Shown: positions 1 through 64,000 of the stretch, in pieces | Numbering within the stretch: the first letter of the stretch is position 1 | How the letters are laid out: each line of letters starts with the position of its first letter | Assembly (NCBI GenBank): GCA_030700025.1 | Contig: JAUYKI010000017.1 | Span: 2,748 to 66,747, forward strand | Length of the DNA: 64,000 nucleotides | Direction of reading: 5' to 3' | Source of the DNA: a bacterium | GTDB lineage: Bacteria > Patescibacteriota > Minisyncoccia > UBA6257 > 02-FULL-45-10c | Notes under the pieces: generated by a model | The model's database searches: none | Seen by the model: only the letters and a program-made list of their open reading frames with translations | Told to the model about the DNA's origin: nothing | Made by a program: the position numbers and the translations under genes

Positions 1-68
1 TACCTTAAATCAGGCATGGGCAGGCGCTATCTAAAAAATAGATTAAAGCGCTTCCTGGCTCTAACGGG

Positions 69-1781
69 ATGACGTCAAAAAATTTAAAAATTATCATTGG
101 GGCTCTTTTGGGAGTCATTGTCATCAGCCTTTTCTATATTTATATCAACGGGCGGCGGAATTTGGACTTGGCGATTGACGCGCCCGAAGAAGCGCTAATC
201 GGCGTGCCTTTTGATTTCAGGGTTGAGTTTAGCAACCAGTCCGGCTCGGTTTTGAAAGACGTTAACTTAACGGTGAGCTTGCCGGACGGAGCGGTATTTG
301 CCGGAAGCGGAGAGGACAAATTATTGGCGAATAAGAACTTGGGCAATGTCGGCGAAGGAAGCCTGATCGCGGAAACTTACCAAATCGTTTTTTTACGAGG
401 CGGTAATACTTCCCAGGAAATAAAATCCGTTATCAGTTACGCGCCGGGCAATTTACGCACGCATTTTGAAACAGTTAAGAAAGCGGAGATAGCTGTCCGG
501 GAAAGCGGAGTGGCAGTGGAGTTGGTAGGCCCGGAAAAAGTTTTTAACGGCGAAGAGTTTAGTTTTGATCTGGTTTATCGGAATGTTTCCGAGCTGGATT
601 TTTCCAATCTGGAGTTGCGGTTGGAATATCCGCCCAGTTTTACTTTTTTGGGCTCTTCTTTGGAGCCGGATAAGGGAAAGAACACCTGGACGTTAGGAGA
701 TTTGCGGAAGGGGTCGGAGGGGACTTTTGCCATCACCGGCAGTATTATCGGTCCGGAGAATGCCACGGCGGATTTTAAGTTTGGCTTGACCGCGAATATT
801 GCCGGTAAGAATTATGACTTGGAGATTAAGCCGTTTACTATGACTATCGCTCCGTCGTCATTGGGCTTGTCGGTGGTTTTGAATAACAAGCCCGAATACA
901 TTGCTAAAGCCAACGACGATTTGAATTACGTTATCAGCTACATTAATAATACCGATACTACTTTGCGGGATGTGGTAATCCGCGCCCAAGTAGTCGGAGA
1001 GATGTTTGATTTGGGCCTTTTGAATACCGACGGTCTGTTCCGTTCCTCGGATAATAAAATTATTTGGAATTCCCAAACAACGCCTTCCTTAGGTGTAGTT
1101 TCGCCCAGCAGCGCCGGCTTTGTTAAGTTCAGCATAAAAACCAAGGCCAGTTATCCAATCCGCCGGTTTGGCGATAAGAATTTTGTTTTGCGGATTAACG
1201 CGGAAATTGAATCGCCGACTCCGCCGGATTCCGGGGCTTCTTCCCGGACTTACAGCCTGGCCCGATTAGACAGCAAAGTTTCTGGTAATATAGTATTAGA
1301 CGTACGAGGATATTTCCGGGACGCGGAGGCGGGAATTTTAAATAAAGGAACTATGCCGCCGCGGGTGGGCCAGCCGACTAATTTTACGGTTCATTGGGTT
1401 TTGAAAAATTTTGCCAATGATATTTCCGGTTTGGAAATCCGTTCGGAGCTGAAAAGCGGAGTGCAATTTACCGGCGTGGCAAAAAGCAATTTCGGCCCCC
1501 TGCCATTTTACGACGAAAAAAACCGCCAATTAGTCTGGCAGTTGGATAAATTGTCGGCAAATAAAGGCGTGGTGGATCAGCCGCTGGAAGCAATATTTCA
1601 GATAGAAGCTACGCCATCGGCGAATCAGGTAGGGAATTATATGCCGCTTCTGGGCGAGACAATGGTTAAAGCGCTGGATAGCTTTACCGGACAGGAATTT
1701 TTAGCTTCCATGTCCGCGCTGACTACCGCTCTGCCCAATGATGTGACTATCGGCTCGCAAGGAGGAGTGGTACAGCCGTAA
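69..1781 (+). CDS. Large cell-surface protein with an N-terminal TM/signal anchor and DUF11-like (CARDB-type) tandem domains
   Basis: 570-aa ORF with a hydrophobic N-terminus (IIIGALLGVIVISLFYIYI) and repeated ~100-aa modules of the type 'LxVxxPxGxxF..GS'. Its ATG sits in a CTAACGGGATG context (see findings). Confidence 0.6.
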   Translation: MTSKNLKIIIGALLGVIVISLFYIYINGRRNLDLAIDAPEEALIGVPFDFRVEFSNQSGSVLKDVNLTVSLPDGAVFAGSGEDKLLANKNLGNVGEGSLIAETYQIVFLRGGNTSQEIKSVISYAPGNLRTHFETVKKAEIAVRESGVAVELVGPEKVFNGEEFSFDLVYRNVSELDFSNLELRLEYPPSFTFLGSSLEPDKGKNTWTLGDLRKGSEGTFAITGSIIGPENATADFKFGLTANIAGKNYDLEIKPFTMTIAPSSLGLSVVLNNKPEYIAKANDDLNYVISYINNTDTTLRDVVIRAQVVGEMFDLGLLNTDGLFRSSDNKIIWNSQTTPSLGVVSPSSAGFVKFSIKTKASYPIRRFGDKNFVLRINAEIESPTPPDSGASSRTYSLARLDSKVSGNIVLDVRGYFRDAEAGILNKGTMPPRVGQPTNFTVHWVLKNFANDISGLEIRSELKSGVQFTGVAKSNFGPLPFYDEKNRQLVWQLDKLSANKGVVDQPLEAIFQIEATPSANQVGNYMPLLGETMVKALDSFTGQEFLASMSALTTALPNDVTIGSQGGVVQP

Positions 1782-1957
1782 TTTAGAATCTAATATCTAG
1801 AATCTAGAAAATAGAATTTATGAAAAATAAAGAACAAAACGATTTAATGGATCCCGTTAGAAGGTGAAGAATCTTCGTTATTTTAGTAAAATTGCCAAGT
1901 ATTATGAAAATTAATAAAAATAATCAAAAAAGTGACGTTGGGGCCCCTTCTAACGGG

Positions 1958-3340
1958 ATGGATAAGGTGATTAGCTTGTGCAAGCGGCGGGGTTTTATTT
2001 TTCCCGGATCGGAAATTTACGGGGGATTGGCAAATTCCTGGGATTACGGCCCATTAGGGGTGGAATTGAAAAATAATATCAAGCAGGAATGGTGGAGGCG
2101 TTTTGTGCATTCCCGGACGGATGTGGTGGGTTTGGATACGGCTTTAATTATGAACACCAAAGTTTGGGAAGCGAGCGGACATTTGAAGGAATTTTCTGAC
2201 CCGTTGGTGGAGTGCGATGTGTGTAAAAATCGGTGGCGTATTGATGCATTGGATCAAATGAGGGCTCGTAAAGCAGATGGCTCATATAGATGTCCAACAA
2301 TGACGGCCTCTTTTATTAAGGGGGGTGCCGATAGTTATTGCTCGGGCAAATTAAGTGAACCACGCCAGTTTAATTTAATGTTCAAAACTTTTTTAGGCCC
2401 AGTGGAAAGCGAAGACAATACAGTTTATTTCCGTCCGGAAACCGCGCAGGGAATGTTCGTAAATTTTAAAAACGTTTTAGAAACTACCCGCAAGCGTTTG
2501 CCGTTCGGCATTGCCCAGGTCGGCAAAGCATTCCGGAATGAAATTACTCCGGGCAATTTTATTTTCCGCACCCGCGAGTTTGAACAAATGGAAATAGAGT
2601 ATTTTACTCACGAAAAAGATTGGAAAGCTCATTTTGAAATGTGGCTGGAAGAAATGAGAAATTGGCTCCGGCATTTGGGGGTGAAGAAATTCCACGAAAC
2701 GGAAATTCCGGACGGCGAACGCGCCCACTATTCCAAGCGGACCGTGGATATTGAATATGACTTTCCGTTCGGCAAAAAGGAGCTTTATGGCCTGGCCTAT
2801 CGGACAGATTTTGATTTAAAAAAACACATGGATAAAAGCGGGGAGGATTTCCGGTATACCGATCCGGAAACTAATGAGAAGTTTTTACCGCATGTTATTG
2901 AGCCGACTTGGGGCGTTGACCGCTCGGTATTGGTTGCATTGCTGGAGGCTTACCATGAAGAAACGGTTAAAAGTGAAAAGTTAAAAGTGAAAAGTGAGGA
3001 CGATGAAGATACGCGGGTAGTTATGAAATTTCCAAAATGGCTGGCGCCGGTTAAGGTGGCAGTTCTGCCTCTTTCCAAGAAAGAAAATCTTTCCAGCCAA
3101 GCTAAAAAAATTCATGAAGATTTGGCAAAAGATTTTGTCTGTGAATATGACGAAACCCAAAGTATCGGCAAGCGCTATCGCCGGCAGGACGAAATTGGAA
3201 CGCCGTTTTGCGTAACAGTTGATTTTGAATCGCTGGAGGATAAAGCGGTAACGGTGAGAGATCGTGATACAATGAAACAAGAGAGAATTTCTATTTCTGA
3301 ATTAAAGAACTATCTAAATCAGAAATTAAATTCCGAATAA
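1958..3340 (+). CDS. glyQS: Glycine--tRNA ligase, dimeric class II (GlyQS type)
   Basis: Motifs RRGFIFPGSEIYGG, WDYGPLGVELKNN and FRNEITPGNFIFRTREFEQMEIEYF. Start chosen at MDKVISLCKRRGF (ATG 1958), because the ORF-track start at 1892 adds a non-conserved N-terminal extension. That ATG lies inside the right arm of a family-C palindromic element. Confidence 0.85.
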   Translation: MDKVISLCKRRGFIFPGSEIYGGLANSWDYGPLGVELKNNIKQEWWRRFVHSRTDVVGLDTALIMNTKVWEASGHLKEFSDPLVECDVCKNRWRIDALDQMRARKADGSYRCPTMTASFIKGGADSYCSGKLSEPRQFNLMFKTFLGPVESEDNTVYFRPETAQGMFVNFKNVLETTRKRLPFGIAQVGKAFRNEITPGNFIFRTREFEQMEIEYFTHEKDWKAHFEMWLEEMRNWLRHLGVKKFHETEIPDGERAHYSKRTVDIEYDFPFGKKELYGLAYRTDFDLKKHMDKSGEDFRYTDPETNEKFLPHVIEPTWGVDRSVLVALLEAYHEETVKSEKLKVKSEDDEDTRVVMKFPKWLAPVKVAVLPLSKKENLSSQAKKIHEDLAKDFVCEYDETQSIGKRYRRQDEIGTPFCVTVDFESLEDKAVTVRDRDTMKQERISISELKNYLNQKLNSE

Positions 3341-3399
3341 TTTTTTAAATTGGACATTTAGAATTTTATTAGAAATTAGATATTAGTAATTAGAAATTT

Positions 3400-4668
3400 A
3401 TGTTTAAAAAGTATGTTTTATCCAGCGGTTTAAGAGTGGTGTTGGCTCCCCAGCCGGACAATGTGGCGGCCACGGTTTTGGTATTGGTAGAGGCGGGATC
3501 AAAATACGAAACCAAAAAAATTAACGGCTTATCTCATTTTTTGGAACATTTATGTTTTAAGGGAACGGCTAAGCGGCCGACGGCGATTGCCATTGCTTCA
3601 GAATTGGAATCTTTGGGAGCGGTTTACAATGCTTTTACCGGGCACGAAGTAACCGGTTATTACGCCAAAGTCGGCGCGTCTAAAATTAATTCGGCTTTGG
3701 ATATTATCGCCGATCTTTATCAGGACCCGGTTTTTGACGAAGCGGAATTTGAAAAAGAAAAAGGAGTTATTATTGAAGAAATTAATTTATACGAAGATAC
3801 GCCGACCCGGAAAGTCCAGGAACTTTTTACGGAATTGATGTACGGCGATCAGCCGGCCGGCTGGCCCATCGGCGGTTTGAAGGAAGTAATTTTGTCGTTA
3901 AAAAAACAGGATGTTTTGAATTACCGCTCGGAGCACTACGTGGCTAAGGCTACGACCGTAGTGGTTGCTGGCGCTTTTAATGAAAAAGAAATGCTGAAAA
4001 GAATAAAAACGCTTTTTGCTAAAACTCCGGCTAACAAAAAATTCTCTAAAATCCGCACTCAAGAATCCCAGGCCCGGCCTCAAACTTTAGTGCGCTTTAA
4101 AAAATCAGACCAAACTCATTTGGTAATGGGCTTCCGGGCATTTGACCGGTACGATAAACGGCAGTACGCGCTGGAAGTTTTAGCGGATATTTTGGGCGGC
4201 GGCATGAGCTCCCGGCTTTTTCAAAGAATCAGGGCAGAATTAGGCGCGGCTTATTACGTTAAAGCCGGAACCGATTTATTTACGGATCATGGATTTTTGT
4301 CCGTATCGGCCGGAGTGGACCACCGGAAATTAAAAGAAGTTATTGAGGCAGCTTTGGGGGAGTTTAAGAAAATTTCTTCGGTTTTGGTAACTTCCAATGA
4401 GCTAGAAAAATCTAAGAATCATTTGACCGGCCAGGCGATGCTGGGTTTGGAAACCTCGGACGCCTTAGCCAGTTTTTACGGAGAACAGGAGATTTTCCAG
4501 GAAAAGATATTGAACCTTCGGGACGTTATTAAAAAAATAGAGGCCGTGACCGCTAAAGACGTTTTAAACGTTGCCCGTGAAATTATGAAGGATAAAAAGT
4601 TGAATTTGGCGCTTATCGGACCGGTCAAGAAGCTTCCGACCGGGCTGGATTTTAGTTTGGGGCGGTAG
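3400..4668 (+). CDS. M16-family zinc metallopeptidase (insulinase/pitrilysin-like)
   Basis: HxxEH inverted zinc-binding motif (HFLEHLCFKGT); 422 aa, typical M16B length and order. Confidence 0.85.
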   Translation: MFKKYVLSSGLRVVLAPQPDNVAATVLVLVEAGSKYETKKINGLSHFLEHLCFKGTAKRPTAIAIASELESLGAVYNAFTGHEVTGYYAKVGASKINSALDIIADLYQDPVFDEAEFEKEKGVIIEEINLYEDTPTRKVQELFTELMYGDQPAGWPIGGLKEVILSLKKQDVLNYRSEHYVAKATTVVVAGAFNEKEMLKRIKTLFAKTPANKKFSKIRTQESQARPQTLVRFKKSDQTHLVMGFRAFDRYDKRQYALEVLADILGGGMSSRLFQRIRAELGAAYYVKAGTDLFTDHGFLSVSAGVDHRKLKEVIEAALGEFKKISSVLVTSNELEKSKNHLTGQAMLGLETSDALASFYGEQEIFQEKILNLRDVIKKIEAVTAKDVLNVAREIMKDKKLNLALIGPVKKLPTGLDFSLGR

Positions 4669-4716
4669 GTTCTAGTAACTAACCACTAAGAGATTGCGTT
4701 ATAAATAGTATATACA

Positions 4717-5745
4717 ATGGAAAAAGGAACTTTATTTGAGATTAGCTGGAGCAGCCTGTGGCGCATAGTGGTAATGCTGGTTTTGGGCAGCATTGTTTTT
4801 TTTGCTAAAGACGTTTTGGTGGCGGTGGCTTTGGCGATAGTCATTTCCTCGGCCTTTGATCCGCTGGTGAGCGCTTTGGAGCGCTGGCGGATTCCCCGGG
4901 TTTTGGGCACTCTTGGCATTTTTATTTTGATTATTGTCGGTTTAGCAATGGTGCTTTACACTATTGTTCCTTTGGCGCTTTCGGAGTTAAACGTTTTGTT
5001 GAATACTTTAACCGAAATTGACGCTCCGTTTTTGGGATTGGAACAATTATCCGCGGTAGTTAAAACCCTTAACGAGGGAATCGGCCGGCTGGCGAATCTT
5101 TTAATCAGCGGCAGCGCTTCTATATTAGATGCCGTATCTCGGTTTTTGGGCGGAATTGCTTTAGTAATCTCGGTTTTTATCCTTTCCTTCTATTTAACTA
5201 TTGACCGGGACGGCATAGAGAACTTCTTAAAGGCAATTTTGCCGCCTAGTTACGAAGATCAGGTTTTAGATATTTATTTCCGGGTCCGGAGGAAGATTGG
5301 CCGCTGGCTGCAGGGCCAGATTTTCTTGAGCTTGAGCATCGGTTTTAGCACCTTTATAGCCCTTTGGAGTTTGGGAATTAAATACAGCCTGATCCTGGGA
5401 ATCTTGGCTGGTATGTTAGAAATTGTTCCGTTTGTGGGCCCGATTTTCAGCGGCGCCATAGCTTTCTTGATTGCCCTTTCGCAGTCATTCTCGTCGGCAA
5501 TTTACGTTCTGATACTTTTTATCGTGATTCAGCAATTAGAAGGGCATTTATTGGTACCGACTTTTATGCGTTTGGCCACCGGCTTGAATCCGGCTTTAAT
5601 TCTGATCGCCCTTTTAATCGGAAGCCAGCTTTTGGGATTTATCGGATTGATTTTGGCGGTTCCAGCCGCGGTGCTGGCGCAAGAAGTTATTAATTTCTGG
5701 TCTTTGTCTAAAAACAAAAAGAAGGCAGCGATGCTAAACGTTTAG
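4717..5745 (+). CDS. AI-2E family transporter (PerM/UPF0118 membrane protein)
   Basis: 342-aa polytopic membrane protein with the AI-2E-like pattern (…QIFLSLSIGF…LEIVPFVGPIFSGAIAFLIAL…). Confidence 0.75.
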   Translation: MEKGTLFEISWSSLWRIVVMLVLGSIVFFAKDVLVAVALAIVISSAFDPLVSALERWRIPRVLGTLGIFILIIVGLAMVLYTIVPLALSELNVLLNTLTEIDAPFLGLEQLSAVVKTLNEGIGRLANLLISGSASILDAVSRFLGGIALVISVFILSFYLTIDRDGIENFLKAILPPSYEDQVLDIYFRVRRKIGRWLQGQIFLSLSIGFSTFIALWSLGIKYSLILGILAGMLEIVPFVGPIFSGAIAFLIALSQSFSSAIYVLILFIVIQQLEGHLLVPTFMRLATGLNPALILIALLIGSQLLGFIGLILAVPAAVLAQEVINFWSLSKNKKKAAMLNV

Positions 5746-5773
5746 AATCTAGAATCTAATATCTAGAATAAGA

Positions 5774-5797
5774 ATCGCCAAAACGGCGATTTTTTAT
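5774..5797 (+). terminator. Rho-independent terminator after the AI-2E transporter gene
   Basis: Hairpin ATCGCCAAAACGGCGAT followed by TTTTTTATT. Confidence 0.7.
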
Positions 5798-5802
5798 TAT
5801 TT

Positions 5803-6092
5803 AGAACCTATCTCAATAATATTTCCTAACCGCGTTGCTAAGATAAATGCCAGATTTCAAGGCACGACGACGAAATTATGGCCATAGCCACATTGAGGAG
5901 GAGTAACGAAGAAATATGGCATTTAGACCGCAACCCAAAGGGACATAGTAAATTTTGTTCATAACTTCGTTGCTCGGGCTCGACGTAGCCAAGCTACAGT
6001 CTCGCCCCTGCCTGCCGGTAGGCAGGCTCGCGCCTTGTTCTGAATCAAAATTTACTTATATCGCGTTTGGAATTATTATTGGGATAGGTTCT
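5803..6092. repeat. Family-A palindromic intergenic element, copy 1 (~290 bp); its 3' end abuts the metG ATG
   Basis: Terminal inverted repeat AGAACCTATCTCAATAATATTTCC … GGAATTATTATTGGGATAGGTTCT. Internal conserved core GCCATAGCCACAyTGAGGAGG…AACGAAG … CTTCGTTGCTCG. Related copies at 27767-28041 and 44559-44831. Confidence 0.7.
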
Positions 6093-6093
6093 T

Positions 6094-7722
6094 ATGTCTA
6101 AGTTCTATATCACTACCTCTATTGCTTATGTTAATGCCGCCCCGCATATTGGTTTTGCGCTGGAAGCGGTTCAGGCGGACGTAGTTGCCCGCTGGCATAA
6201 GCAGGAGGAAGTCTTCTTTTTAACCGGCACAGACGAGCACGGAGCGAAAATTGCCAGGGCCGCGGCCGCCTCGCGCGGCGAGGCGCCGCCGAAAGCGAGC
6301 CTCGCCACTGGCGGGAGCCTCGCCCCAAAGGGGCGGGAAGCCGACAATAAGTTAATAAAAGAATTTGTTGATCAGCAAGCAGAAAAGTTTAAAGCGTTAA
6401 AAAGCGCGCTTAATTTATCCTGGGACAACTTCATCCGGACTTCCGACCAAAAAGTTCATTGGCCGGTGGCGCAAGAAGTCTGGAAGCGGATTGCGGAGGC
6501 GGGCGATTTATATAAAAAAACTTATCAGGGGCTTTATTGCGTCGGCCACGAAGCGTTTGTTACCCAGAAAGACTTAGTGGCGGAAACCCCGACGCTAGAG
6601 GGTCGGGGCTCCGACCGAAGCGCCGGAGATGCCTTAGTATGTAAAGATCATAAAAAAGCCCCGGAGCTTATAGAAGAAGAAAACTGGTTTTTTAAATTAT
6701 CAAAATATACGAAAGATATTGAATTGCGAATAAAGAATGATGAATTACGGATTATTCCGGAAGGCCGGAAAAATGAGGTTTTGGGCTTGCTTAAGGACGA
6801 TCCGGAAGATGGTTCGGCAAGCTCACCACAAGACGTGAGTTTCTCCCGGCCGAGCAAAGACTTAACCTGGGGCGTTCCGGTGCCGGGCGATGATTCGCAA
6901 ACCATGTATGTCTGGGCAGATGCCCTCACGAACTATATTAGCGGTTATGGCGGAGTTAAAAACTGGGAAAAGCATCCGGCGGATATCCATTTTATCGGTA
7001 AAGATATTTTACGTTTTCACGCGATCATTTGGCCGGCGATGCTTTTATCGGCAAAATTGCCCTTGCCGAAAACTATTTTTGTGCACGGCCATATTTTGTC
7101 TGACGGGCAGAAGATGTCTAAATCCTTAGGCAATGTGGTGGATCCGTTTGAATTAGTAAAAAAGTATGGTTCGGCAAGCTCATCACAAGCTGGCACAGAT
7201 GCAGTTCGGTATTTTCTTTTGCGGGAAATTCCGTCGGCGGAAGACGGCGATTTTAGCTATGAAAAATTTACCCAGCGGTATAACGCGGATTTGGCAAACG
7301 GATTAGGTAATTTTGCGGCCCGGGTTTTAACCCTTGCGAGTAATTACAGCGAATATTTTACAATTCACGCTAACCCCCAGAACGTTCACGAGGTGGTTAA
7401 TGACAAAATTAAGGAAACCCAATTATTAGCTAATAAGAAAATCACGGATTTTAAACTTAACGAAGCACTAGAAATAATTTGGAGCTTAATCCATTTTGGG
7501 GATCAGTATATAAATGAAAAAAAACCATGGGAGCGAAAGGATGAAAAAATAATAGAGGCAAATGGCGTAGCGATTCACAGTTCGGTAGCAATTTTAAATA
7601 ACGTGGCGATTTTACTCCAACCATTTTTGCCGGACACCGCGGATAAAATTACCAAGAGCATCGTTTGGGAAGAAGGTAGGCTGGAAATCCAAAAGACCGA
7701 AAATTTATTTCCGAGATTGTAA
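6094..7722 (+). CDS. metG: Methionine--tRNA ligase (core enzyme, no C-terminal tRNA-binding extension)
   Basis: N-terminal HIGH region (YVNAAPHIGFALEA), KMSKS motif (QKMSKSLGN), and the DAVRYFLLREIP anticodon-binding motif. Contains three in-frame low-complexity insertions (see findings). Confidence 0.9.
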   Translation: MSKFYITTSIAYVNAAPHIGFALEAVQADVVARWHKQEEVFFLTGTDEHGAKIARAAAASRGEAPPKASLATGGSLAPKGREADNKLIKEFVDQQAEKFKALKSALNLSWDNFIRTSDQKVHWPVAQEVWKRIAEAGDLYKKTYQGLYCVGHEAFVTQKDLVAETPTLEGRGSDRSAGDALVCKDHKKAPELIEEENWFFKLSKYTKDIELRIKNDELRIIPEGRKNEVLGLLKDDPEDGSASSPQDVSFSRPSKDLTWGVPVPGDDSQTMYVWADALTNYISGYGGVKNWEKHPADIHFIGKDILRFHAIIWPAMLLSAKLPLPKTIFVHGHILSDGQKMSKSLGNVVDPFELVKKYGSASSSQAGTDAVRYFLLREIPSAEDGDFSYEKFTQRYNADLANGLGNFAARVLTLASNYSEYFTIHANPQNVHEVVNDKIKETQLLANKKITDFKLNEALEIIWSLIHFGDQYINEKKPWERKDEKIIEANGVAIHSSVAILNNVAILLQPFLPDTADKITKSIVWEEGRLEIQKTENLFPRL

Positions 7723-7744
7723 TAACCCCGGTACTAAAAAGAAA

Positions 7745-8470
7745 AATCCCCCGACATGCGTCAGGGGAAATGATGATGGGCAACAGTTGCTTTGCAGTGT
7801 TATGAGGTATTAGCCTCTAGCCATAAAGTGGCTGTCTGTTCTGCGTTGCTTCTGTTGCCGTTGACTCGGAATTTTGTCAGGGCGGGTGGACACCGGGTTA
7901 GCTCGCGCGGCTGAAAGAAAGTCAGCCTTCTATTCCCGGCGCCACCTTTGGCAGTGAGATGGTTGTAACACCCCACCGGCCAGCAGCCTGCCCCGACTTT
8001 ACGTCGGGGTCCCCTCCGGCTTGTGACCGGAGGATGATTCCAAATAGCAGTTGCCTTTCGCAGATTATGAGCCTATTGGGCTCTGACCAAAAAAGTGGTC
8101 TTCTTTCTGTTAGCTTCTGTTATTGGATGATTCCGCCCCGACGCTTTGTAAGCCGTCGGGGATACTGCTACTTGGTGAGCCGGTCCTAAGGTAGCGAATC
8201 TTTGGTTTCCTACCCACCAAGATGATGCTTCTTATTGTAGTTAAGGAACGAAAGTAGCGCGATGTGACTCTGCAACTGTCCAGTTTGTGTTGCATCGGAG
8301 CGGAATACCCGGGTGGACGGCCCCAAGGCTCCTACGGCTCTTTGCCTGATCTCGGGTTCTTCCCGACGTCAACCAAGCATTGTAAGAACCAAAGCCAGCA
8401 TCGCTAAGTAAGGATAGCACACCTCAAACCCTTTGTCAATAGCGGGTTTGCAATCTCTAAATTCTAATCC
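7745..8470. other. ORF-free hairpin-rich region of ~700 bp between metG and tatD (candidate structured RNA or decayed element)
   Basis: No ORF longer than 76 codons on either strand. Coding-like GC content. Several strong GC hairpins: CCCCGACtttacGTCGGGG, CCTCCGGcttgtgaCCGGAGG, CCCCGACGctttgtaagcCGTCGGGG. Internal duplicated segment ('GGATGATTCC', 'TTCTGTT…GCTTCTGTT'). Includes a 17-nt string GGTCCTAAGGTAGCGAA identical to a universally conserved 23S rRNA segment, but the flanks are not rRNA-like. Confidence 0.35.
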
Positions 8471-8603
8471 CTAATCTCTAAATAAACTCGAAGCTCAAAT
8501 ATCCGGATTTTTAAATTTTATTTTTGAGATTGGACATTGGAAATTGTTTAGAAATTAGGGTTTAGGAATTAGAAATTTATCAAAACATGTTATTATTAAT
8601 TCC

Positions 8604-9473
8604 ATGAAACTTTTTGATTCTCACACCCACGTTCAATTCTCGGCTTACGATAATGACCGCGAAGAAGTTATTAAACGCGCTCGAGAAGCGGGCGTAAAAA
8701 TGATTTGCGTGGGTACGCAGTTTTCCACTTCCGAGGCGGGGATAAAATTGGCGGAAAAATATCCGGACGATATTTGGGCGTCGGTTGGTTTTCATCCGAA
8801 TCACGCGGTGAGCGAGGGCTGGCATCACGATCCGGACGAACAAAGCGAAGCTCGGCCGGAAAAGTTTGATTCGGACCAATTGGAAAAATTAGCCCTGAAT
8901 CCGAAAGTGGTGGCGATTGGGGAATGCGGATTGGACTACTATAGAATCAGGAATGATGAATTAGGAATTAAGAATAAGCAGAAAGAAGTTTTTTTGGCGC
9001 AAGCGGAGATTGCCCAAAAATTAAATAAAGCCCTTATGATTCATTGCCGTTCCTCGGTTTTGAAAAGCCCCGAAGGTAAATCAATAAAAACTGACGATGC
9101 TTATGAAGACCTATTTAACTTAATGACCAATAACCAATTACCAATAACCAAAGTAATTCACTTTTTTGCCGGGTCTTTAGAAATAGCAAAAAAATTATTA
9201 AATGCCGGCTGTTATTTTACTTTTGGCGGGGTCATAACGTTTACCCGGGATTATGACGAGGCAATTAAATATCTTCCTTTGGACAGAATCCTTTTGGAAA
9301 CCGACGCGCCCTATGTCGCGCCGGAGCCGTACCGGGGGAAGAGGAATGAGCCGGCTTATGTTGTGGAAGTAGCGAAAAAAATGGCGGAGTTCAAAGGCGT
9401 AAGTTTGGAGAAGGTGGCGGAAGCGACCACGCAAAATAACTTGACTATTTTTAGATTATCTGATATTGTATAG
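8604..9473 (+). CDS. tatD: TatD-family metal-dependent hydrolase (DNase)
   Basis: N-terminal FDSHTHV motif, GECGLDYY, and C-terminal LLETDAPY motif. Confidence 0.85.
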   Translation: MKLFDSHTHVQFSAYDNDREEVIKRAREAGVKMICVGTQFSTSEAGIKLAEKYPDDIWASVGFHPNHAVSEGWHHDPDEQSEARPEKFDSDQLEKLALNPKVVAIGECGLDYYRIRNDELGIKNKQKEVFLAQAEIAQKLNKALMIHCRSSVLKSPEGKSIKTDDAYEDLFNLMTNNQLPITKVIHFFAGSLEIAKKLLNAGCYFTFGGVITFTRDYDEAIKYLPLDRILLETDAPYVAPEPYRGKRNEPAYVVEVAKKMAEFKGVSLEKVAEATTQNNLTIFRLSDIV

Positions 9474-9551
9474 GCAGTTTCACTTTGATAAGCCCTCCGA
9501 CGGGTTCGACAAGCTCACCGCGGGCAATCTTGGGGTAAAGGAGGCGCTAAC

Positions 9552-9920
9552 GTGGGCAAATGGGTGTGGTGGCTCTGGATTTGGCCGGCATCAATTTTGC
9601 ACGCTTTGGATGTGACTACGACTTATGCCGGATTATCCACCGGTAAATTCCAGGAAACCAACCCTCTCATCAGCTCTTTAATTGAGAGATGGGGATTAGA
9701 AGTCGGATTGCTGGCAACGCTGGCAATTAAGATTTTGATCATAGTTGCCGGATGCGCTTTGTGCTGGTCGGCAGCGGAATTACGAAAGATTTTCAAAGAA
9801 TGGGGAGTGATTCTGGTTCCGTGGGCGTTGTCGGTTCTTCTGTACGCATCTTTGGGATTTCATTTGGCAGTCATGGTTTTCGTGGCAATGAATAATTTAA
9901 CAGTTTTGGCTCTGGGTTGA
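9552..9920 (+). CDS. Small integral membrane protein (3-4 TM helices), unknown function
   Basis: GTG start preceded by AAAGGAGG with 8-nt spacing; hydrophobic segments throughout. Confidence 0.5.
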   Translation: MGKWVWWLWIWPASILHALDVTTTYAGLSTGKFQETNPLISSLIERWGLEVGLLATLAIKILIIVAGCALCWSAAELRKIFKEWGVILVPWALSVLLYASLGFHLAVMVFVAMNNLTVLALG

Positions 9921-9984
9921 CCCCGGAGCATTTTTTTGTTATCATATCTCTGCAGTTTTTTGACAACCCACTTGGGAGGAAACA

Positions 9985-11694
9985 ATGAATTACAACCAGA
10001 CCGTGCCGGAGCTTTTTGCCCAGACAGTTCAGCGATATCCGAATAAAGACGCGATTCTTTTCCATGGCCGGTTTACTTACTCGGATTTGGATAAGATGTC
10101 AGATGAATTTGCCAAAGTGCTTTTGATGAACGGCATTTACAAGGGCGACCGGGTTTCGTTACTGTTGCCCAATAGCGTACATTTTGACGTGGCCTTTTTA
10201 GGCATTTTGAAAATCGGAGCGGTAGTGTCGGCGATGAATCCGTTGGTCAGCACTCCGGAAATTCTGGAGATGGCGAAACAAGCGAAGCCCACAATGATCA
10301 TTACCTTGGATATCGCGCCTTTTTACGCGCATAACCAGGCGATTTACAAGAGCTTGAAGCCCAACCAGATTATGATGGTTTGCGATTTGCGGGATTATTT
10401 CTCGCCGATTTTAAAGATTCTTTATACGCTGAAAACTTGGCGGGATAAACACTTCTTGGGAATCAGCTCCGAAGATGGCAGGCGGTCGGTATATTCGTGG
10501 GGCTATTGGAAGCGCGACAGTTTATCACAGAAATATTTGTTGCCTGACAATCCCACAATGGCAGCATTAACGAAAAAGAATTGTCCGACTCCGGACGATT
10601 TGGCTGTTTTGCAATCTACCGGCGGAACGACTGGAATTCCGAAGTTTGCTATGTTGAGCCATCGGAATATCATCAGTAACACTTTGCAGGCCTTGGCGCA
10701 TGTTAATGCCACGGGCCAGCTGGTTACCAAGGATTCTATTTTCTTGGGCGTTTTGCCGTTTTTCCATGTTTTCGGGCTTTCGGTTTGCCTGAACTTGGCT
10801 TTTGCGGTTGGCGCGACTGTGGTGATTATGCCGAAGTTTGACAGCGCGGAAGCGCTAAAGCTGATCAAGAAATACGGAGTGGATATTTTTCCGGCGATTA
10901 CCCGGATGTACGCGGCTTTGGTCGCGTTCGGATCTAAGGATTCGGAAAAATGCCGGACAATGTGCGCTAGCTTGAGGCTGTGCTTTTCCGGAGCCGGAGC
11001 TTTGGATCTGGCGGTAAAAGCCCAATGGGAAAAAATGACCGGAAAAGAAATCACCGAAGGCTACGGCTTGTCCGAAGCGTCGCCGATCGTTTCTTTTAAT
11101 CCGATTGGTGAAGGAAAAACCGGAAGCATGGGCACCTTGGTTCCGGATACGGAATTGAAATTAGTTCACCAGGATACCGGCGAACCGGTTGGCTGGGATG
11201 AATCTGGTGAATTGTGGATCCGTGGCCCGCAAGTGATGATGGGCTATTGGCAGAATGAAGAAGAAACGCGAATGGCGCTCCGCGAAGGCGGATGGCTGGC
11301 TACCGGCGATATCGTCCGATATCACGACGGATATTTATGGTTCGTGGACCGGAAAAAGGACATGGTGAAGATTAACGGAGAGAATGTTTATCCCAAGTCC
11401 ATTGAAGATGTAATCCGTACCTGTCCGATAGTGGCTGATGTGGCGGTGTTTGGCGTGCCAGATAAAGAAACCGGCGAACAGCTGGTAGCGTGCGTAGTTT
11501 TAAACGATAAAGCAGAGGGCGCGCTGAAATACACCGATTCGGCCTTGACTGACGCGATACACGGCCATTGCCGCAATAACCATCTGGCGGGAATCAAGAT
11601 TCCCAAGCGAGTGGTATCGGTTCCCGAAATTCCCAAAACGGTTGTAGGAAAAGTTCTGAAGAGAGTATTGAAAGAAAACCTTTTAAAAAACTAA
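9985..11694 (+). CDS. AMP-dependent synthetase/ligase (long-chain fatty-acid--CoA ligase-like)
   Basis: AMP-binding signature LQSTGGTTGIPKFAMLSHRN, plus TEGYGLSE and GWLATGDI motifs; 569 aa. Confidence 0.85.
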   Translation: MNYNQTVPELFAQTVQRYPNKDAILFHGRFTYSDLDKMSDEFAKVLLMNGIYKGDRVSLLLPNSVHFDVAFLGILKIGAVVSAMNPLVSTPEILEMAKQAKPTMIITLDIAPFYAHNQAIYKSLKPNQIMMVCDLRDYFSPILKILYTLKTWRDKHFLGISSEDGRRSVYSWGYWKRDSLSQKYLLPDNPTMAALTKKNCPTPDDLAVLQSTGGTTGIPKFAMLSHRNIISNTLQALAHVNATGQLVTKDSIFLGVLPFFHVFGLSVCLNLAFAVGATVVIMPKFDSAEALKLIKKYGVDIFPAITRMYAALVAFGSKDSEKCRTMCASLRLCFSGAGALDLAVKAQWEKMTGKEITEGYGLSEASPIVSFNPIGEGKTGSMGTLVPDTELKLVHQDTGEPVGWDESGELWIRGPQVMMGYWQNEEETRMALREGGWLATGDIVRYHDGYLWFVDRKKDMVKINGENVYPKSIEDVIRTCPIVADVAVFGVPDKETGEQLVACVVLNDKAEGALKYTDSALTDAIHGHCRNNHLAGIKIPKRVVSVPEIPKTVVGKVLKRVLKENLLKN

Positions 11695-11716
11695 AGACTA
11701 AAAATCAAAAAATTTA

Positions 11717-11743
11717 ACCCCGATAAATGTCGGGGTTTTTAAT
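11717..11743 (+). terminator. Rho-independent terminator after the acyl-CoA ligase gene
   Basis: CCCCGAtaaatgTCGGGG followed by TTTTTAATTT. Confidence 0.7.
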
Positions 11744-11745
11744 TT

Positions 11746-11891
11746 AGAAAGAGTGTTTTATTCTCCCGCTACTGTTCAAACTCCCGGCGAGAGTTTTCAC
11801 TGGGTCTCGGGCTTCGCTCTTTCCGCCTTTGGCGGAAAACCCTGCCCGCTCAGCCCTCAGCCCGCGCTACGGAGAATAAAACACTCTTTCT
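11746..11891. repeat. Family-B palindromic element, copy 1 (~146 bp)
   Basis: Terminal inverted repeat AGAAAGAGTGTTTTATTCTC … GAGAATAAAACACTCTTTCT. The interior is the reverse complement of the copy at 36625-36809 (shared GAGCGAAGCCCGAGACCCAGTGAAAAC and GCTGAGCGGGCAGGG blocks). Confidence 0.7.
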
Positions 11892-11996
11892 AATTTTTAT
11901 GGAAATAAAAAAACCACGGCTTAACGCACCGTGGTATTGATTAGCGCCCTTGCTAATGCCCGCAAGAGTAAAGGGTTATGCCGAAACGGGCCCTGA

Positions 11997-12116
11997 TCAG
12001 GAATAGTGGCAGGTCAGGTTCAGGGCCATTACCAGAAGGATCATCGCGCCCGCCACGCCCACTATCACCCAGGCGACCTCCTGGCTCACCTTCTTCTCGT
12101 TCAGATACTTCATCAT
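11997..12116 (-). CDS. 39-aa single-TM micropeptide (not in the ORF track)
   Basis: CAAGGAGGctgcacATGATG start context; MMKYLNEKKVSQEVAWVIVGVAGAMILLVMALNLTCHYS. Lies directly downstream of the 65-aa membrane ORF on the same strand. Confidence 0.4.
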   Translation of the reverse strand: MMKYLNEKKVSQEVAWVIVGVAGAMILLVMALNLTCHYS

Positions 12117-12135
12117 GTGCAGCCTCCTTGTTAGT

Positions 12136-12333
12136 TTACTTTGGGCCCGAGATGGGGTTCTGTCGTTTCTTGAGCCCGCCTAACAAAAGACCAATCAGAA
12201 GGCCGATCAGGTATCCGATGTACAAACTGCAGCCTATGGTCACGAACGATGCGTGAGGGGTTCGCGGAGTCTCGAAGGCGTAGGGCAAAAACATGGCAAC
12301 TATCAACCCGATACCAAGCTGAATCATATACAC
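12136..12333 (-). CDS. 65-aa two-TM small membrane protein
   Basis: GGGAGG Shine-Dalgarno upstream; hydrophobic LIGLLIGLLLGG segment. Tandem with the 39-aa peptide gene. Confidence 0.45.
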   Translation of the reverse strand: MYMIQLGIGLIVAMFLPYAFETPRTPHASFVTIGCSLYIGYLIGLLIGLLLGGLKKRQNPISGPK

Positions 12334-12440
12334 GATAGTCCTCCCAGCGTTTTCAAGTTTCTAAACATATCTTATCATATTATTCCAATCTTGTCAATCG
12401 GGGATAGCAAATACCCCATTTTTAGCTTAAAATTTACCTA

Positions 12441-14966
12441 ATGAAGTACGACTTCAAAAAGATAGAAAAAAAGTGGCAGAAGACTTGGAGTAAGAATGAC
12501 TACGCCGTCTGGCACGCGGAGGAAAAGCCCAGGGCAAGGGAAATGTATGTTTTGGACATGTTTCCGTATCCTTCCGGCGAAGGTTTGCATGTGGGCCATG
12601 TGGAGGGCTACACTGCCTCGGATATTTTAAGCCGTTATTATCGGATGCGCGGTTTTAATGTTTTGCACCCAATGGGCTGGGACGCTTTCGGTTTGCCCGC
12701 GGAAAATTACGCGATTAAAAAGAAGGTCCATCCCGCGGAAGTAGTGAAGCAAAATGTTAAGCGGTTCAAAGAACAGCTGAACAAGCTGGGCTTCAGCTAT
12801 GACTGGCAAAGGGAAGTGAATACCACCGACCCGGAATATTATAAGTGGACTCAATGGATTTTCCTCCAGCTTTTTGAAAAGGGCTTGGCTTATGAAGCGG
12901 AAGTGCCGGTGAATTGGTGCCCGAAAGATAAAACGGTTTTAGCGAACGAGGAAGTGATTGACGGCTGTTGTGAACGCTGTAGCGAACAGGTGGAAAGGAA
13001 AAATCTCAAGCAATGGGTTTTAAAAATCACGGCTTACGCGGACCGGCTTTTAAAGGACTTGGAAGATTTGGACTGGCCGGACAAAGTGAAAGAAATGCAG
13101 AAAAATTGGATCGGCCGTTCCGAGGGCGCGGAAATTGATTTTCCAGTGGCTAATTCCACTTTAAAAATAAAAGTCTTCACCACCCGGCCGGACACGATTC
13201 CGGGAGTTACTTATTTAGTGCTGGCGCCGGAACATGCGCTGATTTCCCAGCTGGACGCGAGAATTACCAATCCGAACGCGGTTAAGGAATATCTGGAAAC
13301 CGCCAGGCATAAATCGGAACGGGAAAGAATCGCCGATATCAGGCAAAAAACCGGAGTGGAATTGCGGGGCATCAAGGCCGTGAATCCTTTAACCGGAAAA
13401 GAAATACCGGTTTGGACTTCGGATTACGTTTTATCCGGCTACGGCACCGGAGCGATTATGGCGGTTCCGGCGCATGACCAGCGGGATTTTGAATTTGCCA
13501 AGAATTTCGAATTGCCGATTGTCCAGGTCATTTCCCTTACCGGACGGGAAGAGGATTTAGCGTCGGCGTACGGAGGCGACGGCATTATGATTAACGCCGG
13601 CGAAGAATTAAACGGCTTGGGCAATCAGTTAGCGAAAGAAACAATTATTGAAAAATTGGAAGCTCATAAAAAGGTAAATTATAAGCTTCGGGACTGGGTA
13701 TTTTCCCGCCAGCGTTATTGGGGAGAACCTATACCGCTTATTTTTTGTGAACAGTGTAAAAAACAAGCGGTAAATTCCAAATTCCAAACTCCAAATTCCA
13801 AACATAATGAATTTAACGAAGGCGAGATTTTAAATCCGGGCTGGGTTCCGGTGCCGGAAGAAGATTTGCCGGTAGAACTGCCGAAAGTTAAAAACTATGA
13901 GCCGACCGGTTCGGCGGAGTCTCCGCTAGCAGGGATTGATAAGTGGGTGAATGTAAAATGTCCGCAATGCGGCGAGCCGGCGAAAAGAGAAACCAACACT
14001 ATGCCGCAATGGGCGGGCTCTTGCTGGTATTATCTCGCGTATATTTTAAGTGAAAAGTTAAAAGTTAAAAGTGACAAAGATTTTTGGGATAAAAAATCTT
14101 TGGATTATTGGCTGCCGGTGGATGTTTATATCGGCGGAGTAGAGCACGCCGTACTCCATCTTTTATATGCTCGTTTTTGGCATAAGTTTTTGCATGATAT
14201 TGAAGCTGTTTCTACGAAAGAGCCGTTTCAGCGGTTGGTGAATCAGGGCTTGATTTTGGGACCGGATAATCAAAAGATGTCCAAATCCCGCGGGAACGTG
14301 GTTAATCCGGATGAGCTGGTAGAAAAGTTCGGAGCGGATTCTTTGCGGTTATATGAAATGTTTATGGGGCCGTTGGAAGACGCTAAACCGTGGCAGCCGG
14401 ACGGAATTGTCGGCGTGCATCGGTTTCTTAATCGTGTATGGAATCTAGTAGGCGAAAAGCGAAAAACGAAAAGCGAAAAGACGGACGATAAATTAGAAAG
14501 ATTATTACACAAGACGATTAAAAAAGTTACTGAAGACGTAGAGGGGCTTAAATTTAATACCGCTATTTCCAGTTTAATGATTTTAGTGAATGAAATGGAG
14601 AAGGCGGAGTCAATAGTTAATAGTCAATTGTTATTAGTTACTAAGTTGCTGTTTCCTTTTGCTCCGCATATTGCCCAAGAGCTTTGGAGCCAGCTTGGCC
14701 CTTCGGCAAGTTCAGGACAAGCAAGCTTGCTGGATCATGAAGATTGGCCGAAATATGACGAGAAATTGATTACCGAAGAAGACTTTGAGCTTTTGATTCA
14801 GGTTAACGGAAAATTGCGCGATAAGGTTATGGTTTCAAAAAATACTACGCAAGAAGAAGCGGAGAAGTTGGTTTTGGGAATGGAAAAGATTAAAGAGTTT
14901 GTCGGCAAAGCTAAGCCTAAAAAAATAATTTTTGTGCCAGGCCGGTTAATTAATATTGTGGTTTAG
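12441..14966 (+). CDS. leuS: Leucine--tRNA ligase
   Basis: HVGHVEGY (HIGH) motif, KMSKSRGN, and CP1 editing-domain layout; 841 aa. Contains three in-frame heptamer-repeat insertions. Confidence 0.95.
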   Translation: MKYDFKKIEKKWQKTWSKNDYAVWHAEEKPRAREMYVLDMFPYPSGEGLHVGHVEGYTASDILSRYYRMRGFNVLHPMGWDAFGLPAENYAIKKKVHPAEVVKQNVKRFKEQLNKLGFSYDWQREVNTTDPEYYKWTQWIFLQLFEKGLAYEAEVPVNWCPKDKTVLANEEVIDGCCERCSEQVERKNLKQWVLKITAYADRLLKDLEDLDWPDKVKEMQKNWIGRSEGAEIDFPVANSTLKIKVFTTRPDTIPGVTYLVLAPEHALISQLDARITNPNAVKEYLETARHKSERERIADIRQKTGVELRGIKAVNPLTGKEIPVWTSDYVLSGYGTGAIMAVPAHDQRDFEFAKNFELPIVQVISLTGREEDLASAYGGDGIMINAGEELNGLGNQLAKETIIEKLEAHKKVNYKLRDWVFSRQRYWGEPIPLIFCEQCKKQAVNSKFQTPNSKHNEFNEGEILNPGWVPVPEEDLPVELPKVKNYEPTGSAESPLAGIDKWVNVKCPQCGEPAKRETNTMPQWAGSCWYYLAYILSEKLKVKSDKDFWDKKSLDYWLPVDVYIGGVEHAVLHLLYARFWHKFLHDIEAVSTKEPFQRLVNQGLILGPDNQKMSKSRGNVVNPDELVEKFGADSLRLYEMFMGPLEDAKPWQPDGIVGVHRFLNRVWNLVGEKRKTKSEKTDDKLERLLHKTIKKVTEDVEGLKFNTAISSLMILVNEMEKAESIVNSQLLLVTKLLFPFAPHIAQELWSQLGPSASSGQASLLDHEDWPKYDEKLITEEDFELLIQVNGKLRDKVMVSKNTTQEEAEKLVLGMEKIKEFVGKAKPKKIIFVPGRLINIVV

Positions 14967-15028
14967 AAGAAAAATTATCTCGTCTTCGTTGCTTTAGTAT
15001 AAAATCATCAGTTATATATGTATATATG

Positions 15029-15164
15029 CCCGGTATTACAACTTTGATCGTAAAAGTTTCAGCGAGTTATTTAAGAAAAACTATGAAATTACCTAATTTA
15101 TTAATTATAAAGTCGACAAAGCGCTTAATTTTAATTAAGCGCCAATCAAAGTTGTAATACCGGG
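15029..15164. promoter_or_regulatory. 20-bp inverted repeat enclosing a ~95-bp AT-rich segment with an inner perfect palindrome, immediately 5' of the glmS ATG
   Basis: CCCGGTATTACAACTTTGAT at 15029-15048 pairs with ATCAAAGTTGTAATACCGGG at 15145-15164. Inner palindrome AAGCGCTTAATTTTAATTAAGCGCC. The glmS ATG is at 15166. Confidence 0.45.
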
Positions 15165-15165
15165 T

Positions 15166-17028
15166 ATGTGCGGTATAGTCGGTTACATCGGAAAACAGAA
15201 AGCCGCTCCCATACTTTTGGACGGCATTAAAAGCTTGGAGTATCGCGGTTATGATTCAGCGGGAATTTCCGTGATTAATAATCAAGGAGGAGTGGCGGAG
15301 GCGCAAGTGGAAAAAGCGGTTGGCAAAGTAATTAATTTAGAAAATAAAATAAAGTCCCGGGAGCTGTTAGGCGGCCTCGGGATTATTCATACCCGCTGGG
15401 CCACTCATGGCGGAGCCACCGAGGCCAATGCTCATCCGCATAGCGATTGCGCTGGCAATATTTGGCTGGTTCACAATGGAATTATTGAGAATTATAAAGA
15501 GCTAAAAAATGAACTGATTTCCGCCGGCCATCAGTTTAAATCGGAAACTGACACGGAAGTCGTTGCTCATTTAATCGAAGAGCAAGTTAAAAGTTTAAAG
15601 TCAAAAGTTCAAAGTTATGCGTTAGAGGACGCGGTGCGGTTAGCTTTGAAAAAAGTCCGCGGAGCTTACGCGCTGGCGATTATTGATAAGCGCGAGCCGG
15701 AAAAATTAGTGGCCGTCCGGAATTCCAGCCCGCTGATTTTGGGAATCGGCAATGATGAATATCTGGTGGCTTCGGACGCTTCGGCGGTAGTAAAGCATAC
15801 CCGCAAAGTGATTTATTTTAATGACGGCGAAATGGCAATTTTAACTCCGGATAATCATCGGGTGGTTAATCTGGAAAACCAGGCAGTAGATTCTCAGCCG
15901 CAAGAATTAGATTGGACTGTGGAAAGCGCCCAGAAAGGAGGCTATCCGCATTTTATGCTGAAAGAAATTTTTGAACAGCCGGAAGCGGTAGAAAATTGTT
16001 TGCGCGGAAGATTGGTAGTTCAAGAGGGAACGGCTAAACTGGGCGGATTGGAATCCATTAAAGATAAATTGCGGGAAATAAAAAGAATTCATATTTCCGC
16101 CTGCGGTACGGCTTATTTGGCCGGAAAAGTGGGTGAATATATGCTGGAAGAATATGCCGGCATTCCGGTAGAAGTGGATTTGGCTTCCGAGCTTCGTTAT
16201 CGCAAACCCGTTTTTGATAATCATGACGCGGTGCTGGTGATTTCCCAATCCGGAGAAACGGCGGATACGCTGGCTTCGGTAAAAGAAGCCAAGGAAAAGG
16301 GAATTTTAACTTTAGGCATTGTTAATACGGTGGGATCGTCCATTGCCCGGGAAACCGAAGCCGGAATTTATCAGCATATCGGTCCGGAAATCGGCGTAGC
16401 TTCCACCAAAGCATTTACTTCGCAGGTGGCGGTGCTGGCGCTCTTAACTTTATTTTTGGGAAGGCAGCGGCAAATGTCTTTGGTAACCGGCGAGCGGATC
16501 GCGCGGGAATTGCAGAGGTTGCCGGAATTAATCCGAAAAGTTTTGCAGTCCGAAGATTTAATAAAACAAATCGCCGTCAAATATCAGACCCACAATAATT
16601 TTTTATACTTAGGCCGGAAATATAATCTGCCGATTGCTTACGAGGGAGCGTTAAAATTAAAAGAAATTTCCTATATCCACGCTGAAGGCTATGGCGCCGG
16701 AGAAATGAAGCACGGCCCGATTGCCATGATTGACCAGAATTTGCCGTCGGTAGTAATTGTTCCGTCGGACTCGGTTTATGAAAAAACTGTTTCTAATATT
16801 GAGGAAATTCGCGCCCGTCGAGGTCCGGTTATCGCCATTGCCACTGAAGGCAACGAAGATATTAAAAGTTTGGCGGACGACGTTATTTATATTCCGAAAT
16901 CTTTGGAAATGCTGACTCCGATTTTATCGGCGGTTCCGCTCCAGCTTTTTGCTTATCATGTCGGAGTTTTGCGGGGATTGGACGTAGATAAGCCCCGTAA
17001 TCTCGCTAAATCGGTTACCGTGGAATAA
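15166..17028 (+). CDS. glmS: Glutamine--fructose-6-phosphate aminotransferase (isomerising)
   Basis: N-terminal MCGIVGY with a Cys2 nucleophile; two SIS domains; C-terminal …SVTVE; 620 aa. Confidence 0.95.
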   Translation: MCGIVGYIGKQKAAPILLDGIKSLEYRGYDSAGISVINNQGGVAEAQVEKAVGKVINLENKIKSRELLGGLGIIHTRWATHGGATEANAHPHSDCAGNIWLVHNGIIENYKELKNELISAGHQFKSETDTEVVAHLIEEQVKSLKSKVQSYALEDAVRLALKKVRGAYALAIIDKREPEKLVAVRNSSPLILGIGNDEYLVASDASAVVKHTRKVIYFNDGEMAILTPDNHRVVNLENQAVDSQPQELDWTVESAQKGGYPHFMLKEIFEQPEAVENCLRGRLVVQEGTAKLGGLESIKDKLREIKRIHISACGTAYLAGKVGEYMLEEYAGIPVEVDLASELRYRKPVFDNHDAVLVISQSGETADTLASVKEAKEKGILTLGIVNTVGSSIARETEAGIYQHIGPEIGVASTKAFTSQVAVLALLTLFLGRQRQMSLVTGERIARELQRLPELIRKVLQSEDLIKQIAVKYQTHNNFLYLGRKYNLPIAYEGALKLKEISYIHAEGYGAGEMKHGPIAMIDQNLPSVVIVPSDSVYEKTVSNIEEIRARRGPVIAIATEGNEDIKSLADDVIYIPKSLEMLTPILSAVPLQLFAYHVGVLRGLDVDKPRNLAKSVTVE

Positions 17029-17047
17029 AGTCGCCGTGAATAAAAAA

Positions 17048-17075
17048 TGCCCATCCTTCCGGATGGGCTTTAATT
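17048..17075. terminator. Bidirectional rho-independent terminator between glmS (+) and the 151-aa gene (-)
   Basis: GCCCATCCttccGGATGGGC flanked by A-run and T-run. Confidence 0.75.
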
Positions 17076-17530
17076 TATTTAGTGGCAGGCTTTTTGCGTG
17101 GCGGCAGTTTTTCCAGCGGAATGACATTAGAAGTTTCGGTGTAAGCAAACCAGATAGTTGCGCTTTCTTGTTTTGATTCATCAAACACCCGGACAACTTG
17201 GAGGATCGTAAACTTGCCGGCGTCTCTAACAATTTCGTGGAAAAGCGCGCGAAGCGTTTTTCCTCCTCCGTAGTTGCCGGCGTATTCTTGGGCAAAGTTA
17301 AATTCTTTAGATTGCAGGCGGATGGCTAGAGGGTCTTTTACTCTTTCGGATGCCCGCGGCAGGGTATAAATGATATTGGAGCTGTTGCCGACAGTAGTTT
17401 CGTCTCCGCCAAATAATACGGCGCCGGTTACCATGCCGAGAAGGAAGGTGCTCCCTTGGGCAGGCTGGGCGGTGGTTAATCCGAAGATCAGCAGAGCTGA
17501 CATTGCCAGGACACTCGCGGTTTTTTTCAT
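17075..17530 (-). CDS. Secreted hypothetical protein (cleavable signal peptide)
   Basis: MKKTASVLAMSALLIFGLTTAQPAQG signal peptide; 151 aa. Confidence 0.55.
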   Translation of the reverse strand: MKKTASVLAMSALLIFGLTTAQPAQGSTFLLGMVTGAVLFGGDETTVGNSSNIIYTLPRASERVKDPLAIRLQSKEFNFAQEYAGNYGGGKTLRALFHEIVRDAGKFTILQVVRVFDESKQESATIWFAYTETSNVIPLEKLPPRKKPATK

Positions 17531-17630
17531 GTTTTTCCCCGTGCTGAGCTTGTCGAAGCGCTCGATTCACTTTTCAATCTGCGTTAGCAATACTATTATG
17601 ACAGCCGTTAAGTGTCAATTGTTAAAAGTT

Positions 17631-18701
17631 TTAGATGCCGAGATAATCCAAGAATTTTCCAAGTTGGGCGTTTTTGGGGCTATGGCTGGTTTTTTCGTTT
17701 GGCGGATTAATAACCATAGATCCGCGAATCAGCTGGGTGTCCAGAAAAGCATCTTTCAGTTTTTTAAAAACTCCGGTTAATTTTTTGGTTTGGGATGTAA
17801 GGAAAAAACTGCTATTAGCAGAACTCCACAAAGCATAAGTATCAAAGCCTAGCGCTTTGGCGGCGGTAAATCCTAGAGGAATTTGATTGCGTTGTTTGAG
17901 CCGTCCGGTTTTTGGATCTTGCGTAGTTTCCACGATGTTTAATAATACTTTTCCCAATTCGGCGCTTTCCGGCTTGGCTCCGCCTTCTGCCATGCGTTTT
18001 TTGGCGGCTTCAATTCCGTTTAAAGATATTTGGACCAATCCTTTATTTTGAAGGCAGATATCCCATAAATTAACCTTTTTACCGCCGGATTCTTTTACCG
18101 TGATTTGTTTGGCCTCTTCTTCGGCAAATGGCTGGCGCGGATCCCGGCCCTCCTGGAAGAATTTGGCAATTAAGCTTAGTGGCAGGGCTTTATAGATTCC
18201 ATAAGGAGTCCGCCACCAGTCATTTTTTAAAAACTCTTCGTCAATCGGATAATCTAAATTATCTATTTGGGTTACAAACTCGGAAAAATTATCCAGCCAC
18301 TTTTCCTTTTTCAGCATTCCGGCTTTAGTCAGGGATTCATAAACAATTGCGGTGGCGGAAGTGGGCTTGCCTTGTTCCGGACCGTGATGGTCAAAGAAAA
18401 TACTGCCGTCTTCTTCCATGGTTAATTCCGGCTTGCCCCCGGTATCAATATGCACCGCGCCGGCCAGGTCTTTTCCTTTTGGCACGAAAGTTACCATTTT
18501 ATAATTAATGCCCGCTAAATCCATTAAAAAGACTCCGCCCATCGCGTCTAAGTCGGGCCGGAGCTTTAATTGGCTTTTTCCGCCTTCGTGGCGGAAATCA
18601 CCGTGGATAACCAGCTGGTCAAAGCCGGCCTTCAGGGTTTCCGCTACCCGTTCTAATGTTTTTTGCTCTGATTTTTCCGGATTGGCTTTAAATTGTTCCA
18701 T
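17631..18701 (-). CDS. Hypothetical protein; weak resemblance to DHH-family phosphoesterases
   Basis: 356 aa with HID…FFDHHGP segment (DHH motif-III like); other DHH motifs are not clear. Confidence 0.5.
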   Translation of the reverse strand: MEQFKANPEKSEQKTLERVAETLKAGFDQLVIHGDFRHEGGKSQLKLRPDLDAMGGVFLMDLAGINYKMVTFVPKGKDLAGAVHIDTGGKPELTMEEDGSIFFDHHGPEQGKPTSATAIVYESLTKAGMLKKEKWLDNFSEFVTQIDNLDYPIDEEFLKNDWWRTPYGIYKALPLSLIAKFFQEGRDPRQPFAEEEAKQITVKESGGKKVNLWDICLQNKGLVQISLNGIEAAKKRMAEGGAKPESAELGKVLLNIVETTQDPKTGRLKQRNQIPLGFTAAKALGFDTYALWSSANSSFFLTSQTKKLTGVFKKLKDAFLDTQLIRGSMVINPPNEKTSHSPKNAQLGKFLDYLGI

Positions 18702-19148
18702 CCCTCACCTTTAAAGAACTGCGACGCTATCGCAATTCTTGATTTTAATTAAATGACTTTTTATTGTTGAAAACATAGTTTTGAGTATTAACTTGGCTTC
18801 GGACGCATTATTGGTTCTTTAAGGGTGAGGGATTACTTTCTTTACGATAGCTTAAAACGGCTAACTTGGAAATGGGGGAATACATGGGGTACTTGACAAA
18901 ATAAGCCCTATATATTATCATATAAACTATGGAAATAAATTCCAATCGACAATTTAATATACAAGTTAAACCTCTTGGCACCCACTATGGGATGGTTTCG
19001 GTTTTTAGCCAAGGCGGTTTTTATATTAATTGGAGAATAGAGTAATTTAAACTTCAAAAGATATTGATCTTATTTAAAGAACGCCTCGGCTAGATAAACC
19101 GAGGCGTTTTGGTTTATCTAGAAAGCACCTTGAAAAGGAGAAAAGAAA

Positions 19149-19637
19149 ATGGACATCCGGGCAGTGATTCGCGGTGTCGGGCCGGACAAGAAGTTTCTGC
19201 TGGTTAGCTATAATTTGGTTTGGGGATTTAAGAGCGGAATACAGAACGGCGGACGGCTGATTATTTGCGCTGGCGATTCTAGAAGCGCCAGCTTAATGAG
19301 CGGAGAAGATAGGTTTGAAGCAGTAAGGCCCCGTTCCGAGTATGATGAGTTGGGATCTAGATTCGTTACCCCTTCGGGCCAGGAAGTTAGAAAGAGCGAC
19401 CTTGGGTTAGTAGTAGTTTACGCGGGATTCGATTTTAAGCTTGCCATAGATTGGGCAAGAATTTTAAAGAAGAATCGATCGATTATTGTCTGGGTCGTAG
19501 CTTGTGATTGTGACTGGGGAAGAAAGAAGAGGATGATAGAAGGAACCGATATTGAGTTAATAGAGGCACGGTGTGGCGGAGACTTTGAGATGGGAAATAT
19601 CGCGCGGGAGATATTGACTGCCACTAATCCAAATTAA
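19149..19637 (+). CDS. Hypothetical protein
   Basis: 162-aa ORF followed by a clean terminator. Confidence 0.5.
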   Translation: MDIRAVIRGVGPDKKFLLVSYNLVWGFKSGIQNGGRLIICAGDSRSASLMSGEDRFEAVRPRSEYDELGSRFVTPSGQEVRKSDLGLVVVYAGFDFKLAIDWARILKKNRSIIVWVVACDCDWGRKKRMIEGTDIELIEARCGGDFEMGNIAREILTATNPN

Positions 19638-19643
19638 GTTTGA

Positions 19644-19669
19644 AGCCGGGCATAATACCCGGCTTTTTT
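19644..19669 (+). terminator. Rho-independent terminator
   Basis: AGCCGGGcataataCCCGGCT followed by TTTTTTATT. Confidence 0.75.
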
Positions 19670-19670
19670 A

Positions 19671-19706
19671 TTGACAGATTGATCGGGCCCATATATATTA
19701 ATTTGG
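19671..19706 (+). promoter_or_regulatory. Sigma-70-like promoter
   Basis: TTGACA, then a 17-nt spacer, then TATATT/TATTAA. Confidence 0.45.
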
Positions 19707-19734
19707 CTACAAGAGCTTTGCGGGAGGTGGCGCA

Positions 19735-19974
19735 ATGGCAGTGGTTCACAAGAGAAATAAAGTTGCGGAAGCTCAGGAATTTTTGAATAGCGACGTTGCG
19801 AAGAGCCATGGACTTCGAATTATGAAATGGGATGGCAAAAAAGTTCTGGCATGGGATAGCCGAAGGCAAAAATGGACCATTGACGATTGCTTTCGGGGCG
19901 GACCACTATGGGAGGGCTTTGTACGGCTGGCATTCTATTTTCAACGAAAGAAGCCGTTTCAAGTTTCCATTTAA
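19735..19974 (+). CDS. 79-aa hypothetical protein with a strong RBS, followed by a terminator
   Basis: GCGGGAGGTGG sits 5 nt before the ATG. A terminator hairpin follows at 19986-20005. Confidence 0.45.
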   Translation: MAVVHKRNKVAEAQEFLNSDVAKSHGLRIMKWDGKKVLAWDSRRQKWTIDDCFRGGPLWEGFVRLAFYFQRKKPFQVSI

Positions 19975-19985
19975 GATGGTATATC

Positions 19986-20017
19986 GCCCGCGGAATTCCG
20001 CGGGCATTTTTATTTTT
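19986..20017 (+). terminator. Rho-independent terminator
   Basis: GCCCGCGGAATTCCGCGGGC followed by ATTTTTATTTTT. Confidence 0.7.
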
Positions 20018-20019
20018 AA

Positions 20020-20068
20020 TTGGCTTGTATCGCGTTATGGGATTACTATTAGAATAGGTTCTATTATG
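20020..20068. repeat. Partial family-A element, 3' portion of ~50 nt, abutting the ATG of the downstream secreted-protein gene
   Basis: TTGGCTTGTATCGCGTTATGGGATTACTATTAGAATAGGTTCTATTATGG. Compare the copy-3 end TTGGCTAATATCGCGTTATGGGATTATTATTGGGATAGGTTCTATG. Confidence 0.55.
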
Positions 20069-20905
20069 GAAAAGTTTATCGGATTAATTTTATTGGCTTT
20101 TGCCGTTGCCGCGGGAATCTTTATATTTTCCCGCGAGGGCGGTTTGTCCAAGTTGGCGGCTCCTTACACTGTTAAGTTGGAGCCGTATTCTTACCGGCAA
20201 AGATATTCGGATGCCGGAGCGGATCAGCCCTCTGGATCGGACTATAGCTCTTACGGCCAATCGGAAATTGAAAACAGAAAGTTGTTAACCATTTCTTCGT
20301 TCCGGCCAGCCAATAGTTATGTTTCTTATTCGGAGATAGTTTTAGATTCCAATTTGAACAGCGGCGAGACCGCGGACATTACCGGCTGGATCATTAAGGG
20401 TGAACACGGATCATTCACTATTCCGCGGGCGCAGGAAGTTTTTTCTTCCGGCGGAGTTGAGGGCAATATCGTGGCGCGTTCCCGGGACGCGATTTATCTT
20501 TATTCCGGCTTTGGACCGAAGGGCAATTTCCGTTTGAATAAATGCCTTGGTTACATAGAAGACGTTGCTCCGTTTACGCCGCCTCTGCCTAAAGATTGCC
20601 CGCAAATTTCCTGGTCGGAGATGCAGAGGTTCGGGGGTTATTGCCGGGATTATATTTCTTCGCTGGATACTTGCCAGACACCGAATGCTAATCCGCCGGT
20701 GCCCTTGGAAGATACGGCTTGCCACGCTTTTTTGCGGGATTTGAACTATGTCGGCTGTGTTGCGAATCATCGGAACGATCAGGATTTTCGTTCCAACGAA
20801 TGGAGGGTTTGGATGGGGGATCAGATGAATATCTTTGACCCAATTCACGATCGAATCCAGCTTTGGGATAAAAGCGGAAAATTGGTAGACGAATACATTT
20901 ATTAG
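20066..20905 (+). CDS. Secreted/membrane-anchored Cys-rich hypothetical protein
   Basis: Start at MEKFIGLILLAFAVAAGIFIF (signal anchor). The upstream part of the track ORF (from 19832) is interrupted by a terminator, so it is rejected. The C-terminal half has 8 Cys. Confidence 0.55.
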   Translation: MEKFIGLILLAFAVAAGIFIFSREGGLSKLAAPYTVKLEPYSYRQRYSDAGADQPSGSDYSSYGQSEIENRKLLTISSFRPANSYVSYSEIVLDSNLNSGETADITGWIIKGEHGSFTIPRAQEVFSSGGVEGNIVARSRDAIYLYSGFGPKGNFRLNKCLGYIEDVAPFTPPLPKDCPQISWSEMQRFGGYCRDYISSLDTCQTPNANPPVPLEDTACHAFLRDLNYVGCVANHRNDQDFRSNEWRVWMGDQMNIFDPIHDRIQLWDKSGKLVDEYIY

Positions 20906-20947
20906 GCTACGAAATACGAAACAATACGAAATTACGAAAAAGAGGGA

Positions 20948-21985
20948 TTATTTTCTTTCCGCTAGGATAATCTTAAGCTCTAATTCTTTATTGCCGCGCA
21001 GAACCTTCATTTTTAAAATATCTCCGGCCCCAAGCTCTTCCAGGAAATCCTGAATGGTTTTTTGCATAGTAATTTTTTCGCCGTTGCATTCCAAAACAAT
21101 ATCTTTTTCTTGCAGGCCGGCTATTTCCGCCGGAGTGCCGGGCACGATTCCCGCGTGATGCGGGCCCTTACCAATAACTAAAGCGCCGTAATTTATCGGC
21201 AATTTCATTTTTTCTTGAAGAGTTTCGTCAATGGTGATGTAGCGGACTCCTAGAAGCGGACGGCGGACGTGGCCGAACTTAGCCACATCTTCCAAATCCC
21301 GCCTGGCATAATTGATTGGTATGGCAAAGCCGATATTCTGGGCGCCGAAGACAATGGCGGCATTAATGCCAATGGCCTCTCCGTTTATATTTACCAATGG
21401 GCCCCCGGAGTTGCCCGGATTGATAGCGGCGTCGGTTTGAATGAGCCCGCGCATTTCTTGAATTGGCGATTCTTGATCCGCCTTGGCGGCTATGGATCGG
21501 GATAATCCGGAGATGATTCCCGAAGAAACCGTATTTTGGAAGATTCCCAAGGCATTGCCAATTGCCAGAACAGTTTGTCCCAATTCCACCGTGGCGGATT
21601 CGCCCAGCGGAATAGTCGGCAAGTTTTTTGCGTCAATTTTGAGAATGGCTACGTCGTCTACCGGATCGCGCCCTAGAATAACCGCGGGGTATTTTTTATT
21701 ATCAAATGTAACAATGGTATATTCGGCGTTCGGGTCGGCGATTACGTGCTTGTTAGTTAAAATTATTCCATTTGGATCAACGATAAACCCCGATCCGCCG
21801 CCAATTTGCACCCGTCCATGGGCGTCAATTTTTTCTTCGGGGATTCTCATTTCCGGAACGCCGAACGGAAAAAAAGGAAACATTTCCAAGGGCAGTTCTT
21901 TTTCCAGCTCTTCCAGGCTTTTGGAAATAATAACAGAGACTACAGCCGGCATTGTTTTCTTAATTATTTTAGGAAATTCTTCCAT
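20948..21985 (-). CDS. htrA: HtrA/DegP-family serine endoprotease with a C-terminal PDZ domain
   Basis: Catalytic-Ser motif GNSGGPL; trypsin-like fold order H…D…S; PDZ segment; 345 aa. Confidence 0.9.
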   Translation of the reverse strand: MEEFPKIIKKTMPAVVSVIISKSLEELEKELPLEMFPFFPFGVPEMRIPEEKIDAHGRVQIGGGSGFIVDPNGIILTNKHVIADPNAEYTIVTFDNKKYPAVILGRDPVDDVAILKIDAKNLPTIPLGESATVELGQTVLAIGNALGIFQNTVSSGIISGLSRSIAAKADQESPIQEMRGLIQTDAAINPGNSGGPLVNINGEAIGINAAIVFGAQNIGFAIPINYARRDLEDVAKFGHVRRPLLGVRYITIDETLQEKMKLPINYGALVIGKGPHHAGIVPGTPAEIAGLQEKDIVLECNGEKITMQKTIQDFLEELGAGDILKMKVLRGNKELELKIILAERK

Positions 21986-22088
21986 AAGAGTATTCGCTAA
22001 TAATGCGAATTACGGCAAATAACACGAATAACAAAATATTTTTTTATCTTATATTCGCATTATTTAATGCTATTCGCGATTACTCATA

Positions 22089-24686
22089 TTATAGCTTTTT
22101 AATTACCAACTTACCAACTTCAATTGCTAGAATGTTTACAAAACCGACTGCGAATACTCCCCAAAGCCAAACTGGCGGCAGGGCGATGGTATTTAAGATA
22201 TTTTGAAGCGGCAGCCAATAGATGGAGAAGGCCATCAACGTCAGTCCGAGAACTACGCCAGCTACCACATAGAGGTTAGAGAATGGATTAAAGGTGAAAA
22301 TACTTCTTTGAAGATTGCGGATGGCAAATATCAGGAATAGCGAATAAGTTCCGAATGACGCGAAAATAAAAGTCCTGACCAATAGCGGATCAAATCCCGC
22401 TTTAAGCAATCCGTAATAAAGTCCGAAAAGTAAAAAGCTGGTTGGAAGGCTGATGGCAAAGATTAAGAACTTCATTTCTCTGTCTAGCAGGCCCTTGGTT
22501 AGTTTTCGCGGCTGGGTAAACAGATATTCAAAGCGATCTTCAAAGGCCAGGGTAATAGCCGGCAAGCTATCGGTGATTAAATTAACCCATAAAATTTGAA
22601 CGGCGCTTAGGGGCAGGGTTAGGCCAAACAGCAATGACCCGCCGATTAGAATCAATTCATCTCCTACGGAAGAGAAGAAATAGACAATGACTTTGCGGAT
22701 GTTTTCCATAATACGGCGGCCCTCGGCAATGGCGGTTACGATAGTTTCGTAGTTGTCATTTAAGAGCACCAGCTCGGAAACATCTTTAGCGACATCAGCG
22801 CCGGATCCCATGGCGATGCCAATGTCCGCTTGTTTTAAGCTGGGCGCGTCATTAACTCCGTCGCCGGTCATAGCGACAATCGCGCCCATTTCCTGGTATC
22901 CTTTAACAATTTTTACTTTTCCTTCCGGGCTGACGCGGGAAACAAAACTTAAATTCGGCAGGCGGAGCTTCAATTCTTCCATGGAAAGATTTTCTAATTC
23001 GGCGCCATCCAAGCCATTTTCCTTTTTAATTGGAAAACCCAGTTCTTTGGCAATAGTTTCGGCGGTGCCTCGATGATCGCCGGTGACAATAACGGTTTTA
23101 ATTCCGACTTGCTGGGTGCGGTGAATGGCGTCGTGAACGCCCGGCCGCAAGGGATCGCGAAACGAAATAGTGCCGAGAAATTTCAGATTTTCTATTTTCG
23201 CATTGGCGGTTAAGGAAAAATTTTTGCCGGTTACATCTTTAGTGGCCACGCCCAGCACCCTTTCACCGCTGTGCGCCATATGGTTGATATTTTGCGTTAT
23301 TTTTTTGCCTTCTTCTTCGGAAGTCTGGCCGGACAATTTTAATAATATTTCCGGCGCGCCAAAAACCGTTAGCCATTCTTTTCCCTCGGATTCAATTATG
23401 GCCGCGGAATATTTATTTAAAGAGTTAAACGGCAGATAGCCGAGAGTTTTTACCTCTTTTTTTATTTTATGCGCTAAAACTCCGAATGCCGCGCCAGCCC
23501 GCACGACCGCGGTTTCCAGCGGACGCCCGACAATCCGCCACTTTTCGTAAGGATCCTTGGGATTCTCAATTACCACATCCGAATTAATAATGGCAATTTG
23601 AAGCAAGAACTTTTGAGTAGATTCTGAATTGTCCATTGTGGTGATATTGGCTAGCGACATCTTAGCTTCGGTCAGAGTTCCGGTTTTGTCGGTCAAGATT
23701 ATCGAAGTGCTGCCTAAGGTTTCCGCCGCGAGCAATTTTTTTACCACGGCTTTTTTTCGCGCTAATCTTTGGACGCCGACAGCTAGAATAACCGTTAAAG
23801 CCACAGGCAATCCTTCGGGAACGGCTGAAACCGCGATGGCGACGGAAGTCAGGAACATTTCAAATGGCGAGCGTCCGCTAAAAAGTCCTATGGCAAAAAC
23901 AACGGCAGTAAGGCTGATTAAAATAATGGATGCCTTGACGCTGAAGCGATTGATGGCAGTTTGAAGCGGAGTGTCTTCTTGCCGGTGATGATTCCGGACC
24001 AAAGAGGCGATTCTTCCTAGTTCGGAATTAAGCCCGGTATTACAGACTACGGCATTAGCAAATCCCTGGACAATCAATGTTCCGCTGAAAACCATATTTT
24101 TTTGGTCGCCGATAACCGCCTGGAAATTAACCGGCTGGATTGATTTTCGGACCGGCAGAGATTCGCCGGTAAGAATTGACTCGTCCACCGTTAAATCATT
24201 GATGTAAAGCAATCGGCCGTCGGCCGGAATCCGGTCGCCTTGCGTAAGATGGATGATATCCCCGGGAACTAATTCCGTGGAGTCAATTTCATATTCGCGG
24301 TTTTCCCGGATGGTCCTCACCCTTTCTTCAATATAGCTTTTCAAGTGGGCAAGCGCGTTGCCGGCTTTATTTTCCTGATAGAACCCCAAAAAAGTATTAA
24401 AAAAAGCCGCCGCTAAAATAATTAGGGCGTCATTATAATCTTTTACTAAAACGCTAACCAAGCCGGCAATGACCAGCAGAAAAATCAGCGGGCTTTGGAG
24501 CTGTTCCAAAAAAATTTTGAATTTTGTGGCGCGGCTTTTTTCCGGGATGGCATTGGCGCCAAATATATTGAGCCGTTCCTTGGCTTCGTTTTCGGTTAAC
24601 CCTTCCTGGTTAGTTTCCAGGCAGTCCAGAACCTCCGGAATGGGCAGGGCCCAAAAAGATTTTTTTATAATATTTTCAGATATCAC
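22089..24686 (-). CDS. P-type cation-transporting ATPase (type IIA/Ca2+-like)
   Basis: DKTGTLT phosphorylation motif, TGDGVNDAPSL hinge motif, TGES; 10 TM layout; 865 aa. Confidence 0.9.
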   Translation of the reverse strand: MISENIIKKSFWALPIPEVLDCLETNQEGLTENEAKERLNIFGANAIPEKSRATKFKIFLEQLQSPLIFLLVIAGLVSVLVKDYNDALIILAAAFFNTFLGFYQENKAGNALAHLKSYIEERVRTIRENREYEIDSTELVPGDIIHLTQGDRIPADGRLLYINDLTVDESILTGESLPVRKSIQPVNFQAVIGDQKNMVFSGTLIVQGFANAVVCNTGLNSELGRIASLVRNHHRQEDTPLQTAINRFSVKASIILISLTAVVFAIGLFSGRSPFEMFLTSVAIAVSAVPEGLPVALTVILAVGVQRLARKKAVVKKLLAAETLGSTSIILTDKTGTLTEAKMSLANITTMDNSESTQKFLLQIAIINSDVVIENPKDPYEKWRIVGRPLETAVVRAGAAFGVLAHKIKKEVKTLGYLPFNSLNKYSAAIIESEGKEWLTVFGAPEILLKLSGQTSEEEGKKITQNINHMAHSGERVLGVATKDVTGKNFSLTANAKIENLKFLGTISFRDPLRPGVHDAIHRTQQVGIKTVIVTGDHRGTAETIAKELGFPIKKENGLDGAELENLSMEELKLRLPNLSFVSRVSPEGKVKIVKGYQEMGAIVAMTGDGVNDAPSLKQADIGIAMGSGADVAKDVSELVLLNDNYETIVTAIAEGRRIMENIRKVIVYFFSSVGDELILIGGSLLFGLTLPLSAVQILWVNLITDSLPAITLAFEDRFEYLFTQPRKLTKGLLDREMKFLIFAISLPTSFLLFGLYYGLLKAGFDPLLVRTFIFASFGTYSLFLIFAIRNLQRSIFTFNPFSNLYVVAGVVLGLTLMAFSIYWLPLQNILNTIALPPVWLWGVFAVGFVNILAIEVGKLVIKKL

Positions 24687-24726
24687 TTCCTCTAATTATA
24701 ACAGATGGGGCGGGGATTGCGTTTTA

Positions 24727-24752
24727 AAACCCCCGCGTTTGCGGGGGTTAAA
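24727..24752 (-). terminator. Terminator hairpin downstream of tRNA-Ser(TGA), minus strand
   Basis: AACCCCCGCaaaCGCGGGGGTT followed by a T-run on the minus strand. Confidence 0.55.
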
Positions 24753-24822
24753 TCGTAGCTCCGATGCTTCGATCGGGGCATAAGAAAATTTAAAGCTCAT
24801 TTTTCGCTAAGATTTTCTAATG

Positions 24823-24909
24823 CGGAAGCGGAAGGATTCGAACCTTCGAAGCCATTTCTGGCTTACCGCATTTCAAGTGCGGCCCATTCAACCGCTCTGG
24901 CACGCTTCC
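24823..24909 (-). tRNA. tRNA-Ser (anticodon TGA), long variable arm
   Basis: Cloverleaf with acceptor stem GGAAGCG/CGCTTCC, anticodon loop CTTGAAA, and T-loop GGTTCGAATCC. CCA is not encoded. Confidence 0.85.
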
Positions 24910-24925
24910 ATCGAGGGTAACTAAT

Positions 24926-25282
24926 TTATAATAACCATAAAAGGAAACTAGCGACACTAATCGGAAAAATAATCAGCTGGATAGTTTTAACCTTTTCCAT
25001 ATCCAGGTTCATTCCTATCCGGTTGAAGAAATCAGCCACGAAGCTGTCCAGCGCCGGTTTGGGGGGATTCATTTTTTCCCGCAATTGATTTTGAATGATA
25101 GTCACTGCGCAACGCGGCCAGGTTATGGCTTGAGTTATTGAAACAACCAGGAAGAAAGCAATATTAAATACTTTAAGCGCAGGATGCCATAAGGCAATGG
25201 AGTTCGTAACCGGAAGAAAAATAACCCACATTACGATAAGGGCGTGCAGCCAGTACAGGATGGCTTCCAGGAGTACGATCAT
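24926..25282 (-). CDS. Small polytopic membrane protein, unknown function
   Basis: 118 aa with 3-4 hydrophobic helices. Confidence 0.45.
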   Translation of the reverse strand: MIVLLEAILYWLHALIVMWVIFLPVTNSIALWHPALKVFNIAFFLVVSITQAITWPRCAVTIIQNQLREKMNPPKPALDSFVADFFNRIGMNLDMEKVKTIQLIIFPISVASFLLWLL

Positions 25283-25341
25283 GATTGCGCCTCCTTCTTT
25301 ATATTAGATTTTAAACAGCTATCGAATTTTTATCAGGAAAA

Positions 25342-26547
25342 TTAGATATTGTCCAGCGCTTGGGAGAGGTCGTTGATTAAATCTCGGGGATCTTCCCGGC
25401 CGATTGAGAGTCGCAGGGTAGACTGGGAAATTCCGGCTTTCTTCAGCTCCGCCGGGGTTAATTGTCCGTGAGTGGTAGTGGCCGGATGGATGACCAATGA
25501 CCGGGCCTCGCCAATGTTAGCGGCGTGCCAAAAGAGTTTTAATGATTCCAGGACTTTTCGGGCTTCCCGGATTCCGCCCCTAACTTCAAAAGCCATGAGT
25601 CCTCCAAATCCTTTAGGCATCATTTTTTTATTAAAACGCCGGCGATCGCCGTATTCCGGATAAAGAACCCTTTTAACTTTCCGATGGCGGGAAAGATATT
25701 TAGCCACTAAAGAAGCGTTGCGACAGTGTTCTTTCATTCGGCCGAAAAGCGATTCAATGTGGTAGCACAAAATAGCGGCATTATCCGGAGAAATGCACGG
25801 ACCAGTATCGCGGAACCAGCCGATTCGGATTTCATTAATAAGTTTCTTTCGTCCCAAAATGGCTCCCGCCACCACTTCGCCGTCCCCCATATATTTAGAT
25901 AGCGAATGGATTACAATATCCGCTCCCAGTTTTAGCGGCCGGAGCAGGGCCGGAGTAGAGAGGGTGTTGTCTACCACCAGCGGCAAATTATATTTATGCG
26001 CCAGGTTGGCAAGCATTTTAATATCAAATACGTCTAAGGTGGGATTGGACGGATTTTCTACGTAAAGAAATTTAGTTTTAGGGCCGATGGCTTTAGTCCA
26101 GGATTTTTCTTCCAGCGGTTTTTCCACGAAAGTAGTTTTAATTCCGAGCGCCGGCAGGCGATCACGGAATAAATGAAAAGTTCCGCCGTAGATGCGGTTG
26201 GAAGTTACGATGTGCCCGCCGTTGTTGGCGAGATGAAGGGCGATTAATTGGATTGCGGACATTCCGGAAGAAGTGGCTAATCCGGCCTCGGCATTTTCTA
26301 AAGATGCCAGCCGTTTTTCTAATTTATCAACTGTGGGATTATTGACGCGGGTATAAATAAATCCTTCTTCTTCGCCGGCAAATAATCGTTTAGCACGTTC
26401 AAAGGAACCCAGCGAAAATCCGATAACCCGGTGCAGGCCGGGACGCATTTCCGAATCGGTCAGCGATCCGCCCCCGTGGATTTCCAAGGTATTGGGATGC
26501 AGGGGCATTATTCTTTCCGGTTTGTTTGCTTTGGATTTTTTTGCCAT
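25342..26547 (-). CDS. PLP-dependent Cys/Met-metabolism enzyme (O-acetylhomoserine sulfhydrylase / cystathionine gamma-synthase family)
   Basis: 401 aa with family-typical blocks (…SLSKYMGDGEVVAGAI…) and a PLP-lysine context. Confidence 0.8.
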   Translation of the reverse strand: MAKKSKANKPERIMPLHPNTLEIHGGGSLTDSEMRPGLHRVIGFSLGSFERAKRLFAGEEEGFIYTRVNNPTVDKLEKRLASLENAEAGLATSSGMSAIQLIALHLANNGGHIVTSNRIYGGTFHLFRDRLPALGIKTTFVEKPLEEKSWTKAIGPKTKFLYVENPSNPTLDVFDIKMLANLAHKYNLPLVVDNTLSTPALLRPLKLGADIVIHSLSKYMGDGEVVAGAILGRKKLINEIRIGWFRDTGPCISPDNAAILCYHIESLFGRMKEHCRNASLVAKYLSRHRKVKRVLYPEYGDRRRFNKKMMPKGFGGLMAFEVRGGIREARKVLESLKLFWHAANIGEARSLVIHPATTTHGQLTPAELKKAGISQSTLRLSIGREDPRDLINDLSQALDNI

Positions 26548-26656
26548 TTGTGGAAATTATAACATTATTTACTGGACTCTCACAAAGGCGCAATGTTGTA
26601 ATTTATTTAGAAAAATGTTACTATTTTGCTAGTTTATTGAAACCTCGGAGGGGAAC

Positions 26657-27073
26657 ATGAAGGAAGAAAATGACCTTTCCTACCTTCAGGCAGTAAAGGA
26701 AGACCTTAGCGATATTCCGATTATGGACTTCGGCAATCTGGCGCTTAGCGATGATTTAAAGATTAATACCCGGCAGACGATTTATACGGTTCGTTTTCTG
26801 GGCCCGCCTTCTCAAAAGAAACGCCTGGCCGGCATTCAAAGCACCGGCAAGCATCTTTTTGACGGTCGAGTTACATTGATTGGTTCGGAAGTAAAATCTT
26901 CTCCCGGCGGCGCGCTGACGGTTTTGGAAGGGGGATTGATGGTTGGATTTTCGGCTGTGTTCTTTGATATCGTTGAAGAAAGATTGTTGAAATTGCCGGT
27001 TACTCAGGAAGTTTGGCTGAACGGAAAAAGAATTTTGCCGGATTTCTCCAGAGTTCCCGCAAGGGAAAAATAA
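26657..27073 (+). CDS. Hypothetical protein
   Basis: 138-aa ORF with GGAGGGG RBS. Its stop codon abuts a family-C element. Confidence 0.45.
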   Translation: MKEENDLSYLQAVKEDLSDIPIMDFGNLALSDDLKINTRQTIYTVRFLGPPSQKKRLAGIQSTGKHLFDGRVTLIGSEVKSSPGGALTVLEGGLMVGFSAVFFDIVEERLLKLPVTQEVWLNGKRILPDFSRVPAREK

Positions 27074-27147
27074 ATCCCGCTTAGAAGCAGGCCGCCCCAA
27101 GGTGGCTGTAGCCACTCGCTAAAAGCGAGGGCGGCTTCTAACGGGAT
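27074..27147. repeat. Family-C palindromic element (short copy, no downstream ATG use)
   Basis: ATCCCGCTTAGAAGC … GCTTCTAACGGGAT arms, with nested GC stems inside. Confidence 0.55.
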
Positions 27148-27280
27148 AAACAAACACTCCGCATAGCGGGGTGTTTTACTTTGGCTTGTCCTGCCTGCCC
27201 TGAGTCGTATCGAAGGGAGTTTGCTGGCAGTGAGCTTGTCGAATCTGCCGAAGGGGCTTGCGTTGAGCAAGGTCGAAGTG

Positions 27281-27351
27281 TGGACCTAAGGAGAATCGAA
27301 CTCCTACCTCTTCCATGCCATGGAAGCGTAATGCCACTTTACTATAGGCCC
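27281..27351 (-). tRNA. tRNA-Ala (anticodon GGC)
   Basis: Acceptor stem GGGCCTA/TAGGTCC; anticodon loop ATGGCAT; T-arm AGGAGTTCGATTCTCCT. Confidence 0.75.
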
Positions 27352-27398
27352 AAAATTAACTATTAACTTATAACCGATAATTTATAACTTTTCAAACC

Positions 27399-27473
27399 TG
27401 GTGTCCCCGGACTGAATCGAACAGTCATCCACTCCTTAGGACGGAGTTGTTCTATCCATTGAACTACGGGGAC
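27399..27473 (-). tRNA. tRNA-Arg (anticodon CCT), CCA encoded
   Basis: Acceptor stem GTCCCCG/CGGGGAC; anticodon loop GTCCTAA; T-arm GACTGTTCGATTCAGTC; 3' ACCA. Confidence 0.85.
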
Positions 27474-27766
27474 GTTTTTCTTTATCCACAAGGCTTACTT
27501 TACAATGTTTGGCGGTAATTTGCTATAATAGTTTCTAGTTGTGTCGCGTCCATAAAAGGGTTTTTGTTGTTTCTTAGAACCCGGTTGTGAGGACTGGATT
27601 TTGAGAAAGGCAGGTTTGTTTCAAAAAATAAGAATCGAGTGGCGGGTCGAATATTATTTATATAATTTAATTCACCGCGCCCAAGCATTCTTTTTCAAAA
27701 ACAAAACGGAAAGTCTTATGAGCCCTCCGCGGAGTCATAAGACTTGCCAGCCCTTTTATGGGCGTA

Positions 27767-28041
27767 GGGGTCTGTCATAAAATTACTGGCTTAATTTGGA
27801 GGCCTGGATTTGAGACAGGTACGAGACGCGACGACGACAACGTGTCTGAATGAAGGACACGTTGAGGAGGAGTAACGAAGTAGCTGGCCAAAGATAGGCC
27901 TCCCCGAAGGGCCAAAGCATTTTATGGGCTGCGACTGCGTCACTCGTCGTCAATGTAGCTAAAGCTACAATCTCCTCCTCGTTTCTTGTCTCGCTCCAAA
28001 AATGCTATGGTAAATAAGTCATTAATTTTATGACAGACCCC
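27767..28041. repeat. Family-A palindromic element, copy 2
   Basis: 19-bp terminal inverted repeat GGGGTCTGTCATAAAATTA … TAATTTTATGACAGACCCC. This outer stem differs from copies 1 and 3, but the core GTTGAGGAGGAGTAACGAAG … CTCCTCCTCG is conserved. Confidence 0.65.
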
Positions 28042-28151
28042 AGTATGGTATAGTTTAAGTAAGCATTATAAACAAGAACCTATTGAAATGGGTTCGGGCA
28101 ATCGATTTGATAAGGTCGCGATTAGCTCAATTCTAATTTTTCAAAAAAACT

Positions 28152-28400
28152 ATGGCAAATTCTGCATTTATGAAGCCGTTGAAAGTTAGCTCGGACTTAG
28201 CCGCGGTAGTCGGCAATGGCCCAATGCCTCGGAGCGAAGTTGTAAAGAAGCTCTGGGTATACATCAAAAAGAACAACCTTCAAGATCCTACAAATAAGCG
28301 CAACATCAACGCCGACGCGAACTTGAAAAAAGTTTTTGGCGGAAAGTCAGTTGTGAACATGTTTGAAATGACCAAATTGGTTTCCAAGCATCTTTCTTAA
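28152..28400 (+). CDS. SWIB/MDM2-domain protein
   Basis: 82 aa; the …VVKKLWVYIKKNNLQDPTNKRNINADANLKKVFGGKSVVNMFEMTKLVSKHL pattern matches the SWIB domain. Confidence 0.75.
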   Translation: MANSAFMKPLKVSSDLAAVVGNGPMPRSEVVKKLWVYIKKNNLQDPTNKRNINADANLKKVFGGKSVVNMFEMTKLVSKHLS

Positions 28401-28514
28401 TTGATTAAGAAATAAAAAATCCGGTCGCCTTAGGCGGCGGGATTTTTTATTTGGGGCATGATATAATGCAGTTAAAGCCCAAAGGTCTGACAATTAAATT
28501 AAGAATTTAATTTC

Positions 28515-28673
28515 ATGGAAGGATATTGTGTAAAGTGCAAAGCGAAAAGAGAAATGAAAGACGCCAAAGAGGTTGAAATGAAAGGAAAGGGCGGCAAGCC
28601 CAGGATGGCAATGACCGGCGTTTGCCCAGTTTGCGGCACTAAAATGTTTCGCATCATGGGCGCCAAGAAATAA
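28515..28673 (+). CDS. 52-aa zinc-ribbon micropeptide (not in the ORF track)
   Basis: MEGYCVKCKAKREMKDAKEVEMKGKGGKPRMAMTGVCPVCGTKMFRIMGAKK, with CxxC…CxxC. Confidence 0.45.
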   Translation: MEGYCVKCKAKREMKDAKEVEMKGKGGKPRMAMTGVCPVCGTKMFRIMGAKK

Positions 28674-28813
28674 TTTATCTTCTCCAGCTTGGTAAGATAT
28701 CTAACAAAAAATCTGGTCAAAAGCCGGATTTTTTGTTAGATTCTAGATTAGAGTAGGGCTAAATCTCACGAAGCGAGATCGCCCGAACATTTTATTGAAA
28801 TAAAATGTTTTAG

Positions 28814-28900
28814 GGAAGCGTGCCAGAGCGGTTGAATGGGCCGCACTCGAAATGCGGTATGCCCGAAAGGGCATCGAAGGTTCGAATCCTTCCGCTTCCG
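28814..28900 (+). tRNA. tRNA-Ser (anticodon CGA), long variable arm
   Basis: Identical to the tRNA-Ser(TGA) at 24823-24909, except for anticodon position 34 and compensatory changes in the variable arm. Confidence 0.85.
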
Positions 28901-28957
28901 CAATTTTTAAATTGAGGTTGTTTTTATTTGTTAATCGTGGTATTTATATAGAGCTTT

Positions 28958-30130
28958 TTGAAAACTGATAAAAAGGCGGTTACGATGGAACCGAAAAAGG
29001 GCTTGCGTGATGTTCCGGCCGGACAGACCCGGCTTTGCTTGTTGGATGAAGCCAACAGCGAACTTTATTATTGCGGTTATTCTATCAGGGATTTAGTTGA
29101 GCATTATCCCTATGAAGCCGTGGCTTATTTGATGCTTCACGGCGAATTGCCTTCCGAGTCGGAATTAAAAATTTTCACCCGTCGCCTGGTGAATAACGCA
29201 TGGAATATGCCTCAAGTGGTAGTTAAGAGTTTGGAGTTAAAAACTCCATTCACTGATGCCCATCCGATGGATAAATTGTCACTGATAATCCGGGCTGACG
29301 GCAATACTCACGGCATTCCGTTTTCTACGCCATCGTTAGAGAATAATTTGGACTTAGCGAAATCTTTGATTGCCCGGTTGCCTTTAATGGTTGCTTTGCT
29401 GGGCGGCGCTAGCCGGAATTATTTTGACTATTTTGATCCAGACCGCACGCTGATGGAAAATTTTGTAGATTCTTTGCGGATCCCGAACGAAGGCGGTTTG
29501 GCAACGAAATTAATGAATGTCGCGTTTATTCTTTACGCGGAACATGAATTCAACGCCGGGTCTTTCGCGGTTCGGGTGGCAGCCAGCGCGCACACCGATA
29601 TTTATTCCGCGGTTTTGGGAGGATTAGGAACTTTGCGCGGTACTCGCCACGGCGGAGCCAATGAAGAAGTAATGAAGAAGATGCTGGAAATCGGAACACC
29701 GGAAAAAACGCGCGAATATTGCGACCGATTTTTGTCTCAGCCGGGAGCGCGCTTGCCGGGATTTGGCCACGCGGTTTATACCATCGGCGATCCGCGGGTA
29801 GCGGTTCTCCGCCCGCTGGTAAAAGATTTGTCGGTCCGAAAGAACGATATGCGCTGGTATGAAATTGCTGTCGCGCTGGAAGAATATATGGCGGAGCGTT
29901 CTCGGGGAAAGTCTAAGCCCTTGCCGGCTAACACTGACCTTTGGACGGCGCCGTTATATCACTTGCTGGGCATCCCGATTCGTCTTTTCACCCCGCTTTT
30001 CGCCGCCTCCCGGGTTTCCGGCTGGTGCGGACATTATTTGGAAGTGCGGCATGTTTACAACGAACCGATTCTTCGGCCGCGCGCCGAATATGTCGGATCC
30101 GCTCCTCGGAAAGTAATCCCTCACTCTTGA
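28958..30130 (+). CDS. Citrate synthase-family protein (citrate/2-methylcitrate synthase-like)
   Basis: HGGANEEV catalytic-His block and GFGHAVY motif; 390 aa. The last 4 codons plus the stop (IPHS*) are encoded by a family-D element. Confidence 0.75.
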   Translation: MKTDKKAVTMEPKKGLRDVPAGQTRLCLLDEANSELYYCGYSIRDLVEHYPYEAVAYLMLHGELPSESELKIFTRRLVNNAWNMPQVVVKSLELKTPFTDAHPMDKLSLIIRADGNTHGIPFSTPSLENNLDLAKSLIARLPLMVALLGGASRNYFDYFDPDRTLMENFVDSLRIPNEGGLATKLMNVAFILYAEHEFNAGSFAVRVAASAHTDIYSAVLGGLGTLRGTRHGGANEEVMKKMLEIGTPEKTREYCDRFLSQPGARLPGFGHAVYTIGDPRVAVLRPLVKDLSVRKNDMRWYEIAVALEEYMAERSRGKSKPLPANTDLWTAPLYHLLGIPIRLFTPLFAASRVSGWCGHYLEVRHVYNEPILRPRAEYVGSAPRKVIPHS

Positions 30131-30191
30131 AAGAATTAACCTCGCTTATAGCGAGGTTTTTTATAGCAACGTTATTTCAAAAGTGAGGGAT
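30116..30191. repeat. Family-D palindromic element containing a terminator hairpin
   Basis: ATCCCTCACTCTTGAAA … TTTCAAAAGTGAGGGAT arms. Inner hairpin AACCTCGCTTATAGCGAGGTT followed by TTTTAT. Confidence 0.65.
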
Positions 30192-30269
30192 TTATTTTGA
30201 AGTTGATTTTTATGGAATTTAGCATTAAACTATTCTCGTTCTTTAATAACGAGGTATGGAGGATGAAAC

Positions 30270-31586
30270 ATGTTGACTACTAAAAATCTGCTGAATCACT
30301 TAGTAAATTTTTCTCATGACCTCAAATACAAAGATCTGCCGCCGGAAGTTGTCCACGAAGCTAAGCGGCGCTTAATTGATTCTATGGCCTGCGCGATAGC
30401 TGGCTCGCATGATCCGGCCACGCTTTTACTTGCTAAAAACTCTTGCGAATCCATGGAAGAGAAAGCCTTCAGATTTACGCATTTAATCCGCGTACTGGAT
30501 TGGAACGATACCTATCTTTCCAAAGAGCCGGCTCATCCTTCTGATAATATCGGCGCCCTGCTCGCGCTTTGTAACTATGGCATTTCCGGAGAAGATTTTA
30601 TTACCGCCATGGTGCTGGCTTATGAAATCCAGTGCCGGTTCTGCGACGCGGCTTCGCTCCGTAAAAATGGCTGGGACCACGTTGCTTACGTTTCGTTAGC
30701 CACTGCGTTTGCCACGGCAAAAATCCTGAAACTCAACCGCGAAAAAATGACCCATGCCGCTTCGCTGGCTCTCCGCTGGATTCCGCTTCGCCAAGTGCGC
30801 GCCGGATCGGACCTTTCAATGTCAAAGGGGCTTTCGGCGGCAGAAGCGGTAAAATTCGGCGTTCATTCAGCTCAATTAGCTAATTGCGGAATTACCGGCC
30901 CAAGCGAAATGATGGAAGGACAATTTGGATTTATTAATCAAGCAACCGGCGAGCTGGATTTTTCCGCCTTTACTTCACTCGGTTCGGAATTCAAAATTCT
31001 GAAAACCCACATTAAACTTTATCCGGTGGAATACCATGCCCAAGCCGCAGTGGATGTGGCTCTGCAAATCCGAAAAACACTAAATGGACGAGTGGAGAAC
31101 ATTACTCGCCTTGACCTTGAATCCTATGAAGCATGCCGAGCCATTATTGCCGACAAAAACAAACGCCGGCCAGCCACTAAAGAATCTGCTGACCATTCCC
31201 TGTTTTATATCATGGCAGTTACTCTTTTAGACGGAGAAATGACCTTGAAGCAATACGCACCCGAAAGATACAATGATCCGGCAGTACTTCAGCTGATTGA
31301 TAAAATGAGCGACGTTCAAGAAACGCCAAAATTTAATGAAGCTTATCTCAATCGAGAAAAACCCGCTTTTCCGCTTCGTTGCAAAGTTATTGGCTACCCC
31401 ATTCCATATACGGTAGAGGTTGAATTTCCCAAGGGCCACTTTGCAAATCCTTTAACCGACGATGAATTAGTTGAAAAGTTTAAGGCCCTAACTAGCCAAG
31501 ATATAAATCCAGTTTCATTAAAATCGGGCCTGGAATATCTTTGGCACTTGGAAGACGAACCGCGCCTCGCTCCTGTAAAATTTTAA
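30270..31586 (+). CDS. MmgE/PrpD-family protein (2-methylcitrate dehydratase-like)
   Basis: 438 aa; MmgE/PrpD N- and C-domain layout. Confidence 0.8.
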   Translation: MLTTKNLLNHLVNFSHDLKYKDLPPEVVHEAKRRLIDSMACAIAGSHDPATLLLAKNSCESMEEKAFRFTHLIRVLDWNDTYLSKEPAHPSDNIGALLALCNYGISGEDFITAMVLAYEIQCRFCDAASLRKNGWDHVAYVSLATAFATAKILKLNREKMTHAASLALRWIPLRQVRAGSDLSMSKGLSAAEAVKFGVHSAQLANCGITGPSEMMEGQFGFINQATGELDFSAFTSLGSEFKILKTHIKLYPVEYHAQAAVDVALQIRKTLNGRVENITRLDLESYEACRAIIADKNKRRPATKESADHSLFYIMAVTLLDGEMTLKQYAPERYNDPAVLQLIDKMSDVQETPKFNEAYLNREKPAFPLRCKVIGYPIPYTVEVEFPKGHFANPLTDDELVEKFKALTSQDINPVSLKSGLEYLWHLEDEPRLAPVKF

Positions 31587-31645
31587 TCTCCACCTTAAGT
31601 GGAGATCTTTTTCTTTTGTTTAAAGAAAACCTCGTAATATAAAAA

Positions 31646-31680
31646 AGCCACGACCCCAAGGTCGTGGTATTTTAATTTTA
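31646..31680. terminator. Bidirectional terminator between the PrpD-like gene (+) and the BT1 transporter gene (-)
   Basis: GCCACGACCccaaGGTCGTGGT flanked by A- and T-runs. A second hairpin, ATCTCCACttaaGTGGAGAT followed by a T-run, lies at 31588-31616. Confidence 0.7.
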
Positions 31681-32871
31681 TTTATCTTTTTTCTTTTCGC
31701 GGACTAACGGCAGAGCCAGCCACATCAGAGCGGTCAGTATGGCGGATAAGATTACCAGATTTGGATAGCCGATTTGTTCATAAAGTTTTGCTCCGGCAAG
31801 AGAGCCCAGCCGGCCGGCAAAATTGTAAAGCGACATCAAGAGGGCAAATACTATAGCTTCGGCATACTTCGGGCAAGCTTTGGCGGCAATGGTCAGCGTC
31901 CCCAGGAATCCGGCAATCGTTATAATCGGGTTCAGCGCGGAAATGATGTAAGCGCTCGTGGCATCGCGGTAGAAATAGAACATCAGATTGCCGATTACTC
32001 CAGTGATAATAATAGAGCGAATTAAGATTTCGTAGCTGATTCGCTTGGAATATATTCCGTACAGGAAAGTGCCGATAACAAAGGCGATGCTCCCAACTGT
32101 TTCAATGTTGCCGATTAAAACATCGGAAAACTTCAAAACATCTTTTTGATAATAGTAGAAAGTTTCTCCCAAGTGCGGATTACATTGGAATAGGAACAAA
32201 AAGATGGCGGCGGCCCAAAGAGTTCTGGACTTTACCGCGTCTTTCAGCCCGCCCCAAGATTGGCGCGAAGCTTCGCCGACAGAATTAACCGGTTCTTCTT
32301 TCAAGAAAAAGAAAGTAAACACCGCCATTAAAAGCGGAGCCCCAGCGGTCAGCATGATGGCGTCTTGAAGCGACCAATATTCAGCGATTCTTCCTTTGGT
32401 AGCGGCTATGAGAATTCCGGCTACTCCGCCGGCTGCCCATTGGGCGGCTTGCAAGCGATCGGTAATTTTTAACGGCTGGCCTTTTTCCACCATGACGGCG
32501 TCGCAGAGAACATCAGTGAAAGCGATTCCGATAGCGGCAATGACTAGCATTATCAGAAGCGTAGATTGGGTGAGGGGCAGAAAATAGATCGTACTATAGG
32601 CCGCGGCGGCGAGCAGGCTCATTAAGATGAAGTAGCTCTTCCGCCTTAATTTAAAAATCGGCAGAAAGTCAGAAATAATTCCGTAAAGCGGTTTAATCGT
32701 CCAAGGCAGGATAAGCATAGACATAAAGGCGGCCATTTCCGTTGGCGTGAAGTTTAGAACTTCTTTTAAATACTTTTGCAGAGATTGAATATGAAAACCC
32801 GGATTGCCTCCGGCGCCCTGCAAAAAGTAATAACCCCACATCAGGAACACTAAGTAGCGGACGCTTGCCAT
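31678..32871 (-). CDS. Folate-biopterin transporter (BT1) family MFS protein
   Basis: BT1 signature LPWTIKPLYGIISD; 12-TM layout. Confidence 0.8.
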   Translation of the reverse strand: MASVRYLVFLMWGYYFLQGAGGNPGFHIQSLQKYLKEVLNFTPTEMAAFMSMLILPWTIKPLYGIISDFLPIFKLRRKSYFILMSLLAAAAYSTIYFLPLTQSTLLIMLVIAAIGIAFTDVLCDAVMVEKGQPLKITDRLQAAQWAAGGVAGILIAATKGRIAEYWSLQDAIMLTAGAPLLMAVFTFFFLKEEPVNSVGEASRQSWGGLKDAVKSRTLWAAAIFLFLFQCNPHLGETFYYYQKDVLKFSDVLIGNIETVGSIAFVIGTFLYGIYSKRISYEILIRSIIITGVIGNLMFYFYRDATSAYIISALNPIITIAGFLGTLTIAAKACPKYAEAIVFALLMSLYNFAGRLGSLAGAKLYEQIGYPNLVILSAILTALMWLALPLVREKKKDK

Positions 32872-33060
32872 GTTGCCTCCCTAAATCAAATTTGCTTAGC
32901 AAATTTGATCGGGCGTCCCGCTTTGCGGGATTAGCCTGATTTCAAACAGCTGAGGAGATTTTAGTCGGGACTTGCTTCAAAGTCAAATTATTCTTATAAT
33001 CATTAACGGCTCATTAAAAATATCAGCGTTCTTGATGGGGCGCTAAGGAGAAAATTTACG

Positions 33061-34599
33061 ATGGGACCGGAAGAAGCAGATCAGTTAGTTCAGAAATATT
33101 TTAAGCGAAAGGGATTGCCGTTAATGCCAGCAGTTACCTTTGATGATGTTTTAGTTCGGGAAGGAATTTCCAGCATTGCTAGCCGGAGCGACATTACTAA
33201 TTTAAAGGCTCAGCTGGCAAAAGATTTTTGGCTGAATATTCCGGTAGTGTCCGCTAATATGGACACGGTTACGGATTCGCGTATGGCAATTGCTTTGGCT
33301 CGGCTGGGCGGTATGGGTTTCATCCATCAGTTCGTTTCGCTGGAAGACCGGCTGGAAGAAGTCAGCAAGGTTAAGCGGGCGGACAATATGGTGATTGAAA
33401 ATCCGGCGACCATTCGTCCGGAAGCAACTTGGGCGGAAGCGCAAGCGGTAATGGCGGAACGGGAAATTTCCTGTTTGCTGGTTACTGACGCGCAAGGAAT
33501 TTTGGCCGGCATCTTAACGTCGCGCGATACTCAATTTTGTTCCGACCCCAACGCTTTAGTTGGAGATTTAATGACTCCGAAAACCAGAGACGGACACTTT
33601 GTTTTGCAAACTGCCCGTCCGGATATTTCCAATGAAGACGCGGAAAAAATGTTAAAGCGTTCCAAGGTAGAAAAACTTCCTTTAATAGATGATGAGGGCA
33701 AGGTGGTTGGATTGATTACGGCGAAAGATATTTTAAAGCGCCGGATGTTTCCCAACGCGGCCCGGGACGAAAAGGGCCAGCTGTTAGTTGGCGCTACTTT
33801 GCGGTTCAGCGGAAATTATTTGGAAGAAGCGAAAGCGTTGATCGACGCCGGAGCGGATGTATTGCTGTTAGATACGGCGCGAGCCAGTTCTTCATCAGAG
33901 GACGGAATTTTGGCGTCGCAGTATTTAACGCCCGGGAAAATTGTGGAATTAGCCGCGGAAAGAACCGCGAAAATTAAATACGTGTTTCCAAAAATAGTTT
34001 TAGTGGTTGGTAATACTGCCAATCCGGAAGCGGTGGCGCTTCTGGCAAGCCGTGGAGCGGATTGCGTTAAAATCGGAATTGGGCCGGGAGCGGGATGTAA
34101 GACTCAGGAAGTAGCCGGAATCGGTTCGCCTCAGCTTCACGCGATCGCGCAATGCGCGGCGGTGGCCAGAGAAATCGGAGTTTGTTTAATGGCTGACGGC
34201 GGAATTAGAAATGGCGGTTGCATGGTTAAAGCGCTAGTTGGCGGAGCAAATGTGGTGATGCTGGGAAGTTTGCTGGCGGGAACCGACAAATCTCCGGGCC
34301 TGCTGGTTTGGAATCGAAAGGAAAATAAACTGGTTAAGAAATACCGCGGTTCGGCATCCACTGAACATCAGCTGGATAGGATTAAAGTTGGGGATTTGCA
34401 CGCGGTTAGAACGTCAGAGGGCGAAGCCGGAGCGGTTCCTTACATGGGCACGACGGTTTCGCTGATTGATGATCTGCTTGGCGGATTGCGGTCGGGCATG
34501 AGTTATGTCGGCGCCCATAACCTAGAAGAGCTTTGGCAGTTCGGCAGATTTGTTTGGAGAACGCAGGCCGGAATTGAAGAAGGAAGACCCCGAATATAA
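33061..34599 (+). CDS. guaB: IMP dehydrogenase (TIM barrel with CBS pair)
   Basis: Catalytic-loop motifs GIGPGAGCKTQ and GGIRNGG; tandem CBS insert; 512 aa. Confidence 0.9.
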   Translation: MGPEEADQLVQKYFKRKGLPLMPAVTFDDVLVREGISSIASRSDITNLKAQLAKDFWLNIPVVSANMDTVTDSRMAIALARLGGMGFIHQFVSLEDRLEEVSKVKRADNMVIENPATIRPEATWAEAQAVMAEREISCLLVTDAQGILAGILTSRDTQFCSDPNALVGDLMTPKTRDGHFVLQTARPDISNEDAEKMLKRSKVEKLPLIDDEGKVVGLITAKDILKRRMFPNAARDEKGQLLVGATLRFSGNYLEEAKALIDAGADVLLLDTARASSSSEDGILASQYLTPGKIVELAAERTAKIKYVFPKIVLVVGNTANPEAVALLASRGADCVKIGIGPGAGCKTQEVAGIGSPQLHAIAQCAAVAREIGVCLMADGGIRNGGCMVKALVGGANVVMLGSLLAGTDKSPGLLVWNRKENKLVKKYRGSASTEHQLDRIKVGDLHAVRTSEGEAGAVPYMGTTVSLIDDLLGGLRSGMSYVGAHNLEELWQFGRFVWRTQAGIEEGRPRI

Positions 34600-34711
34600 A
34601 TTTCTAATTACTAATTTCTAATTACTAATGACTAAGTTCAAAATTCAAATCCCGCAATTGCGGGATTTTTTATTTGAAAATACTTCAAAATTGATTTAAT
34701 ATATTTTCAAC

Positions 34712-34785
34712 GGGCCGTTAGCTTAGTGGCAGAGCACCCGGTTTGCATCCGGGAGATGCGAGTTCGATTCTCGCACGGTCCACCA
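34712..34785 (+). tRNA. tRNA-Ala (anticodon TGC), CCA encoded
   Basis: Acceptor stem GGGCCGT/ACGGTCC with the G3:U70 alanine identity pair; anticodon loop TTTGCAT; 3' CCA. A terminator (ATTCCCTCCGACgcaaGGTCGGAGGGAAT followed by a T-run) follows at 34791-34830. Confidence 0.9.
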
Positions 34786-34826
34786 AATAAAAATTCCCTC
34801 CGACGCAAGGTCGGAGGGAATTTTTA

Positions 34827-35597
34827 TTATGAAGTCAAAGATAAATTTTTATTGAATTCTTTTCTTGGTTTGGATTTTTTGATAATCCGCAACGCTTCCG
34901 CCGGAGTGTCCACGATTGTGAAAAGATTCAAGTCCGCTTTATCAATGGCGTCAAACTTTTCATACATTTCCACTTCAAACCATTTGACCAGCGGTTCCCA
35001 GAATTTTTTCCCGTAAAGGATAATCGGAATCTTATCAGTTATTTTTTTAGTTTGGACAAGAGTAAGAATCTCAAAAAATTCGTCCAAGGTTCCGAAACCG
35101 CCCGGAAAATAAACATAGGCCTGGGCAGAGTAGGAGAGCATCACTTTTCTCACAAAGAAATAGTGAAAGGCGATGCTTTTGGAAACATAGGCGTTAATGC
35201 GCTGTTCAAACGGCAGTTTGATATTCAGGCCGATGGACTCACCCTTATTTTCAAAGGCGCCGTGGTTTCCGCCCTCCATGATTCCCGGTCCGCCGCCCGT
35301 TACTACGCCAAAGCCGTTTTTGGCCAATAAGCCTCCCAATTTTCTGGCCTCTTCATACCAGCGGCTTCCTTCTGGAAATCGGGCGGAACCGAAAATAGTG
35401 ACGGTTTTTTTGAAGTCGGCCAAAAATTGCCAGCCGTCCACAAACTCGGACATAATGCGCAACACTCTCCAGTGGAAGGAAGACCGGAAGTCGGTTGGAT
35501 GCCGCCGGACATCTATCGGCAGTTTAGATGCCGGCAGATTCAAGTGCCCCCTTTTGGAATTATTATTTTTCCCGTTTTTATTCTTTTTCTTAAGCAT
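34827..35597 (-). CDS. LOG-family protein (TIGR00730; cytokinin riboside 5'-monophosphate phosphoribohydrolase-like)
   Basis: GGGPGIMEG and PGGFGTLDE motifs; 256 aa with a K/N-rich tail. Confidence 0.85.
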   Translation of the reverse strand: MLKKKNKNGKNNNSKRGHLNLPASKLPIDVRRHPTDFRSSFHWRVLRIMSEFVDGWQFLADFKKTVTIFGSARFPEGSRWYEEARKLGGLLAKNGFGVVTGGGPGIMEGGNHGAFENKGESIGLNIKLPFEQRINAYVSKSIAFHYFFVRKVMLSYSAQAYVYFPGGFGTLDEFFEILTLVQTKKITDKIPIILYGKKFWEPLVKWFEVEMYEKFDAIDKADLNLFTIVDTPAEALRIIKKSKPRKEFNKNLSLTS

Positions 35598-35780
35598 TTA
35601 TTAAGTATATCAGATATGACAAGAACTACGGAACTAATAACTATTAACCAATGACTAATTGACTTTATCCCAAAATGATATATAATATCCCCAAGCATCA
35701 GATACTTCGGTATTTGATGCGGTTCGTTGAAAAAGAAAACCAATTCAGCCGCTAATCCCGGCTGAGCGGAACAGGGGTCC

Positions 35781-35819
35781 TAAATCCGCTAAGCGCGGAT
35801 CGGACAAGGAGAGAGAAAG
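35781..35819 (+). promoter_or_regulatory. Conserved 5' leader, a hairpin plus Shine-Dalgarno, shared with the leader at 55326-55363
   Basis: TAAATCCGCTAAGCGCGGATCGGACAAGGAGAGAGAAAG-ATG, compared with TAAATCCGCTAATAGCGGATTGGGCAAGGGAGACGAAA-ATG. Confidence 0.5.
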
Positions 35820-36566
35820 ATGGCTGCTAATGACAGCGTCAGAGTAAGGGTGACGGATTTAGTCACCAAGCTGTTGGAGTACGTTCGGGACGGAAAACGG
35901 GACGCTAATGACGTGGCCCGGGTTCTCCAGGTCGTAAAAGACGACCCGAATTTCATCCACCAGCTGTTTCCGGAAGAAACCGGTAGGCCGCAAGTACCCG
36001 CGCGTAATCGGAGAGCCAGGCATTTGCTGGACCAGTGGTACGACATCTATGTCAGAGAGTTTGGAATGAAATTAGATCTTGAGGAATTTCGAGCTATTAA
36101 AATTCCGCCTCGTAGATCCGAATTTGACCGTCTGATTGTCGTGCTGAAGGGACTGACTCTTGGTCAGATTGTCCAAGTCCTTCAAAAACATATGAAGATT
36201 GATATTCGCGCTGGCCATCTCAATTCCATCACTTCCGTCCGAAACACCAGTCAAACTTATGCCATCTGGGTCCGCGACTACCAGGAAGCCGACAAAGAGT
36301 TCGAGAATATGTCAGCTGAGTACTTAATCGGAAAGCAAATTAAGGGTATTACCTTGGAAGAGTATTTTCTCTTTGAACTTAAGTATTACTTGGAGTTAGG
36401 CCTGCACCTGGATATTAAGAATGTTACTCGTTGCGATGGTTCGCGCAATTCGAATGGCAATGTTCTGATCGCGAGCTGGGATCCGGACGATGGCGAGGTC
36501 ATCGTCTATTGGTACGATCCGTTGGATGCAGGTTCTGGTGTGCGTTCCCGTCAGGTTATTGCTTAA
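35820..36566 (+). CDS. Hypothetical protein
   Basis: 248 aa with no recognisable family. Preceded by the conserved leader hairpin. Confidence 0.5.
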   Translation: MAANDSVRVRVTDLVTKLLEYVRDGKRDANDVARVLQVVKDDPNFIHQLFPEETGRPQVPARNRRARHLLDQWYDIYVREFGMKLDLEEFRAIKIPPRRSEFDRLIVVLKGLTLGQIVQVLQKHMKIDIRAGHLNSITSVRNTSQTYAIWVRDYQEADKEFENMSAEYLIGKQIKGITLEEYFLFELKYYLELGLHLDIKNVTRCDGSRNSNGNVLIASWDPDDGEVIVYWYDPLDAGSGVRSRQVIA

Positions 36567-36624
36567 AAATTTTCGCCTCGGCTTTTTGCCGGGGCTTTTT
36601 ATTTCTACGAAAGCAGTTTTTGAG

Positions 36625-36809
36625 AAAAGAAACTTTATTCTCCGTAGCGCGGGCTGAGCCTGCCTGCCGGTAGGCAGGGGCTGAGCGGGCAGGGTGTCCC
36701 GCGAAGCGGGACGAGCGAAGCCCGAGACCCAGTGAAAACTTCCCTCACTCTTGTACAAAAGTGAGGGACTGGGAGTTTGAACGGTAGCGGGAGAATAAAG
36801 TTTCTTTTC
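36625..36809. repeat. Family-B palindromic element, copy 2 (~185 bp); its right end overlaps the comFC stop codon
   Basis: GAAAAGAAACTTTATTCTC … GAGAATAAAGTTTCTTTTC arms. The internal hairpins differ from copy 1 but stay complementary. It also carries the CCCTCACTCTTG…CAAAAGTGAGGG hairpin and the GCCTGCCGGTAGGCAGG hairpin also present in family-A copy 1. Confidence 0.7.
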
Positions 36810-37543
36810 TAGCGTGTTTTAGCAATTACCAACGCGATTATTTTTTTGGCGCCGGCGGATTTTAAAGTTTTAGCGGCTTCGCGGATAGTGGCTCCGGAAG
36901 TGTGAACGTCGTCAACGAGAAGGATATTTTTTCCCACTATCAGTTCTGGGTAATTAACCGCGAAGCAGTTAATCACATTTTGCGCCCGTTCTTCATGATT
37001 CTTGGCAAGCGACTGGGTTTTAGTATTTTTAATTCTTTGAATCGGCTCCGTTAAATCTAATTTATAAAAATCAGCAACAATTTTCGCAATCAATTTTGCC
37101 TGATTAAATCCGCGTTCTTTTTCCCGATCTTCGTGAAGCGGGATTGGAACCACGGTAAAATTTCTAATATCTAAATCCAAATTTCTAAGATACGAGACTA
37201 GAATTTCGCCTAATGGCCTTTGAAGCCGCTGCCATTTTTTAAATTTAAATAATTTCAGCAAAGTCCGGATGGAATCGTTATCGTAATTAGTGGCGGCGGC
37301 CAAAAGATAAGGAGAATCTTTATGGCAGACCTTTTTATTATCCGCCAGGCGCAATCCGCAAACCGGGCAAAAAAGCGAAGTATTGAGGCGGATGCCGGCC
37401 CAGCACTCCGGGCAAAGATCGCCTTCAGCGTTTTTTTGGCAGTTTAAGCAGAGCGGAGGAAAGAGGATGTCCCACAGCCAGGTTTTCATTTTTTGGAGAT
37501 AGCTCATGTCTGTTATACTAATAATAGATTTAGAATAAGGCAA
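36809..37543 (-). CDS. comFC: ComF-family competence protein (double zinc ribbon plus phosphoribosyltransferase fold)
   Basis: N-terminal CLNCQ…CPECW…CPVCG zinc fingers; C-terminal PRTase motif VLLVDDVHTSGAT. Confidence 0.8.
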   Translation of the reverse strand: MPYSKSIISITDMSYLQKMKTWLWDILFPPLCLNCQKNAEGDLCPECWAGIRLNTSLFCPVCGLRLADNKKVCHKDSPYLLAAATNYDNDSIRTLLKLFKFKKWQRLQRPLGEILVSYLRNLDLDIRNFTVVPIPLHEDREKERGFNQAKLIAKIVADFYKLDLTEPIQRIKNTKTQSLAKNHEERAQNVINCFAVNYPELIVGKNILLVDDVHTSGATIREAAKTLKSAGAKKIIALVIAKTR

Positions 37544-37750
37544 TGGATTCCAATAACTAATTTCTAATATCTAATTTCTAATAAAATGACCGAAATCACA
37601 AACCACAAGCACCAAATCACAAACAAGCACCAATGACCAAAATCATAAATTTAAAACCCGTTTGGAATTTCTATTATTTGAATTTAGAATTTGTTTGTAA
37701 TTTGAGATTTGTAATTTGGAATTTTATCAGAAATTGTAAATTGTAAATTT

Positions 37751-38812
37751 ATGTCTTTTTTTGAAAAACTTCTTCATAACAAAACTTATTTCGGCGTGGA
37801 TATCGGCACGACCTCTATTAAAATTGTGGAATTAAAACAGGGAGGCCAGAAGCCGGGCCTGAAAGATTATTGCGTTTTGGAAAGCTACGCGCATCTGGAA
37901 AAATTTAACGCGGCCATTCAAACCAGCAATTTAAAAATGCTGGACCAGAAAACCGCGGAATATTTGAAAACCGCGATTCAGCAGATAGAGTCTAAAGACA
38001 TTGAAGCCATTGCTTCGGTTCCGACTTTTTCCGCTTTTACTACTTTGATTGAAATGCCGGCTATGTCGGAGGCGGATACGAGCAAGGCCATGGCATTCCA
38101 GGTTAGGCAGTATGTTCCTTTGCCGATTTCGGAAGTAACCACCGACTGGATAAAAATTATGGAAAAAAAGGATTCTGCCGGCAATTTAATCCAGCAAGTT
38201 CTGCTGATTTCCATTCCGAATGAAATTATTAATAAGTATAAAAATGTTTTTCAGTTGGCGGGCGTGAAATTAATCGCTTTAGAAGTGGAAGGATTGAGTT
38301 TGGCGCGGGCGCTGACTCTTGGTTCGCCGGAAGTTTCGCTGATTGTGGATATCGGATCCCGGTCTACCAGTATTCTTATCGCCCAAAACGGCTTTTTGAA
38401 GTTTGTCAGCCAGACGGATTTCGCCGGCAGTTCCTTAACGCAGAATTTGGCTGCCGGAACCAGCCTTTCTCCGCAGGAGGCCGAAGAAATGAAACGGCAG
38501 AGGGGCATTGTCTCGGGGGAGTTATCCACACTGCTGATACCGGTGCTGGATGCTATAATAAATGAGACGAGACTAGTCAAGGAAGATTTTGAAAAGAACT
38601 ATAAAGAGCCGGTCCAAAAGCTTATTTTGACCGGAGGCGGGGCTAATCTGAGCGGCATTGAGAAGTACTTTGGCGAGCAATTGGGCTTGCCGGCCGTTAA
38701 GGGCAATCCGCTGTCACGGGTGGATTATCCGGAAGAATTAAACCCCTTGCTTGGAGAATTGAATAATACTTTGGCGATTGCCGCCGGACTCGCTTTAAGG
38801 GATGTACACTAG
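37751..38812 (+). CDS. pilM: Type IV pilus assembly protein PilM (actin-like ATPase fold)
   Basis: N-terminal GVDIGTTSIKIVEL motif; 353 aa. Confidence 0.85.
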   Translation: MSFFEKLLHNKTYFGVDIGTTSIKIVELKQGGQKPGLKDYCVLESYAHLEKFNAAIQTSNLKMLDQKTAEYLKTAIQQIESKDIEAIASVPTFSAFTTLIEMPAMSEADTSKAMAFQVRQYVPLPISEVTTDWIKIMEKKDSAGNLIQQVLLISIPNEIINKYKNVFQLAGVKLIALEVEGLSLARALTLGSPEVSLIVDIGSRSTSILIAQNGFLKFVSQTDFAGSSLTQNLAAGTSLSPQEAEEMKRQRGIVSGELSTLLIPVLDAIINETRLVKEDFEKNYKEPVQKLILTGGGANLSGIEKYFGEQLGLPAVKGNPLSRVDYPEELNPLLGELNNTLAIAAGLALRDVH

Positions 38813-38830
38813 TTAAAAAAATAAATTGTA

Positions 38831-39373
38831 ATGGCGCTATTAAATCAAAAACCAATGGAGCACTACGTGCCGGAAACACCGGTTGCCGGAACACCGTGGC
38901 GCCTTTTTACTTACGCCGGATTGGCATTTTTGGCGTCTTTGTTGATTTATCTGGGATTAAGCATGGGCTATAGCGCTTACTTAAGTTCCCGGATTACCGC
39001 GGTGGAACAGCAATTAAAACAATTGGGAACTTCCATTTCCAAAGAAGATCAGGATAAGTTTGTCCGATTTTATTCCCAGCTGGTTAACTTTAATAAGCTT
39101 TTAGATAATCATATTTTATCCGCCGATACATTTTCTTTATTGGAAAAAAATACCAATCAAAAAGTCCGTTATACTAATTTTGATTTAAAAATTGACGAGC
39201 GGAAGCTTACTTTAGACGGTTCGGCTCTTTCTTATGAAATTTTGGCGCAACAGCTGGCGTCTTTTGCCGCCGATCCCGGCGTAGAGAACTACATGCTTAA
39301 TCAATCGCAAATGAGCGATGGAAGCGTAAAATTCAAGGCGGTATTAATATTAAAAAAGGAAGTTTTAAAATAA
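38831..39373 (+). CDS. PilN-like bitopic pilus assembly protein
   Basis: Single TM (LAFLASLLIYLGL) then coiled-coil/periplasmic domain; operon position follows pilM. Confidence 0.55.
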   Translation: MALLNQKPMEHYVPETPVAGTPWRLFTYAGLAFLASLLIYLGLSMGYSAYLSSRITAVEQQLKQLGTSISKEDQDKFVRFYSQLVNFNKLLDNHILSADTFSLLEKNTNQKVRYTNFDLKIDERKLTLDGSALSYEILAQQLASFAADPGVENYMLNQSQMSDGSVKFKAVLILKKEVLK

Positions 39374-39381
39374 GATGAATC

Positions 39382-39504
39382 CCACACATAACAAAGACTA
39401 TAGGATATTTAAGCTAATAACTATGATAGTAGAATTAAAATGTCACATTAAATTAAAAGGCAAGGATTTGCGGAAAACTTCGCAGTCTTTGTTATGTGTG
39501 GGAT
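39382..39504. repeat. Palindromic element exactly filling the pilN-pilO-like spacer (19-bp perfect arms)
   Basis: CCCACACATAACAAAGACT … AGTCTTTGTTATGTGTGGG. The right arm overlaps the start region of the downstream gene. Confidence 0.6.
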
Positions 39505-40078
39505 GAAAGCTTCTACTCAAAGAGCCTTGGGATTGTTGGGAACCGGACTATTGTTTGTCGGAGCGGCGGCGATTTTTGCTTTTTTATCGGTTCCGGCTTA
39601 TCAGGACATCCAGGATTTGAAATCCACGCTGTCGTCTAAATCAACATTATTTCAAAATCAATCCCGCGATTTGACCCAGGTTCAAAACTTGTTATCGCAA
39701 TATCAGGGAGTGGTCCGGCTGGAAGAATCTTTAAATTTGGCTCTGCCTACCAAAGAAGAGTCCGGAAGCATCGTGAATCAGCTGGATGTTATTACTAAGT
39801 CCAACGGCGTTTTAATTAAATCCCTCGGGCTGGATTATGTTCCGGCCGGACGGACCGCCGGGACCGCTTTGGTAAAAAATGTTTCTACTTTGCGGCTGAC
39901 AATAAAATTAGCCGGTTCTTATTCCGCGTTTAAAAAAGCTTTAGCCGCGCTGGAAACCAATATTCGCATCATGGATTTAGTGAGTTTGAAGATGGAGCCG
40001 GTTAGCGCCGCGCCCGGCCAGGAATCCGCGGATTTATTTGATTACACCTTAGTTATTAATACTTATTATCAATTGTAA
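39503..40078 (+). CDS. PilO-like bitopic pilus assembly protein
   Basis: MKASTQRALGLLGTGLLFVGAAAIFAFL TM segment followed by a periplasmic domain. The track start at 39494 lies inside the palindrome arm. Confidence 0.5.
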   Translation: MKASTQRALGLLGTGLLFVGAAAIFAFLSVPAYQDIQDLKSTLSSKSTLFQNQSRDLTQVQNLLSQYQGVVRLEESLNLALPTKEESGSIVNQLDVITKSNGVLIKSLGLDYVPAGRTAGTALVKNVSTLRLTIKLAGSYSAFKKALAALETNIRIMDLVSLKMEPVSAAPGQESADLFDYTLVINTYYQL

Positions 40079-40101
40079 AATTTATTAGAGATTTAAATAA
40101 T

Positions 40102-40392
40102 ATGGCAATTACATTTGAAAAAGAAAAAAAACCGTTTGGCATTGTTCGGCTTGTTATCGTGATAGCGGCGGTGGTGTTTATTGTCGGCGGAGCCTACTTT
40201 TTATTCTTCGCTTCAACTCCGGGCATAGAAGCTTTAGTTCCTTCGGAACAAAGGTTAGCCACCCAGATTTCTAAATTAGAATTGAATACCCAGCCGGCCG
40301 TGGAAGCTTTTACTTCTAACCGCCTTAAAAGATACGCCGGTCCGCCTTCGGTTGGACAAGTTGGCAGATTAAATCCATTTGTCCGATTTTAG
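40102..40392 (+). CDS. Small bitopic protein in the pilus operon (PilP-like position)
   Basis: 96 aa with one TM helix. Confidence 0.4.
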   Translation: MAITFEKEKKPFGIVRLVIVIAAVVFIVGGAYFLFFASTPGIEALVPSEQRLATQISKLELNTQPAVEAFTSNRLKRYAGPPSVGQVGRLNPFVRF

Positions 40393-40396
40393 GAAT

Positions 40397-40520
40397 GGAT
40401 CCCGTTAGAGATAGGCCGTCAAAGGCGGCCGTAGCTCGTCCGTTCTAATGGCGCTCAGAGTTTAAAATAAAAACAAAGGTTAATAATATAAATCTAATTT
40501 AGTTATCTCTAACGGGATGG
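40397..40520. repeat. Family-C palindromic element; the right arm contains the pilB ATG
   Basis: GGATCCCGTTAGAG … CTCTAACGGGATGG; the pilB ATG is at 40517. Confidence 0.65.
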
Positions 40521-42250
40521 ATGCTCAAGTTTTACTTAAAGCTCTTGTTGATAAGGAACTTCTAAAACAGGATCAGGCGGATAAGCTGATTCAGGAATCT
40601 TCGGCTGGGCAAAAATCCGCTGAAGATTTAATTTACGAAAACCGGCTGGTGGACGAAACCGAAGTGGCGAAAACCAAAAGCCAGCTTTTAAAAATACCTT
40701 ATAAGAAAATTTCGGCGGATACTCTGGATAAAGAATTTTTAAAAGTTATTCCGATTGAAACCGCCCAAACTTATAAAATAATTCCTATTTCCCGGACGGA
40801 AAATATGCTGGTGGTGGGAATGGTGAATCCGGACGACCAAAAAGCCCAGGACGCGCTCCGGTTTGTCGCTAAGCAATTGCACTCCAATCTTGGAGTTTAT
40901 TTGATTTCACACGGCGATTTGGACGCAGTCTTAAAAAAATATTCTCCGTTTAAAGATGAAGTAGAAGCGGCAGTGCGGGCTTTGGGGACTAGGCCGGGCA
41001 GGAAAGTCGGCCAGGCAATTCAACTGGAAGAGGGAACCGCGGTTACGGAAGAAGCGCCGGTAATTAAAATTGTCGCTTCAACGCTTAGAGAAGCGGTCAA
41101 CGTCGGAGCTTCGGACATTCACGTTGAGCCAGAGCGGGAAAAATTCCGGATTCGTTTCCGGATTTCCGGAGATTTGCAGACCATCAGCGAAATGCCGATT
41201 GAATTGCACCAGCCGATAGTTTCCCGCATTAAAGTTATGTCCAAGTTAAAATTAGATGAAAACCGCGTTCCGCAAGACGGCCGGTTTCGCAGCCAGGTAT
41301 CGGGCCGGGACATTGATTTCCGGATCGCGACTTTTCCAACTCCAGCCGGAGAAAAAGTGGCAATCCGGGTTCTGGATTCTTCTACCGGCTTACGGACTTT
41401 AAATGAATTGGGATATAGCGATCGGAATGTAAAAATTGCCATGGAGGCGATTGAGCGCCCGTTTGGCACCGTGGTCATTACCGGTCCGACCGGTTCGGGA
41501 AAATCCACCACTCTTTATTCGTTGATGCAGATTTTAAATCAGCCGGACGTTAACATCGTCAGCTTGGAAGATCCGGTGGAGTATTATATTGACGGCGCCA
41601 ACCAGTCGCAGGTTCGGCCGGAAATCGGCTATGATTTCGCCGCCGGTTTGCGGCAAATTTTGCGGCAAGACCCGGACGTGATTATGGTTGGAGAAGTGCG
41701 GGACGTGGAAACTGCCACTTTGACCATCCACGCCGCTTTAACCGGACACATCGTATTAACCACCTTGCACACTAATAATGTAGTGGGCGTAGTGCCCCGC
41801 TTATTGGATTTAAAAGTAGACGCGTTTTTATTGCCGCCGGCGGTAAATTTGATGGTGGCCCAGCGCTTGCTTTCCAAGCTTTGCCCGAAATGCAAAAAGC
41901 CCGAACCTGCTCCGGGAAATATCGCCGAAATGATCAAAAAAGAATTGGAAAAATTGCCGGCAGACGTCAGGGCGGAATTAAAATCTAAAGAACCGTATAA
42001 AATCTATCGGTCGGCCGGATGCGCTTCTTGTAAAAATAAAGGGACAGCCGGGCGGATGGCCATTTCGGAGCTTTTAAAAATGACTCCACAATTGTCGGAA
42101 ATTATCAGCGCCGGCCCGACCGAGAACCGGATTTTAGAAGAGGCTAAGCGCCAAGGAATGGTAACGATGCGGCAAGACGGAATTATTAAAGCCCTGGACG
42201 GATTATTGGGAATGGAGGAGGTATTGCGAGAGACTGCGGAGCTGACCTAA
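40517..42250 (+). CDS. pilB: Type IV pilus assembly ATPase PilB (GspE family)
   Basis: N-terminal T2SS-E N domain; Walker A GPTGSGKST; Asp/His boxes; tetracysteine CPKC…CASC. Confidence 0.9.
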   Translation: MDAQVLLKALVDKELLKQDQADKLIQESSAGQKSAEDLIYENRLVDETEVAKTKSQLLKIPYKKISADTLDKEFLKVIPIETAQTYKIIPISRTENMLVVGMVNPDDQKAQDALRFVAKQLHSNLGVYLISHGDLDAVLKKYSPFKDEVEAAVRALGTRPGRKVGQAIQLEEGTAVTEEAPVIKIVASTLREAVNVGASDIHVEPEREKFRIRFRISGDLQTISEMPIELHQPIVSRIKVMSKLKLDENRVPQDGRFRSQVSGRDIDFRIATFPTPAGEKVAIRVLDSSTGLRTLNELGYSDRNVKIAMEAIERPFGTVVITGPTGSGKSTTLYSLMQILNQPDVNIVSLEDPVEYYIDGANQSQVRPEIGYDFAAGLRQILRQDPDVIMVGEVRDVETATLTIHAALTGHIVLTTLHTNNVVGVVPRLLDLKVDAFLLPPAVNLMVAQRLLSKLCPKCKKPEPAPGNIAEMIKKELEKLPADVRAELKSKEPYKIYRSAGCASCKNKGTAGRMAISELLKMTPQLSEIISAGPTENRILEEAKRQGMVTMRQDGIIKALDGLLGMEEVLRETAELT

Positions 42251-42284
42251 CCAATAACCGCCGACTAATGATATTATAAAGTGT

Positions 42285-43352
42285 ATGGCTGATTATAAGG
42301 CGAGATTAATAGATTTACTTTCCGAGGCGGTCAAGCAAGACGCTTCGGATTTGCATATTGCGGTAGGTCAAAAGCCGATGCTTCGGAAGGACGGAAGTTT
42401 GGTAGCTTTAGAAAGTGAATCGGTTCTGAACCCTAAGGACGCCGAAGGATTGGTGTTGGCGTTATTAAACCCTGATCAAAAAAACAAATTCTTGGAAGAA
42501 AAGCAGTTAGATTTTGCGTATGACCTGGATGGCAGAGCCAGGTTCCGTATTAACGCCTATTTTCAAAGAGGATTTATGTCGGCGGCGCTCCGTTTAATTT
42601 CGGCGAAAGTTAAAACATTGGAAGAATTGGGCTTGCCGATGGTGTTGAGGGAATTTGCCAAATTATCCCAAGGGCTCTTGCTGGCAGTCGGTCCGGCTGG
42701 ACAAGGAAAGTCCACGACTTTAGCGGTGGTAGTAGATGAAATCAATCGCCAGCGCGCCGACCATATTATTACCATTGAAGACCCGATTGAATATTTGTTT
42801 GAACAAAATAAAAGCATTATTTCCCAGCGGGAAGTTCGTTTGGATACTTTAACGTTTCACGACGCCTTGCGATCGGTTTTGCGGCAGGATCCGGATGCAA
42901 TTATGATCGGTGAAATGCGCGACGCGGAATCTATTGCCAGCGCTTTAACCGCCGCGGAAACCGGCCATTTGGTTCTTTCCACCTTGCATACTAATTCGGC
43001 TTCTCAGACTATTGACCGGATTGTGGATAGTTTTCCGTCCGGCCAGCAGCCGCAAATTATTTCTCAGCTGGCATCCACTTTGATAGGCATTGTTTCCAAA
43101 AGATTAATTCCTAAAATTGGCGGCGGACGGGTTCCGGCTTGCGAAATTATGATAATGAATCCGGCAATCCGGAATTTAATCCGGGAAAAGAAGTTTTTCC
43201 AGATAGATAACGTTATTGAAACCAGCAAAGGCGAGGGCATGATCAGCTTAAACCGTTCTTTATCGGAGCTGGTGAAGGCCAAGCAAATTACTCCGGCGAA
43301 CGCGGAATTATATTCCATTAGCCCGAAAGAATTAAAATTGATGTTAAAATGA
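42285..43352 (+). CDS. pilT: Twitching-motility retraction ATPase PilT
   Basis: Walker A GPAGQGKSTT and the AIRNLIRE motif; 355 aa. Confidence 0.9.
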   Translation: MADYKARLIDLLSEAVKQDASDLHIAVGQKPMLRKDGSLVALESESVLNPKDAEGLVLALLNPDQKNKFLEEKQLDFAYDLDGRARFRINAYFQRGFMSAALRLISAKVKTLEELGLPMVLREFAKLSQGLLLAVGPAGQGKSTTLAVVVDEINRQRADHIITIEDPIEYLFEQNKSIISQREVRLDTLTFHDALRSVLRQDPDAIMIGEMRDAESIASALTAAETGHLVLSTLHTNSASQTIDRIVDSFPSGQQPQIISQLASTLIGIVSKRLIPKIGGGRVPACEIMIMNPAIRNLIREKKFFQIDNVIETSKGEGMISLNRSLSELVKAKQITPANAELYSISPKELKLMLK

Positions 43353-44557
43353 AATTTAAATACGTTGCTAAAACTAAAACCGGCGAGCTGCAAACAGGAT
43401 TTATTGAATCGCAGGACCGCAATTCCGCCACTAGCGCTTTGGTTAGCCACGAGCTGGCAGTTTTAAGCTTAGAATCCGCGGATGTGCCAAAGTGGTACGA
43501 ACAATTTTTAAATTTATTTAAAAGAGTAAGCAGTACCGACCTGATGGTTTTTACCCGCCAATTCGCCACTTTATTGGATGCTAAAATTTCCTTGGGCGAT
43601 TCTTTAAAAAATCTTCATCGCCAAACCCGCAATGTTGCCTTAAAAGAAGCGGTATTTGATATTTCGGCGGACATTGAAGCCGGCTTGTCTTTATCGCAGG
43701 CCTTGGAGCGGCACTCCGCGATTTTTCCGGACTTCTACGTTAACATGGTGCGTTCGGCGGAAATTACCGGCCGGATGAGCGAAGTTATGATGTTTTTGGC
43801 GGATTATCTGGAAAAGACCCAGGCGACTTCCACTAAAGTCCGGAACGCCATGATTTATCCGGTAGTGGTAATTATTTTGCTGGTTGGCGTGATGCTGGTG
43901 ATGGTAGGTTTTGTTTTTCCTAAGTTAATTCCGGTTTTTGAAGAATCAAACGTGGAATTGCCGTTAATCACTAAAATAATTTTTGCCATTGGAACCTTTA
44001 TCAGCAATTGGTGGTGGCTGGTTTTGCTGGCTTCTATTGCCGGAGCTTATTTTCTGGTTTCTTACTTAAAAACCAAAGAGGGCAGGGTAGTGTTAGACGA
44101 AGTTTTAATGAAATTGCCGGTTTTTGGAACTATGCTTCGGAAGCTGTATATTTCTAGATTTGCCGAACTGACCAGCGTTTTGATAAAAGGCGGAACTCCG
44201 ATAGCCCAAAGTTTGGGAATTGCCGGCAATACCGTGGGCAGTTTTATTTATCGGGACCAGATTTTAGAAATTGCCGAAGCGGTCCGGCAGGGACAGCTGA
44301 TGTCCCAGGCGCTGGAAGAACGGCAGGTGTATTTTCCGGTTTTAGTCAGCCAGATGGTTTCCGTGGGCGAAAGCACCGGCAAGCTGGAAGAGTTATTAAG
44401 CCGGGTATCAAGCTTTTACACAAGAGAAGTGGATGACTTGGTTAATAATTTGGTAGAATTAATTCAGCCCCTTCTGATGGTAGTAATCGGCGTGGCAGTA
44501 GGAATTTTATTTGCTTCAGTATTGCTGCCAATTTTCAGCTTGGTGCAGACTTTCTAA
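43349..44557 (+). CDS. pilC: Type IV pilus platform protein PilC (GspF family)
   Basis: Two T2SS-F domains; 402 aa; 4-bp overlap with pilT. Confidence 0.9.
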   Translation: MKFKYVAKTKTGELQTGFIESQDRNSATSALVSHELAVLSLESADVPKWYEQFLNLFKRVSSTDLMVFTRQFATLLDAKISLGDSLKNLHRQTRNVALKEAVFDISADIEAGLSLSQALERHSAIFPDFYVNMVRSAEITGRMSEVMMFLADYLEKTQATSTKVRNAMIYPVVVIILLVGVMLVMVGFVFPKLIPVFEESNVELPLITKIIFAIGTFISNWWWLVLLASIAGAYFLVSYLKTKEGRVVLDEVLMKLPVFGTMLRKLYISRFAELTSVLIKGGTPIAQSLGIAGNTVGSFIYRDQILEIAEAVRQGQLMSQALEERQVYFPVLVSQMVSVGESTGKLEELLSRVSSFYTREVDDLVNNLVELIQPLLMVVIGVAVGILFASVLLPIFSLVQTF

Positions 44558-44558
44558 T

Positions 44559-44831
44559 GAACCTATCCCAATAATAATCCTCAAACGCGTTGCTAGTATA
44601 AATTGAAAATTTCTAGGCCTGCCGAGGAGCTTGTGGCCATAGCCACAGTGAGGAGGCAGAACAACGAAATTTTCAATTTAGACAGCAACCCCAAGAGGGA
44701 TACAGCCAATTTTATCCATAACGTCGTTGCTCGTCGAAGATATAGCTTACGCTATAAATCTTCTCCTCGCGTCTAGTTCTGAATAAAATTGGCTAATATC
44801 GCGTTATGGGATTATTATTGGGATAGGTTCT
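44559..44831. repeat. Family-A palindromic element, copy 3; begins 2 nt after the pilC stop
   Basis: GAACCTATCCCAATAATAATCC … GGATTATTATTGGGATAGGTTC arms; core GCCATAGCCACAGTGAGGAGG … CTTCTCCTCG. Confidence 0.7.
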
Positions 44832-44932
44832 ATGTTACACTTATTAAAGGTCGGAAATAAGATGTAATACCAATATACGAATTATTCGTATCATTAGTAT
44901 GAATTAGTATATTAGTATCTCATTATAAATAT

Positions 44933-45382
44933 ATGAAAAATAAAAAAGGTTTTACATTAATAGAAATTTTAATCGTTATCTCCATTATCGGGCTTTTGGC
45001 CTCGGTAGTGTTGGTGAATTTGGGAGGTTTTAGGGCTAAAGGAAGAGATTCGCGCCGGATTGCGGACTTACGGACTTTGCAAAATACCTTGGAACTTTAT
45101 TTTGGAGTTAACAATAAGTATCCAAGCGCCATAACGGAATTAATTAGTCCGGAATTGGGAGTTACCAGGTTACCTCAAGATCCAGGCACTACTTTGGATT
45201 ACTCCTATTGTTATAAAAATGACAGCGGCGGCAATCCAACCAGTTATATTGTAGGCGCTAAGTTGGAGGGTAGAAATGTGGCTTTGGATTCCGATGAAGA
45301 TGACACCGCTGGCTACACTTGCAGCGCGGCCACGGATTGTTCTGACGCGGCGAATGTCTGGGGTTACTGCATAAAGTTCTAA
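44933..45382 (+). CDS. pilA: Type IV major pilin (class III signal peptide)
   Basis: Prepilin leader MKNKKG^FTLIEILIV with Glu+5; 149 aa; C-terminal Cys pair. Confidence 0.8.
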   Translation: MKNKKGFTLIEILIVISIIGLLASVVLVNLGGFRAKGRDSRRIADLRTLQNTLELYFGVNNKYPSAITELISPELGVTRLPQDPGTTLDYSYCYKNDSGGNPTSYIVGAKLEGRNVALDSDEDDTAGYTCSAATDCSDAANVWGYCIKF

Positions 45383-45389
45383 GGATTTT

Positions 45390-46175
45390 ATGGCCGCGGT
45401 ATTTCTATTTGTCTTTGGCCTAGTCATAGGAAGCTTTTTAAATGTGCTGGCATTTCGCTACGATCCGGATCAGCCGTTTTTTGGCTTGAAAAGATGGGGC
45501 GGCCGTTCTCATTGTTTGTTTTGCTCACAGCAATTGAAGTGGTATGAGCTGATTCCGATCCTCAGTTTTATTATTCAGGAGGGCCGTTGCCTGGTGTGCC
45601 GTAAAAAACTTTTTTGGCAATATCCTTTGGTGGAATTGGCCAGCGGGCTTACTTTTTTTCTGCCTTATTATTTTTATAATTCCGCGAACGAAGCCTCTTA
45701 TTTTATTACCGCGTTTTGGATTCTAATTTTCTTGATTTTTATTTTAATCTGGGCGATTGACGCGCGGATTTCCGTAATTCCGGACGAATTGAATTTCTTT
45801 TTAGGGCTGTTGGGAGTCGCTTTATTAGACATGACTAATGCCAGCCGGGTGATTTGGCTTAATCATTTTTGGGCCGCTCTGGCGGGCGCGTTATTCTTCG
45901 GAGCGATTATTTATTTCAGCGAGGGGCGGGCAATGGGCGGCGGAGATTTAAAAATGGCGGTGGCGCTCGGTTTAATTTTCGGCTGGCCGAATCTTGTCTA
46001 TATTTTGGCGGTAGCCTTTGTAGTGGGAGCTTTTTGGGGCCTGACGCTGATGGGATTAAACAAGAAAAATTCCAAAGACGCCGTGCCCTTCGGGCCATTC
46101 TTGATTCTCGGTTCGCTGGTGATATTTTTCTTTGGAGACGTTTTGATTTCCGCTTATTGGCGGTTGCTGATCTAG
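45390..46175 (+). CDS. pilD: Prepilin peptidase (A24 family)
   Basis: N-terminal CxxC…CxxC motif (CLFCSQQL…CLVCRKKL) and a polytopic A24 membrane domain. Confidence 0.9.
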   Translation: MAAVFLFVFGLVIGSFLNVLAFRYDPDQPFFGLKRWGGRSHCLFCSQQLKWYELIPILSFIIQEGRCLVCRKKLFWQYPLVELASGLTFFLPYYFYNSANEASYFITAFWILIFLIFILIWAIDARISVIPDELNFFLGLLGVALLDMTNASRVIWLNHFWAALAGALFFGAIIYFSEGRAMGGGDLKMAVALGLIFGWPNLVYILAVAFVVGAFWGLTLMGLNKKNSKDAVPFGPFLILGSLVIFFFGDVLISAYWRLLI

Positions 46176-46300
46176 TAGTGTTAAATATCTTAAATAAGAA
46201 ATAATCTTACCTATACTTATTCTCGCCATGGCGAGAATAAGTATAGGGCAGGATAGTTTAAGCTTGGTCTAAGCTTAAACTAAGTTCTATTCCGGCTTCA

Positions 46301-46810
46301 TTAATAAAGCCGCGCGCTGATTGAGGTTTGGATGTGTATAAACGGAGTGTCTAATTGAACAGCCGGCGCGCCAATAGACAGGGCAATAGTAATCCGATCC
46401 GGCAATTCGGCTCCGGCTGGATTTTCCAATAAATTAAATACTAGTTTTTCTACAGTCACATTTTCGGCGGTAATTCTTTCCCCGTCTTTTTCAATGGATT
46501 TCAGATTTGTATTCCACGTATAAGTAACATTTTGTTTTTCCCGGCTGCTGTAAAAAGTGACGCTTTCGCCTTCGCCGGCAGTTCCAAGGCCGAAACCAAC
46601 GTCAAAATCTTTGCCCGTCCTCATTTCTCGTGACATTTGTTCAATCGCTAAAGAGGCATTGCTGTTTGCGGCGATTAGCGCTACGGTTCCGCGCTGAGTC
46701 CGCAGGGATTGCACGAATACGCCGGAAATAATTGCCATCAACATGACAAAAAGCGACATCGCCACCAGTAATTCTACAATTGTAAACCCCCTTTGATTTG
46801 AATTGGTCAT
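46301..46810 (-). CDS. Minor pilin / pseudopilin
   Basis: Prepilin N-terminus QRG^FTIVELLVAMSLFV. Confidence 0.7.
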   Translation of the reverse strand: MTNSNQRGFTIVELLVAMSLFVMLMAIISGVFVQSLRTQRGTVALIAANSNASLAIEQMSREMRTGKDFDVGFGLGTAGEGESVTFYSSREKQNVTYTWNTNLKSIEKDGERITAENVTVEKLVFNLLENPAGAELPDRITIALSIGAPAVQLDTPFIHIQTSISARLY

Positions 46811-47310
46811 TGTTGCAGATTGAAAAAATGGCTTTCCACTTCGGATTTGGATTGGCCGCCTCCGCGCGTAGACCAGCTGACCCTAGAAACTACCTTAATC
46901 TCATCGCCATTATTTAGGGTTGGGTCTATGGATATTATCCTATGAAATTTAGTCGGCTGGCCGTTGCTGTAATTGTAATATTGATCGTCAAATAATAATG
47001 GCTGGCTGGCGCTGATAATCGGTTGCAAGCTTAATTCTTGAAAATCGATTTCATAATCGGTCGGATCGGCATCGGGGATGGCATCGGGGCTGTTCCAAGG
47101 ATGGCTGTCCACTAAATTTTTCACTAACTCAATTCCTTCGGCAGCTAAGTAAGTTCCGACATATTGGTCGGCAATAACGCGGTTCAAGCTAAAAGACCGG
47201 GAAACAAATTCAAAAACTCCGAGCAGTCCGACAACGGCTACGGAAATGGCCACCAGGGCCTCTACCATGACCTCTCCTTTTTTATTTTTGCGTAGTGACT
47301 TGTCCAGCAT
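46807..47310 (-). CDS. Minor pilin-like protein
   Basis: KKG^EVMVEALVAISVAVVGLL prepilin-like N-terminus with Glu+5; overlaps its neighbours, suggesting an operon. Confidence 0.55.
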   Translation of the reverse strand: MLDKSLRKNKKGEVMVEALVAISVAVVGLLGVFEFVSRSFSLNRVIADQYVGTYLAAEGIELVKNLVDSHPWNSPDAIPDADPTDYEIDFQELSLQPIISASQPLLFDDQYYNYSNGQPTKFHRIISIDPTLNNGDEIKVVSRVSWSTRGGGQSKSEVESHFFNLQQ

Positions 47311-47806
47311 TGTTTATTTTAACGGTTATTTCGGCAGTTCCGTCGGCAGTTCCGATTCTAACTAAAGCCTCTTTTTTGGAAGGGTCTTGGTCTAAAAAGG
47401 TTTTCGGATCTGGCGGAACAAATACGACATCAGTTAAATCCAGCTGGGTAAACTGTAAATCTGCGGGCAAATCATGAGTTTCCAATTCCTCGCCTGGATC
47501 GTAGGATCTGTTGGCCCCCTCGCAATTCGGCGCGGAATCTTTAAAGAGAACAAAATTATTATCGGCAAGATTAAAGTGAATTCCGTAACCGCAAGCCGGA
47601 GCTTGTTCGGAAAAAGTCTGGATGGATAAAGATTTGGCGCGCAGAACCGCGCTGACTAAGCCCGCTTGTTCTTTGAATAGCATAATCTGTTTTTCGCCGG
47701 TCCGGCTGTAAAGCAATAACAGCGAAGTTAACAGCGCCATAATGCCCAAGGAAACCAATATCTCAATAATCGTGAAGCCGCGAGTCATACTTAGATTATA
47801 CAACAC
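47282..47806 (-). CDS. Minor pilin / pseudopilin (GspH/FimT-like)
   Basis: TRG^FTIIEILVSLGIMALL prepilin N-terminus. Confidence 0.7.
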   Translation of the reverse strand: MLYNLSMTRGFTIIEILVSLGIMALLTSLLLLYSRTGEKQIMLFKEQAGLVSAVLRAKSLSIQTFSEQAPACGYGIHFNLADNNFVLFKDSAPNCEGANRSYDPGEELETHDLPADLQFTQLDLTDVVFVPPDPKTFLDQDPSKKEALVRIGTADGTAEITVKINNAGQVTTQK

Positions 47807-48076
47807 AGGCGTTCTTTGCTATAATATAAGCGTTATATGAATAAGAATTTTTACGCGTTAGGAGTGTTGCTTTTGACGGGAGTTTGGCTGGCCGGAACCG
47901 GTTTTTTCCTGCAAGAGAATGGAATTTCCTTAAATTGGGATTTTTCTCCGAATTATGCCCAACGGCCTTTGCCGGTTCCGGCGCCGGTAGCGTCAGCGGA
48001 GAACTTTTTGAGCAATAATCTCTTTGCGTGGATTTTCCTCACGCACTAAGGAGGACTTTGTGTTATAATCTAAATA

Positions 48077-50476
48077 ATGATTAAGGGGTTGCGCATTTTT
48101 ATTATTTTATCCGGAGCGTTTCTTTTGTCTTCTTCCGCCCTGGCGGGGTCGGGGGTTTATTCAGCTAATATTTTTGACGCCGGATTAAATGTATCTGGCG
48201 TTGGGCCGGTTGATTATTCGGATATTTTGAGCGCTCGGCTGGCGGGCTGGAATAATTTATTGCAAAGAGTTAATCCCCAAACCCCGCCTAATTATTGGAT
48301 TTGGCTTGGCCATATTGCGTCTTATGGTTATGCTGGATGCAGCAGCGCTTCTATCGGCGCTTTGTCGAGCGCTTATGGCAATCAATATGGTTTGGAAGTT
48401 TATAAAGATTCGGCAACCGGAAATTGCACGGCGCTTCAATCCAAACCGCTTTCTTCCGGCGCCACCCACTCAATAAATTTAACTAAATCCGGATTGGGAG
48501 ACGGGACAGTTAGTTCCAATCCAACCGGCATTAGTTGCGGAGCGATTTGTTCCAGCGATTTTACTCATGGCGCCAGCGTTGCGCTTAGCGCGGCTGCGGA
48601 TGGAGTTTCGCAGTTTGCCGGCTGGGGAGGAAATTTTTGCGCCGCTACCAGCACGCCAAGTAATTGTATGGCGCTGATGGTCAGCGACCGGACGATTACC
48701 GCAACTTTCGTTCCGATCGGAACCCCATTAAATACTTTAACCGTTCAAAAAATTGCAGTTGGCAATGCCAATGGCGTGATTACGGATTCCGGACTGGGCC
48801 AAGGGTCATTTTTAAATATTAATTGCGGAACTGATTGTTCCGAGTCCTATGTTGCCGGCGCGTCAGTTATTCTTTATGCCTATCCTAATGCCGAATCTAA
48901 TTTCGGATCTTGGGTTGGCTGTAATAGCGTTTCCGGCAATGCCTGCACGGTAACGATGAGCGCGGCCAAAAATGTCCGGGCTGGTTTTAGTAATAAAAAT
49001 TTTCCGGTTACGGTTTCTAAGACTGGAGCGGGAACCGGCAGCGTGTCTGGCACCGGAATTAATTGCGGAGCGACTTGTTCCGCGAATCTTTCGGCCGGAA
49101 ACGGATTTTTGTTTATTGCCAGCCCGGGGGTTAATTCTAAATTTGAAAGTTGGAGCGGCTGCGATTATTCAGCGGGAAATAATTGCTTAATAGATGTATT
49201 TTCGGCTAAATCAATTACCGCGAATTTCTCCGCCTCTTATGCGGTCACCGTTACGAAAAGCGGTAATGGCGCGCCTGCGGGCAGCGTTACTTCTACTGGC
49301 GGAATAGACTGCGGAATTATTTGTTCGGCTAGTTTTGTTCCGGGAGCTAATGTAGCTTTAACCGCCTCCGTGGGCGATCCTCAATATCAATTTTCCGGCT
49401 GGGGAGGCGATTGCGCTTCTTTCGGAACTAATCTAACCTGCAGTTTAAATAACATTTCTTCCGCTAAATCAGTTTCCGCTGTTTTTGATGCTGTTCGCCC
49501 GACTTTAACTATTACCAAATCCGGCACCGGAGACGGATCGTTTAGTATTAGCGGCGGTTCACCAATTTGCACCCCCGGTTGCGTTTACGCGTATGGCTCG
49601 GTAGTGACAATTTCCGCTACTCCAAACGCCTTTTCTACATTTACCGGCTGGACCGGTGATTGCGCTAGTTTTGGCGCGAACACCACCTGTACTTTAACTA
49701 TGACTTCTAATAAAAGCGCCTCGGCTATTTTTGACTTGCCGGTTCTGACTTTAAATAAGAGCGGCGCCGGGCAGGGAACGGTTTCGGATGCCCCATTGAA
49801 AATTAATTGCGACCCGTCTTGCGTTACTGCTTCCGCTAGTTACAACAAGCAAAGCTCCGTAACTCTGACCGCGGCGCCGGACGCCGATTCCAGCTTTTTT
49901 GACTGGTCCGGCTGTGATAATTTTACCCCCACCACCTGCACGATATTAATGAATACCCACCGGACCGTTACAGCCGATTTTTTAGCCACGGACGTTAAAT
50001 ATGATTTAACGGTTTCTAAGTCCGGAGCGGGCGACGGAACAGTTACTTCTTCGGTGGCGGGAATTAATTGCGGCGCCGATTGTTCTGAAAAATATATTGA
50101 AAATTCCGATATCGTTCTCCACTCGTCTTCTAATCTTGATTCAGCCTTTGTCGGCTGGACCGGATGCGATAGCGTTAATGGCAATTCCTGCGTAGTTACT
50201 ATGAGTACCGCGAAAAATATTAGCGCGGAATTTGCCGCGTCGCCGGTGTCCGGAAGTTATTCTTTGAGTGTTTTTAAAGTTCCGGACGGCGGAACAATAG
50301 TTTCCAGTGAAAGTTATATTGATTGCGGCGGGACTTGTTCCAAAACCCTAGGCACTGTTTGGAGCACTACACTGACCGTAATGACTAATAATGATTATCA
50401 ATTTGCCGGATGGACTGGAGATTGCACCAGCACCAGCGGAAGCTCATGCGTAATTAATTTTACCCAATGCCAATAA
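48077..50476 (+). CDS. Giant secreted surface protein made of ~9 tandem divergent InlB B-repeat domains
   Basis: Signal peptide followed by ~85-aa repeats with the pattern TVxKSGxGxGTVxS…GIxCGxxCS…Y…G..V.LxAxP…S.FxGWxGxC…..C.V.M…K.VxA.F, each with two Cys pairs. Confidence 0.7.
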   Translation: MIKGLRIFIILSGAFLLSSSALAGSGVYSANIFDAGLNVSGVGPVDYSDILSARLAGWNNLLQRVNPQTPPNYWIWLGHIASYGYAGCSSASIGALSSAYGNQYGLEVYKDSATGNCTALQSKPLSSGATHSINLTKSGLGDGTVSSNPTGISCGAICSSDFTHGASVALSAAADGVSQFAGWGGNFCAATSTPSNCMALMVSDRTITATFVPIGTPLNTLTVQKIAVGNANGVITDSGLGQGSFLNINCGTDCSESYVAGASVILYAYPNAESNFGSWVGCNSVSGNACTVTMSAAKNVRAGFSNKNFPVTVSKTGAGTGSVSGTGINCGATCSANLSAGNGFLFIASPGVNSKFESWSGCDYSAGNNCLIDVFSAKSITANFSASYAVTVTKSGNGAPAGSVTSTGGIDCGIICSASFVPGANVALTASVGDPQYQFSGWGGDCASFGTNLTCSLNNISSAKSVSAVFDAVRPTLTITKSGTGDGSFSISGGSPICTPGCVYAYGSVVTISATPNAFSTFTGWTGDCASFGANTTCTLTMTSNKSASAIFDLPVLTLNKSGAGQGTVSDAPLKINCDPSCVTASASYNKQSSVTLTAAPDADSSFFDWSGCDNFTPTTCTILMNTHRTVTADFLATDVKYDLTVSKSGAGDGTVTSSVAGINCGADCSEKYIENSDIVLHSSSNLDSAFVGWTGCDSVNGNSCVVTMSTAKNISAEFAASPVSGSYSLSVFKVPDGGTIVSSESYIDCGGTCSKTLGTVWSTTLTVMTNNDYQFAGWTGDCTSTSGSSCVINFTQCQ

Positions 50477-50477
50477 T

Positions 50478-53453
50478 ATGAATATCCGGAATTATAAATT
50501 TTTAATACTTTTCTTAATCGGCCTTTGGGGCGCCGGTAATTTGGCCTTTGCGCAAATTACGCCGGACCCTGGTGAGCACGCGGTTAGAGTTTATAAATCC
50601 GGCACCGGCAGTGGTTTGGTAACAGACCAGTATTCCCAAATTGACTGCGGGAACGATTGCCAGGGGAATTATATTGGGGCTGCTTCCACCTGGGTTACTT
50701 TGGAACCTTTTCCTTCTCCTAACAGCTCTTTTGCCGGTTGGTACGGTTGTGACTCCGTAAATACCATGGTTATATTGCCTGATTTGCCGACTTGCTCAGT
50801 TAATACGAGCCCCTTCGTTCCTAGATCAGTTAACGCGATTTTTAACTCTAACACCCCGTGGCATCAAGCTAAATTAACCGTGACTACATCGGGCGATGGC
50901 GGGGGATCGGTATTTTCCAATCCCGGATTTATCAGTTGCGGAGCGGTTTGTTCCGATAATTTTTCGAATCCTTCTTATCCTTTATTTACCGCCACTCTTA
51001 TCAACACCGGTTCCTTAGGGTCATTTACCAATCAGCAGGTAATACATATTGTTGATAGCAGTGGTAGAATCACAGTGGGCGGAAATAGGCTTCAGACCCT
51101 CAATTCGGAAGGTGTGACCAATCCTCAGCAAACTATTATTGACATAGCGGACGGATTTATAAACGTATCGCCGACTATTAAATATATTTACGCGCTGGGA
51201 TATAGGGGGAGTGGAAATATTGCTGAATATCTTTTGGACGTGATTAATCCTTCTGCTCCTCAGGGAGCGCAAGCTAGTGCGCCAGAGGTGGTGAATCGTA
51301 TTCCGCTCCCCATAGATTCAACTGGAGGGGAAGATTACAGCGTTTACTCTAAAATTGCTCTGGCCGGAAATTTTGTTTATATAACTCGTTGGTCAGGAAC
51401 TTCGGTCAGCGCGGGTGGCAGTGGAGGCGCTTTATTGATTTTTGATATATCTGATCCGTTGAATCCGGCGCAGGTCGGGTTCATTGCTCCCCGCTTCAGT
51501 CCTGGCTATGGAATCGCGGCGATTAATAATCCTTTTATTGGAAATTATGCTTATATGGGACAGCAGCATCAGTTCTCTGTAATTGATGTTTCCAGTCCGG
51601 CTAGTCCGGCAGTTGTCGGCACTGTCGGCGGCACCGGCCTATTTAAGGGCGTTTTTAATGAAGTGGCTGAAGCCTTTCCGTATGTTTATGTTTCCAGCGT
51701 GAATGCTTCGGATAATTCCAATACGCTTTATATTATAGACGTTAGTAAGCCGAACAGCCCGGCGTTGATTAGCGCGACACCGATTGATTATTTTAACGGC
51801 GATTTAAGGCCGGCCGTCGGAGGAAAGCTTCTTTTTATCGGTTCCACGGTTTATGATGTTTCTGATCCGTTTCATCCCAGAAAAATCGGCCAAGGGCCGG
51901 GAGGCGTTCAATATGGGGGCGATACTTCTTTTCAAGTTGGAAGTTTGAATGAAGGCAATGATTATGTTGTAACCGGAACCAACGCTACGGGATTCGGCAT
52001 CTACTCGATTAAAAGAACTTTTGTTACGGGTACTGGTTGGGTTCCCACTTATGACCTTTTATCTTTTGCTCCCGGATTGGGAATTTATCCTAACCCGACT
52101 GTTAGTTTATCCGGAGAGCCGGAAGACGATTCGATTTTGGGCGCTTGGTCCGGAGATGTTCCGGGAACTTGCGCCAACAACGCGTCGTGTTTAGTAACTG
52201 CTGTTTTGGGCGCGGAAACTAACGCAGATGCCAGATTTGATGCCGCCGCGGCGCTCGCGCCTACTTCGGCAACTTTAACCGTTACTAAATCCGGAAATGG
52301 ATCCGGCCATGTATCTGATTCGGCTTTGGATTCTTCTTCGTTAGGCGGCGCTTCTTTGGGCGGCGGATCATTGGGTTTTGTTTCCGGGGGAATTGATTGC
52401 GGCGGGGATTGCGATGAAACTTACCCAACGGACACCAGCGTAATTCTTTTGGCAACGCCAAGCGCCGGATCGGATTTTGTAAAATGGAATGGCTGTGTAA
52501 TCGGTGCGGTAATGAAAGATGACGGAGCGCTTTGGAATCCGGCTACTTTGGCGGCTAAACAATCTAACGGCGCTAATGCTTGGGACGGAAGAAATTACAG
52601 CGCCTTGGCTTTCCAAAACAAGCTTTGGGTTTTAGGAGGCGGGAGCACCTTAGGCCAAGTATGGTATTCGGCTGACAACGGCATTACTTGGGCGCAGTAT
52701 ACTCGGGCCTTTATCGCTCCGTCGTCGTGGGCTCCGTGGTGGTCAACTAAATTCGGATTCTCGGCGTTGAGCTACGGAACCAAGATGTGGGTTTTGGGCG
52801 GAACGGAGGGCGGTAGTTCTTATACTAATGAAGTTTGGAGTTCTTTTGACGGCCAAAATTGGAGTCAGGGGCTGAATGCCGATTGGTCTCCGCGGGTTAA
52901 CTTTGCCGCAACCAGATTTAACGGCTCTATGTGGGTATTGGGCGGAAATGCTAAAGAAAATAATAGTTTTGTAAATAAAAATGATGTCTGGTCTTCGGTT
53001 GGCAGTTCCGGATATTGGAGTCCTGTAAATGTATCTGCCGCTTGGTCTGCCCGACAAGGCCATGCCGCAGTCGCTTTTAATGGCCAATTATGGGTTTTAG
53101 GCGGATTGGACGCGGGCGGTTATAAGAATGACGTTTGGTCATCTTCCAACGGAACTGATTGGATTCAAAAAAATTCTTCGGCGCCTTGGCCGGCTCGGGC
53201 TTTTCATAAAGTTTTGGTTTTTGATAATAAACTTTGGGTGATGGGCGGTTCGGGCTCTTTTCAGCCGGCCGATTTTAAAAATGATGTGTGGTATTCCGTG
53301 GACGGCGTTAATTGGATTCAGTCGGGATTGGCGGATTGGCCGGCTCGGTTTGATTTTGGCGCTACGGTTTTCAATAATAAAATGTGGATTTTGGGCGGAA
53401 CGGTCGGGTCCAATTTATATGTAAATGACGTTTGGTATTCGGCGGCGCATTAA
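50478..53453 (+). CDS. Giant secreted protein combining InlB B-repeat, LVIVD beta-propeller and C-terminal Kelch-like beta-propeller repeats
   Basis: Signal peptide. LVIVD-type blades (LLIFDISDPLNP, FSVIDVSSPASP, LYIIDVSKPNSP). Six repeats of ~48 aa of the form W..R..H…VFNNKLWVLGG…KNDVWSS.DG..W; 991 aa. Confidence 0.7.
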   Translation: MNIRNYKFLILFLIGLWGAGNLAFAQITPDPGEHAVRVYKSGTGSGLVTDQYSQIDCGNDCQGNYIGAASTWVTLEPFPSPNSSFAGWYGCDSVNTMVILPDLPTCSVNTSPFVPRSVNAIFNSNTPWHQAKLTVTTSGDGGGSVFSNPGFISCGAVCSDNFSNPSYPLFTATLINTGSLGSFTNQQVIHIVDSSGRITVGGNRLQTLNSEGVTNPQQTIIDIADGFINVSPTIKYIYALGYRGSGNIAEYLLDVINPSAPQGAQASAPEVVNRIPLPIDSTGGEDYSVYSKIALAGNFVYITRWSGTSVSAGGSGGALLIFDISDPLNPAQVGFIAPRFSPGYGIAAINNPFIGNYAYMGQQHQFSVIDVSSPASPAVVGTVGGTGLFKGVFNEVAEAFPYVYVSSVNASDNSNTLYIIDVSKPNSPALISATPIDYFNGDLRPAVGGKLLFIGSTVYDVSDPFHPRKIGQGPGGVQYGGDTSFQVGSLNEGNDYVVTGTNATGFGIYSIKRTFVTGTGWVPTYDLLSFAPGLGIYPNPTVSLSGEPEDDSILGAWSGDVPGTCANNASCLVTAVLGAETNADARFDAAAALAPTSATLTVTKSGNGSGHVSDSALDSSSLGGASLGGGSLGFVSGGIDCGGDCDETYPTDTSVILLATPSAGSDFVKWNGCVIGAVMKDDGALWNPATLAAKQSNGANAWDGRNYSALAFQNKLWVLGGGSTLGQVWYSADNGITWAQYTRAFIAPSSWAPWWSTKFGFSALSYGTKMWVLGGTEGGSSYTNEVWSSFDGQNWSQGLNADWSPRVNFAATRFNGSMWVLGGNAKENNSFVNKNDVWSSVGSSGYWSPVNVSAAWSARQGHAAVAFNGQLWVLGGLDAGGYKNDVWSSSNGTDWIQKNSSAPWPARAFHKVLVFDNKLWVMGGSGSFQPADFKNDVWYSVDGVNWIQSGLADWPARFDFGATVFNNKMWILGGTVGSNLYVNDVWYSAAH

Positions 53454-53456
53454 AAT

Positions 53457-55103
53457 ATGGAAAACTGGAAACAAAAAATTTATTTATTGTTGGCGTTGGC
53501 GGGAATTGGATTTATCGCGGGAACCGTTTTTGCCGCGGATGCCGGGGTTCGCTGGTTTCAAACCGATCCGGTCGCCGGGGCAATCTGGACTGCCAGAAAC
53601 GGACACTCGGCTCTGGTTTTTAACAACAAAATGTGGATTTTAGGAGGAACTCTCTCGCCGGGTTATAAAAATGATGTTTGGCTTTCTTTTAATGGCATCA
53701 ATTGGGTTCAACGGACTCCGTCCGCCGCGTGGCAGGCCAGGACCGAACACGCGTCCCTAGTCTTTAATAATAAAATGTGGGTTTTGGGAGGATCTATCTC
53801 GACGGGTTTTAAAAATGATGTTTGGTCTTCCGCGGATGGATTTACTTGGAATTCAGAAACTGCCGCGGCCGCCTGGCCGGCAAGAGATCGCCACGCGTCC
53901 CTAGTTTTTAATAATAAAATGTGGATTTTAGGAGGATCTACCTCGGCGGGTTCGAAAAATGACGTTTGGTCTTCCGTGGACGGAATTACTTGGACGCAAG
54001 AAACTGCTTCCGCCGGCTGGTCTCCGCGTTTCGACTTAGTAGCTCTCGTTTTTAATAACAAGATGTGGGTTTTAGGCGGCAGTGGTTCTCTGAATGATGC
54101 TTGGTCTTCTTCAGATGGAGTTACGTGGACCAGGGTCAGTCCGGCAATTGGCGCTGATTGGCCGGGGCGGTCCGGGCATACCGGAGTGGTTTATGACGGA
54201 AAAATGTGGATTTTTGGCGGACAAAGAGCAAATACCATTTTTAATGATGCTTGGTATTCCGTGGACGGAATAAGTTGGTCTCAGGCGTTATTAGCGGCTG
54301 ATTCTCAATGGGGCGCCCGATGGAATCACGCTTCTTTAGTCTTTAATAATAAAATGTGGATTTTGGGCGGTTCTGGCGGCCCTAATAAAAATGATATTTG
54401 GCATTCCCAGCAGGATAATCTTCCGGTGGAAGCGTGCGTGATTACCAGTGATAGAAATCGGACTGTTGACGCGGAATTTAAAGGCCAGCTTTATACGGTT
54501 ACGGTGGTTAGCATTAATCAGGACGGAGCCGGAAAAGGCGCGGTTAGTTCCACGGATAATAAAATCAGCGATTGCCAAACGATTTGTTCCGCCGAAAATT
54601 ATGCTTACAATTCCAGTGTTGCTTTAAACGCCATGGCCGCCGACGGTTCGGAATTTGACCATTGGGAAGGGCCAAGCCCTTGCGATAACAGCGCCGAATT
54701 GAGCTGTTCTTTGACTTTAACCGGCGATGTAACTGTTTACGCGGTATTTAAATCGTTGATGGCCGCTTGCGTGGTGGAAAAATCAGTTACCGCGAACTTT
54801 GCCACTTCTTTTCCGACTTGTACGCTGACGATTGCTCCGCAAGGAACAAATGCCAGTCAGGCAATTATTTCTTGGACCACCACTAATAATCCGACTAGCG
54901 CTGTTATAGATGATGGCGTTGGTGCGCCAGTAGCGGTGACTATCCCGCCGGCCAGCGGTAGCATGACGATTACTCCGCCTGGCAACACTACTTATATTAT
55001 GACCGTCACGAATAACGCCGGCAGCCGCACTTGCAGCGCTCAGGCTTCAGCGGCGCCCGGAAGATTTCAATTTAAAGATATTCGCGAAATTCTCCCGTTT
55101 TAG
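53457..55103 (+). CDS. Secreted Kelch-like beta-propeller protein (8 blades) with a C-terminal InlB B-repeat-like domain
   Basis: N-terminal TM/signal anchor. Eight near-identical repeats ARxxHASLVFNNKMWILGG…KNDVWSSxDGxTW. C-terminal Cys-pair domain. Confidence 0.7.
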   Translation: MENWKQKIYLLLALAGIGFIAGTVFAADAGVRWFQTDPVAGAIWTARNGHSALVFNNKMWILGGTLSPGYKNDVWLSFNGINWVQRTPSAAWQARTEHASLVFNNKMWVLGGSISTGFKNDVWSSADGFTWNSETAAAAWPARDRHASLVFNNKMWILGGSTSAGSKNDVWSSVDGITWTQETASAGWSPRFDLVALVFNNKMWVLGGSGSLNDAWSSSDGVTWTRVSPAIGADWPGRSGHTGVVYDGKMWIFGGQRANTIFNDAWYSVDGISWSQALLAADSQWGARWNHASLVFNNKMWILGGSGGPNKNDIWHSQQDNLPVEACVITSDRNRTVDAEFKGQLYTVTVVSINQDGAGKGAVSSTDNKISDCQTICSAENYAYNSSVALNAMAADGSEFDHWEGPSPCDNSAELSCSLTLTGDVTVYAVFKSLMAACVVEKSVTANFATSFPTCTLTIAPQGTNASQAIISWTTTNNPTSAVIDDGVGAPVAVTIPPASGSMTITPPGNTTYIMTVTNNAGSRTCSAQASAAPGRFQFKDIREILPF

Positions 55104-55125
55104 TTAGAAGGTTTTAACTCGAAGT

Positions 55126-55253
55126 CGAAGCAACATCTCTTTAAGGGAACATCCCGCAGGCGTATTTTGCTTGGACCACAAAATACGCCGAGGGCGAAGA
55201 AAATCCGGCCGCTGGAGCCGGATTATTCTGTTTCCCAAAAAAGAGATGTTGCT
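55126..55253. repeat. Multi-hairpin palindromic intergenic element (14-bp outer inverted repeat)
   Basis: AGCAACATCTCTTT … AAAGAGATGTTGCT enclosing the hairpins GCGTATTTTG…CAAAATACGC and ATCCGGCcgctggaGCCGGAT. Confidence 0.55.
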
Positions 55254-55325
55254 AAGATCCTTGACGGGGATTTTTTAATGCCATAAAATATACTGGCGTT
55301 CTTTAACAAAGCAACAAGGTAGCCT

Positions 55326-55363
55326 TAAATCCGCTAATAGCGGATTGGGCAAGGGAGACGAAA
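55326..55363 (+). promoter_or_regulatory. Conserved leader hairpin plus Shine-Dalgarno (paralogue of the leader at 35781-35819)
   Basis: TAAATCCGCTAATAGCGGATTGGGCAAGGGAGACGAAA followed by ATG. Confidence 0.5.
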
Positions 55364-56008
55364 ATGCGAAAGATGATTTGTTCGGGCTTGATGGCCACGG
55401 CGTTAGTGGTTTTGTCGGCAGTTCCGGTTTTGGCTAATGACGACGAAGAAGTTTTGTTGGACAGCGAAGATACTTCCAGCACCGAATATACCGGAGTCAG
55501 AGAAATGTCTCTGGGCGCCCGGCTGTTTCCTTACGCGCCTTTGCGCGGCGGCATGGATTTCTTGTGGCGTCCCAAGTGGGGAATTTGCGCGGCCCAGATT
55601 GAAAACATCAATTATACCGCGGAAGTAAATGGCCAGCCGATTCATTGTACCGGCGCTGAACTTCATTTCGGCGGCGGCATCTGGTCCAATATGGAAAAAA
55701 CTAATTGGTGGGGCTATCATATTTATTTCAGCATGGTTTGGCCGCTAACGTGGGTTAGGAACGTTCAGGGTTCGACTAGATTTGCTTTTGGTAATGGAAA
55801 ATCTTTGGGCCTCGGATTGGATTTTTATCCGCGCATTTGGCGGGGTGGAACGATTGTTAGAGGAGATAAATTTGTCAGTTATTTCGCGGACGTTCAAGCG
55901 GCTTCCCGGTTATTGATAGTAGACTGGGGAGGTCAGCACAGCGACCGATTCTCATCTTCTATGTTTAAAAATATCACTTTCCAGGTCGGAGCCAGATACT
56001 GGTTTTAA
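55364..56008 (+). CDS. Secreted protein with a C-terminal aromatic (…ARYWF) beta-barrel-like signature
   Basis: Signal peptide MRKMICSGLMATALVVLSAVPVLA. Alternating hydrophobic pattern in the C-terminal half and a terminal Phe. A terminator hairpin follows at 56028-56058. Confidence 0.5.
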   Translation: MRKMICSGLMATALVVLSAVPVLANDDEEVLLDSEDTSSTEYTGVREMSLGARLFPYAPLRGGMDFLWRPKWGICAAQIENINYTAEVNGQPIHCTGAELHFGGGIWSNMEKTNWWGYHIYFSMVWPLTWVRNVQGSTRFAFGNGKSLGLGLDFYPRIWRGGTIVRGDKFVSYFADVQAASRLLIVDWGGQHSDRFSSSMFKNITFQVGARYWF

Positions 56009-56118
56009 ACTTTAAATAAGCCCCCCGACCCCCATCCTAATGGGGGCTTTGCTTTTTTAGAAGAATAATGTTATTTTATTAACAGTTTTCAGAACTTTAA
56101 AAACTCAAGGAGATAAAA

Positions 56119-57093
56119 ATGAAAACGACAGCGCTGGCGTTGATTTTGCTGGCCGGATCTGCCGGGGCAACAATTGGAACTAATTCCGGATTAACCGCGC
56201 TTTATATTTCTGGCAGTGAAATTTACGTCACGAGCGCTTCGACCAATACCGTAAAAATCTTCCGTTTTTCTCCGCCGTCAACTTTAGCGCAGGTCGGGAT
56301 TCCTGCCTCCACGGATCAGGAACCGGTCTTTATTTCGGTTCCAAACCCCTATGCTTATGTTTTGAATCGGGGAGCCAAGACATTGCAGACCTTTATCGCG
56401 GACGATAATTTCTTATTGCCATTAGGATCGGTTCCGGTCGGATTTAATCCGACTTCGGCCGTGGTTCGGATACCGCATATTCTTATTACTAATTCCGGAT
56501 CTAATTCTTTGCAGGCGCTGGATGTTTCCTGCAATTCCCGCCCGGTAACTATCGGGCGAATTTCTACCGGTTCGGTTCCGACATCGTTATACGCGGAGGG
56601 AAAATATGCTTTTGTGACTTGTTCCGGAGAAGATCTGTATCAGATTTTTAATATCGGCAAATTGCGGTGGGGAATATCATTAACCGGATCAATTAAGACC
56701 GATGAGGGTCCGGTGGCAAGTTATGTGGCGGGTCCGAATGCTTTCGTCATTAATACGATTGCCAATACTCTGCAGGCGTTCAATGTTTCTGATCCGGTGA
56801 AGCCCGCGGAATTAGGCTGGGTTCGCACTAGCGTGGGCCCGATTGCGATTACTGGCAGCGGAAACTTATTATTTGTCGCTTGCCGGTTTTCCAATACTTT
56901 GGAAATTTTTGACGCGTCTAATCCCGCGAAAATGGTTTTGCTTCACGGGATTGGCGTGGATTACGGCCCAACGGCAGTAGCGGTCAATGGCCCCTATGCC
57001 TTTGTGGCTTCCCACAAAATGCTCCAAGTGTTTGACGTTTCCGATCCGCTTCGCAAACCGCCGGTTCTGGTCGCTTCCATTACAGTGAATTAA
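56119..57093 (+). CDS. Secreted LVIVD-repeat beta-propeller protein
   Basis: Signal peptide; repeated blades YAYVLNRGAKTLQTF, NAFVINTIANTLQAFNVSDP, LLFVACRFSNTLEIFDASNP, YAFVASHKMLQVFDVSDP. Terminator at 57103-57135. Confidence 0.7.
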   Translation: MKTTALALILLAGSAGATIGTNSGLTALYISGSEIYVTSASTNTVKIFRFSPPSTLAQVGIPASTDQEPVFISVPNPYAYVLNRGAKTLQTFIADDNFLLPLGSVPVGFNPTSAVVRIPHILITNSGSNSLQALDVSCNSRPVTIGRISTGSVPTSLYAEGKYAFVTCSGEDLYQIFNIGKLRWGISLTGSIKTDEGPVASYVAGPNAFVINTIANTLQAFNVSDPVKPAELGWVRTSVGPIAITGSGNLLFVACRFSNTLEIFDASNPAKMVLLHGIGVDYGPTAVAVNGPYAFVASHKMLQVFDVSDPLRKPPVLVASITVN

Positions 57094-57162
57094 AGTTTAT
57101 TCCCCCTAGACTGCGGTCAGGGGGAATTTTTATTAGGATAGGTTCTTGGTATAATTTAAGTA

Positions 57163-57582
57163 ATGAGAAATGAACGCGGGCAGGTAATGCTCTTAACTGT
57201 TTTGCTTTTATCTGGAACTATTTTAAGCGCCACTACCATTGCCGGCTTATTAATGCTTTATCAAATCCGCCAAGCAACGGATATCGCCAATTCTACCAAA
57301 GCTATTTATGCCGCGGACACGGGGATAGAAAGGCGGGTATATGATATTTTTCTGGATCCGGACGGCCTTTGCAGTTTAAGCGAGCCATCGTTAGACGGCA
57401 CTTTAGACAATGGCGCCGCTTTTCAAGTAGCTTGTGATAAGCAAACTCAGACCAACGCTGATGGCAGCAAAACGGAGACTATCACTATCAGATCTACCGG
57501 CAATGCCAATAAAAATTATCGAGCGCTGGAGACGGTTTTGGCTAGAGATATTCCACCTCCGCCGCCTCCACTGGCGCCTTAA
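57163..57582 (+). CDS. PilX-like minor pilus assembly protein
   Basis: PilX-type N-terminus RGQVMLLTVLLLSGTILSATTIAGLLM; 139 aa with a poly-Pro C-terminus. Confidence 0.5.
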   Translation: MRNERGQVMLLTVLLLSGTILSATTIAGLLMLYQIRQATDIANSTKAIYAADTGIERRVYDIFLDPDGLCSLSEPSLDGTLDNGAAFQVACDKQTQTNADGSKTETITIRSTGNANKNYRALETVLARDIPPPPPPLAP

Positions 57583-57610
57583 TCGCGGGCTATTAACTCA
57601 TAATTTTTAA

Positions 57611-59665
<2,055 letters not shown>

Positions 59666-59723
59666 AATCTTAATTTATGTTAAGATAGACGCAGTTTGAA
59701 CTTTGTCAAAAAGGAGGTGCCTC

Positions 59724-60392
59724 ATGGGCAAGTTGTCCGACCAGGAGCTCGGAAAAATTAGCCGGCGTTTGACGGAGGTCCTCCTCCGTACAGATAAAGG
59801 CCTTTTGAATCCGGAATCGGTCATGATTGGCTTGCAGTTTATTTTGAATGGGCAAGTGAAGCCGGGGATTTACCAGGACGAAGATAGTGGCAATATGTTT
59901 ACCATCCGGGTTAATCACGACCTATCTTTGAAAGAAATGATTAAGCTGGGAGAGTACCAGAAAATTTCCCTGAACCTGTCAGAATTAGCAGTCCGAGCTT
60001 TAACTCAAGGTTATAGCGGTGAAGAAGAAGTGCGCATTCAGCTTTTCCATTTTGGACGGACAATGACTTCGGCTCAGGTTCTGGAAGAGTTGCAAAAGAG
60101 CGGCTGCCGGCCGGCTACGATGGTTGAGTTATTGGCAATTGGCGCCCAGCATCCATTGCGGCAAAAACAGTACCGGATTGCTACGATTGACACCCTGGTT
60201 AAGGTCCGAGTTCTTGATGATCTGGAATTGAGCGAAGCTGGAGACGCGGAGGTTAGCCATACCGAGGCCACGGCTAATATACCCGGAGTTTGCTTGTTTA
60301 CCTCTAAGACTACGGGAGAACGGATTCTCGCGGAGTTTAGCGGATTTTTGCAATGGGCTGGAGACTTCCGGTTTCCCGCCGTCCACCTATAA
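59724..60392 (+). CDS. Hypothetical protein
   Basis: AAAGGAGGTG RBS sits 5 nt before ATG 59724 (the track start at 59703 lacks an RBS). A terminator (ATCCCACCaaacGGTGGGAT followed by a T-run) follows at 60411-60440. Confidence 0.5.
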   Translation: MGKLSDQELGKISRRLTEVLLRTDKGLLNPESVMIGLQFILNGQVKPGIYQDEDSGNMFTIRVNHDLSLKEMIKLGEYQKISLNLSELAVRALTQGYSGEEEVRIQLFHFGRTMTSAQVLEELQKSGCRPATMVELLAIGAQHPLRQKQYRIATIDTLVKVRVLDDLELSEAGDAEVSHTEATANIPGVCLFTSKTTGERILAEFSGFLQWAGDFRFPAVHL

Positions 60393-60479
60393 GTCTATTA
60401 AGACTCTCATCCCACCAAACGGTGGGATTTTTTATTTTCTGGAAAAAGGATTTCTATTGTATTATTAATATAGAATTAT

Positions 60480-60800
60480 ATGGCCGAATTAAGCAAAAAA
60501 ACTTTGGAGCATTTGGCGGAGTTGGCCCGGATTAATTTGAATGAGGAGGCCGCCCAAAAGGGCGAGCCTCGCCCTGGCGAAGCCGGGCGGGAAAAACTGT
60601 TAAATGATTTGCAGATGATTTTGGGGCATTTTGGGGAGTTGCAGGCTTTGGATACTTCAAGCGTCCAGCCAATGACCGGCGGAACTAATTTGGAAAATGT
60701 TTTGCGGAATGACGAAAATGCCACCCAAGACACCGGTAAGGGGCTGGACGCTTTCCCGGAAAATAAAGACGGCTATTTAAAAGTACCGCCCGTATTTTAA
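60480..60800 (+). CDS. gatC: Asp/Glu-tRNA amidotransferase subunit C
   Basis: N-terminal LAELARINLNEEE… and LQ.IL.HF..L..LDTS.V.P pattern. Contains a GC-rich in-frame insert (AAQKGEPRPGEAGREK). Confidence 0.75.
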   Translation: MAELSKKTLEHLAELARINLNEEAAQKGEPRPGEAGREKLLNDLQMILGHFGELQALDTSSVQPMTGGTNLENVLRNDENATQDTGKGLDAFPENKDGYLKVPPVF

Positions 60801-60925
60801 GTAATGAGATACTAATATACTAATATACTAATTCATGCGAATGATACTAATAAAATGCGAATATAAAAGCATTAGTATGCTATTCGTATCATTAGTACCA
60901 TTTGTATATTAGTATCATATTTTTA
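60800..60925. repeat. Palindromic array of TACTAAT/TCGTATCATTAGTA heptamer-type repeats between gatC and gatA
   Basis: The left half (AATGAGATACTAATATACTAATATACTAATTCAT) is the reverse complement of the right half. The same motif occurs upstream of pilA at 44870-44932. Confidence 0.6.
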
Positions 60926-62373
60926 TGCATTTACATGACTTAACTATAAAAAAATTCCACGAAGGTTTGGTGAATAAAGAATTTTCCGCGCATGAAATGG
61001 CGCAGGAAGTTTTTGATTTAATTAAAGCGGAGGATGGAAAAATTCACGCGTATTTAAGTTTGAATGAGCGAATGGCGTTACGGCAAGCGGAAGAAGCCGA
61101 TTTAAAAATTGCCAAAAATGAGCCGGTGGGTTTTTTAACCGGCGCGCTTATGGCGATTAAAGATAATATTTTAATTGAGGGACTGCCGTGCACTTCGGCC
61201 TCTAAAATTTTAGAAAATTATACTGCCAGCTATGACGCAACGGTGATTAAGAAATTAAAATCCAGCGGCGCCGTATTTTTAGGTAAAACTAATATGGATG
61301 AATTCGCCATGGGTTCGTCTACGGAAAATTCCGCATTTGGGCCAACCAAGAATCCCCATGATTTGACTAGAGTTCCGGGGGGATCGTCCGGCGGTTCAGC
61401 AGCGGCAGTGGCCAGTCATATGGCTGTGGCGGCGCTGGGTTCGGACACCGGCGGTTCTATCCGCCAGCCTGCGGCCTTTTGCGGAGTTGTCGGCCTAAAG
61501 CCTACCTATGGCGCGGTTTCCCGTTATGGAGTGACGGCGATGGCTTCCAGCTTGGATCAGATCGGACCCTTTACGAAAACCGTGGAAGACGCGGCGATTT
61601 TATTTAATGAAATAAAAGGAGTGGATGCCATGGATTCCACAAGTTCGCCACAAGCTAGCGAGATTAAAGAAGAAGATTTATTAAAACCCAAGCTGGAAGA
61701 TATTCGAAAATTGCGGATAGGCATTCCGAAAGAATATTTCGTGGAAGGGCTTTCCGCGGAAATTGGCAGCGCCGTAGAAAAAGCCATTCAAGATATTAAA
61801 AGCTTGAAAGTAGAAATCAAAGAAATCAGCCTGCCTCACACGAAATACGCGCTTTCTTGTTATTATATTATTATGCCGGCGGAAGTGAGTTCCAACCTGG
61901 AACGATTTGAGGGGATTCGCTATGGCAGCCGCCAATCGGCGGAAAAATTGATAGATTTATATAAGAAAAATCGGGAAGCCGGATTCGGAGATGAATCCAA
62001 GCGCAGAATTTTATTAGGAACTTTCGTTCTGTCTTCCGGCTACTATGACGCTTATTATGCCAAGGCTCAAAAAGTCAGGCGATTAATTGCCCAAGACTTT
62101 GACCAGGTATTTAAGGAAGTAGATTTGGTGCTGACGCCGGTTACGCCGACTCTGCCGTTTAAGTTCGGAGAAAAAACCGATAATCCATTGGAAATGTATC
62201 TTTCCGACGCGTTTACTATTCCGGTGAACTTAGCCGGTTTGCCGGCGATGTCTTTGCCGGTTAATCAAACTAAAAAAGATAAATTGCCAGTCGGCTTTCA
62301 GCTGATTGGCCGGCATTTTAAAGAGGCGGATATTTTAGGATTAGGGCAGTATTACGAAAAATTATCCCGTTAG
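60925..62373 (+). CDS. gatA: Glu/Asp-tRNA amidotransferase subunit A (amidase signature family)
   Basis: Amidase signature GGSSGGSAAAVA…GSDTGGSIRQPA; 482 aa. The TAG stop lies inside the left arm of a family-C element. Confidence 0.95.
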   Translation: MHLHDLTIKKFHEGLVNKEFSAHEMAQEVFDLIKAEDGKIHAYLSLNERMALRQAEEADLKIAKNEPVGFLTGALMAIKDNILIEGLPCTSASKILENYTASYDATVIKKLKSSGAVFLGKTNMDEFAMGSSTENSAFGPTKNPHDLTRVPGGSSGGSAAAVASHMAVAALGSDTGGSIRQPAAFCGVVGLKPTYGAVSRYGVTAMASSLDQIGPFTKTVEDAAILFNEIKGVDAMDSTSSPQASEIKEEDLLKPKLEDIRKLRIGIPKEYFVEGLSAEIGSAVEKAIQDIKSLKVEIKEISLPHTKYALSCYYIIMPAEVSSNLERFEGIRYGSRQSAEKLIDLYKKNREAGFGDESKRRILLGTFVLSSGYYDAYYAKAQKVRRLIAQDFDQVFKEVDLVLTPVTPTLPFKFGEKTDNPLEMYLSDAFTIPVNLAGLPAMSLPVNQTKKDKLPVGFQLIGRHFKEADILGLGQYYEKLSR

Positions 62374-62485
62374 AAGCCGCGATCGCTTTAATTAATAATA
62401 TTATTTCCATTTATTATGCATGGTCGTTATTATAAAAATATATTACGTAGAATCGCTTTGATCGCGATCTGCTTCTAACGGGATG
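62364..62485. repeat. Family-C palindromic element spanning from the gatA stop codon to the ATG of the next gene
   Basis: ATCCCGTTAGAAGCCGCGATCGC … GATCGCGATCTGCTTCTAACGGGATGG. The TAG at 62371-62373 is the gatA stop; the ATG at 62483 is the downstream start. Confidence 0.7.
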
Positions 62486-63121
62486 GCAAAACCACCAGAA
62501 ACAAGCCCTCCTCCTTCCGGATTAGATTTTATAATCTTAATTTTTCTTTTCATGGCGATCTTGCCTATGATCGGAGGATTTTTGGTTTATTTAGGCGATC
62601 CGAGCGGCTTACTGACCCGGATAAAAGAATTTTTGGCTCCCTACCTGCTTAATAATTTATGGTGGATGAAAATTGTATCGGTTTTAATATCCGGATTATT
62701 CGTCTGGGGAATAGCCCATATTTTATCTAAATTGAATTACGTGAATCTGCGAACCGAACAATTTTTAAATATTTTGGGCAGTTCGGGATTAAGTCGGCGC
62801 CGGTCTTTGCGCGCCTGGAGGCAGATTCAAGCGAGATTGGCGGTTGAAGATCCCCAGCAATGGAAAATAGCTATTTTAGAAGCGGATGAGATTTTAAACG
62901 AAGTTCTAAAATTATCGGGTTATTTGGGAAAAATGGAGGATAAGCTGGATTTAATTACTCCAGCGCAGTTGGCCAGCATTGAAGACATTAAAATAGCGCA
63001 TCGGATTCGTAATCAGATTTCCGGCAGCCCGGCCTTTGAATTATCGCGGGAAGTCGCCGAAAGAACCGCTCATATTTACAGAAGGGCGTTTGTGGAAACG
63101 AATTTAATCCCTCACTCTTGA
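62483..63121 (+). CDS. Membrane protein of unknown function (2 TM helices)
   Basis: 212 aa. The start codon is donated by the family-C right arm, and the C-terminal …IPHS* is encoded by a family-D left arm. Confidence 0.5.
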   Translation: MAKPPETSPPPSGLDFIILIFLFMAILPMIGGFLVYLGDPSGLLTRIKEFLAPYLLNNLWWMKIVSVLISGLFVWGIAHILSKLNYVNLRTEQFLNILGSSGLSRRRSLRAWRQIQARLAVEDPQQWKIAILEADEILNEVLKLSGYLGKMEDKLDLITPAQLASIEDIKIAHRIRNQISGSPAFELSREVAERTAHIYRRAFVETNLIPHS

Positions 63122-63245
63122 AGCGCTGCGATTTCTGAACGCTTGTTGTAATATACTGTTTTTTATCCCCCAGACTTTATTTACGGATATTTAATGCCCC
63201 ATAGAGAAATCAACTAGGCGTTTCGGCGCTTCAAAAGTGAGGGAT
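63107..63245. repeat. Family-D palindromic element (~140 bp)
   Basis: ATCCCTCACTCTTGAAGCGC … GCGCTTCAAAAGTGAGGGAT arms. Confidence 0.65.
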
Positions 63246-63279
63246 AAAAAACTCCGCAATCAGCAGAGTTAGTTGTTAT

Positions 63280-63765
63280 TTATTTCTTGGTTACGGCGAT
63301 CCGAATTTCATTAATAATTAGATAGGTCATAGCGCCGATAAGGCCGGTTAGAAGCCCCTGGCCCAGCTGATTGATGTAAGGATTGCGTTCGCTGCCGGTA
63401 TTGTTTCTGTGAGTCAGCAGGTAGCTTTGGAGCACGCCCTTTTTATTAAAGGTTAATTCCAAATTATAAGTTATAGTATTCTCGGTTTTTTCGGAATAAG
63501 TAAAGCGGCTTTTGGACTTTATGATGCTTCGGGAGAATTTATAGACCCATTTTTCGGAATCTTTATTGGCATGGATTTCAGGATTGCCGGCGATGATTTT
63601 TCGGAGTTCTGGCTGGGCCGGCCGGCCGATATTTTTATCCAAGAGAGCCGTGAGTTCGTTTAATTGGTTTTCGGGATAAAATTGGGCGCCGGAAGTTTTT
63701 ACCGATGCGCAGCTGGACTGGAGAATTAGCAAGAAACTAAGCAGGAGGCGGACGGGATATTTCAC
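63280..63765 (-). CDS. Secreted (possibly lipo-)protein of unknown function
   Basis: MKYPVRLLLSFLLILQSSC signal peptide with a lipobox-like Cys; 161 aa. Confidence 0.5.
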   Translation of the reverse strand: MKYPVRLLLSFLLILQSSCASVKTSGAQFYPENQLNELTALLDKNIGRPAQPELRKIIAGNPEIHANKDSEKWVYKFSRSIIKSKSRFTYSEKTENTITYNLELTFNKKGVLQSYLLTHRNNTGSERNPYINQLGQGLLTGLIGAMTYLIINEIRIAVTKK

Positions 63766-63862
63766 GGCTATCTCCTTTGTCTTTTAAGGTACGAGAGTAT
63801 TATCGTTGATTTTCCGCCGTTGTCAATGTATTATGGATTAGGATTTGAGTATCAAGGCCAAT

Positions 63863-63939
63863 GCGGTGGTAGCTTAGCTGGCTAAAGCGCCTCCCTGTCA
63901 CGGAGGAGATCGCGGGTTCGAGTCCCGTCCACCGCGCCA
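63863..63939 (+). tRNA. tRNA-Asp (anticodon GTC), CCA encoded
   Basis: Acceptor stem GCGGTGG/CCACCGC; anticodon loop CTGTCAC; T-arm CGCGGGTTCGAGTCCCGTC; 3' GCCA. Followed by terminator AAATTGCTGCttcgGCAGCAATTT at 63944-63975. Confidence 0.9.
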
Positions 63940-64000
63940 TGTTAAAATTGCTGCTTCGGCAGCAATTTTAGTTTTACATAAGGACTCGAACCGATGGCCG

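Follow-up and report, generated by a model that had tools for sequence, protein, structure and literature searches.

Short Repeated DNA Modules Inserted in Frame into Essential Genes of a CPR Bacterium

Introduction

Essential genes encoded on a 64-kb stretch of bacterial DNA (hereafter the window, meaning the whole stretch that was analyzed) hold reading-frame-preserving insertions of repeated DNA, and these are polymorphic in presence or absence among orthologues. Four of them lie in metG, the gene for methionine–tRNA ligase (MetRS), and further copies occur in gatC, leuS, and non-coding DNA. The repeating unit is DNA and not protein, as the modules termed F1 and F3 are each read in different frames, and at least three module families (F1, F2, and F3) are involved. 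The reading that we favor, and consider probable, is that the blocks are selfish modules resembling REPs, RPEs, or “GC clusters” that were copied into genes and survive only in loops and with a length that is a multiple of three (3n).

The closest MetRS database matches point to an ultra-small, Parcubacteria/Harrisonbacteria-like bacterium of the CPR as the host. Tiny genomes are typical of the CPR, as are numerous insertions that lack an explanation, the latter known so far, to our knowledge, in rRNA genes only. The literature that we searched held no mention of the insert peptides, of the DNA motif, or of in-frame repeat insertions in CPR proteins. An assembly or adapter artefact was ruled out by flanks that are continuous and in-frame and by insert variation that is evolutionary in style, and it is further countered by the recurrence of the inserts in independent NCBI, ENA, JGI, and Logan assemblies. 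Across the whole window, Rfam at gathering thresholds returned six tRNAs only; miRNA-like matches in an E-value scan of positions 7700-8650 were rejected as spurious hits on an AT-rich hairpin.

Four Inserts in metG

The metG gene (6094-7722, + strand; identified from the ORF list and its translation) encodes a MetRS of 542 aa, versus ~480-490 aa in orthologues, which is 100% identical to one database MetRS and has 8000 homologues. We delimited its inserts through an alignment of 27 MetRS sequences, a codon alignment against its three closest relatives, and alignment to the structure PDB 4dlp_A. None of the four segments, nor the GatC segment described below, occurs in the nearest relatives (80-90% identity) or in any of the solved structures compared. 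The core of an AlphaFold (AF2) model of the protein fits solved MetRS structures with a TM of 0.80-0.87.

Insert 1 is an F1 module of 72 nt (6265-6336, + strand; residues 58-81) that encodes AASRGEAPPKASLATGGSLAPKGR and reaches a GC content of 0.81 versus 0.46 over the whole gene. Its layout is GCCGCC..GCGAGCCTCGCC..GGGAGCCTCGCCCC-AAA-GGGGCGG, a “SLAP-frame” copy larger by ~27 nt, so that the core occurs twice. The segment is missing from the homologous loci L081 and L083 and from 4dlp_A, and L084, L209, L207, and L208 carry shorter homologues at the identical codon (gaps of 11-17 codons versus the window). Altogether, inserts occupy this one codon in 6 of 120 MetRS orthologues, the protein of the window counted. 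The site-1 alleles have eight altered downstream codons in common, thus the allele probably spreads by recombination and did not arise by fresh insertion here; the copy looks like an exchanged allele or cassette and not like a simple insertion. Residues 63-82 are predicted as coil with pLDDT < 50.

Insert 2 is an F2 module at ~6580-6630 (+ strand; net ~51 nt, residues ~163-179, GC 0.71), composed of a first hairpin at 6588-6607 (+ strand; CCCGAC-GCTAGAGG-GTCGGG) and a second at 6609-6628 (+ strand; CTCCGAC-CGAAGC-GCCGGAG). The module falls within the loop of the zinc knuckle, after KDL and before C183, and residues 170-177 have a predicted pLDDT < 50. Site 2 is occupied in ~19 of the 120 orthologues; in the codon alignment L081 has 33 nt (11 codons) more within the second hairpin, which read by eye appear to form a nested TCCCGAC..GTCGGGA hairpin.

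Inserts 3 and 4 are two copies of the F3 unit, each 24 nt long. The first (6811-6834, + strand; register ambiguous by +/-3 nt) reads GA[T GGT TCG GCA AGC TCA CCA CAA GA]C; this GSASSPQD segment adds GSASSPQ between PED and DVSFSRP, falls at residues 236-244 with a predicted pLDDT < 50, and was found in the MetRS of the window alone among the 120 compared. The second (7168-7191, + strand), bracketed by TGG..TGG, reads TAT GG[T TCG GCA AGC TCA TCA CAA GCT GG]C and places GSASSSQA between KKY and GTDAVRY or, in an alternative register, SASSSQAG between KKY(G) and TDAVRY. It would form a short loop between helices 351-358 and 364-378 of the model (pLDDT 74-83). Site 4 is occupied in 10 of 120 orthologues scattered across the tree and is likewise filled in L117, L122, L131, and L158, and all of its copies have the structure TGG-21 nt-TGG. 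These inserts are identical between orthologues at 21-24 of 24 nt versus merely 25-35% identity at 4-fold sites, and on such sequence grounds they are not old neutral sequence.

F1 and F2 Modules in metG, gatC, and Non-Coding DNA

F1 is a nested GC-rich palindrome of ~42-48 nt with the general form GCCGCC-N-GGCGAGCCTCGCCC-N-GGGCGG and a short layout GCCGCC..GAGCCTCGCCC..GGGCGG, and its copies lie at metG site 1 and in gatC. The core GAGCCTCGCCC is invariant, yet because linker lengths differ it is read in two frames, giving S-L-A-P in the window, L084, and L209 and E-P-R-P in L207, L208, and gatC. The gatC copy (60549-60590, + strand; 42 nt, GC 0.79) is in the “EPRP frame,” encodes AAQKGEPRPGEAGR, and is laid out as GCCGCC-CAAAAGG-GCGAGCCTCGCCC-TGGCGAAGCC-GGGCGG, having GCCGCC, the core, and the GGGCGGGAA layout in common with the metG copies. 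Neither the closest relative, P0122/L206 (90% identical), nor 29 further GatC proteins nor PDB 2df4_C has this insert, and the same GatC loop holds F2-like inserts in P0124 and P0161. The word GAGCCTCGCC occurs three times versus 0.11 expected, and none of 100 shuffles reached three. At least 120 matches of the 14-mer F1 core in viral contigs were judged uninformative, because by our own chance estimate the word is short and GC-rich.

F2 consists of (C)CCGAC-loop-GTCGG(G) hairpins, present in metG and in non-coding DNA. A pattern search of the window found CCCGAC-N3-14-GTCGGG three times versus 0.08 expected from shuffles. The ORF-free region after metG contains F2-type hairpins at 7992-8008 (CCCGACTTTACGTCGGG) and 8137-8160 (CCCGACGCTTTGTAAGCCGTCGGG), both on the + strand, and an F2-like CCCCGAC..GTCAGGGG palindrome stands 3′ of the metG stop codon. 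Hairpin formation, by which RPEs are recognized, was uneven among the modules: the gatC F1 block folds far beyond its shuffles (z -4.4, 0/200), metG insert 2 less so (z -2.25, 1/200), the 90-nt metG F1 block has local palindromes with an overall fold no better than shuffles (z -1.0, 29/200), and F3 forms no hairpin. The first-pass annotation had described a ~24-aa MetRS insert encoded by a GC-rich palindromic block, with a homologous block in GatC, both placed between conserved protein segments. The alignments with orthologues bear out the two inserts, their shared core, and their placement, and the block in metG is indeed GC-rich, but it is palindromic only in part. The inserts are absent from the closest relatives, but insert 1 is not private to this genome.

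A scan of the window for GC islands returned 83, of which the metG block is the largest and the others are mostly normal coding sequence, and k-mer enrichment did not single out the modules; GC-rich codon words dominate and the copy number is low.

The F3 Unit Within and Beyond the Window

F3 has the form (A)TGG(A)-TTCGGCAAGCTCACCACAAG, a sharply bounded, non-palindromic unit of ~24 nt (21 nt + TGG). Its 22-mer GGTTCGGCAAGCTCAYCACAAG occurs twice in the window versus 0.00 expected. A related unit in leuS (14697-14723, + strand), GGC CCT TCG GCA AGT TCA GGA CAA GCA or the “PSASSGQA” variant, which was also placed by codon alignment, is inserted with respect to 14 of the 15 homologous loci, and a related non-coding copy, TTCGACAAGCTCACCGCGGG, lies at 9505-9524 (+ strand) in the spacer between tatD and a DUF5658 gene. 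All the occurrences of this second motif that the first-pass annotation had listed, two in metG, one in leuS, and one intergenic, were thus confirmed as inserts or copies. It had counted them among palindromic insertions; they are an in-frame repeat, but one made of a discrete unit without a hairpin. The checks that it named, on surface loops and reading frame, gave a concordant outcome: inserts 1-3 are predicted as low-confidence coil and insert 4 as an inter-helix loop, and every in-gene copy examined is 3n long without a stop codon in the host frame.

F3 occurs in at least 120 metagenome contigs, from hosts with a GC content of 0.33-0.69. These loci were collected through an exact 20-mer match, thus the argument from conservation is partly ascertained. 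Over 77 distinct copies the information content is ~0 beyond -5 and +19, and the 5′ junction is (A)TGG without exception. The unit is read as GSASSPQ or GFGKLTT, set by one extra A. Roughly half of the copies are in-frame within ORFs; long intact ORFs contain 49 of 78 metagenomic copies, and among the 29 outside long ORFs at most 1-3 could be frame-breaking. A strong frame bias is present, with 37 of 38 copies reading xAT GGx versus 26% of all coding ATGG (p about 1e-20), and orientation favors the sense strand (38 versus 11, p 1.4e-4). Tandem arrays with a 24-nt period were found in L165, L139, and L089, and a superoxide-dismutase-like ORF of L139 contains an insertion of 2 x 24 nt at GATGGTTCGG, where 9 nt match the 5′ end of the unit. 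TGG or ATGGTTCGG stands on both sides of some of the F3 inserts, and many copies lack the 3′ TGG. In three more loci the unit recurs at Met-Tyr-Gly sites. The families that recur at 80 F3 loci are ordinary genes only, including DnaK/DnaJ and MetRS, both of which are recurrent hosts.

Folding against shuffles revealed no hairpin in F3, and an inverted partner accompanies merely 1 of 78 copies, which means that F3 is not a split palindrome. Target-site duplications showed no excess over shuffled flank pairs, and a search of 2.9 million viral contigs gave 0 matches.

A 20-nt Hairpin with Filled and Empty Sites

Directly upstream of metG lies a ~290-nt element with terminal inverted repeats (TIRs) at 5795-6092, distinct from the in-gene inserts. 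Nested in it, at 6007-6026 (no strand assigned), is a perfect 20-nt hairpin module, CCTGCCTGCCGGTAGGCAGG, that is precisely missing from the paralogous copy of the element at 44559-44831. A second hairpin copy at 36659-36678 is likewise missing from its paralogue at 11826-11920. The hairpin was found at 51 distinct places in IMG/VR contigs.

Comparison with Known Repeat Systems

Precedents are documented for RPEs that keep the reading frame, for REPs inside genes, and for mobile GC clusters of 42 nt, which merge and are moved by recombination (PMC10969869, PMC3733652, PMC4478555). RPEs (Ogata et al., 2000, as summarized in PMC10969869 and PMC3733652) are Rickettsia-specific families of ~100-150 bp, and they resemble the present modules in three ways: repeated DNA occurs both intergenically and in-frame within unrelated housekeeping genes (here metG, gatC, and leuS), the insert peptides fall at positions compatible with the fold (here according to the MetRS model), and the host is obligately dependent in its lifestyle and has little DNA in its genome. 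The modules described here measure 20-75 nt, with in-gene inserts of 24, 24, 42, ~51, and 72 nt. Moreover, F3 is not palindromic, the copy number per genome appears low, and identical sequences span very different hosts (GC 33-69%). Because the host is a Parcubacteria/Harrisonbacteria-like member of the CPR, descent from the Rickettsia families is implausible, and the modules are not RPEs, a distinction drawn by length and host. The analogy made in the first-pass annotation, Rickettsia-like insertion in a different lineage, therefore holds for the behavior but does not extend to RPE membership, the modules being smaller and the host a CPR bacterium.

REPs tagged with GTAG or CGTC are GC-rich hairpins of 20-40 nt that tend to lie downstream of genes; a smaller share is found within ORFs, often as dimers, and adds 20-30 residues, and the CGTC type has no dedicated transposase (Di Nocera et al., 2013, PMC3733652). 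In length and as mostly extragenic imperfect palindromes, F2 (6588, 7992, and 8137) and the 20-nt hairpin agree with this description, whereas F3, without a stem-loop, does not. No GTAG or CGTC flanks F1 or the 20-nt hairpin; one F2 copy has CGTC inside its stem, the copies being too few for a consensus. REPs reach tens to thousands of copies, whereas each family here has 2-4 within 64 kb, a low number unlike classical REP or RPE families, and Pfam detected no RAYT or other transposase among the ORFs of the window, the extent of that search. Compared with MITEs (70-300 bp, with TIRs and target-site duplications), the modules inside genes are not long enough and F3 has no excess of duplications, although the separate ~290-nt element at 5795-6092 does carry TIRs.

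Mitochondrial GC clusters, such as the 42-nt GC42 of yeast (Wu and Hao, 2015, PMC4478555), are alike in being palindromic GC-rich modules of ~40 nt in a less GC-rich genome, in their fast gain and loss, in merging and nesting into larger clusters, and in exchange between lineages by homologous recombination with no element-encoded enzyme. Here too we found polymorphism, nesting or enlargement, and, scattered over several lineages, a shared allele of site 1 whose flanks are altered. GC clusters are however organellar, while the modules described here lie in free bacterial genomes as well as putative phage contigs, and the GC contrast is milder here (0.8 versus 0.45); given the location, the modules work like GC clusters and are not members of them. 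PARCELs likewise combine a coding repeat with dyad symmetry of its DNA, and their patchy occurrence in distant microbes points to horizontal spread, but a PARCEL is a domain of 25 residues that forms long tandem tracts within surface proteins or unknown ones, whereas single short units in conserved enzymes are seen here.

Origin of the Inserts

In the scenario that we favor, very short non-autonomous repeat modules would populate the intergenic DNA of this host and of many other uncultivated bacteria and would occasionally land inside genes. Such in-gene copies would persist only with a 3n length, no in-frame stop codon, and a surface-loop site, and the survivors would pass through transcription and translation to become additional loop peptides, for the most part disordered (SLAP/EPRP..GRE, PTPxGRGSD, and GSASSPQ), as neutral or slightly deleterious passengers. 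Copying may be guided by homology or microhomology from another copy or array, through template switching or gene conversion, as suggested by F3 joining 3′ of ATGG, by its TGG or ATGGTTCGG brackets, and by the arrays of 24-nt period. Insert-bearing alleles would then spread between lineages by homologous recombination, as for metG site 1. What is hard to explain by selfish spread within genomes is the strong frame bias and the identity of 20-mers in hosts of 33-69% GC; the constancy and frame bias of F3 hint at a function at the level of the nucleotides, a common external template, or strong peptide selection.

We give an outside but real chance to the view that F3 and its relatives stem from an undescribed cross-phylum insertion process that writes an unvarying ~21-24 nt immediately 3′ of ATGG and may use a polymerase with a short template or else a template-switch mechanism of its own. 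A unit of eight codons can decorate essential enzymes without breaking them, and if the process were real, no smaller class of mobile or “written” DNA would be known, and it might also account for unexplained short insertions in CPR rRNA genes.

The modules could be written by a templated polymerase instead of being copied from genomic copies, a candidate being a reverse transcriptase (RT) with a short RNA template, similar to telomerase or defense-associated RTs, in which a 3′ end in ..ATGG pairs with an alignment region, repeats of 21-24 nt are made, and the break is resealed. The sharply fixed ends and constant sequence of F3 in hosts of 33-69% GC, its invariable (A)TGG junction, the tandem arrays, the recurrent TGG-21 nt-TGG structure at metG site 4, and near-identical inserts between orthologues with saturated synonymous sites would all agree with this, as would the finding of neither a target-site duplication nor a transposase. 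We nevertheless regard it as unlikely: Pfam identified no transposase, reverse transcriptase, or integrase among the ORFs of the 64-kb window, neither transposase nor RT was enriched near the 80 metagenomic F3 loci (720 ORFs clustered), and F3 is lacking in the 2.9 million viral contigs. Furthermore, many copies have no 3′ TGG, and the palindromic F1, F2, and 20-nt hairpin, which vary in length, would be left unexplained.

The modules might instead be kept for work at the nucleic-acid level, as mRNA-stabilizing or pausing hairpins, protein sites, or DNA-uptake sites, with the peptides as a by-product. The F1 core is invariant as DNA in two frames and the 3′ hairpin keeps its pairing while its loop varies; F2 and the 20-nt hairpin are strong and a palindrome follows the metG stop codon; and F3 is conserved far above synonymous sites with a bias toward the sense strand. 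A type IV pilus/competence cluster is also encoded in the window. Uptake sequences, however, normally arise by point mutation and not by insertion, the nearest relatives lack each of the inserts, and the few copies vary in their in-gene position between lineages, which together with the unstructured F3 and a metG insert-1 fold no better than shuffles makes this function improbable in our view.

We consider it very unlikely that the segments are native, lineage-specific low-complexity loops produced by local replication slippage in GC-rich stretches with no movement between loci. Slippage would suit a site-1 target that is itself GC-rich (GCGGCGGAGGCGGCC), the core duplicated internally in the F1 copy of the window, and a genome rich in slippage-type heptamer arrays, some of them inside genes, but it is largely refuted as the origin by identical 11-22-nt cores in metG, gatC, leuS, the superoxide-dismutase-like ORF, DnaK/DnaJ loci, and non-coding DNA. 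These cores are read in different frames, have sharp boundaries against unrelated flanks, and show precise filled and empty paralogous sites, and shuffles exclude their chance convergence. Lastly, removal of the inserted bases from the mRNA or ribosomal bypassing, similar to T4 gene 60 or the GC-rich mitochondrial “byp” elements, is scarcely credible, for although glycine codons flank the metG site-4 inserts (GGT ... GGC/GGA) formally like take-off and landing codons, the putative take-off codon is followed by no stop codon, F3 forms no hairpin, all examined in-gene copies are 3n long and stop-free in the host frame, and the metagenomic copies lie mostly in long intact ORFs with only 1-3 of the others, at most, possibly frame-breaking.

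Implications and Further Repeats

With modules of the kind that we favor, in-frame “selfish DNA in genes,” best known from Rickettsia, a few REP bacteria, and organelles, would extend to the CPR in a smaller format. It would account for low-complexity stretches (SASSPQ, SLAP/EPRP..GRE, and PTPxGRGSD) that recur in CPR and metagenomic “hypothetical proteins,” with a bearing on annotation, alignment, phylogenomics, and structure prediction, and the recurrent sites would chart insertion-tolerant loops of essential enzymes. No described repeat family fits F3, which makes it a concrete handle for finding the mechanism. The phenomenon is also wider than the first-pass annotation had it: F2 hairpins, arrays of AT-rich heptamers, and a palindrome rich in AT all occur both in intergenic DNA and in-frame inside genes.

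In-Frame Inserts in metG, gatC and leuS

The inserts described here are DNA-level modules that are gained and lost at defined sites, in coding and non-coding DNA, and within genes only frame-preserving, loop-compatible forms are found. The window (GC ~45%, most genes on the + strand) encodes housekeeping functions and a type IV pilus/competence cluster, and Pfam scans found no transposase, integrase or reverse transcriptase among its ORFs. The best named homologues of its MetRS are from Candidatus Harrisonbacteria and Parcubacteria, which places the host among the CPR/Patescibacteria. metG (6094-7722) encodes 542 residues vs about 480-490 in orthologues. Four inserts emerge from a 27-sequence MetRS alignment, from codon-level comparison with the three nearest relatives (loci L081, L083 and L084) and from alignment to the Brucella MetRS 4dlp_A: insert 1 (6265-6336, 72 nt, residues 58-81; GC 0.81 vs 0.46 for the gene), insert 2 (about 6580-6630, net 51 nt, in the zinc-knuckle loop), insert 3 (6811-6834, 24 nt) and insert 4 (7168-7191, 24 nt, between KKY and GTDAVRY). 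The GatC gene (60480-60800) carries one insert of 42 nt (60549-60590), missing from L206, a relative with 90% identity, as well as from 29 other GatC sequences and PDB 2df4_C. The in-frame blocks that the first-pass annotation saw in metG and gatC are thereby delimited as a true feature. Its term “palindromic” suits the gatC block, where self-complementarity is strong (z -4.4), and metG insert 2 (z -2.25), but neither the 90-nt metG block it had singled out, which folds no better than its shuffles (z -1.0), nor the 24-nt motif, in which a hairpin was looked for and is not present.

Three copies of the word GAGCCTCGCC are present in the window (0.11 expected), and two of a 22-mer common to the metG copies (0.00 expected). 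The leuS copy is an insertion when compared with 14 of 15 homologous loci, and the tatD/DUF5658 spacer holds a related copy of the 24-nt motif. In an AlphaFold2 model of MetRS (27-sequence alignment as input, mean pLDDT 80.5), whose core matches solved MetRS structures at TM 0.80-0.87, residues 63-82, 170-177 and 236-244 (inserts 1-3) have pLDDT <50 and no predicted secondary structure, and insert 4 is predicted as a short loop joining helices 351-358 and 364-378. The GatC insert falls between the two N-terminal segments matching 2df4_C.

Three Module Families

The layout of the first family, F1, was derived from the window gatC and five MetRS genes that carry a site-1 insert: GCCGCC - 7-12 nt - G(C/G)GAGCCTCGCCC - 5-14 nt - GGGCGGGA(A/G). 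Its 11-nt core shows no DNA variation across the compared copies and, because the linkers vary in length, is translated in two reading frames, as S-L-A-P in the window metG, L084 and L209 and as E-P-R-P in L207, L208 and gatC. A hairpin with a variable loop, CGCCC(C)-loop-(G)GGGCG, makes up the 3′ half. The window metG copy is of the SLAP class and ~27 nt longer, thus holding the core twice. Judged from these alignments, it is the nucleotides of F1 that are conserved and not the peptide.

F2 is represented by metG insert 2, a pair of (C)CCGAC-loop-GTCGG(G) hairpins. Three matches to CCCGAC-N3-14-GTCGGG lie in the window vs 0.08 expected, one within metG and two in the ORF-free region downstream. 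The nearest relative has 33 nt more (11 codons), in frame, within the second hairpin, and by eye this addition is a nested F2-type hairpin. The GatC loop of the orthologues P0124 and P0161 is filled by F2-like peptides.

Of the components, F3 stands out as the most unusual. Its exact 20-mer, TTCGGCAAGCTCAYCACAAG, is present in at least 120 metagenome contigs, from which 80 loci were retained for analysis. Outside positions -5 to +19, information content drops to nearly zero (77 distinct copies), which delimits F3 as (A)TGG(A)+20 nt, ~24 nt, amid unrelated flanks, in hosts with a GC range of 0.33-0.69. An inverted partner lies near only 1 of 78 copies; 38 of these are sense in long ORFs vs 11 antisense (p 1.4e-4), and 29 lie in short or no ORFs, among which at most 1-3 are possible frame-breaking insertions. 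The reading frame is set by the 5′ variant: ATGG gives xAT GGT TCG GCA AGC TCA CCA CAA (GSASSPQ), and ATGGA gives GGA TTC GGC AAG CTC ACC ACA AG (GFGKLTT). ATGG is read xAT GGx in 37/38 sense copies (p about 1e-20, against a baseline of 26% of ATGG words in window coding DNA). We infer that this bias is mainly survivorship, since Asn/Asp/Tyr/His-Gly dipeptides are turn sequences and GSASSPQ is benign.

We tested for a general target-site duplication of F3 and found none. All metG site-4 copies have the form TGG-21 nt-TGG, and an ORF in the metagenome locus L139, which by its sequence reads as an Fe/Mn superoxide dismutase, carries an F3 insertion of exactly 2 x 24 nt at GATGGTTCGG, nine bases identical to the 5′ end of the unit; F3 tandem arrays have a period of 24 nt. 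DnaK/DnaJ loci are recurrent hosts, with the unit after ..ATGTATGG (Met-Tyr-Gly) in L135, L138 and L149, and MetRS is repeatedly a host across different organisms, with the unit after Lys-Tyr-Gly.

Distribution among Orthologues

Mapped onto a neighbor-joining tree of 120 MetRS, insert states form patchy hot spots: site 1 is occupied in 6, site 2 in about 19 (mostly PTPxGRxSDRSVGV type) and site 4 in 10, and sisters of insert-bearing proteins are mostly without insert. P0060 and P0097 have the GSASSPQ peptide at a different Tyr-Gly site. Site-4 inserts are identical at 21-24 of 24 nt between orthologues with 50-65% residue identity and just 25-35% identity at 4-fold sites; the DNA loci were ascertained via exact match, and the unbiased sample of 120 proteins gives the same near-identity. 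The site-4 inserts are therefore of recent, independent origin or else under constraint at the nucleotide level. Site 1 is different in that all insert alleles have eight changed downstream codons in common (P.E.I..F vs AGKTPKEL), which points to exchange of an allele or cassette through homologous recombination, not repeated clean insertions. At a fifth site, after GYG, five scattered orthologues (P0041, P0043, P0044, P0062 and P0074) carry an insert family GLNAKASPDxPLxDLG; the window lacks this family.

Possible Origin of the Modules

The favored reading is that new copies are made from existing ones or from arrays, through template switching or gene conversion guided by homology or microhomology; the guiding match would be ATGG for F3 and GC-rich Ala/Glu codons for F1. 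Insert-bearing alleles would then spread through recombination, which is plausible as the lineage encodes competence pili, and the insert peptides would be passengers. A less likely rival, attractive for F3, has a templated polymerase write the same repeat each time, but no reverse transcriptase was found among the window ORFs. It seems equally improbable that the modules function at the nucleic-acid level, and less probable still that purely local slippage made them, as this accounts for their enlargement but cannot account for their origin. Removal from RNA or ribosomal bypass is not needed, since every in-gene copy is in frame.

Relation to Known Repeat Insertions

Rickettsia palindromic elements are in-frame insertions in unrelated Rickettsia genes (PMC10969869), and the first-pass annotation likened the blocks to them. 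The comparison is right in spirit, and the window modules likewise sit in-frame in unrelated genes; it is too narrow, and the family label is wrong on length and lineage. Behavior also matches intragenic REPs, including the CGTC-type without transposase (PMC3733652), although copy number in the window and, for F3, structure speak against membership; no GTAG or CGTC tag flanks F1 or the 20-nt hairpin described below, and one F2 copy has CGTC inside its stem. F1 and F2 in particular are similar to GC clusters of mitochondria, among them GC42, a 42-nt palindrome with fast turnover that fuses with further clusters and is exchanged through recombination (PMC4478555). Our literature search found no account of the F3 sequence, of the insert peptides or of repeats inserted in-frame into CPR proteins; the CPR insertions described are in rRNA genes only (PMC9698310). 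The modules are a variation, itself new, on an already known kind of in-gene repeat insertion.

Other Repeats of the Window

From the AI-2E transporter gene to metG, the spacer measures 349 nt vs 50-65 nt in relatives. The additional DNA is one copy of a ~290-nt element whose ends are inverted repeats (GAACCTATCyCAATAATA ... TATTATTGGGATAGGTTC). Its two window copies, 5795-6092 and 44559-44831, are 76% identical, and sequences related to its right end lie at 20038-20062 and 57122-57146. The copy beside metG carries a perfect 20-nt hairpin, CCTGCCTGCCGGTAGGCAGG, precisely missing from the other. A second hairpin copy (36659-36678) is likewise an exact indel between the two copies of a ~95-nt GC-rich repeat, TCTCCGTAGCGCGGGCTGAG..GGGCTGAGCGGGCAGGGT..GAGCGAAGCCCGAGACCCAG (36636-36732, and 11826-11920 on the reverse strand). 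Both cases are taken as evidence that modules have moved in this genome. In IMG/VR contigs the hairpin occupies 51 distinct places with unrelated flanks and GC 0.33-0.70. In six putative viral ones (L331, L339, L348, L357, L359 and L361) the hairpin CCTGCCTGCCGGYAGGCAGG often stands mid heptamer array, as in GTGAAAG GTGAGAG G[hairpin]TGAAAG GTGAAAG, which suggests a mosaic of hairpin and heptamers.

An AT-rich palindromic repeat (ATACTAAT/ATTCGTAT type) lies after gatC (60817-60853) and adjoining the inverted-repeat element (44882-44918). It is 92% identical to L081 4802-4838, inside the metG of the nearest relative, where its peptide, ..DTNIQIRTNDTNN.., falls in the anticodon-binding domain; P0006, P0009, P0021 and P0041 have similar peptides.

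The window also holds about 24 arrays of 4-5 tandem heptamers, the heptamer (5 fixed + 2 variable bases) differing per array: 1780-1817, 2969-2997, 3368-3398, 5743-5769, 8548-8577, 8944-8975, 9122-9151, 13772-13802, 14048-14072, 14452-14480, 14608-14640, 15584-15617, 34599-34635, 37552-37583, 58100-58132, 59220-59252, 59423-59451 and others. They often lie directly 3′ of stop codons, and about half are in-frame within genes (proS, tatD, leuS x4, glmS, ligA x3); AAGTGAAAAGTTAAAAGT is common to three (2971, 14048 and 15584). At the same place in TatD (window 9118-9151), the window, L001, L084, L081 and L012 each have a 4-5 x 7-nt array, every one with its own heptamer, based on ACCAA-, ATTCC-, AATTC-, CTACG- and ACACG-; across these five lineages the structure of the array is conserved, its sequence not.

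After metG, ~650 nt (7770-8440) are without ORFs and rich in hairpins, a candidate for an unannotated structured RNA; an Rfam scan of the region returned no family. Two blocks in it, 8048-8121 and 8125-8226, match L081 5471-5543 and 5922-6025, in the ORF-free spacer after metG, at 85-88% identity. Two inverted heptamer arrays form a long AT-rich hairpin at 8452-8577, and plant-miRNA matches to it, on both strands, are spurious. Three large neighboring genes with internal repeats (InlB B-repeat-like, LVIVD and Kelch; 48077-55103), among them 144-nt tandem repeats at 53619-54076, probably encode surface proteins.

Follow-up and report, generated by a model that had tools for sequence, protein, structure and literature searches.

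Large structured bacterial RNAs such as OLE, ROOL and GOLLD are 0.4-0.8 kb in length, fold into many covarying conserved helices, carry their own promoter and terminator, lack coding capacity, and have a patchy distribution and a variable genomic site. All of these features are shared by an element found between metG and tatD in a 64,000-nt stretch of DNA (the window) from a CPR bacterium. Unlike OLE, ROOL and GOLLD, with which it has no sequence or structure match, the element has a CPR host, a very narrow range (five lineages) and an unusually fast modular turnover, and contains an antisense copy of part of 23S rRNA. We know of no RNA class of the OLE/ROOL/GOLLD type that contains such a copy.

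A conserved, continuous antisense of 14-18 nt to a universal rRNA segment, set within a structured RNA, is likewise found in C/D box sRNAs and in chaperone snoRNAs of the U3/U8 type. In contrast to the eukaryotic and archaeal C/D box guides, however, the element has no RUGAUGA C box anywhere and no D box by the guide; a C/D box guide was therefore rejected, as RUGAUGA occurs in no homolog and no CUGA adjoins the guide. It also differs from eukaryotic and archaeal guide RNAs in lacking an H/ACA architecture, in its bacterial host and in being far larger, and the partner proteins of these guide systems have no known bacterial counterparts. With the guides of CPR group I introns at 23S 1917, 1931 and 1952 the element shares an antisense relationship to the exon sequence around these sites (Tsurumaki et al. 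2024, PMC11270868), whereas it lies outside the rRNA gene, has no detected group I core, forms an A-U and not a G·U pair at 1931, and carries an antisense that is far longer than a normal guide and internal to the RNA. Finally, it resembles bacterial trans-encoded sRNAs in being an independent gene with a sigma-70 promoter, an intrinsic terminator and a short conserved seed in or near a loop, but is five to ten times larger than is typical of these, and its apparent target is rRNA, not mRNA.

The ORF-free element between metG and tatD

The genes metG (6094-7722, + strand) and tatD (8604-9473, + strand) are separated by 881 nt, the second-largest gap in a tightly packed window. The initial annotation had described about 720 bp of this gap as free of ORFs of more than 76 codons, coding-like rather than AT-rich, and dense in hairpins, and our analysis bears this out on all three counts. 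The longest ORF in the gap has 76 codons (7959-8189, + strand); 7739-8404 has a G+C content of 0.53, which exceeds the 0.45 of the window as a whole, and the sole AT-rich part of the gap is 8441-8600 (G+C 0.27); the MFE z-score is -5.1 for the + strand and -10.0 for the minus strand. Two hairpins with CCCCGAC/GTCGGGG stems, which had been called paralogous, both exist (at 7991-8009 and 8136-8161) but are not collinear paralogs, and nor are the two copies of GGATGATTCC at 8032-8041 and 8125-8134. The true internal duplication is a module of ~80 nt, the copies of which (7779-7859 and 8043-8124) are 75% identical.

The region is a real ORF-free, hairpin-rich element that is best read as an independent minus-strand ncRNA gene, pointing away from tatD and towards metG, and we regard the presence of a structured minus-strand ncRNA gene at this site as very likely. 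Its predicted promoter is near-consensus (TTGACA-17-TGnTATCCT), and would place the transcription start near 8404; the predicted intrinsic terminator is a clean one. The pattern TTGACA-17-TGnTATNNT occurs at a fixed distance from P1 in the homologs L017, L004, L015 and L011 as well, and minus-strand terminators also close all four of these, so that a promoter and a terminator of its own on one strand, both consensus predictions, are kept in 5/5 lineages. In addition, the G·U pairs of P1, P2, P4, P6 and a long-range helix would become A·C if the + strand were transcribed, which favours the minus strand. The initial annotation had implicitly taken the + strand, whereas the RNA lies on the minus strand.

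We then compared the region with known RNA families and proteins. In Rfam 15, a set that took in ROOL, GOLLD, OLE, HEARO, raiA, RNase P, tmRNA, SRP, 6S, group I/II introns and glmS, the window at gathering score yielded only six tRNAs, all outside the region, and 7600-8700 at E<=10 yielded no large-RNA family and only sub-threshold matches of miRNA type; those at 8452-8577 were dismissed as artefacts of an AT-rich palindrome. The homologs likewise matched no Rfam family, and ARAGORN found no tRNA or tmRNA in the region. The earlier impression that no known ncRNA could be recognised here thus holds for Rfam 15 (at gathering score, and for large-RNA families at E<=10) and for ARAGORN. A protein pseudogene was tried and rejected: seven ORFs had no Pfam match at E<=1, and tblastn with the same-site proteins of L006, L008, L009 and L015 gave short matches only, at E>=0.009. 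Neither an Rfam family match nor a BLASTX-type pseudogene signal, both of which the initial annotation had singled out as telling against its proposals, was found. Of those proposals, a large structured ncRNA of GOLLD/ROOL size is supported by homologs in four other lineages, by covariation and by the conserved promoter and terminator.

A narrow and modular RNA family

Using nhmmer and covariance-model searches, we detected minus-strand copies of the element, each downstream of metG, in L017, L004/L005, L015 and L011, which are Parcubacteria-like metagenome lineages; all carriers fall in one MetG clade. The family was previously uncatalogued, and its range, so far as known, is a single small clade of Parcubacteria-like CPR organisms. 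The pattern CTACCTTAGGACCN{6,12}AAGTAGCAG had 0 matches in genome contigs, ATCGCRCTRCYWTYGTTCYTTRA had chance matches only in genome and metagenome contigs (L012-L014), five pattern scans of viral contigs gave chance matches or none, and blastn against phages and plasmids gave no match. Since these wider pattern and blastn searches came back empty, members of the family are known only from contigs reached via MetG/TatD relatives. Covariance models of the core (R1) and the module (R2), run as a search for second copies over the window and ~90 kb of related loci, recovered known elements only.

The RNA is modular, and comprises P1 with a variable insert, a conserved stretch, a P2/P3 three-way junction, one or two copies of the module, P4-P6 and the terminator (Table 1).

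Table 1. Positions of the predicted features of the RNA gene in the window, listed broadly in the direction of transcription.
Feature	Position	Strand	Description
Predicted sigma-70 promoter	8411-8439	-	-35 TTGACA at 8439-8434, 17-nt spacer, extended -10 TGcTATCCT ending at 8411
Predicted transcript (ncRNA)	7739-8404	-	~666 nt; based on promoter and terminator bounds, MFE z-score, nhmmer and covariance-model homologs
P1	8259-8404	-	GCGAUG (8404-8399) pairs with CAUCGC (8264-8259); encloses a 134-nt insert
Conserved stretch	8240-8258	-	GCUACUUUCGUUCCUUAAC, immediately 3' of P1; in 5/5 homologs
P2	8171-8221	-	CUUGGUGGG (8221-8213) with CUCACCAAG (8179-8171); 33-nt apical region holds the anti-23S core
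Anti-23S segment	8181-8228	-	18-mer UUCGCUACCUUAGGACCG (8198-8181), complementary to E. coli 23S 1920-1937
P3 hairpin	8136-8161	-	CCCCGACGG...CGUCGGGG; eight pairs, three double-changed across homologs
Module A	8043-8124	-	~80 nt, four helices; flanked by direct repeats GGAAUCAUCC (8134-8125, 8041-8032)
P4 hairpin	8013-8033	-	CCUCCGGU-CACAA-GCCGGAGG
Extra hairpin	7991-8009	-	CCCCGAC-GUAAA-GUCGGGG; stem sequence same as P3
P6 hairpin	7953-7977	-	GGUGGGGUG...CAUCUCACU; three G·U pairs
P5	7885-7946	-	GGUGGCGCCGGG (7946-7935) with CCCGGUGUCCACC (7897-7885); variable apical part, hairpin 7909-7927
Module B	7779-7859	-	second ~80-nt module copy; outer stem GGCAACAG/CUGUUGCC
Predicted intrinsic terminator	7736-7768	-	UCCCCUGACG-CAUG-UGUCGGGGGA, then UUUUUCUUUUU

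In the 5' half of the RNA, P1 is present in 5/5 homologs; in L017 it reads ACGUUGU/ACAGCGU, with several pairs changed on both sides, while L011 retains a G·U pair. The size of its insert in the source genome is peculiar to that genome, with a range of 17-134 nt across homologs. For the conserved stretch, L004 and L011 have an identical 24-mer in common. A long-range helix between GUUCC (8249-8245) and GGAAU (8134-8130), predicted by RNAalifold to close the P2-P3 junction, is 100% paired in four sequences and shows no double changes. P2 has ten pairs, three of them changed on both sides, and a conserved G·U that would be A·C on the + strand.

Further 3', module A is also found in L017 and is missing from L004 and L015, where GGAAUCAUCC leads directly into P4. 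The closing pairs of P4 covary (G-C/U·G in the window, A-U/C-G in L004, A-U/U-A in L015). The extra hairpin is unique to the source genome and missing from L017, L015 and L004, and these three have a hairpin of different sequence at the position of P6. The P5 region includes GGUGGCGCCG, which is invariant in four homologs, but support for this helix is weaker since it shows little covariation. The stem strands of module B are the longest blocks invariant in four homologs (14 and 15 nt).

Across the 28 pairs of the core, 98% are paired and six carry double-sided changes, a level reached in 0/500 shuffles (slid controls gave 0-1), and in the module such changes affect 6/17 pairs; these statistics come from 4-6 related sequences, are inflated by shared ancestry, and are weak because few related sequences are available. 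The compensatory changes and the conserved G·U pairs support both the helices and the minus strand.

Even among close relatives, domains come and go rapidly; examples are the P1 insert, module A and, in L004, an insert of ~190 nt. The promoter, P1 and the conserved stretch are also present in L011, which retains a terminator but has an entirely different 3' body that lacks rRNA complementarity. In summary, the family seems to be a new one that is rare and evolves fast. Between its structured part and the terminator, L015 carries AAAGGAGG-N8-ATG with a 59-codon hydrophobic ORF. In sister lineages the metG-tatD gap is occupied by unrelated hypothetical genes. We also noted that several assemblies end at this locus.

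The segment antisense to 23S rRNA

The initial annotation had drawn attention to a 17-mer, GGTCCTAAGGTAGCGAA, as identical to a helix-71 segment of 23S rRNA and located at 8184-8200. The identity stands; the position is 8182-8198, and the exact match to E. coli 23S in fact extends to 18 nt (8181-8198 = 23S 1920-1937). By E. coli numbering and the helix map, 23S 1920-1937 is the 3' strand of H69 with a run into H70, and not H71 proper. The further statement that the neighbouring sequence is not rRNA holds only in part: a profile built from four homologs matches 23S 1920-1965 in antisense orientation, apart from small deletions (E=6e-4). In the RNA, degenerate collinear complementarity runs on from the 18-mer 5'-ward via the P2 5' strand up to an AUCAUC motif; the P2 5' strand and the apical region together form an antisense copy of 23S ~1920-1965, in which a core of 14-18 nt is kept exactly.

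The window, L017, L004 and L015 all carry the 14-nt core GCUACCUUAGGACC unchanged, and it is absent from L011; since L011 lacks the segment, rRNA pairing cannot be the function of the whole family. The exact antisense matches to E. coli 23S, which start at 1920/1921, measure 18, 16, 16 and 15 nt in the four homologs, and only three invariant blocks reach 14 nt or more, of which the 14-mer is one and the other two are unrelated to rRNA. An exact match of at least 18 nt to E. coli rRNA arose in 1/5000 shuffles of the element, and in sliding-window tests the segment was the only rRNA-related signal (z 5.4-7.7). No further extended rRNA homology was found elsewhere in the RNA or in L011: a 10-mer, GGCUGCUGGC, antisense to 16S 517-526 is at chance level, and a 15/16 match to 16S in one module-B hairpin is particular to the window. 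Complementarity was measured against E. coli rRNA, and no rRNA genes were found in the window or in any fetched related locus; nor were antisense targets found within the window or these loci.

Predicted duplexes with 23S 1900-1985 have energies of -49 to -65 kcal/mol, against -44 to -49 kcal/mol for flank-shuffled controls; flank complementarity is significant in only 2/4 homologs, and when the flanks are tested by plain alignment the signal is weak. The decayed, indel-bearing flanks of the core fit a captured-rDNA relic as well as they fit selection for pairing. The mean unpaired probability of the 14-mer is 0.18-0.59, compared with 0.35-0.42 for the whole RNA; its predicted local pairings vary by homolog, and a search for a conserved intramolecular partner found none. 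CPR 23S genes carry group I intron and LAGLIDADG insertions mainly at 1917, 1931 and 1952 (PMC11270868), and these sites lie inside or adjoin the targeted segment.

A candidate role in trans and its alternatives

The explanation that we prefer, at a probability of roughly 0.4, is that the locus encodes a ~666-nt minus-strand ncRNA of a new family that acts in trans on 23S rRNA. Trans pairing with 23S around H69-H71 as the mechanism is a tentative proposal, drawn from sequence comparisons. The apical core would nucleate pairing with 23S, its precursor or its just-spliced form, at the H69 3' strand and the H70/H71 region; opening of P2 would let the pairing extend, and the remainder of the RNA would serve as a scaffold. 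As the target lies partly buried and in base pairs once the ribosome is mature, pairing would need an assembly intermediate. Such pairing would prevent H69 formation, and would in this way act on the late folding of the 50S subunit, on the joining of subunits or on what becomes of 23S freed of its 1931/1952 introns. Put more specifically, an ornate RNA would pair with H69-H71 through its antisense of 23S ~1920-1965 and would chaperone folding in the manner of snoRNAs, sense spliced 23S or silence ribosomes. In these specific terms the proposal is doubtful, and we know of no bacterial precedent for 23S-pairing RNAs in such roles. H69-H71 is the bridge-forming core that in CPR bacteria is interrupted by introns at 1917, 1931 and 1952.

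Another possibility, which we consider unlikely although far from negligible, is a ribosome-independent, ornate scaffold RNA (such as one that scaffolds proteins or self-assembles), in which the 23S-like stretch is a captured rDNA relic, taken up into P2 and conserved today because of a role in structure or protein binding. The 3' body of L011, different and free of rRNA complementarity behind a retained promoter, P1 and conserved stretch and ahead of a retained terminator, is consistent with such a scaffold, as are the fast domain turnover, the decay through indels of 23S similarity outside the core, and the two other longest invariant blocks, unrelated as they are to rRNA; left unexplained, however, is why exactly the rDNA-identical 14 nt are invariant while the adjacent flanks vary, and the 14-mer has no conserved partner within the molecule. 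It is improbable that the signal resides instead in the DNA, with the + strand as an ectopic, partly intact LAGLIDADG target (1931, 1952) and the locus as a mobile-element landing site or scar. Although the 18-mer spans site 1931, the similarity begins 2-3 nt past site 1917, and both the unrelated genes in the gap of sister lineages and the assembly breaks would suit such a site, a LAGLIDADG target measures ~20 bp centred on the insertion site, and here four homologs have an intact left side (1921-1931) but only ~3-6 bp are conserved to the right of 1931, and 1952 is disrupted by a deletion. There is no intron or endonuclease gene at the locus, and the conserved promoter, terminator and covarying helices would go unexplained.

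Descent from a group I intron of 23S 1931, now free-standing and degenerate, with the anti-23S segment as an enlarged guide for ligated exons or intron-less 23S, is distinctly improbable. A U·G wobble at the group I guide-exon cleavage site is near-universal, yet U1931 faces an A, not a G, and the segment lies away from the 5' end of the RNA. In favour of such a descent, the guide is a continuous antisense of the exon junction, with the core unbroken across 1931|1932, and group I introns are abundant at exactly these CPR 23S sites (PMC11270868). The Rfam Intron_gpI model (RF00028), which classifies 45% of CPR 23S insertions (PMC11270868), nevertheless has no match even at E<=10; this result and the A opposite U1931 speak against a group I intron or ribozyme as such. 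A + strand group I intron at 23S 1917 with its 3' exon was likewise tried and discarded, with no 5' exon remnant, no Rfam match and G·U pairs that favour the minus strand. The ORF of L015 raises the highly improbable prospect of a long cis-acting leader or a dual-function RNA for a small membrane protein, but the ORF is missing in the window, L017, L004 and L011, where the last module runs directly into the terminator, and the peptide leaves no tblastn trace. Least probable of all is what remains of the earlier proposals, namely that a protein gene has decayed here, or that the + strand yields an rRNA-mimic regulatory leader when transcription reads through from metG. The 23S string is in sense orientation on the + strand, which also folds better than its shuffles (z = -5.1), but conserved G·U pairs would turn into A·C, and it is the minus strand that carries the promoter and terminator in five lineages. 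With the RNA on that strand, the 23S-like string is antisense to 23S and not a mimic of it, and the mimic leader is therefore unsupported; the decayed gene is equally so, as neither the ORFs of the region nor the hypothetical proteins found at the same site gave Pfam matches or tblastn similarity, respectively.

CPR bacteria (Patescibacteria) make up a large share of bacterial diversity and have reduced ribosomes and intron-laden rRNA genes, and their ncRNAs are almost uncharted. Large structured RNAs known from bacteria are few, and to these is now added one of ~0.4-0.8 kb with a strong predicted promoter. Its antisense match to H69-H71 leads to a testable hypothesis, that of an RNA which reads or masks a specific piece of 23S, the very segment in which CPR 23S introns cluster. 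If a trans-acting RNA of this kind is indeed at work, it would provide a first case in which bacterial ribosome biogenesis or control involves the recognition of rRNA by an RNA in trans; if not, the locus still shows a piece of rDNA being built into a structured RNA gene.

Structure and strand of the metG-tatD element

The metG-like ORF (6094-7722, plus strand) and the tatD-like ORF (8604-9473, plus strand) are separated by 881 nt, where gaps in the window are typically ~50-250 nt, and the region between them is, as first described, without a long ORF, the longest running to 76 codons. Its composition, which the initial annotation called coding-like, fits that description at 7739-8404 (G+C 0.53 vs a window mean of 0.45) but not in the final ~160 nt ahead of tatD, which are AT-rich (0.27). 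A simple motif scan identified a near-consensus promoter and a textbook intrinsic terminator on the minus strand, and folding relative to shuffled sequences was much stronger on this strand (MFE z = -10.0) than on the plus strand (-5.1). On the strength of these three signals we infer that the element is transcribed, and predict a transcript of ~666 nt, from ~8404 to 7739, divergent from tatD and convergent with metG. The strand is settled as minus by several conserved G·U pairs, since these become A·C when read on the plus strand. Between the promoter and the tatD start lies an AT-rich imperfect palindrome (8452-8577; 52-nt arms, 75% complementary), which is missing in the closest relative (locus L017), is the source of spurious plant-miRNA Rfam matches, and is weakly resembled by a stretch at ~37,590-37,740 (nhmmer E = 0.05).

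Features of the element (window coordinates) and its counterparts at related loci (coordinates of each locus)
Feature	Position	Strand	Remarks
Promoter, near-consensus	8439-8411	minus	TTGACA, 17 nt, TG-extended TATCCT
P1	8404-8399 with 8264-8259		encloses insert of 17 to 134 nt, by lineage
Conserved stretch	8258-8240		directly 3' of P1
Long-range helix GUUCC/GGAAU			predicted; closes junction bearing P2 and P3
P2	8221-8213 with 8179-8171		apical region 33-37 nt
P3 hairpin	8161-8136
Module A	8043-8124		window and L017 only; followed by P4, P6, P5, module B and terminator, in that order
Module B	7779-7859
Intrinsic terminator	7768-7747	minus	9-bp stem, then TTTTTCTTTT
L017 element	622 to 59	minus	~564 nt; via TatD, 73% identical
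L004 (and L005) element	6152 to 5389	minus	~764 nt; via MetG, 72% identical
L015 element	4438 to 3766	minus	~673 nt; via MetG P0019
L011 element	11889 to 11455	minus	~435 nt; via MetG P0007

The GC-rich hairpins reported for this region were confirmed. A model-based alignment of the structural core, covering 28 pairs in four sequences, has pairing in 98% of its cells, and 6 pairs show changes on both sides, a number that 0/500 column shuffles reach; when partners were slid by 1-3 columns, pairing was 32-57%, with 0-1 double changes. In an ~80-nt module aligned over six copies, pairing at the 17 pairs is 96%, and double changes occur at six of them. P1 likewise covaries, reading GCGAUG/CAUCGC in most lineages vs ACGUUGU/ACAGCGU in L017. 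These figures support the fold, as indications from few related sequences rather than as a formal test. It is this module that represents the true duplication within the element (copies A and B, 75% identity), and not the pair of CCCCGAC hairpins previously taken for internal paralogs; module A is flanked on both sides by GGATGATTCC direct repeats.

The element is outside every described family. As anticipated from the sequence, Rfam 15 contained no family matching the window element or its homologues at threshold, and nothing relevant at E<=10; ARAGORN returned nothing for the element, C/D boxes are absent from it, and literature searches found no described large ncRNA of CPR bacteria. The suggestion of a decayed gene was rejected: no ORF in the region matches Pfam, and tblastn found no trace of the proteins that sister lineages encode at the same site.

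A second ORF-poor, strongly structured stretch was observed amid tRNA genes at 27,500-28,150, in which a 19-bp stem (GGGGUCUGUCAUAAAAUUA / UAAUUUUAUGACAGACCCC) closes the segment 27,766-28,048. The structured segment has an MFE z of -8.8 (plus) and -7.7 (minus), and the stretch, which has no Rfam match at E<=0.1, could represent another RNA outside the catalogued families, or else a small inverted-repeat element.

Relatives and distribution

The best named matches of MetG come from Harrisonbacteria and Patescibacteria (~55-64% identity), which on protein similarity places the host organism among Parcubacteria-like CPR bacteria. When relatives were sought on contigs encoding the closest MetG and TatD relatives, four further lineages were found to carry the element, with strand and location unchanged, and in a tree of MetG all five hosts group together as a single clade. 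Just outside this clade, three loci (L006, L008 and L009) have unrelated hypothetical protein genes in the metG-tatD gap, and neither nhmmer nor a covariance model of the core found the element there. All five elements have the pattern TTGACA-17-TGnTATNNT, at a fixed distance to the first helix, as well as a terminator on the minus strand at their far end, and their shared body has 69-81% pairwise identity with many indels. Judged by genome comparison, this is shown to be a conserved, structured, non-coding element of the minus strand with conserved promoter-like and terminator-like signals. Exact-pattern scans, which diverged relatives could escape, found no further members in GTDB species representatives, JGI metagenomes or IMG/VR, and blastn found no match in phage and plasmid collections; in the collections searched, the family is rare.

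Several independent assemblies break off within ~120 nt of the locus (117 nt past metG; 79 nt and 36 nt ahead of tatD; at the end of L010 and the start of L016 and L019-L021), which suggests that the site varies between strains or is difficult to assemble. In the window (9552-9920), in L004 (7205-7567) and, weakly, in L017 (1648-2016), all three with the RNA, tatD is followed by a DUF5658 gene, which is not found after tatD in L006, L008 and L019; these are too few genomes for an association. Among the homologues, L015 alone has a Shine-Dalgarno sequence and a 59-codon hydrophobic ORF (3817-3996, minus; no Pfam match) between its last RNA module and its terminator, the latter homologous to that of L004. 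Both L004 (5172-5385, 210 nt) and L015 (3243-3765, 520 nt) carry non-coding, partly GC-rich DNA between the RNA terminator and the metG stop, which has no Rfam match and no counterpart in the window.

Antisense complementarity to 23S rRNA

The 23S-like 17-mer GGTCCTAAGGTAGCGAA is present, although its position, 8182-8198, is two bases further left than first given; with the preceding C included, 18 nt match E. coli 23S rRNA 1920-1937 exactly. In the transcript this string is antisense (UUCGCUACCUUAGGACCG), and a 14-nt core, GCUACCUUAGGACC, complementary to 23S 1921-1934, does not vary among the window, L017, L004 and L015, whereas its adjacent flanks do. Only three invariant blocks of at least 14 nt exist in these four homologues: the core and both strands of the module B outer stem. 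Exact E. coli rRNA matches occurred in dinucleotide-preserving shuffles of the element at frequencies of 1.9% (at least 14 nt), 0.16% (at least 16 nt) and 0.02% (at least 18 nt). In a sliding-window comparison of the five RNAs with sense and antisense 16S, 23S and 5S, the anti-23S region alone stands out (z 5.4-7.7), and L011 gives no rRNA signal. These comparisons show the antisense match to 23S to be conserved and non-random.

The initial annotation held the neighbouring sequence not to be rRNA, but the complementarity extends further: a profile built from the four cores can be aligned, allowing three small deletions, to antisense 23S 1920-1965 (E = 6e-4). For duplexes with 23S 1900-1985, the predicted energies are -49 to -65 kcal/mol, vs -44 to -49 ± 3.5 kcal/mol in controls with the upstream flank shuffled; L017 and L015 differ clearly from their controls, the window only marginally (p about 0.02), and L004 not significantly. 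Taken alone, the flanks give weak results in plain alignment tests. The P2 5' strand and apical region thus resemble an rDNA segment copied in antisense and since diverged, in which only the 14-18-nt core is fixed. The core is of average predicted accessibility, with no consistency across homologues, and neither the alignment nor the accessibility predictions reveal a conserved intramolecular partner for it. Elsewhere in the RNA, 10 nt at 7978-7987 (GGCUGCUGGC), also found in L017 and L015, are antisense to 16S rRNA 517-526 in the 530-loop region; alone this does not exceed chance, as each sequence is expected to hold about three 10-mers of this kind.

A survey of CPR rRNA genes by Tsurumaki et al. 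(J Bacteriol 2024, PMC11270868) reported insertions in 82% of CPR 23S genes, 45% of these insertions being recognisable as group I introns by an Rfam model, with LAGLIDADG_1 endonuclease genes mostly in insertions at 23S 1917, 1931, 1952, 2593, 2604 and 2657. Three of these hot spots lie within the stretch of 23S to which the RNA is antisense, or 2-3 nt away from it, and the invariant core runs unbroken across the 1931 junction. We regard this positional coincidence as a lead.

Possible roles of the element

The element is alike in kind to the large structured bacterial RNAs of unknown function, and differs from them in its host, its fast modular turnover and its anti-rRNA segment. The main rival to pairing with 23S rRNA sees in the rDNA-derived piece a relic, recruited by a scaffold RNA whose role is unrelated. 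The strongest argument for this rival is L011, where the promoter, P1 and the conserved stretch are kept while the body is different and has no rRNA complementarity. Less likely, the locus might act at the DNA level as an ectopic homing-endonuclease target, the RNA might be a degenerate free-standing group I-like ribozyme, or it might be a cis leader for the 59-codon ORF, which only L015 has.

For the function of the element, the mechanism we prefer, and infer, is pairing in trans: the apical core would pair with 23S rRNA at the H69 3' strand and where H70 begins, and pairing could then extend toward H71 as P2 opens. In this way the RNA may hinder or supervise the formation of H69-H71, either in late 50S maturation or after intron removal.

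Follow-up and report, generated by a model that had tools for sequence, protein, structure and literature searches.

The closest described counterparts of the element considered here are the REP, REPIN, and BIME repeats, the bacterial MITEs (Correia/CREE, RUP, Nezha), and the pneumococcal BOX elements. REPINs form single-stranded DNA hairpins that show compensated stem changes together with conserved ends, and they are mobilized by RAYT transposases (PMC3116915). Their hosts are Pseudomonas and enterobacteria. The genomes of the CPR/Patescibacteria are tiny and usually thought to be poor in repetitive DNA, and no description of REP- or MITE-type families in this group was found in the literature searched.

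The subject of the present analysis is family B, an element that occurs twice in the window, by which we mean the whole 64-kb stretch of DNA analyzed, from an uncultured member of the Parcubacteria (CPR), and once in a related genome. Family B is probably a new family of the ordinary selfish-repeat kind and not a demonstrated RNA gene.

Sequence and Architecture of the Window Copies

Reading and alignment of both loci show that 11746-11891 and 36623-36810 are reverse complements of each other, which bears out the original observation, and all four blocks that had been quoted as common are found in both copies. Searched with up to three mismatches, the blocks GAGCGAAGCCCGAGACCCAGTGAAAAC, TTATTCTCCGTAGCGCGGGCTGAG, and GGGAGTTTGAACNGTAGCGGGAGAATAA have their sole matches in the 64 kb at the two copies, the random expectation being 0 matches (100 shuffles). 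A repeat finder, run independently, recovers the same family-B arms.

The predicted fold of both window copies is a GC-rich branched core enclosed by a closing stem, P1. The whole fold-back of copy 1, including the flanking AATTT, spans 11741-11896 (−), with an MFE of −74.8 kcal/mol (z −7.6) and a CM score of 177 bits, and that of copy 2 spans 36622-36812 (+), with an MFE of −99.6 kcal/mol (z −8.7) and a CM score of 147 bits. In element orientation, the 5′ arm of P1 in copy 1 (11871-11891, −) consists of AGAAAGAGTGT and TTTATTCTCC, and the 3′ arm (11746-11767, −) of a conserved inner part, GGGAGAATAAA, and a variable outer part, ACACTCTTTCT. In the repeat finder, these arms are 26 nt long and 96% complementary. 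The corresponding arms of copy 2 are located at 36623-36643 (+, AGAAAAGAAAC and TTTATTCTCC) and 36789-36810 (+, GGGAGAATAAA and GTTTCTTTTCT). The right end of copy 2 had been placed on the comFC stop codon, and indeed the outer part of this arm, 36800-36810, overlaps the TAG at 36809-36811 (−) with its last 2 nt.

The closing stem measures about 21 bp in each copy, and copies 1 and 2 agree fully in its inner 10 bp (TTTATTCTCC/GGAGAATAAA). The outer 11 bp carry six differences per arm and are still perfectly paired. As had been noted, AGAAAGAGTGT and AGAAAAGAAAC differ at 6/11 positions, each matching its own partner. A direct AATTT repeat (11741-11745 and 11892-11896) surrounds copy 1 only; no flanking direct repeat was found around copy 2 or around the copy in the related genome.

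The family-B backbone is about 150 nt long, the inner half of the closing stem being conserved and the outer half variable but always paired. The core is GC-rich, non-palindromic, and branched, and it contains two hairpins and the invariant blocks GTAGCGCGG, AGCGGGCAGGGT, CCAGTGA, and GTAGCGGGAG; the motif GTAGCG appears twice in direct orientation, in GTAGCGCGG and in GTAGCGGGAG. Conserved block 3, GAGCGAAGCCCGAGACCCAGTGAAAAC, is identical in copy 1 (11793-11819, −) and copy 2 (36713-36739, +, located by the block search). Hairpin A, adjacent to this block, reads TTCCGCC-AAA-GGCGGAA in copy 1 (11821-11837, −) and GTCCCGC-GAA-GCGGGAC in copy 2 (36696-36712, +). Three of its seven pairs are altered on both sides between the two, and the stem of copy 2 is the same as that of the copy in the related genome, so that copy 1 differs from both by compensated pair changes.

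Nested Modules

The internal hairpins had been described as swapped but compensating between the copies. This description holds for hairpin A, as it does for the outer arms, but not for the other two differences, which are insertions of nested mini-palindromes. One of these is module M1, a 20-nt hairpin (CCTGCCTGCCGGTAGGCAGG, 36659-36678, +) inserted cleanly between two GGCTGAG units that copy 1 has side by side. The other had been taken for a swapped 34-nt hairpin module and is actually a 28-nt palindrome, module M2 (TCCCTCACTCTTG-TA-CAAAAGTGAGGGA, 36741-36768, +), which is nested in hairpin B and is terminator-like on the − strand.

Both modules occur elsewhere. A second exact copy of M1 (6007-6026, +) forms a clean indel in an unrelated fold-back of about 290 nt (5803-6092 compared with 44558-44831), and near-identical M1 hairpins are present in the relatives L015 and L016. 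The arms of M2 are found as a pair at 30117-30191 (+; arms at 30118/30189), around a 48-nt spacer containing a terminator, and at 63108-63245 (+; arms at 63109/63243), around a spacer of about 110 nt, as well as in the relative L013 (6861/6994), there with one compensated change. The citrate-synthase ORF 28958-30130 and the unrelated ORF 62483-63121 both end with ...IPHS* within the left arm of M2. A single C–A mismatch is kept in all M2 copies, corresponding to a G–U pair on the opposite strand.

The occurrence of M1 and M2 outside family B, together with the third family member described below, supports one half of the suggestion that the element is either a mosaic of hairpin modules or a family of structured RNAs, namely the mosaic; the RNA half is not supported.

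The fold-back that carries M1 belongs to a second family of about 290 nt, whose two copies (5803-6092, the one bearing M1, and 44558-44831) are 84% identical to each other and have arms AGAACCTATC..GGGATAGGTTCT. Loose copies of these arms are located at 20038-20062 and 57122-57146. In L014 and L016, the interval between the orthologs of the AI-2E-transporter and MetRS genes lacks this second family.

Third Copy and Copy Number

Family B is not confined to the two window copies, the case that, if combined with an absence of transcription, had been named as one that would leave a simple dispersed repeat. A third member, 151 nt long, is present in another genome (L014:5846-5996, GCA_964646555.1), at a locus that differs from those of both window copies, with a MetRS-like gene on one side and, on the other, the terminator of a large non-coding region that is conserved. 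The LeuRS of L014 is 78% identical to that of the window. Among named organisms, LeuRS and ComF point to Parcubacteria/Paceibacteria near "Candidatus Harrisonbacteria" as the nearest relatives.

The third copy has an MFE of −76.3 kcal/mol (z −5.7) and a CM score of 139 bits. Its inner arms are as in the window, and it has the blocks GTAGCGCGG, AGCGGGCAGGGT, CCAGTGA, and CGGTAGCGGGAGAATAAA in common with the window copies, its outer arms being yet another pair, GGAAACC/GGTTTCC. The kinship among the three copies is reticulate, copy 2 having the blocks of copy 1 but hairpin A and part of the outer arm of the L014 copy. At the 3′ end of the MetRS-like gene of L014, AGCGGTAGCGGGTGAG (5678-5690, −) matches the 3′ block of the third copy over 12 nt in inverted orientation; located about 280 nt from that copy, it is possibly a fragment of a second, decayed one.

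In total, family B counts two copies in the 64-kb window, one in 32 kb of the second genome, and none in about 90 kb from the remaining relatives. When the window and its relatives (~190 kb together) are searched with a covariance model derived from the three copies, no additional member is found, and switching the filters off adds only generic hairpins. Scans of genome contigs and metagenome contigs with the 20-mer GCCCGAGACCCAGTGAAAAC gave only chance matches, in coding DNA of unrelated Pseudomonadota and Myxococcota; this probe was taken from the longest block common to the window copies, a block that is not conserved in the L014 copy, and TTTATTCTCCGTAGCGCGG or CGGTAGCGGGAGAATAAA are better suited for scans across genomes. 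Four scans of viral contigs gave nothing or chance matches, and the covariance model finds no member in the 82 loci fetched. A six-frame translation of the element (concatenated) has no match among 5.8 billion proteins, and blastn of the element finds none in phage and plasmid collections.

Occupied and Empty Sites

The site of copy 1 (site 1) is empty in all four relatives compared, L014 (58-nt spacer), L015, L016, and L022 (spacer past the AMP-ligase terminator), the comparison being based on the left flank and the right-hand genes varying among genomes. At this site, L022 has a back-to-back pair of convergent terminators (TTTTTTAT/AAAAAAA). Three lineages (L017; L018, L019, and L020; L021) lack the element at the site of copy 2 (site 2), past the ComF stop codon, and in L021 a bidirectional terminator comes 43 nt after that codon. 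Conversely, the window has no element at the place orthologous to that of the L014 copy. Since the orthologous sites are empty in every relative compared, gain or loss of the element must have taken place within the time over which these genomes diverged; the empty sites could also represent repeated loss.

We have also considered that the outer arms derive from a palindromic target that existed before insertion. This was rejected because the empty sites of the relatives show no such palindrome. L017 has GAAAAGAAACTT-ATT 22 nt past its ComF stop codon, which we regard as a low-complexity coincidence.

The probability that the similarity between the copies arises by chance or from an assembly artefact, such as a chimeric join at a repeat, is practically negligible. 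Both left junctions recur in a Logan assembly made independently from SRR13727534 and are therefore not an artefact of one assembler, no block matches are expected in shuffles, and a homologous element exists in a separate assembly of another genome. What can be said for an artefact is that the short-read Logan contigs break within both elements, so that the right junctions rest on one assembly; the same breaks indicate that the sequence acts as a repeat in the assembly graph.

Genomic Context

All three copies are flanked by convergent transcription units and adjoined by intrinsic terminators, in AT-rich spacers between convergent genes. The neighbors of the window copies are an AMP-ligase, small membrane proteins, ComF, and a 248-aa protein without a Pfam match. 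Directly to the left of copy 1 lies the intrinsic terminator of the AMP-ligase gene (11716-11737, +), which also scores on the − strand, and directly to the right lies that of the small-membrane-protein operon (11913-11935, −; ORFs 11997-12116 and 12136-12333, −). Being placed between two convergent terminators, copy 1 is outside both transcription units. To the left of copy 2 there is an intrinsic terminator at 36575-36595 (+), with an A-tract and a T-tract at its opposite ends. The comFC transcript (−) must cross copy 2 to reach this terminator, which places copy 2 in the 3′-UTR of comFC in reverse orientation.

No sigma-70-like promoter was found beside any of the three copies on either strand, and no reading frame is conserved over the three. 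A coding sequence, or an RPE-like in-frame insert, was accordingly rejected, as the frame that is open in copies 1 and 2 is not kept in the third. A search of the window against Rfam at the gathering threshold returns tRNAs only, and at E ≤ 10 there is no credible match over the element cores. ORF annotation and synteny show no transposase or RAYT in the 64-kb window.

Structural Constraint and the Nature of Family B

The divergence between copies 1 and 2 is very uneven, with one mismatch in about 93 block nucleotides compared with 12/22 in the outer arms. The sequence of the blocks must therefore be strongly constrained, as it would also be in a functional RNA. On the DNA level, the element folds stably on both strands (−36 to −57 kcal/mol). 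In each of the three copies, whether folded as RNA or as DNA, the forward strand surpasses the reverse by 4-9 kcal/mol, and its fold uses G–U pairs in hairpin B; it is the G-rich strand, and such strands tend to fold better anyway. These features show that the shape and specific blocks are constrained; they do not reveal the source of the constraint.

One source could be function as RNA. The copies would then be paralogous genes for an sRNA, or cis-acting 3′-UTR elements, with functional conserved junctions and compensated helices. In the three-copy alignment, 94% of the cells are paired and 17 of 52 pairs are altered on both sides; none of 500 shuffles reaches this pairing and slid controls fall to 37-52%, although the test comprises three sequences and the structure tested was derived from these same sequences. 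The fold z-scores (−5.7 to −8.7), the invariance of the junction blocks next to differing helices, and the advantage of the forward strand with its G–U pairs in every copy point in the same direction. However, compensatory changes are also known from the DNA hairpins of REPINs (PMC3116915), so that covariation alone does not argue for RNA. The context of the copies further weakens this explanation, as no promoter-like site precedes any of them in either orientation, copy 1 lies between convergent terminators outside both transcription units, and copy 2 would be read together with comFC in its reverse, worse-folding orientation. Rfam has no match, and absence from the orthologous sites of all close relatives would be unusual for a functional gene. 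In addition, a perfect closing duplex of about 21 bp is atypical of bacterial sRNAs. Overall, we consider an RNA family possible but rather doubtful.

The placement of the copies bears on a related explanation, namely that they have been domesticated as structural elements and would act as insulators, back-up bidirectional terminators, or protectors of mRNA 3′ ends, which would be compatible with a mobile origin. Such functions have been reported for enterobacterial REP/BIME elements. The location of all three copies between convergent units beside intrinsic terminators would suit these roles, as would the very stable folds on both strands and the position of copy 2 between the comFC stop and the shared terminator, as part of the comFC 3′-UTR. 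Plain terminators suffice at the same sites in relatives, however, and the ends of convergent genes are also where any insertion would be most nearly neutral, which makes domestication unlikely. A more far-reaching proposal is that the invariant unpaired blocks and compensated helices belong to mobile, structured nucleic acids of a new class in the CPR, rather than to a passive transposase substrate. The RNA or single-stranded DNA could then have an activity or a protein partner of its own, for example as a self-processing element or as a scaffold that guides a recombinase; it would move into sites between terminators, its peripheral hairpins being able to accommodate inserted modules. We regard this as very unlikely.

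Family B is instead probably a low-copy, non-coding fold-back insertion element, selfish or once selfish, of the REPIN/MITE/BIME kind, in one Parcubacteria lineage. This reading follows from the insertion polymorphism, the neutral convergent gene ends, the lack of a promoter or partner gene, the nesting of modules, and the crowding of the window with fold-backs. The points that stand against it are the presence of only three copies in about 190 kb, the lack of a transposase or RAYT in the window, the uneven divergence of blocks and outer arms, the alternative of repeated loss at the empty sites, the lack of a consistent target-site duplication, the arm tips that are the least conserved part, opposite to classical TIR transposons, and the folding advantage of the forward strand with its G–U pairs, which is compatible with selection on one RNA strand.

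An insertion element of this kind would be copied or moved in trans by an enzyme encoded elsewhere in the genome. The enzyme may recognize the conserved blocks together with the folded single DNA strand, in the manner of the Y1/HUH (RAYT/IS200-type) transposases. Such recognition of blocks and shape would explain why the blocks are invariant and the stems change only in a compensated fashion. Any RNA would be a passenger; as a stem-loop in the comFC 3′-UTR, copy 2 might at most modulate 3′-end stability or termination. If the core were a functional RNA, family B would be considerably more interesting.

Other Repeats in the Window

At least five unrelated fold-backs are present in the window, and some of the larger palindromes enclose smaller ones. 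This abundance and nesting together suggest an active, structure-dependent mobilization system in these organisms. Fold-back elements break short-read assemblies, create spurious ORFs, and can provide genes with stop codons, as M2 does with ...IPHS*, and they could serve as strain markers.

Between convergent genes at 46210-46247 there is a 38-bp perfect palindrome, CCTATACTTATTCTCGCC ATGG CGAGAATAAGTATAGG. It contains TTATTCTC/GAGAATAA, which are also found in the conserved inner part of the family-B arms. The palindrome may be related to the family-B closing stem and lack the core, or the match may be a coincidence. The interval between LeuRS and GlmS holds an unrelated fold-back (15024-15168) closed by a perfect stem of 20 bp, and another, at 55128-55255, has a 14-bp closing stem around two GC-rich hairpins, an architecture like that of family B. 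A GC-rich intergenic motif, TTCGACAAGCTCACCGCGGGC/GAGCTTGTCGAA, recurs at 9492-9526, 17545-17560, and 27218-27255 and probably corresponds to what had earlier been called family A. In L022, the closest syntenic relative, the TatD–DUF5658 spacer measures 35 nt, compared with 78 nt in the window.

AT-rich repeats of the heptamer type (TTAGAAAT/ATTTCTAA) are found in many intergenic regions (3358-3410, 8448-8580, 34588-34649, 37548-37587, and 58092-58135). Those at 8452-8577 form a long hairpin with a weak match to plant miRNA precursor models. Next to them, the region 7741-8450 (−) is conserved in L014 (6030-6540), with long blocks identical in both genomes, and looks like a non-coding gene. It has a promoter-like TTGACA-17-TATCCT and an intrinsic terminator, matches no Rfam family, and contains GATTCGCTACCTTAGGACCGG, which is complementary to CGGTCCTAAGGTAGCGAA, a stretch of 23S rRNA that is conserved universally. 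The window copy of this region has an internal duplication (about 7770-7860 and 8040-8130).

Comparison with Known Systems

Several structured elements outside the insertion-sequence world were considered and rejected. Like retron msr-msd and Y RNA-like elements, family B has ends that form a closing stem and internal hairpins within it. Retron msr also carries a UAGC motif next to the closing stem, and family B is similar at that position. In contrast to retrons, the family-B copies are dispersed orphans with no adjacent reverse transcriptase or Rsr gene, no promoter, and no Rfam match; the retron assignment was dismissed for want of the reverse transcriptase neighbor and the promoter. Y RNAs and ribozymes were set aside since the neighbors, boxes, or Rfam matches that they call for are absent. 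Integron attC sites have R″/R′ boxes of the form RYYYAAC ... GTTRRRY. The family-B arms (AGAAAC/GTTTCT or GGAAACC/GGTTTCC) are purine-rich where these boxes require pyrimidines, and the copies are isolated, with no integrase in the window, so that attC was rejected as well.

The pneumococcal BOX elements and the BIMEs of E. coli resemble family B in having hairpin modules that are present in some copies and absent from others and that also stand alone. There is no sequence kinship with either, and the family-B modules sit inside host hairpins and not in tandem.

With the REPINs and REP/BIME repeats, family B shares the extragenic, non-coding character, a size of about 100-150 nt, the long hairpin of a single strand, and the frequent position at gene ends. 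All three copies are extragenic with a hairpin-forming strand. The conserved blocks, the compensated stems, and the mosaics with other small palindromes are likewise common to both, the conserved ends and compensation in family B being observed in three sequences, and a GTAG motif is present twice. The two inverted REPs with a GTAG head that define a REPIN are not found, however. Family B is not an inverted doublet of one REP; its core is asymmetric and branched, with the GTAGCG pair in direct orientation. It further differs in its apparent copy number (three in about 190 kb, compared with hundreds per genome for REPINs), in its host phylum, Patescibacteria, and in having no RAYT within the window.

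The bacterial MITEs are similar in being small, in lacking an ORF, and in their long terminal inverted repeats that form a fold-back, as well as in their filled/empty polymorphism, nested insertions, and sites near or over stop codons. The family-B copies are accordingly small (151-191 nt), non-coding, and polymorphic in their presence, with empty sites in L014-L018, L021, and L022. They depart from the MITEs in their arm tips, which are the most variable part and co-vary; the outer 7-11 nt differ in all three copies and the inner 10 nt are kept, instead of conserved TIR tips. In place of a fixed target-site duplication at each copy there is AATTT at copy 1 only, and no parent IS with matching ends is known. 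Because neither the strict MITE nor the strict REPIN definition applies, we have filed family B as a new family of that general kind.

Follow-up and report, generated by a model that had tools for sequence, protein, structure and literature searches.

Two unrelated genes in the 64-kb stretch of DNA analysed here (the window) end in the same four residues, Ile-Pro-His-Ser, raising the question of whether this terminus belongs to the proteins or was supplied by a repeat. The first gene (28958 to 30130, plus strand) encodes a 390-residue member of the citrate/2-methylcitrate synthase family (Pfam ID PF00285, 1e-99; TIGR01800-like) ending in ...PRKVIPHS*, where ATC CCT CAC TCT TGA (30116 to 30130) is also the left arm of a palindromic element, family-D copy 1. 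The second gene (62483 to 63121, plus strand) encodes a conserved membrane protein of 212 residues with N-terminal hydrophobic segments and no Pfam family, which ends in ...NLIPHS*, its final codons and stop (63107 to 63121) being the left arm of copy 2. The sequence-only reading had both genes closing on these codons in the same frame, a matching right arm downstream of each left arm and a third hairpin nested in family-B copy 2, all of which is borne out: the open reading frames end at 30130 and 63121, the minus-strand partners lie at 30177 to 30191 and 63231 to 63245, and the nested hairpin is present at 36740 to 36769.

The 15-mer ATCCCTCACTCTTGA is found exactly at 30116 to 30130 and 63107 to 63121, both on the plus strand, with its inverted partners ATCCCTCACTTTTGA on the minus strand at the positions just given, and allowing up to two mismatches yields 6 matches against 0.08 expected from shuffles. 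Copy 1 spans 30116 to 30191 on the plus strand (76 nt; left arm 30116 to 30131, right arm 30176 to 30191) and copy 2 spans 63107 to 63245 on the same strand (139 nt; left arm 63107 to 63122, right arm 63230 to 63245). Between the two copies 16 nt of the arms are identical (ATCCCTCACTCTTGAA and TTCAAAAGTGAGGGAT), whereas their interiors show no relation to each other (z < 2) or to any other part of the window. The minimal family-D hairpin is the nested one (36740 to 36769, plus strand; 30 nt, TTCCCTCACTCTTGtaCAAAAGTGAGGGAC), which is missing from the other family-B copy at 11757 to 11826. A diverged fourth copy, D-prime, lies at 18700 to 18833 with the arms ATCCCTCACCTTTAAAGAAC and GTTCTTTAAGGGTGAGGGAT, and its left end, ...ccAT, is the minus-strand ATG of the gene at 17631 to 18701.

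The arms, with the string TCCCTCACTYTTG, extend as imperfect inverted repeats of 20 to 26 nt. As RNA, copy 1 folds with -36.7 kcal/mol (z = -7.3 against shuffled controls) and copy 2 with -49.1 kcal/mol (z = -6.7). The conserved part of the family is the stem foot, where (A)TCCCTCACTCTTG(AA) pairs with (TT)CAAAAGTGAGGGA(T), and in every D stem position 11 of the arm forms a C.A mismatch (T.G when the other strand is read). Beyond the foot, no two copies have the same distal stem and loop, the stem running on for 1 to 6 bp, or further with bulges, into complementary sequence specific to that copy. A tRNA 3'-end origin of the arm (AAT-CCCTC-ACTCTTG-A read as T-arm plus acceptor) was considered and dropped, there being no matching tRNA in the window.

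The named homologues closest to the window proteins come from Patescibacteria/CPR MAGs. All nine orthologues of the membrane protein (44 to 86% identity) end in NLI[S/R/K/P]E(E), and the ending NLIPHS is found only in the window protein and its 99 to 100% identical twin. A relative with about 82% nucleotide identity (L003) aligns on both sides of a gap and is without copy 2, reading AATTTAAT/TAGCGA/ATAAAAAAC (slashes mark junctions) where the window carries a 134-nt insert. In longer form, ...GAAACTAATTTAAT/TAGCGA/ATAAAAAACTCCGC... in the relative corresponds to ...GAAACGAATTTAAT/CCCTCAC...134 nt...GTGAGGG/ATAAAAAACTCCGC... in the window, 6 to 8 nt of the target being lost and not duplicated. 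The distance to the convergent downstream gene is 28 nt in this relative and 158 nt in the window. By this alignment and spacing, copy 2 is a gain in the window lineage in which the native Ser-Glu-stop codons have gone. The state with copy 2 is also found in a 3-kb contig from a second sample (L004), which is 100% identical to positions 60886 to 63891 of the window.

For the citrate synthase, the closest relative (P0001/L001, 91% at the amino acid level) ends in PRKISVL*, and a 68% relative and more distant ones end in PRPFPSLEEREEAEQ or in PRPYVPIEKR-like sequences. In the 68% relative, a prpD-like gene overlaps the synthase stop, so that the 139-nt spacer of the window is itself derived. The IPHS terminus is absent from all compared orthologues of either protein, and the earlier proposal that the element inserted into the 3' ends of genes and replaced their native termini is supported by the NLI-x-E endings, the L003 empty site and the PRKISVL* end of the nearest synthase. 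Judged by these alignments, IPHS is native to neither protein. The opposite reading, that IPHS is native to both and shared by chance or convergence, seems next to impossible. Distant citrate synthases often do carry [FYV]-[IV]-P near the end (as in PRPFIPIHQRE), so that Val-Ile-Pro could look native, but the 16 identical nucleotides come with matching inverted partners at both loci, where only 0.08 matches are expected, the orthologues of neither protein have the IPHS end, and for the membrane protein the empty site in L003 refutes it.

The reading we prefer, with a probability of roughly 0.72, is that family D is a small, non-coding, dispersed hairpin repeat of the MITE/REP type gained at gene boundaries, and that IPHS is a side effect, tolerated by selection, of a repeat that is itself selfish or neutral, and not a selected cassette. 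D copies would be gained at new sites of a very compact Patescibacteria-like genome, in which gene boundaries may be almost the sole tolerated landing places. The insertion, or a small adjacent deletion, would then join the end of an open reading frame to the arm in its stop-bearing phase, and the joined frame would lose its own last codons and stop and finish in Ile-Pro-His-Ser-stop.

The arm itself offers a simple reason for the shared frame. In phase 0 it encodes IPHS*, IPHF*, IPHL* or IPHP* in all four D and D-prime arms, adding 4 residues, and in the other two phases it adds 5 to 28 residues, which leaves phase 0 as the one phase that keeps the protein close to its native length. The two fusions are expected to share a frame because the arm has its stop in one phase only, fusions in the other phases presumably being removed by selection, although there are only two gene-end fusions, which would share a phase by chance in 1/3 of cases even without selection.

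As an alternative to insertion, the sequence-only reading had raised a selected gene-end module that provides both a stop and a terminator, and here the comparison goes against it. Copy 1 does contain a terminator-like hairpin (30138 to 30164, plus strand), with a 9-bp stem (30138 to 30158) followed by TTTTTT. This hairpin is unique in the window, its counterpart in L001 is unique among all fetched loci, and the two align with a local score of 28, or of 42 with the preceding 21 nt. Immediately before its terminator, L001 also agrees with the D left arm in 15 of 21 positions, and it has no right arm at the citrate synthase locus. On this alignment the inner terminator of copy 1 is probably the citrate synthase gene's own, and L001 represents either an old D insertion that decayed there or a state from which the arms arose around the native terminator. 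No plus-strand terminator was found in the interior of copy 2, and a bidirectional terminator-like hairpin conserved in L003 lies outside it, at 63250 to 63270. Within the two elements, a GC-rich stem with a U-tract directly after it is seen once, in copy 1's inner hairpin, and in copy 2 the outer D stem runs into A6. As far as the sequences tell, a portable cassette of stop and terminator is not what copies 1 and 2 share.

In its wider form this alternative holds that the element is a module kept for its stop and terminator or for a hairpin that stabilises the 3' end, which we regard as quite improbable. Besides the canonical terminator-like hairpin of copy 1, it could draw on a metagenome locus (L126) with a similar hairpin between its D arms, on the stop at codon 5, which is kept in 4/4 D and D-prime arms despite the change between TGA and TAA, and on the orientation relative to the gene, which is the same in 3/3 copies adjoining a gene 3' end; the long stems could also resemble REP 3'-end protectors, as known from REP biology. 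Against it are the unrelated interiors, the terminator in copy 1, which seems to be the gene's own, the native terminator kept outside copy 2, the other D copies, which have no gene-end context (one is nested in a repeat, one touches the 5' end of a gene, and others lie between divergent genes), and the close relatives, which function without the element.

A two-arm pattern scan of metagenome contigs gave 12 loci. Half of them (6/12) are ordinary perfect terminators, their stems preceded by an A-run and followed by a T-run, and match only fortuitously. Five distinct, unrelated loci (L124, L126, L128, L130, which is the same as L132, and L133; GC content 35 to 57%) carry a 12+12-nt core, CCCTCACTCTTG...CAAAAGTGAGGG, and the C.A mismatch is common to all five and to all three D copies of the window. 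At L128 the hairpin directly adjoins the TAA stop of a 411-residue open reading frame (gTAA/TCCCTCAC), and its orientation with respect to that gene matches the two window fusions. Other copies were located between divergent genes or in intergenic DNA that could not be assigned. A scan with the 15-mer, too short a pattern for 596 Gb of contigs, returned single chance matches only, the scan of viral contigs found no family-D copy, and gathering-threshold and E-value searches of Rfam gave only tRNAs, with no match to D or to the sister elements described below.

The conservation of the core and its mismatch over divergent genomes could also point to a functional RNA or DNA hairpin whose mismatched foot is recognised by a host or mobile protein (an RNase III-type site, translational coupling or a regulator site), its overlap with gene ends being incidental. 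The compensatory, copy-specific extensions of the stem would suit such a role, as would the position of sister elements exactly between stop and start codons. We nevertheless find this reading highly improbable, since there is no matching Rfam family, close relatives dispense with the element, and its contexts are mixed, comprising a gene 3' end, a gene 5' end and the inside of another repeat.

A further in-frame hairpin had been reported within ligA and regarded as related to family D. The palindrome exists and encodes IPSRLVVRG, but it lies at 58133 to 58154 (plus strand), not at 58124 to 58146, and has only the 7-nt core CCCTCAC in common with family D. It has a 10+2+10 structure, CCCTCACGAC-TG-GTCGTGAGGG, within native, essential coding sequence (PSRLVVRG). 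The window peptide IPSRLVVRG aligns without gaps to IPARLEVRG of E. coli LigA (IPARLEVRGEVF), a segment recognised as motif III of the adenylation domain, and the palindrome was accordingly rejected as a family-D insertion. The core CCCTCAC occurs 13 times in the window against 3.6 expected, 10 of the 13 being in hairpin pairs, and because of this over-representation chance is an unlikely source of the perfect 10-bp ligA palindrome.

Family D is accompanied by sister elements. At least eight hairpin elements of 75 to 139 nt, starting with (A)TCCC and ending with GGGA(T), occupy gene boundaries in the window (1851 to 1959, 18700 to 18833, 27074 to 27148, 30116 to 30191, 39379 to 39504, 40399 to 40518, 62364 to 62484 and 63107 to 63245), and there is a truncated copy at the window start. 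In six elements GGGA followed by TG falls exactly on a gene start (genes 69, 1958, 18701 on the minus strand, 39503, 40517 and 62483). The element at 62364 to 62484 touches genes on both sides, its left arm giving gatA its end ...KLSR* (TTA TCC CGT TAG) and its right arm giving the membrane-protein gene its ATG, whereas in L003, which is without it, the two genes overlap as CTATAATGG and have no spacer. A 96% identical relative (L136) lacks both 39379 to 39504 and 40399 to 40518, the empty sites AAAATAAAATGAAAGC and TTTTAGAAAATGGATGCT standing against the filled ...GATGAA/TCCC...GGGA/TGAAAGC and ...AATGGA/TCCC...GGGA/TGGATGCT, respectively. The flanking duplications at these two elements are ATGAA and ATGGAT, or 4 bp when the ends are set as TCCC...GGGA. 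A 4-bp TNNA duplication is found in eight sister-family copies, further examples being TGGA at 1851, TAAA at 27074, TCAA at two copies in L124, TGAA in L144 and TGCA in L139. Because the element ends in A, insertion into A/TGNA rebuilds the start codon.

The sister families thus behave like classical MITEs, and their clear duplications rule out for them, though not for family D, a mechanism of the IS200/IS605 type, which leaves no duplication. Family D has the TCCC/GGGA ends and the habitat in common with them and co-occurs with them in the window, L124 and L128, but does not share the duplication. A Pfam scan of ten small or unassigned window ORFs revealed no transposase, and no insertion sequence with TCCC...GGGA ends was found in the window or the fetched loci. 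An integron attC reading of TCCCGTTAGA...TCTAACGGGA was rejected, since the order GTTAGA ... TCTAAC on both strands is the reverse of 5'-RYYYAAC ... GTTRRRY-3'; attC motifs are likewise absent from family D.

How copy 2 came to lie where it does may be described by two paths. In the first, the element would have entered at the native stop (TAAA) and produced a TNNA duplication, which fits the right junction GGGA/TAAA AAAC, and 12 nt lying between AAT microhomologies would afterwards have been deleted on the left. In the second, the insertion would have taken place at TTAA within the last codons, and a 12-nt remnant would have been lost on the right. A 7-nt loss on the left would be needed likewise at the gatA junction. 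A single MITE-type insertion is at odds with two observations: none of the eight D copies has the matching 4-nt flanks of a target-site duplication, and 6 to 8 nt are lost at the one clean empty site, so that simple cut-and-paste or copy-and-paste does not fully describe copy 2. Non-conserved interiors are also atypical for a MITE derived from one master copy, and a single contiguous insertion is not an easy fit for copy 1, whose terminator looks orthologous to that of L001, where the right arm is missing.

A rival reading does without any transposed unit: the palindromes would have formed, or been made perfect, at the site itself, on local sequence that was already there, through template switching or gene conversion among hairpins dispersed in the genome, and the 'element' would be a structure of local origin. 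The alignment of the terminator between the copy 1 arms with that of L001, the lack of duplications in family D, the continuation of every stem into copy-specific sequence, and the perfect 10-bp palindrome with the same core in the conserved ligA coding sequence would all be compatible with it. We nonetheless consider it unlikely. Copy 2 is a clean 134-nt indel with an interior of about 100 nt that has no counterpart in L003, the nested copy is a clean 30-nt gain within a repeat, the sister families have classical duplications, and the identical 12+12-nt core with its mismatch at 35 to 57% GC points to the spread of one sequence. The stop codon of each fusion sits within a stem of 17 to 22 bp, and protection of the 3' end or ribosome stalling near the stop could follow, both of which have been reported for E. 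coli REPs.

Among known systems, the REP and REPIN sequences of E. coli and Pseudomonas are imperfect palindromes of about 30 to 40 nt with a conserved mismatch, which are situated just downstream of stop codons, have no target-site duplication, occur singly or as hairpin-forming pairs with variable spacers, and can stabilise the upstream mRNA. Family D is similarly an imperfect palindrome with a conserved mismatch, with 3 to 4 copies in 64 kb, two of them overlapping the ends of coding sequences. It differs in that its foot is (G/T)TAATCCC and not GTAG, in that a single D arm is not a palindrome, and in that D copies enter coding sequence; the small window ORFs scanned include no Y1_Tnp match that would indicate a RAYT (Y1 HUH) gene. 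The mycobacterial MIRUs are intergenic within operons, one end overlapping the stop codon of the gene before them and the other the start codon of the gene after, much as the sister element 62364 to 62484 supplies the gatA stop and the next ATG, but MIRUs are direct tandem repeats with small ORFs, unlike these hairpins.

MITE-like features of family D are its terminal inverted repeats (16 to 22 nt, 85 to 92% complementary), its size (30, 76, 134 and 139 nt), the lack of an ORF of its own, and its presence/absence polymorphism, seen for copy 2 against L003 and for the nested hairpin against family-B copy 1. Apart from the target-site duplication, what it lacks is an interior shared with a parent insertion sequence, within the window and the fetched loci. 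The closest precedent is found in Coxiella burnetii, where many copies of QMITE1 and QMITE2 reach 1 to 50 bp into the 3' ends of functional genes, which take their final residues or their stop codon from the element (Wachter et al. 2018, PMC5896051). These are likewise small non-coding inverted repeats with very stable predicted hairpins that nest in or next to other repeats (PMC5896051), but QMITEs have a conserved interior and a genome-wide definition, whereas family D keeps only a stem foot of 12 to 16 nt, has unique interiors, shows no target-site duplication and resides in a Patescibacteria-like MAG.

The palindromic elements of Rickettsia are found in frame within unrelated coding genes and give them a shared peptide (PMC10969869). 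They are internal, about 100 to 150 bp long, and contribute 30 to 50 residues without a stop, unlike family D, which adds 4 residues and a stop and so truncates or replaces the C-terminus; instead of an uninterrupted internal insertion, the reading frame ends after 4 codons. In-frame fusions of MITEs and the terminator-like SPRITE element have been reviewed, and the Correia elements of Neisseria and SPRITE of S. pneumoniae are described as short boundary hairpin repeats that can act as or mimic terminators and nest mutually (PMC10969869). The interior of Correia elements is conserved and they carry a TA duplication, and SPRITE is itself terminator-like, unlike the D arms, which have no U-tract in copy 2 and enclose a seemingly native terminator in copy 1.

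Our literature search turned up neither these motifs nor any account of such repeats from Patescibacteria/CPR genomes, the motif strings retrieving unrelated primer sequences only. We thus regard family D as a new MITE/REP-like family, whose fusion to gene ends is of an already known kind and would not surprise a specialist. The case gives a concrete picture of protein C-termini, and with the sister families also of gene starts, being rewritten by small palindromic repeats in the ultra-compact genome of an uncultured organism. Most documented cases of this kind come from Rickettsia, Coxiella, Neisseria and enterobacteria, and one from Patescibacteria/CPR now joins them. It also calls for caution in annotation and orthology assignment, as terminal peptides held in common can come from repeats.

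The more interesting lead is the wider TCCC...GGGA set, which is positioned precisely on start codons, keeps its stem foot conserved and also occurs in contigs of phages. The TCCCGTTAGA family occurs in a relative of 55% identity (L139) and in six IMG/VR phage contigs of 35 to 61% GC, where it lies between structural genes. Tentatively, and with more doubt than confidence, family D and the sister families (stem feet TCCCGTTAGA, TCCCACACAT and TCCCTCACC) might together form an undescribed superfamily of hairpin elements in Patescibacteria-like bacteria and phages (35 to 61% GC), in which conservation is confined to the mismatched foot and every copy has a distal hairpin of its own. Its members would enter TNNA sites that coincide precisely with a start or stop codon, an element that begins with T and ends with A rebuilding the ATG, and the stops in their arms could cap the upstream reading frame. 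If true, such 'self-healing' boundary insertions would be a distinct mobile-element strategy for genomes with almost no intergenic DNA, and the elements might also be co-opted as operon spacers.

A bridging ORF that would couple translation across the element is contradicted by direct reading of the sequence at 1851 and 40399, and the only one is at 39379 to 39504, a 42-codon uORF ending in ATGA. The window is also rich in small repeats and heptamer arrays.

The sister hairpin families, TCCC...GGGA elements at gene boundaries other than family D, are represented in the window at 1851-1959, 27074-27148, 39379-39504, 40399-40518, and 62364-62484, with a truncated copy at 37-70. Their stem feet are TCCCGTTAGA or TCCCACACAT, the interiors are unique to each element, and the elements take up entire intergenic spacers. 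The GGGA+TG at the right end forms the start codon of the following gene, as seen for the genes at 69, 1958, 39503, 40517, and 62483. The families are associated with 4-bp TNNA target duplications; two of the elements are missing from L136, a relative with 96% identity, and one is missing from L003, a relative with about 82% nucleotide identity.

The left arm of the element at 62364-62484 provides the gatA C-terminus ...KLSR* (62364-62376), adding a second type of gene end derived from a repeat within the window. In L003 (1050-1075), gatA ends in ...KL*, overlapping the ATG of the next gene (CTATAATGG).

The TCCCGTTAGA...TCTAACGGGA hairpin is also found outside the window. In IMG/VR phage contigs with 35 to 61% GC (L141-L146), it is flanked by structural genes (SU10 adaptor, Mu F-like). 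It is also carried, often with its GGGA+TG end at a gene start, by divergent CPR-like contigs, namely, L124 and L128, two metagenome contigs with family D, and L139, a relative with 55% identity. Neither an Rfam family nor a literature match was found for this hairpin.

Within family-D copy 1, the terminator between the arms (30136-30164) aligns with the unique terminator of L001 (L001:2312-2344), the relative with the closest citrate synthase. The right arm is absent from L001 and the left arm matches at only 15/21 positions; this may reflect either an old insertion that has decayed or arms that were built around a native terminator. The citrate/2-methylcitrate synthase gene ending in copy 1 adjoins an MmgE/PrpD-family gene (28958-31586) in this Patescibacteria-like genome, both scoring below the NCBIfam equivalog cut-offs. 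Such central-metabolism genes are uncommon among Patescibacteria.

The ligA gene contains in-frame heptamer tandem repeats (AAATTAG-type; AAAAATC x3) at 58100-58132 and 59221-59246, matching the sites of 4- and 14-residue insertions relative to Escherichia coli LigA, and these heptamers also make up arrays in intergenic DNA at 3358-3401, 8537-8580, 34588-34649, and 37548-37587. A palindrome with a perfect 10-bp stem and the family-D core CCCTCAC (58133-58154) encodes part of LigA. Given the perfect stem, a chance origin is unlikely; the palindrome sits in the conserved LigA segment IPSRLVVRG and is not an insertion.

Family B, a repeat of about 156 to 188 nt with 21- to 26-nt terminal inverted repeats (GGAGAATAAA...), is found at 11741-11896 (copy 1) and 36623-36810 (copy 2), with the nested family-D hairpin being present in copy 2 and absent from copy 1. 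A further repeat of about 275 to 290 nt, with 33- to 38-nt terminal inverted repeats (TAGAACCTATCCCAATAATAATCC...), is located at 5802-6092 and 44559-44832, with fragments at 20038-20062, 27858-27880, and 57122-57146. It also occurs at the contig end of L003 (2299-2353) and is thus common to more than one species. Another inverted-repeat element, at 15026-15167, has 23-nt arms (ATGCCCGGTATTACAACTTTGAT and ATCAAAGTTGTAATACCGGGTAT) separated by 96 nt, the right arm finishing with the AT of the ATG of a GlmS-like gene (MCGIVGY...) at 15166. Two tRNA-Ser genes in inverted orientation (24822-24909 and 28814-28901; anticodons TGA and CGA), 3.9 kb apart, are 94% complementary across 89 nt.
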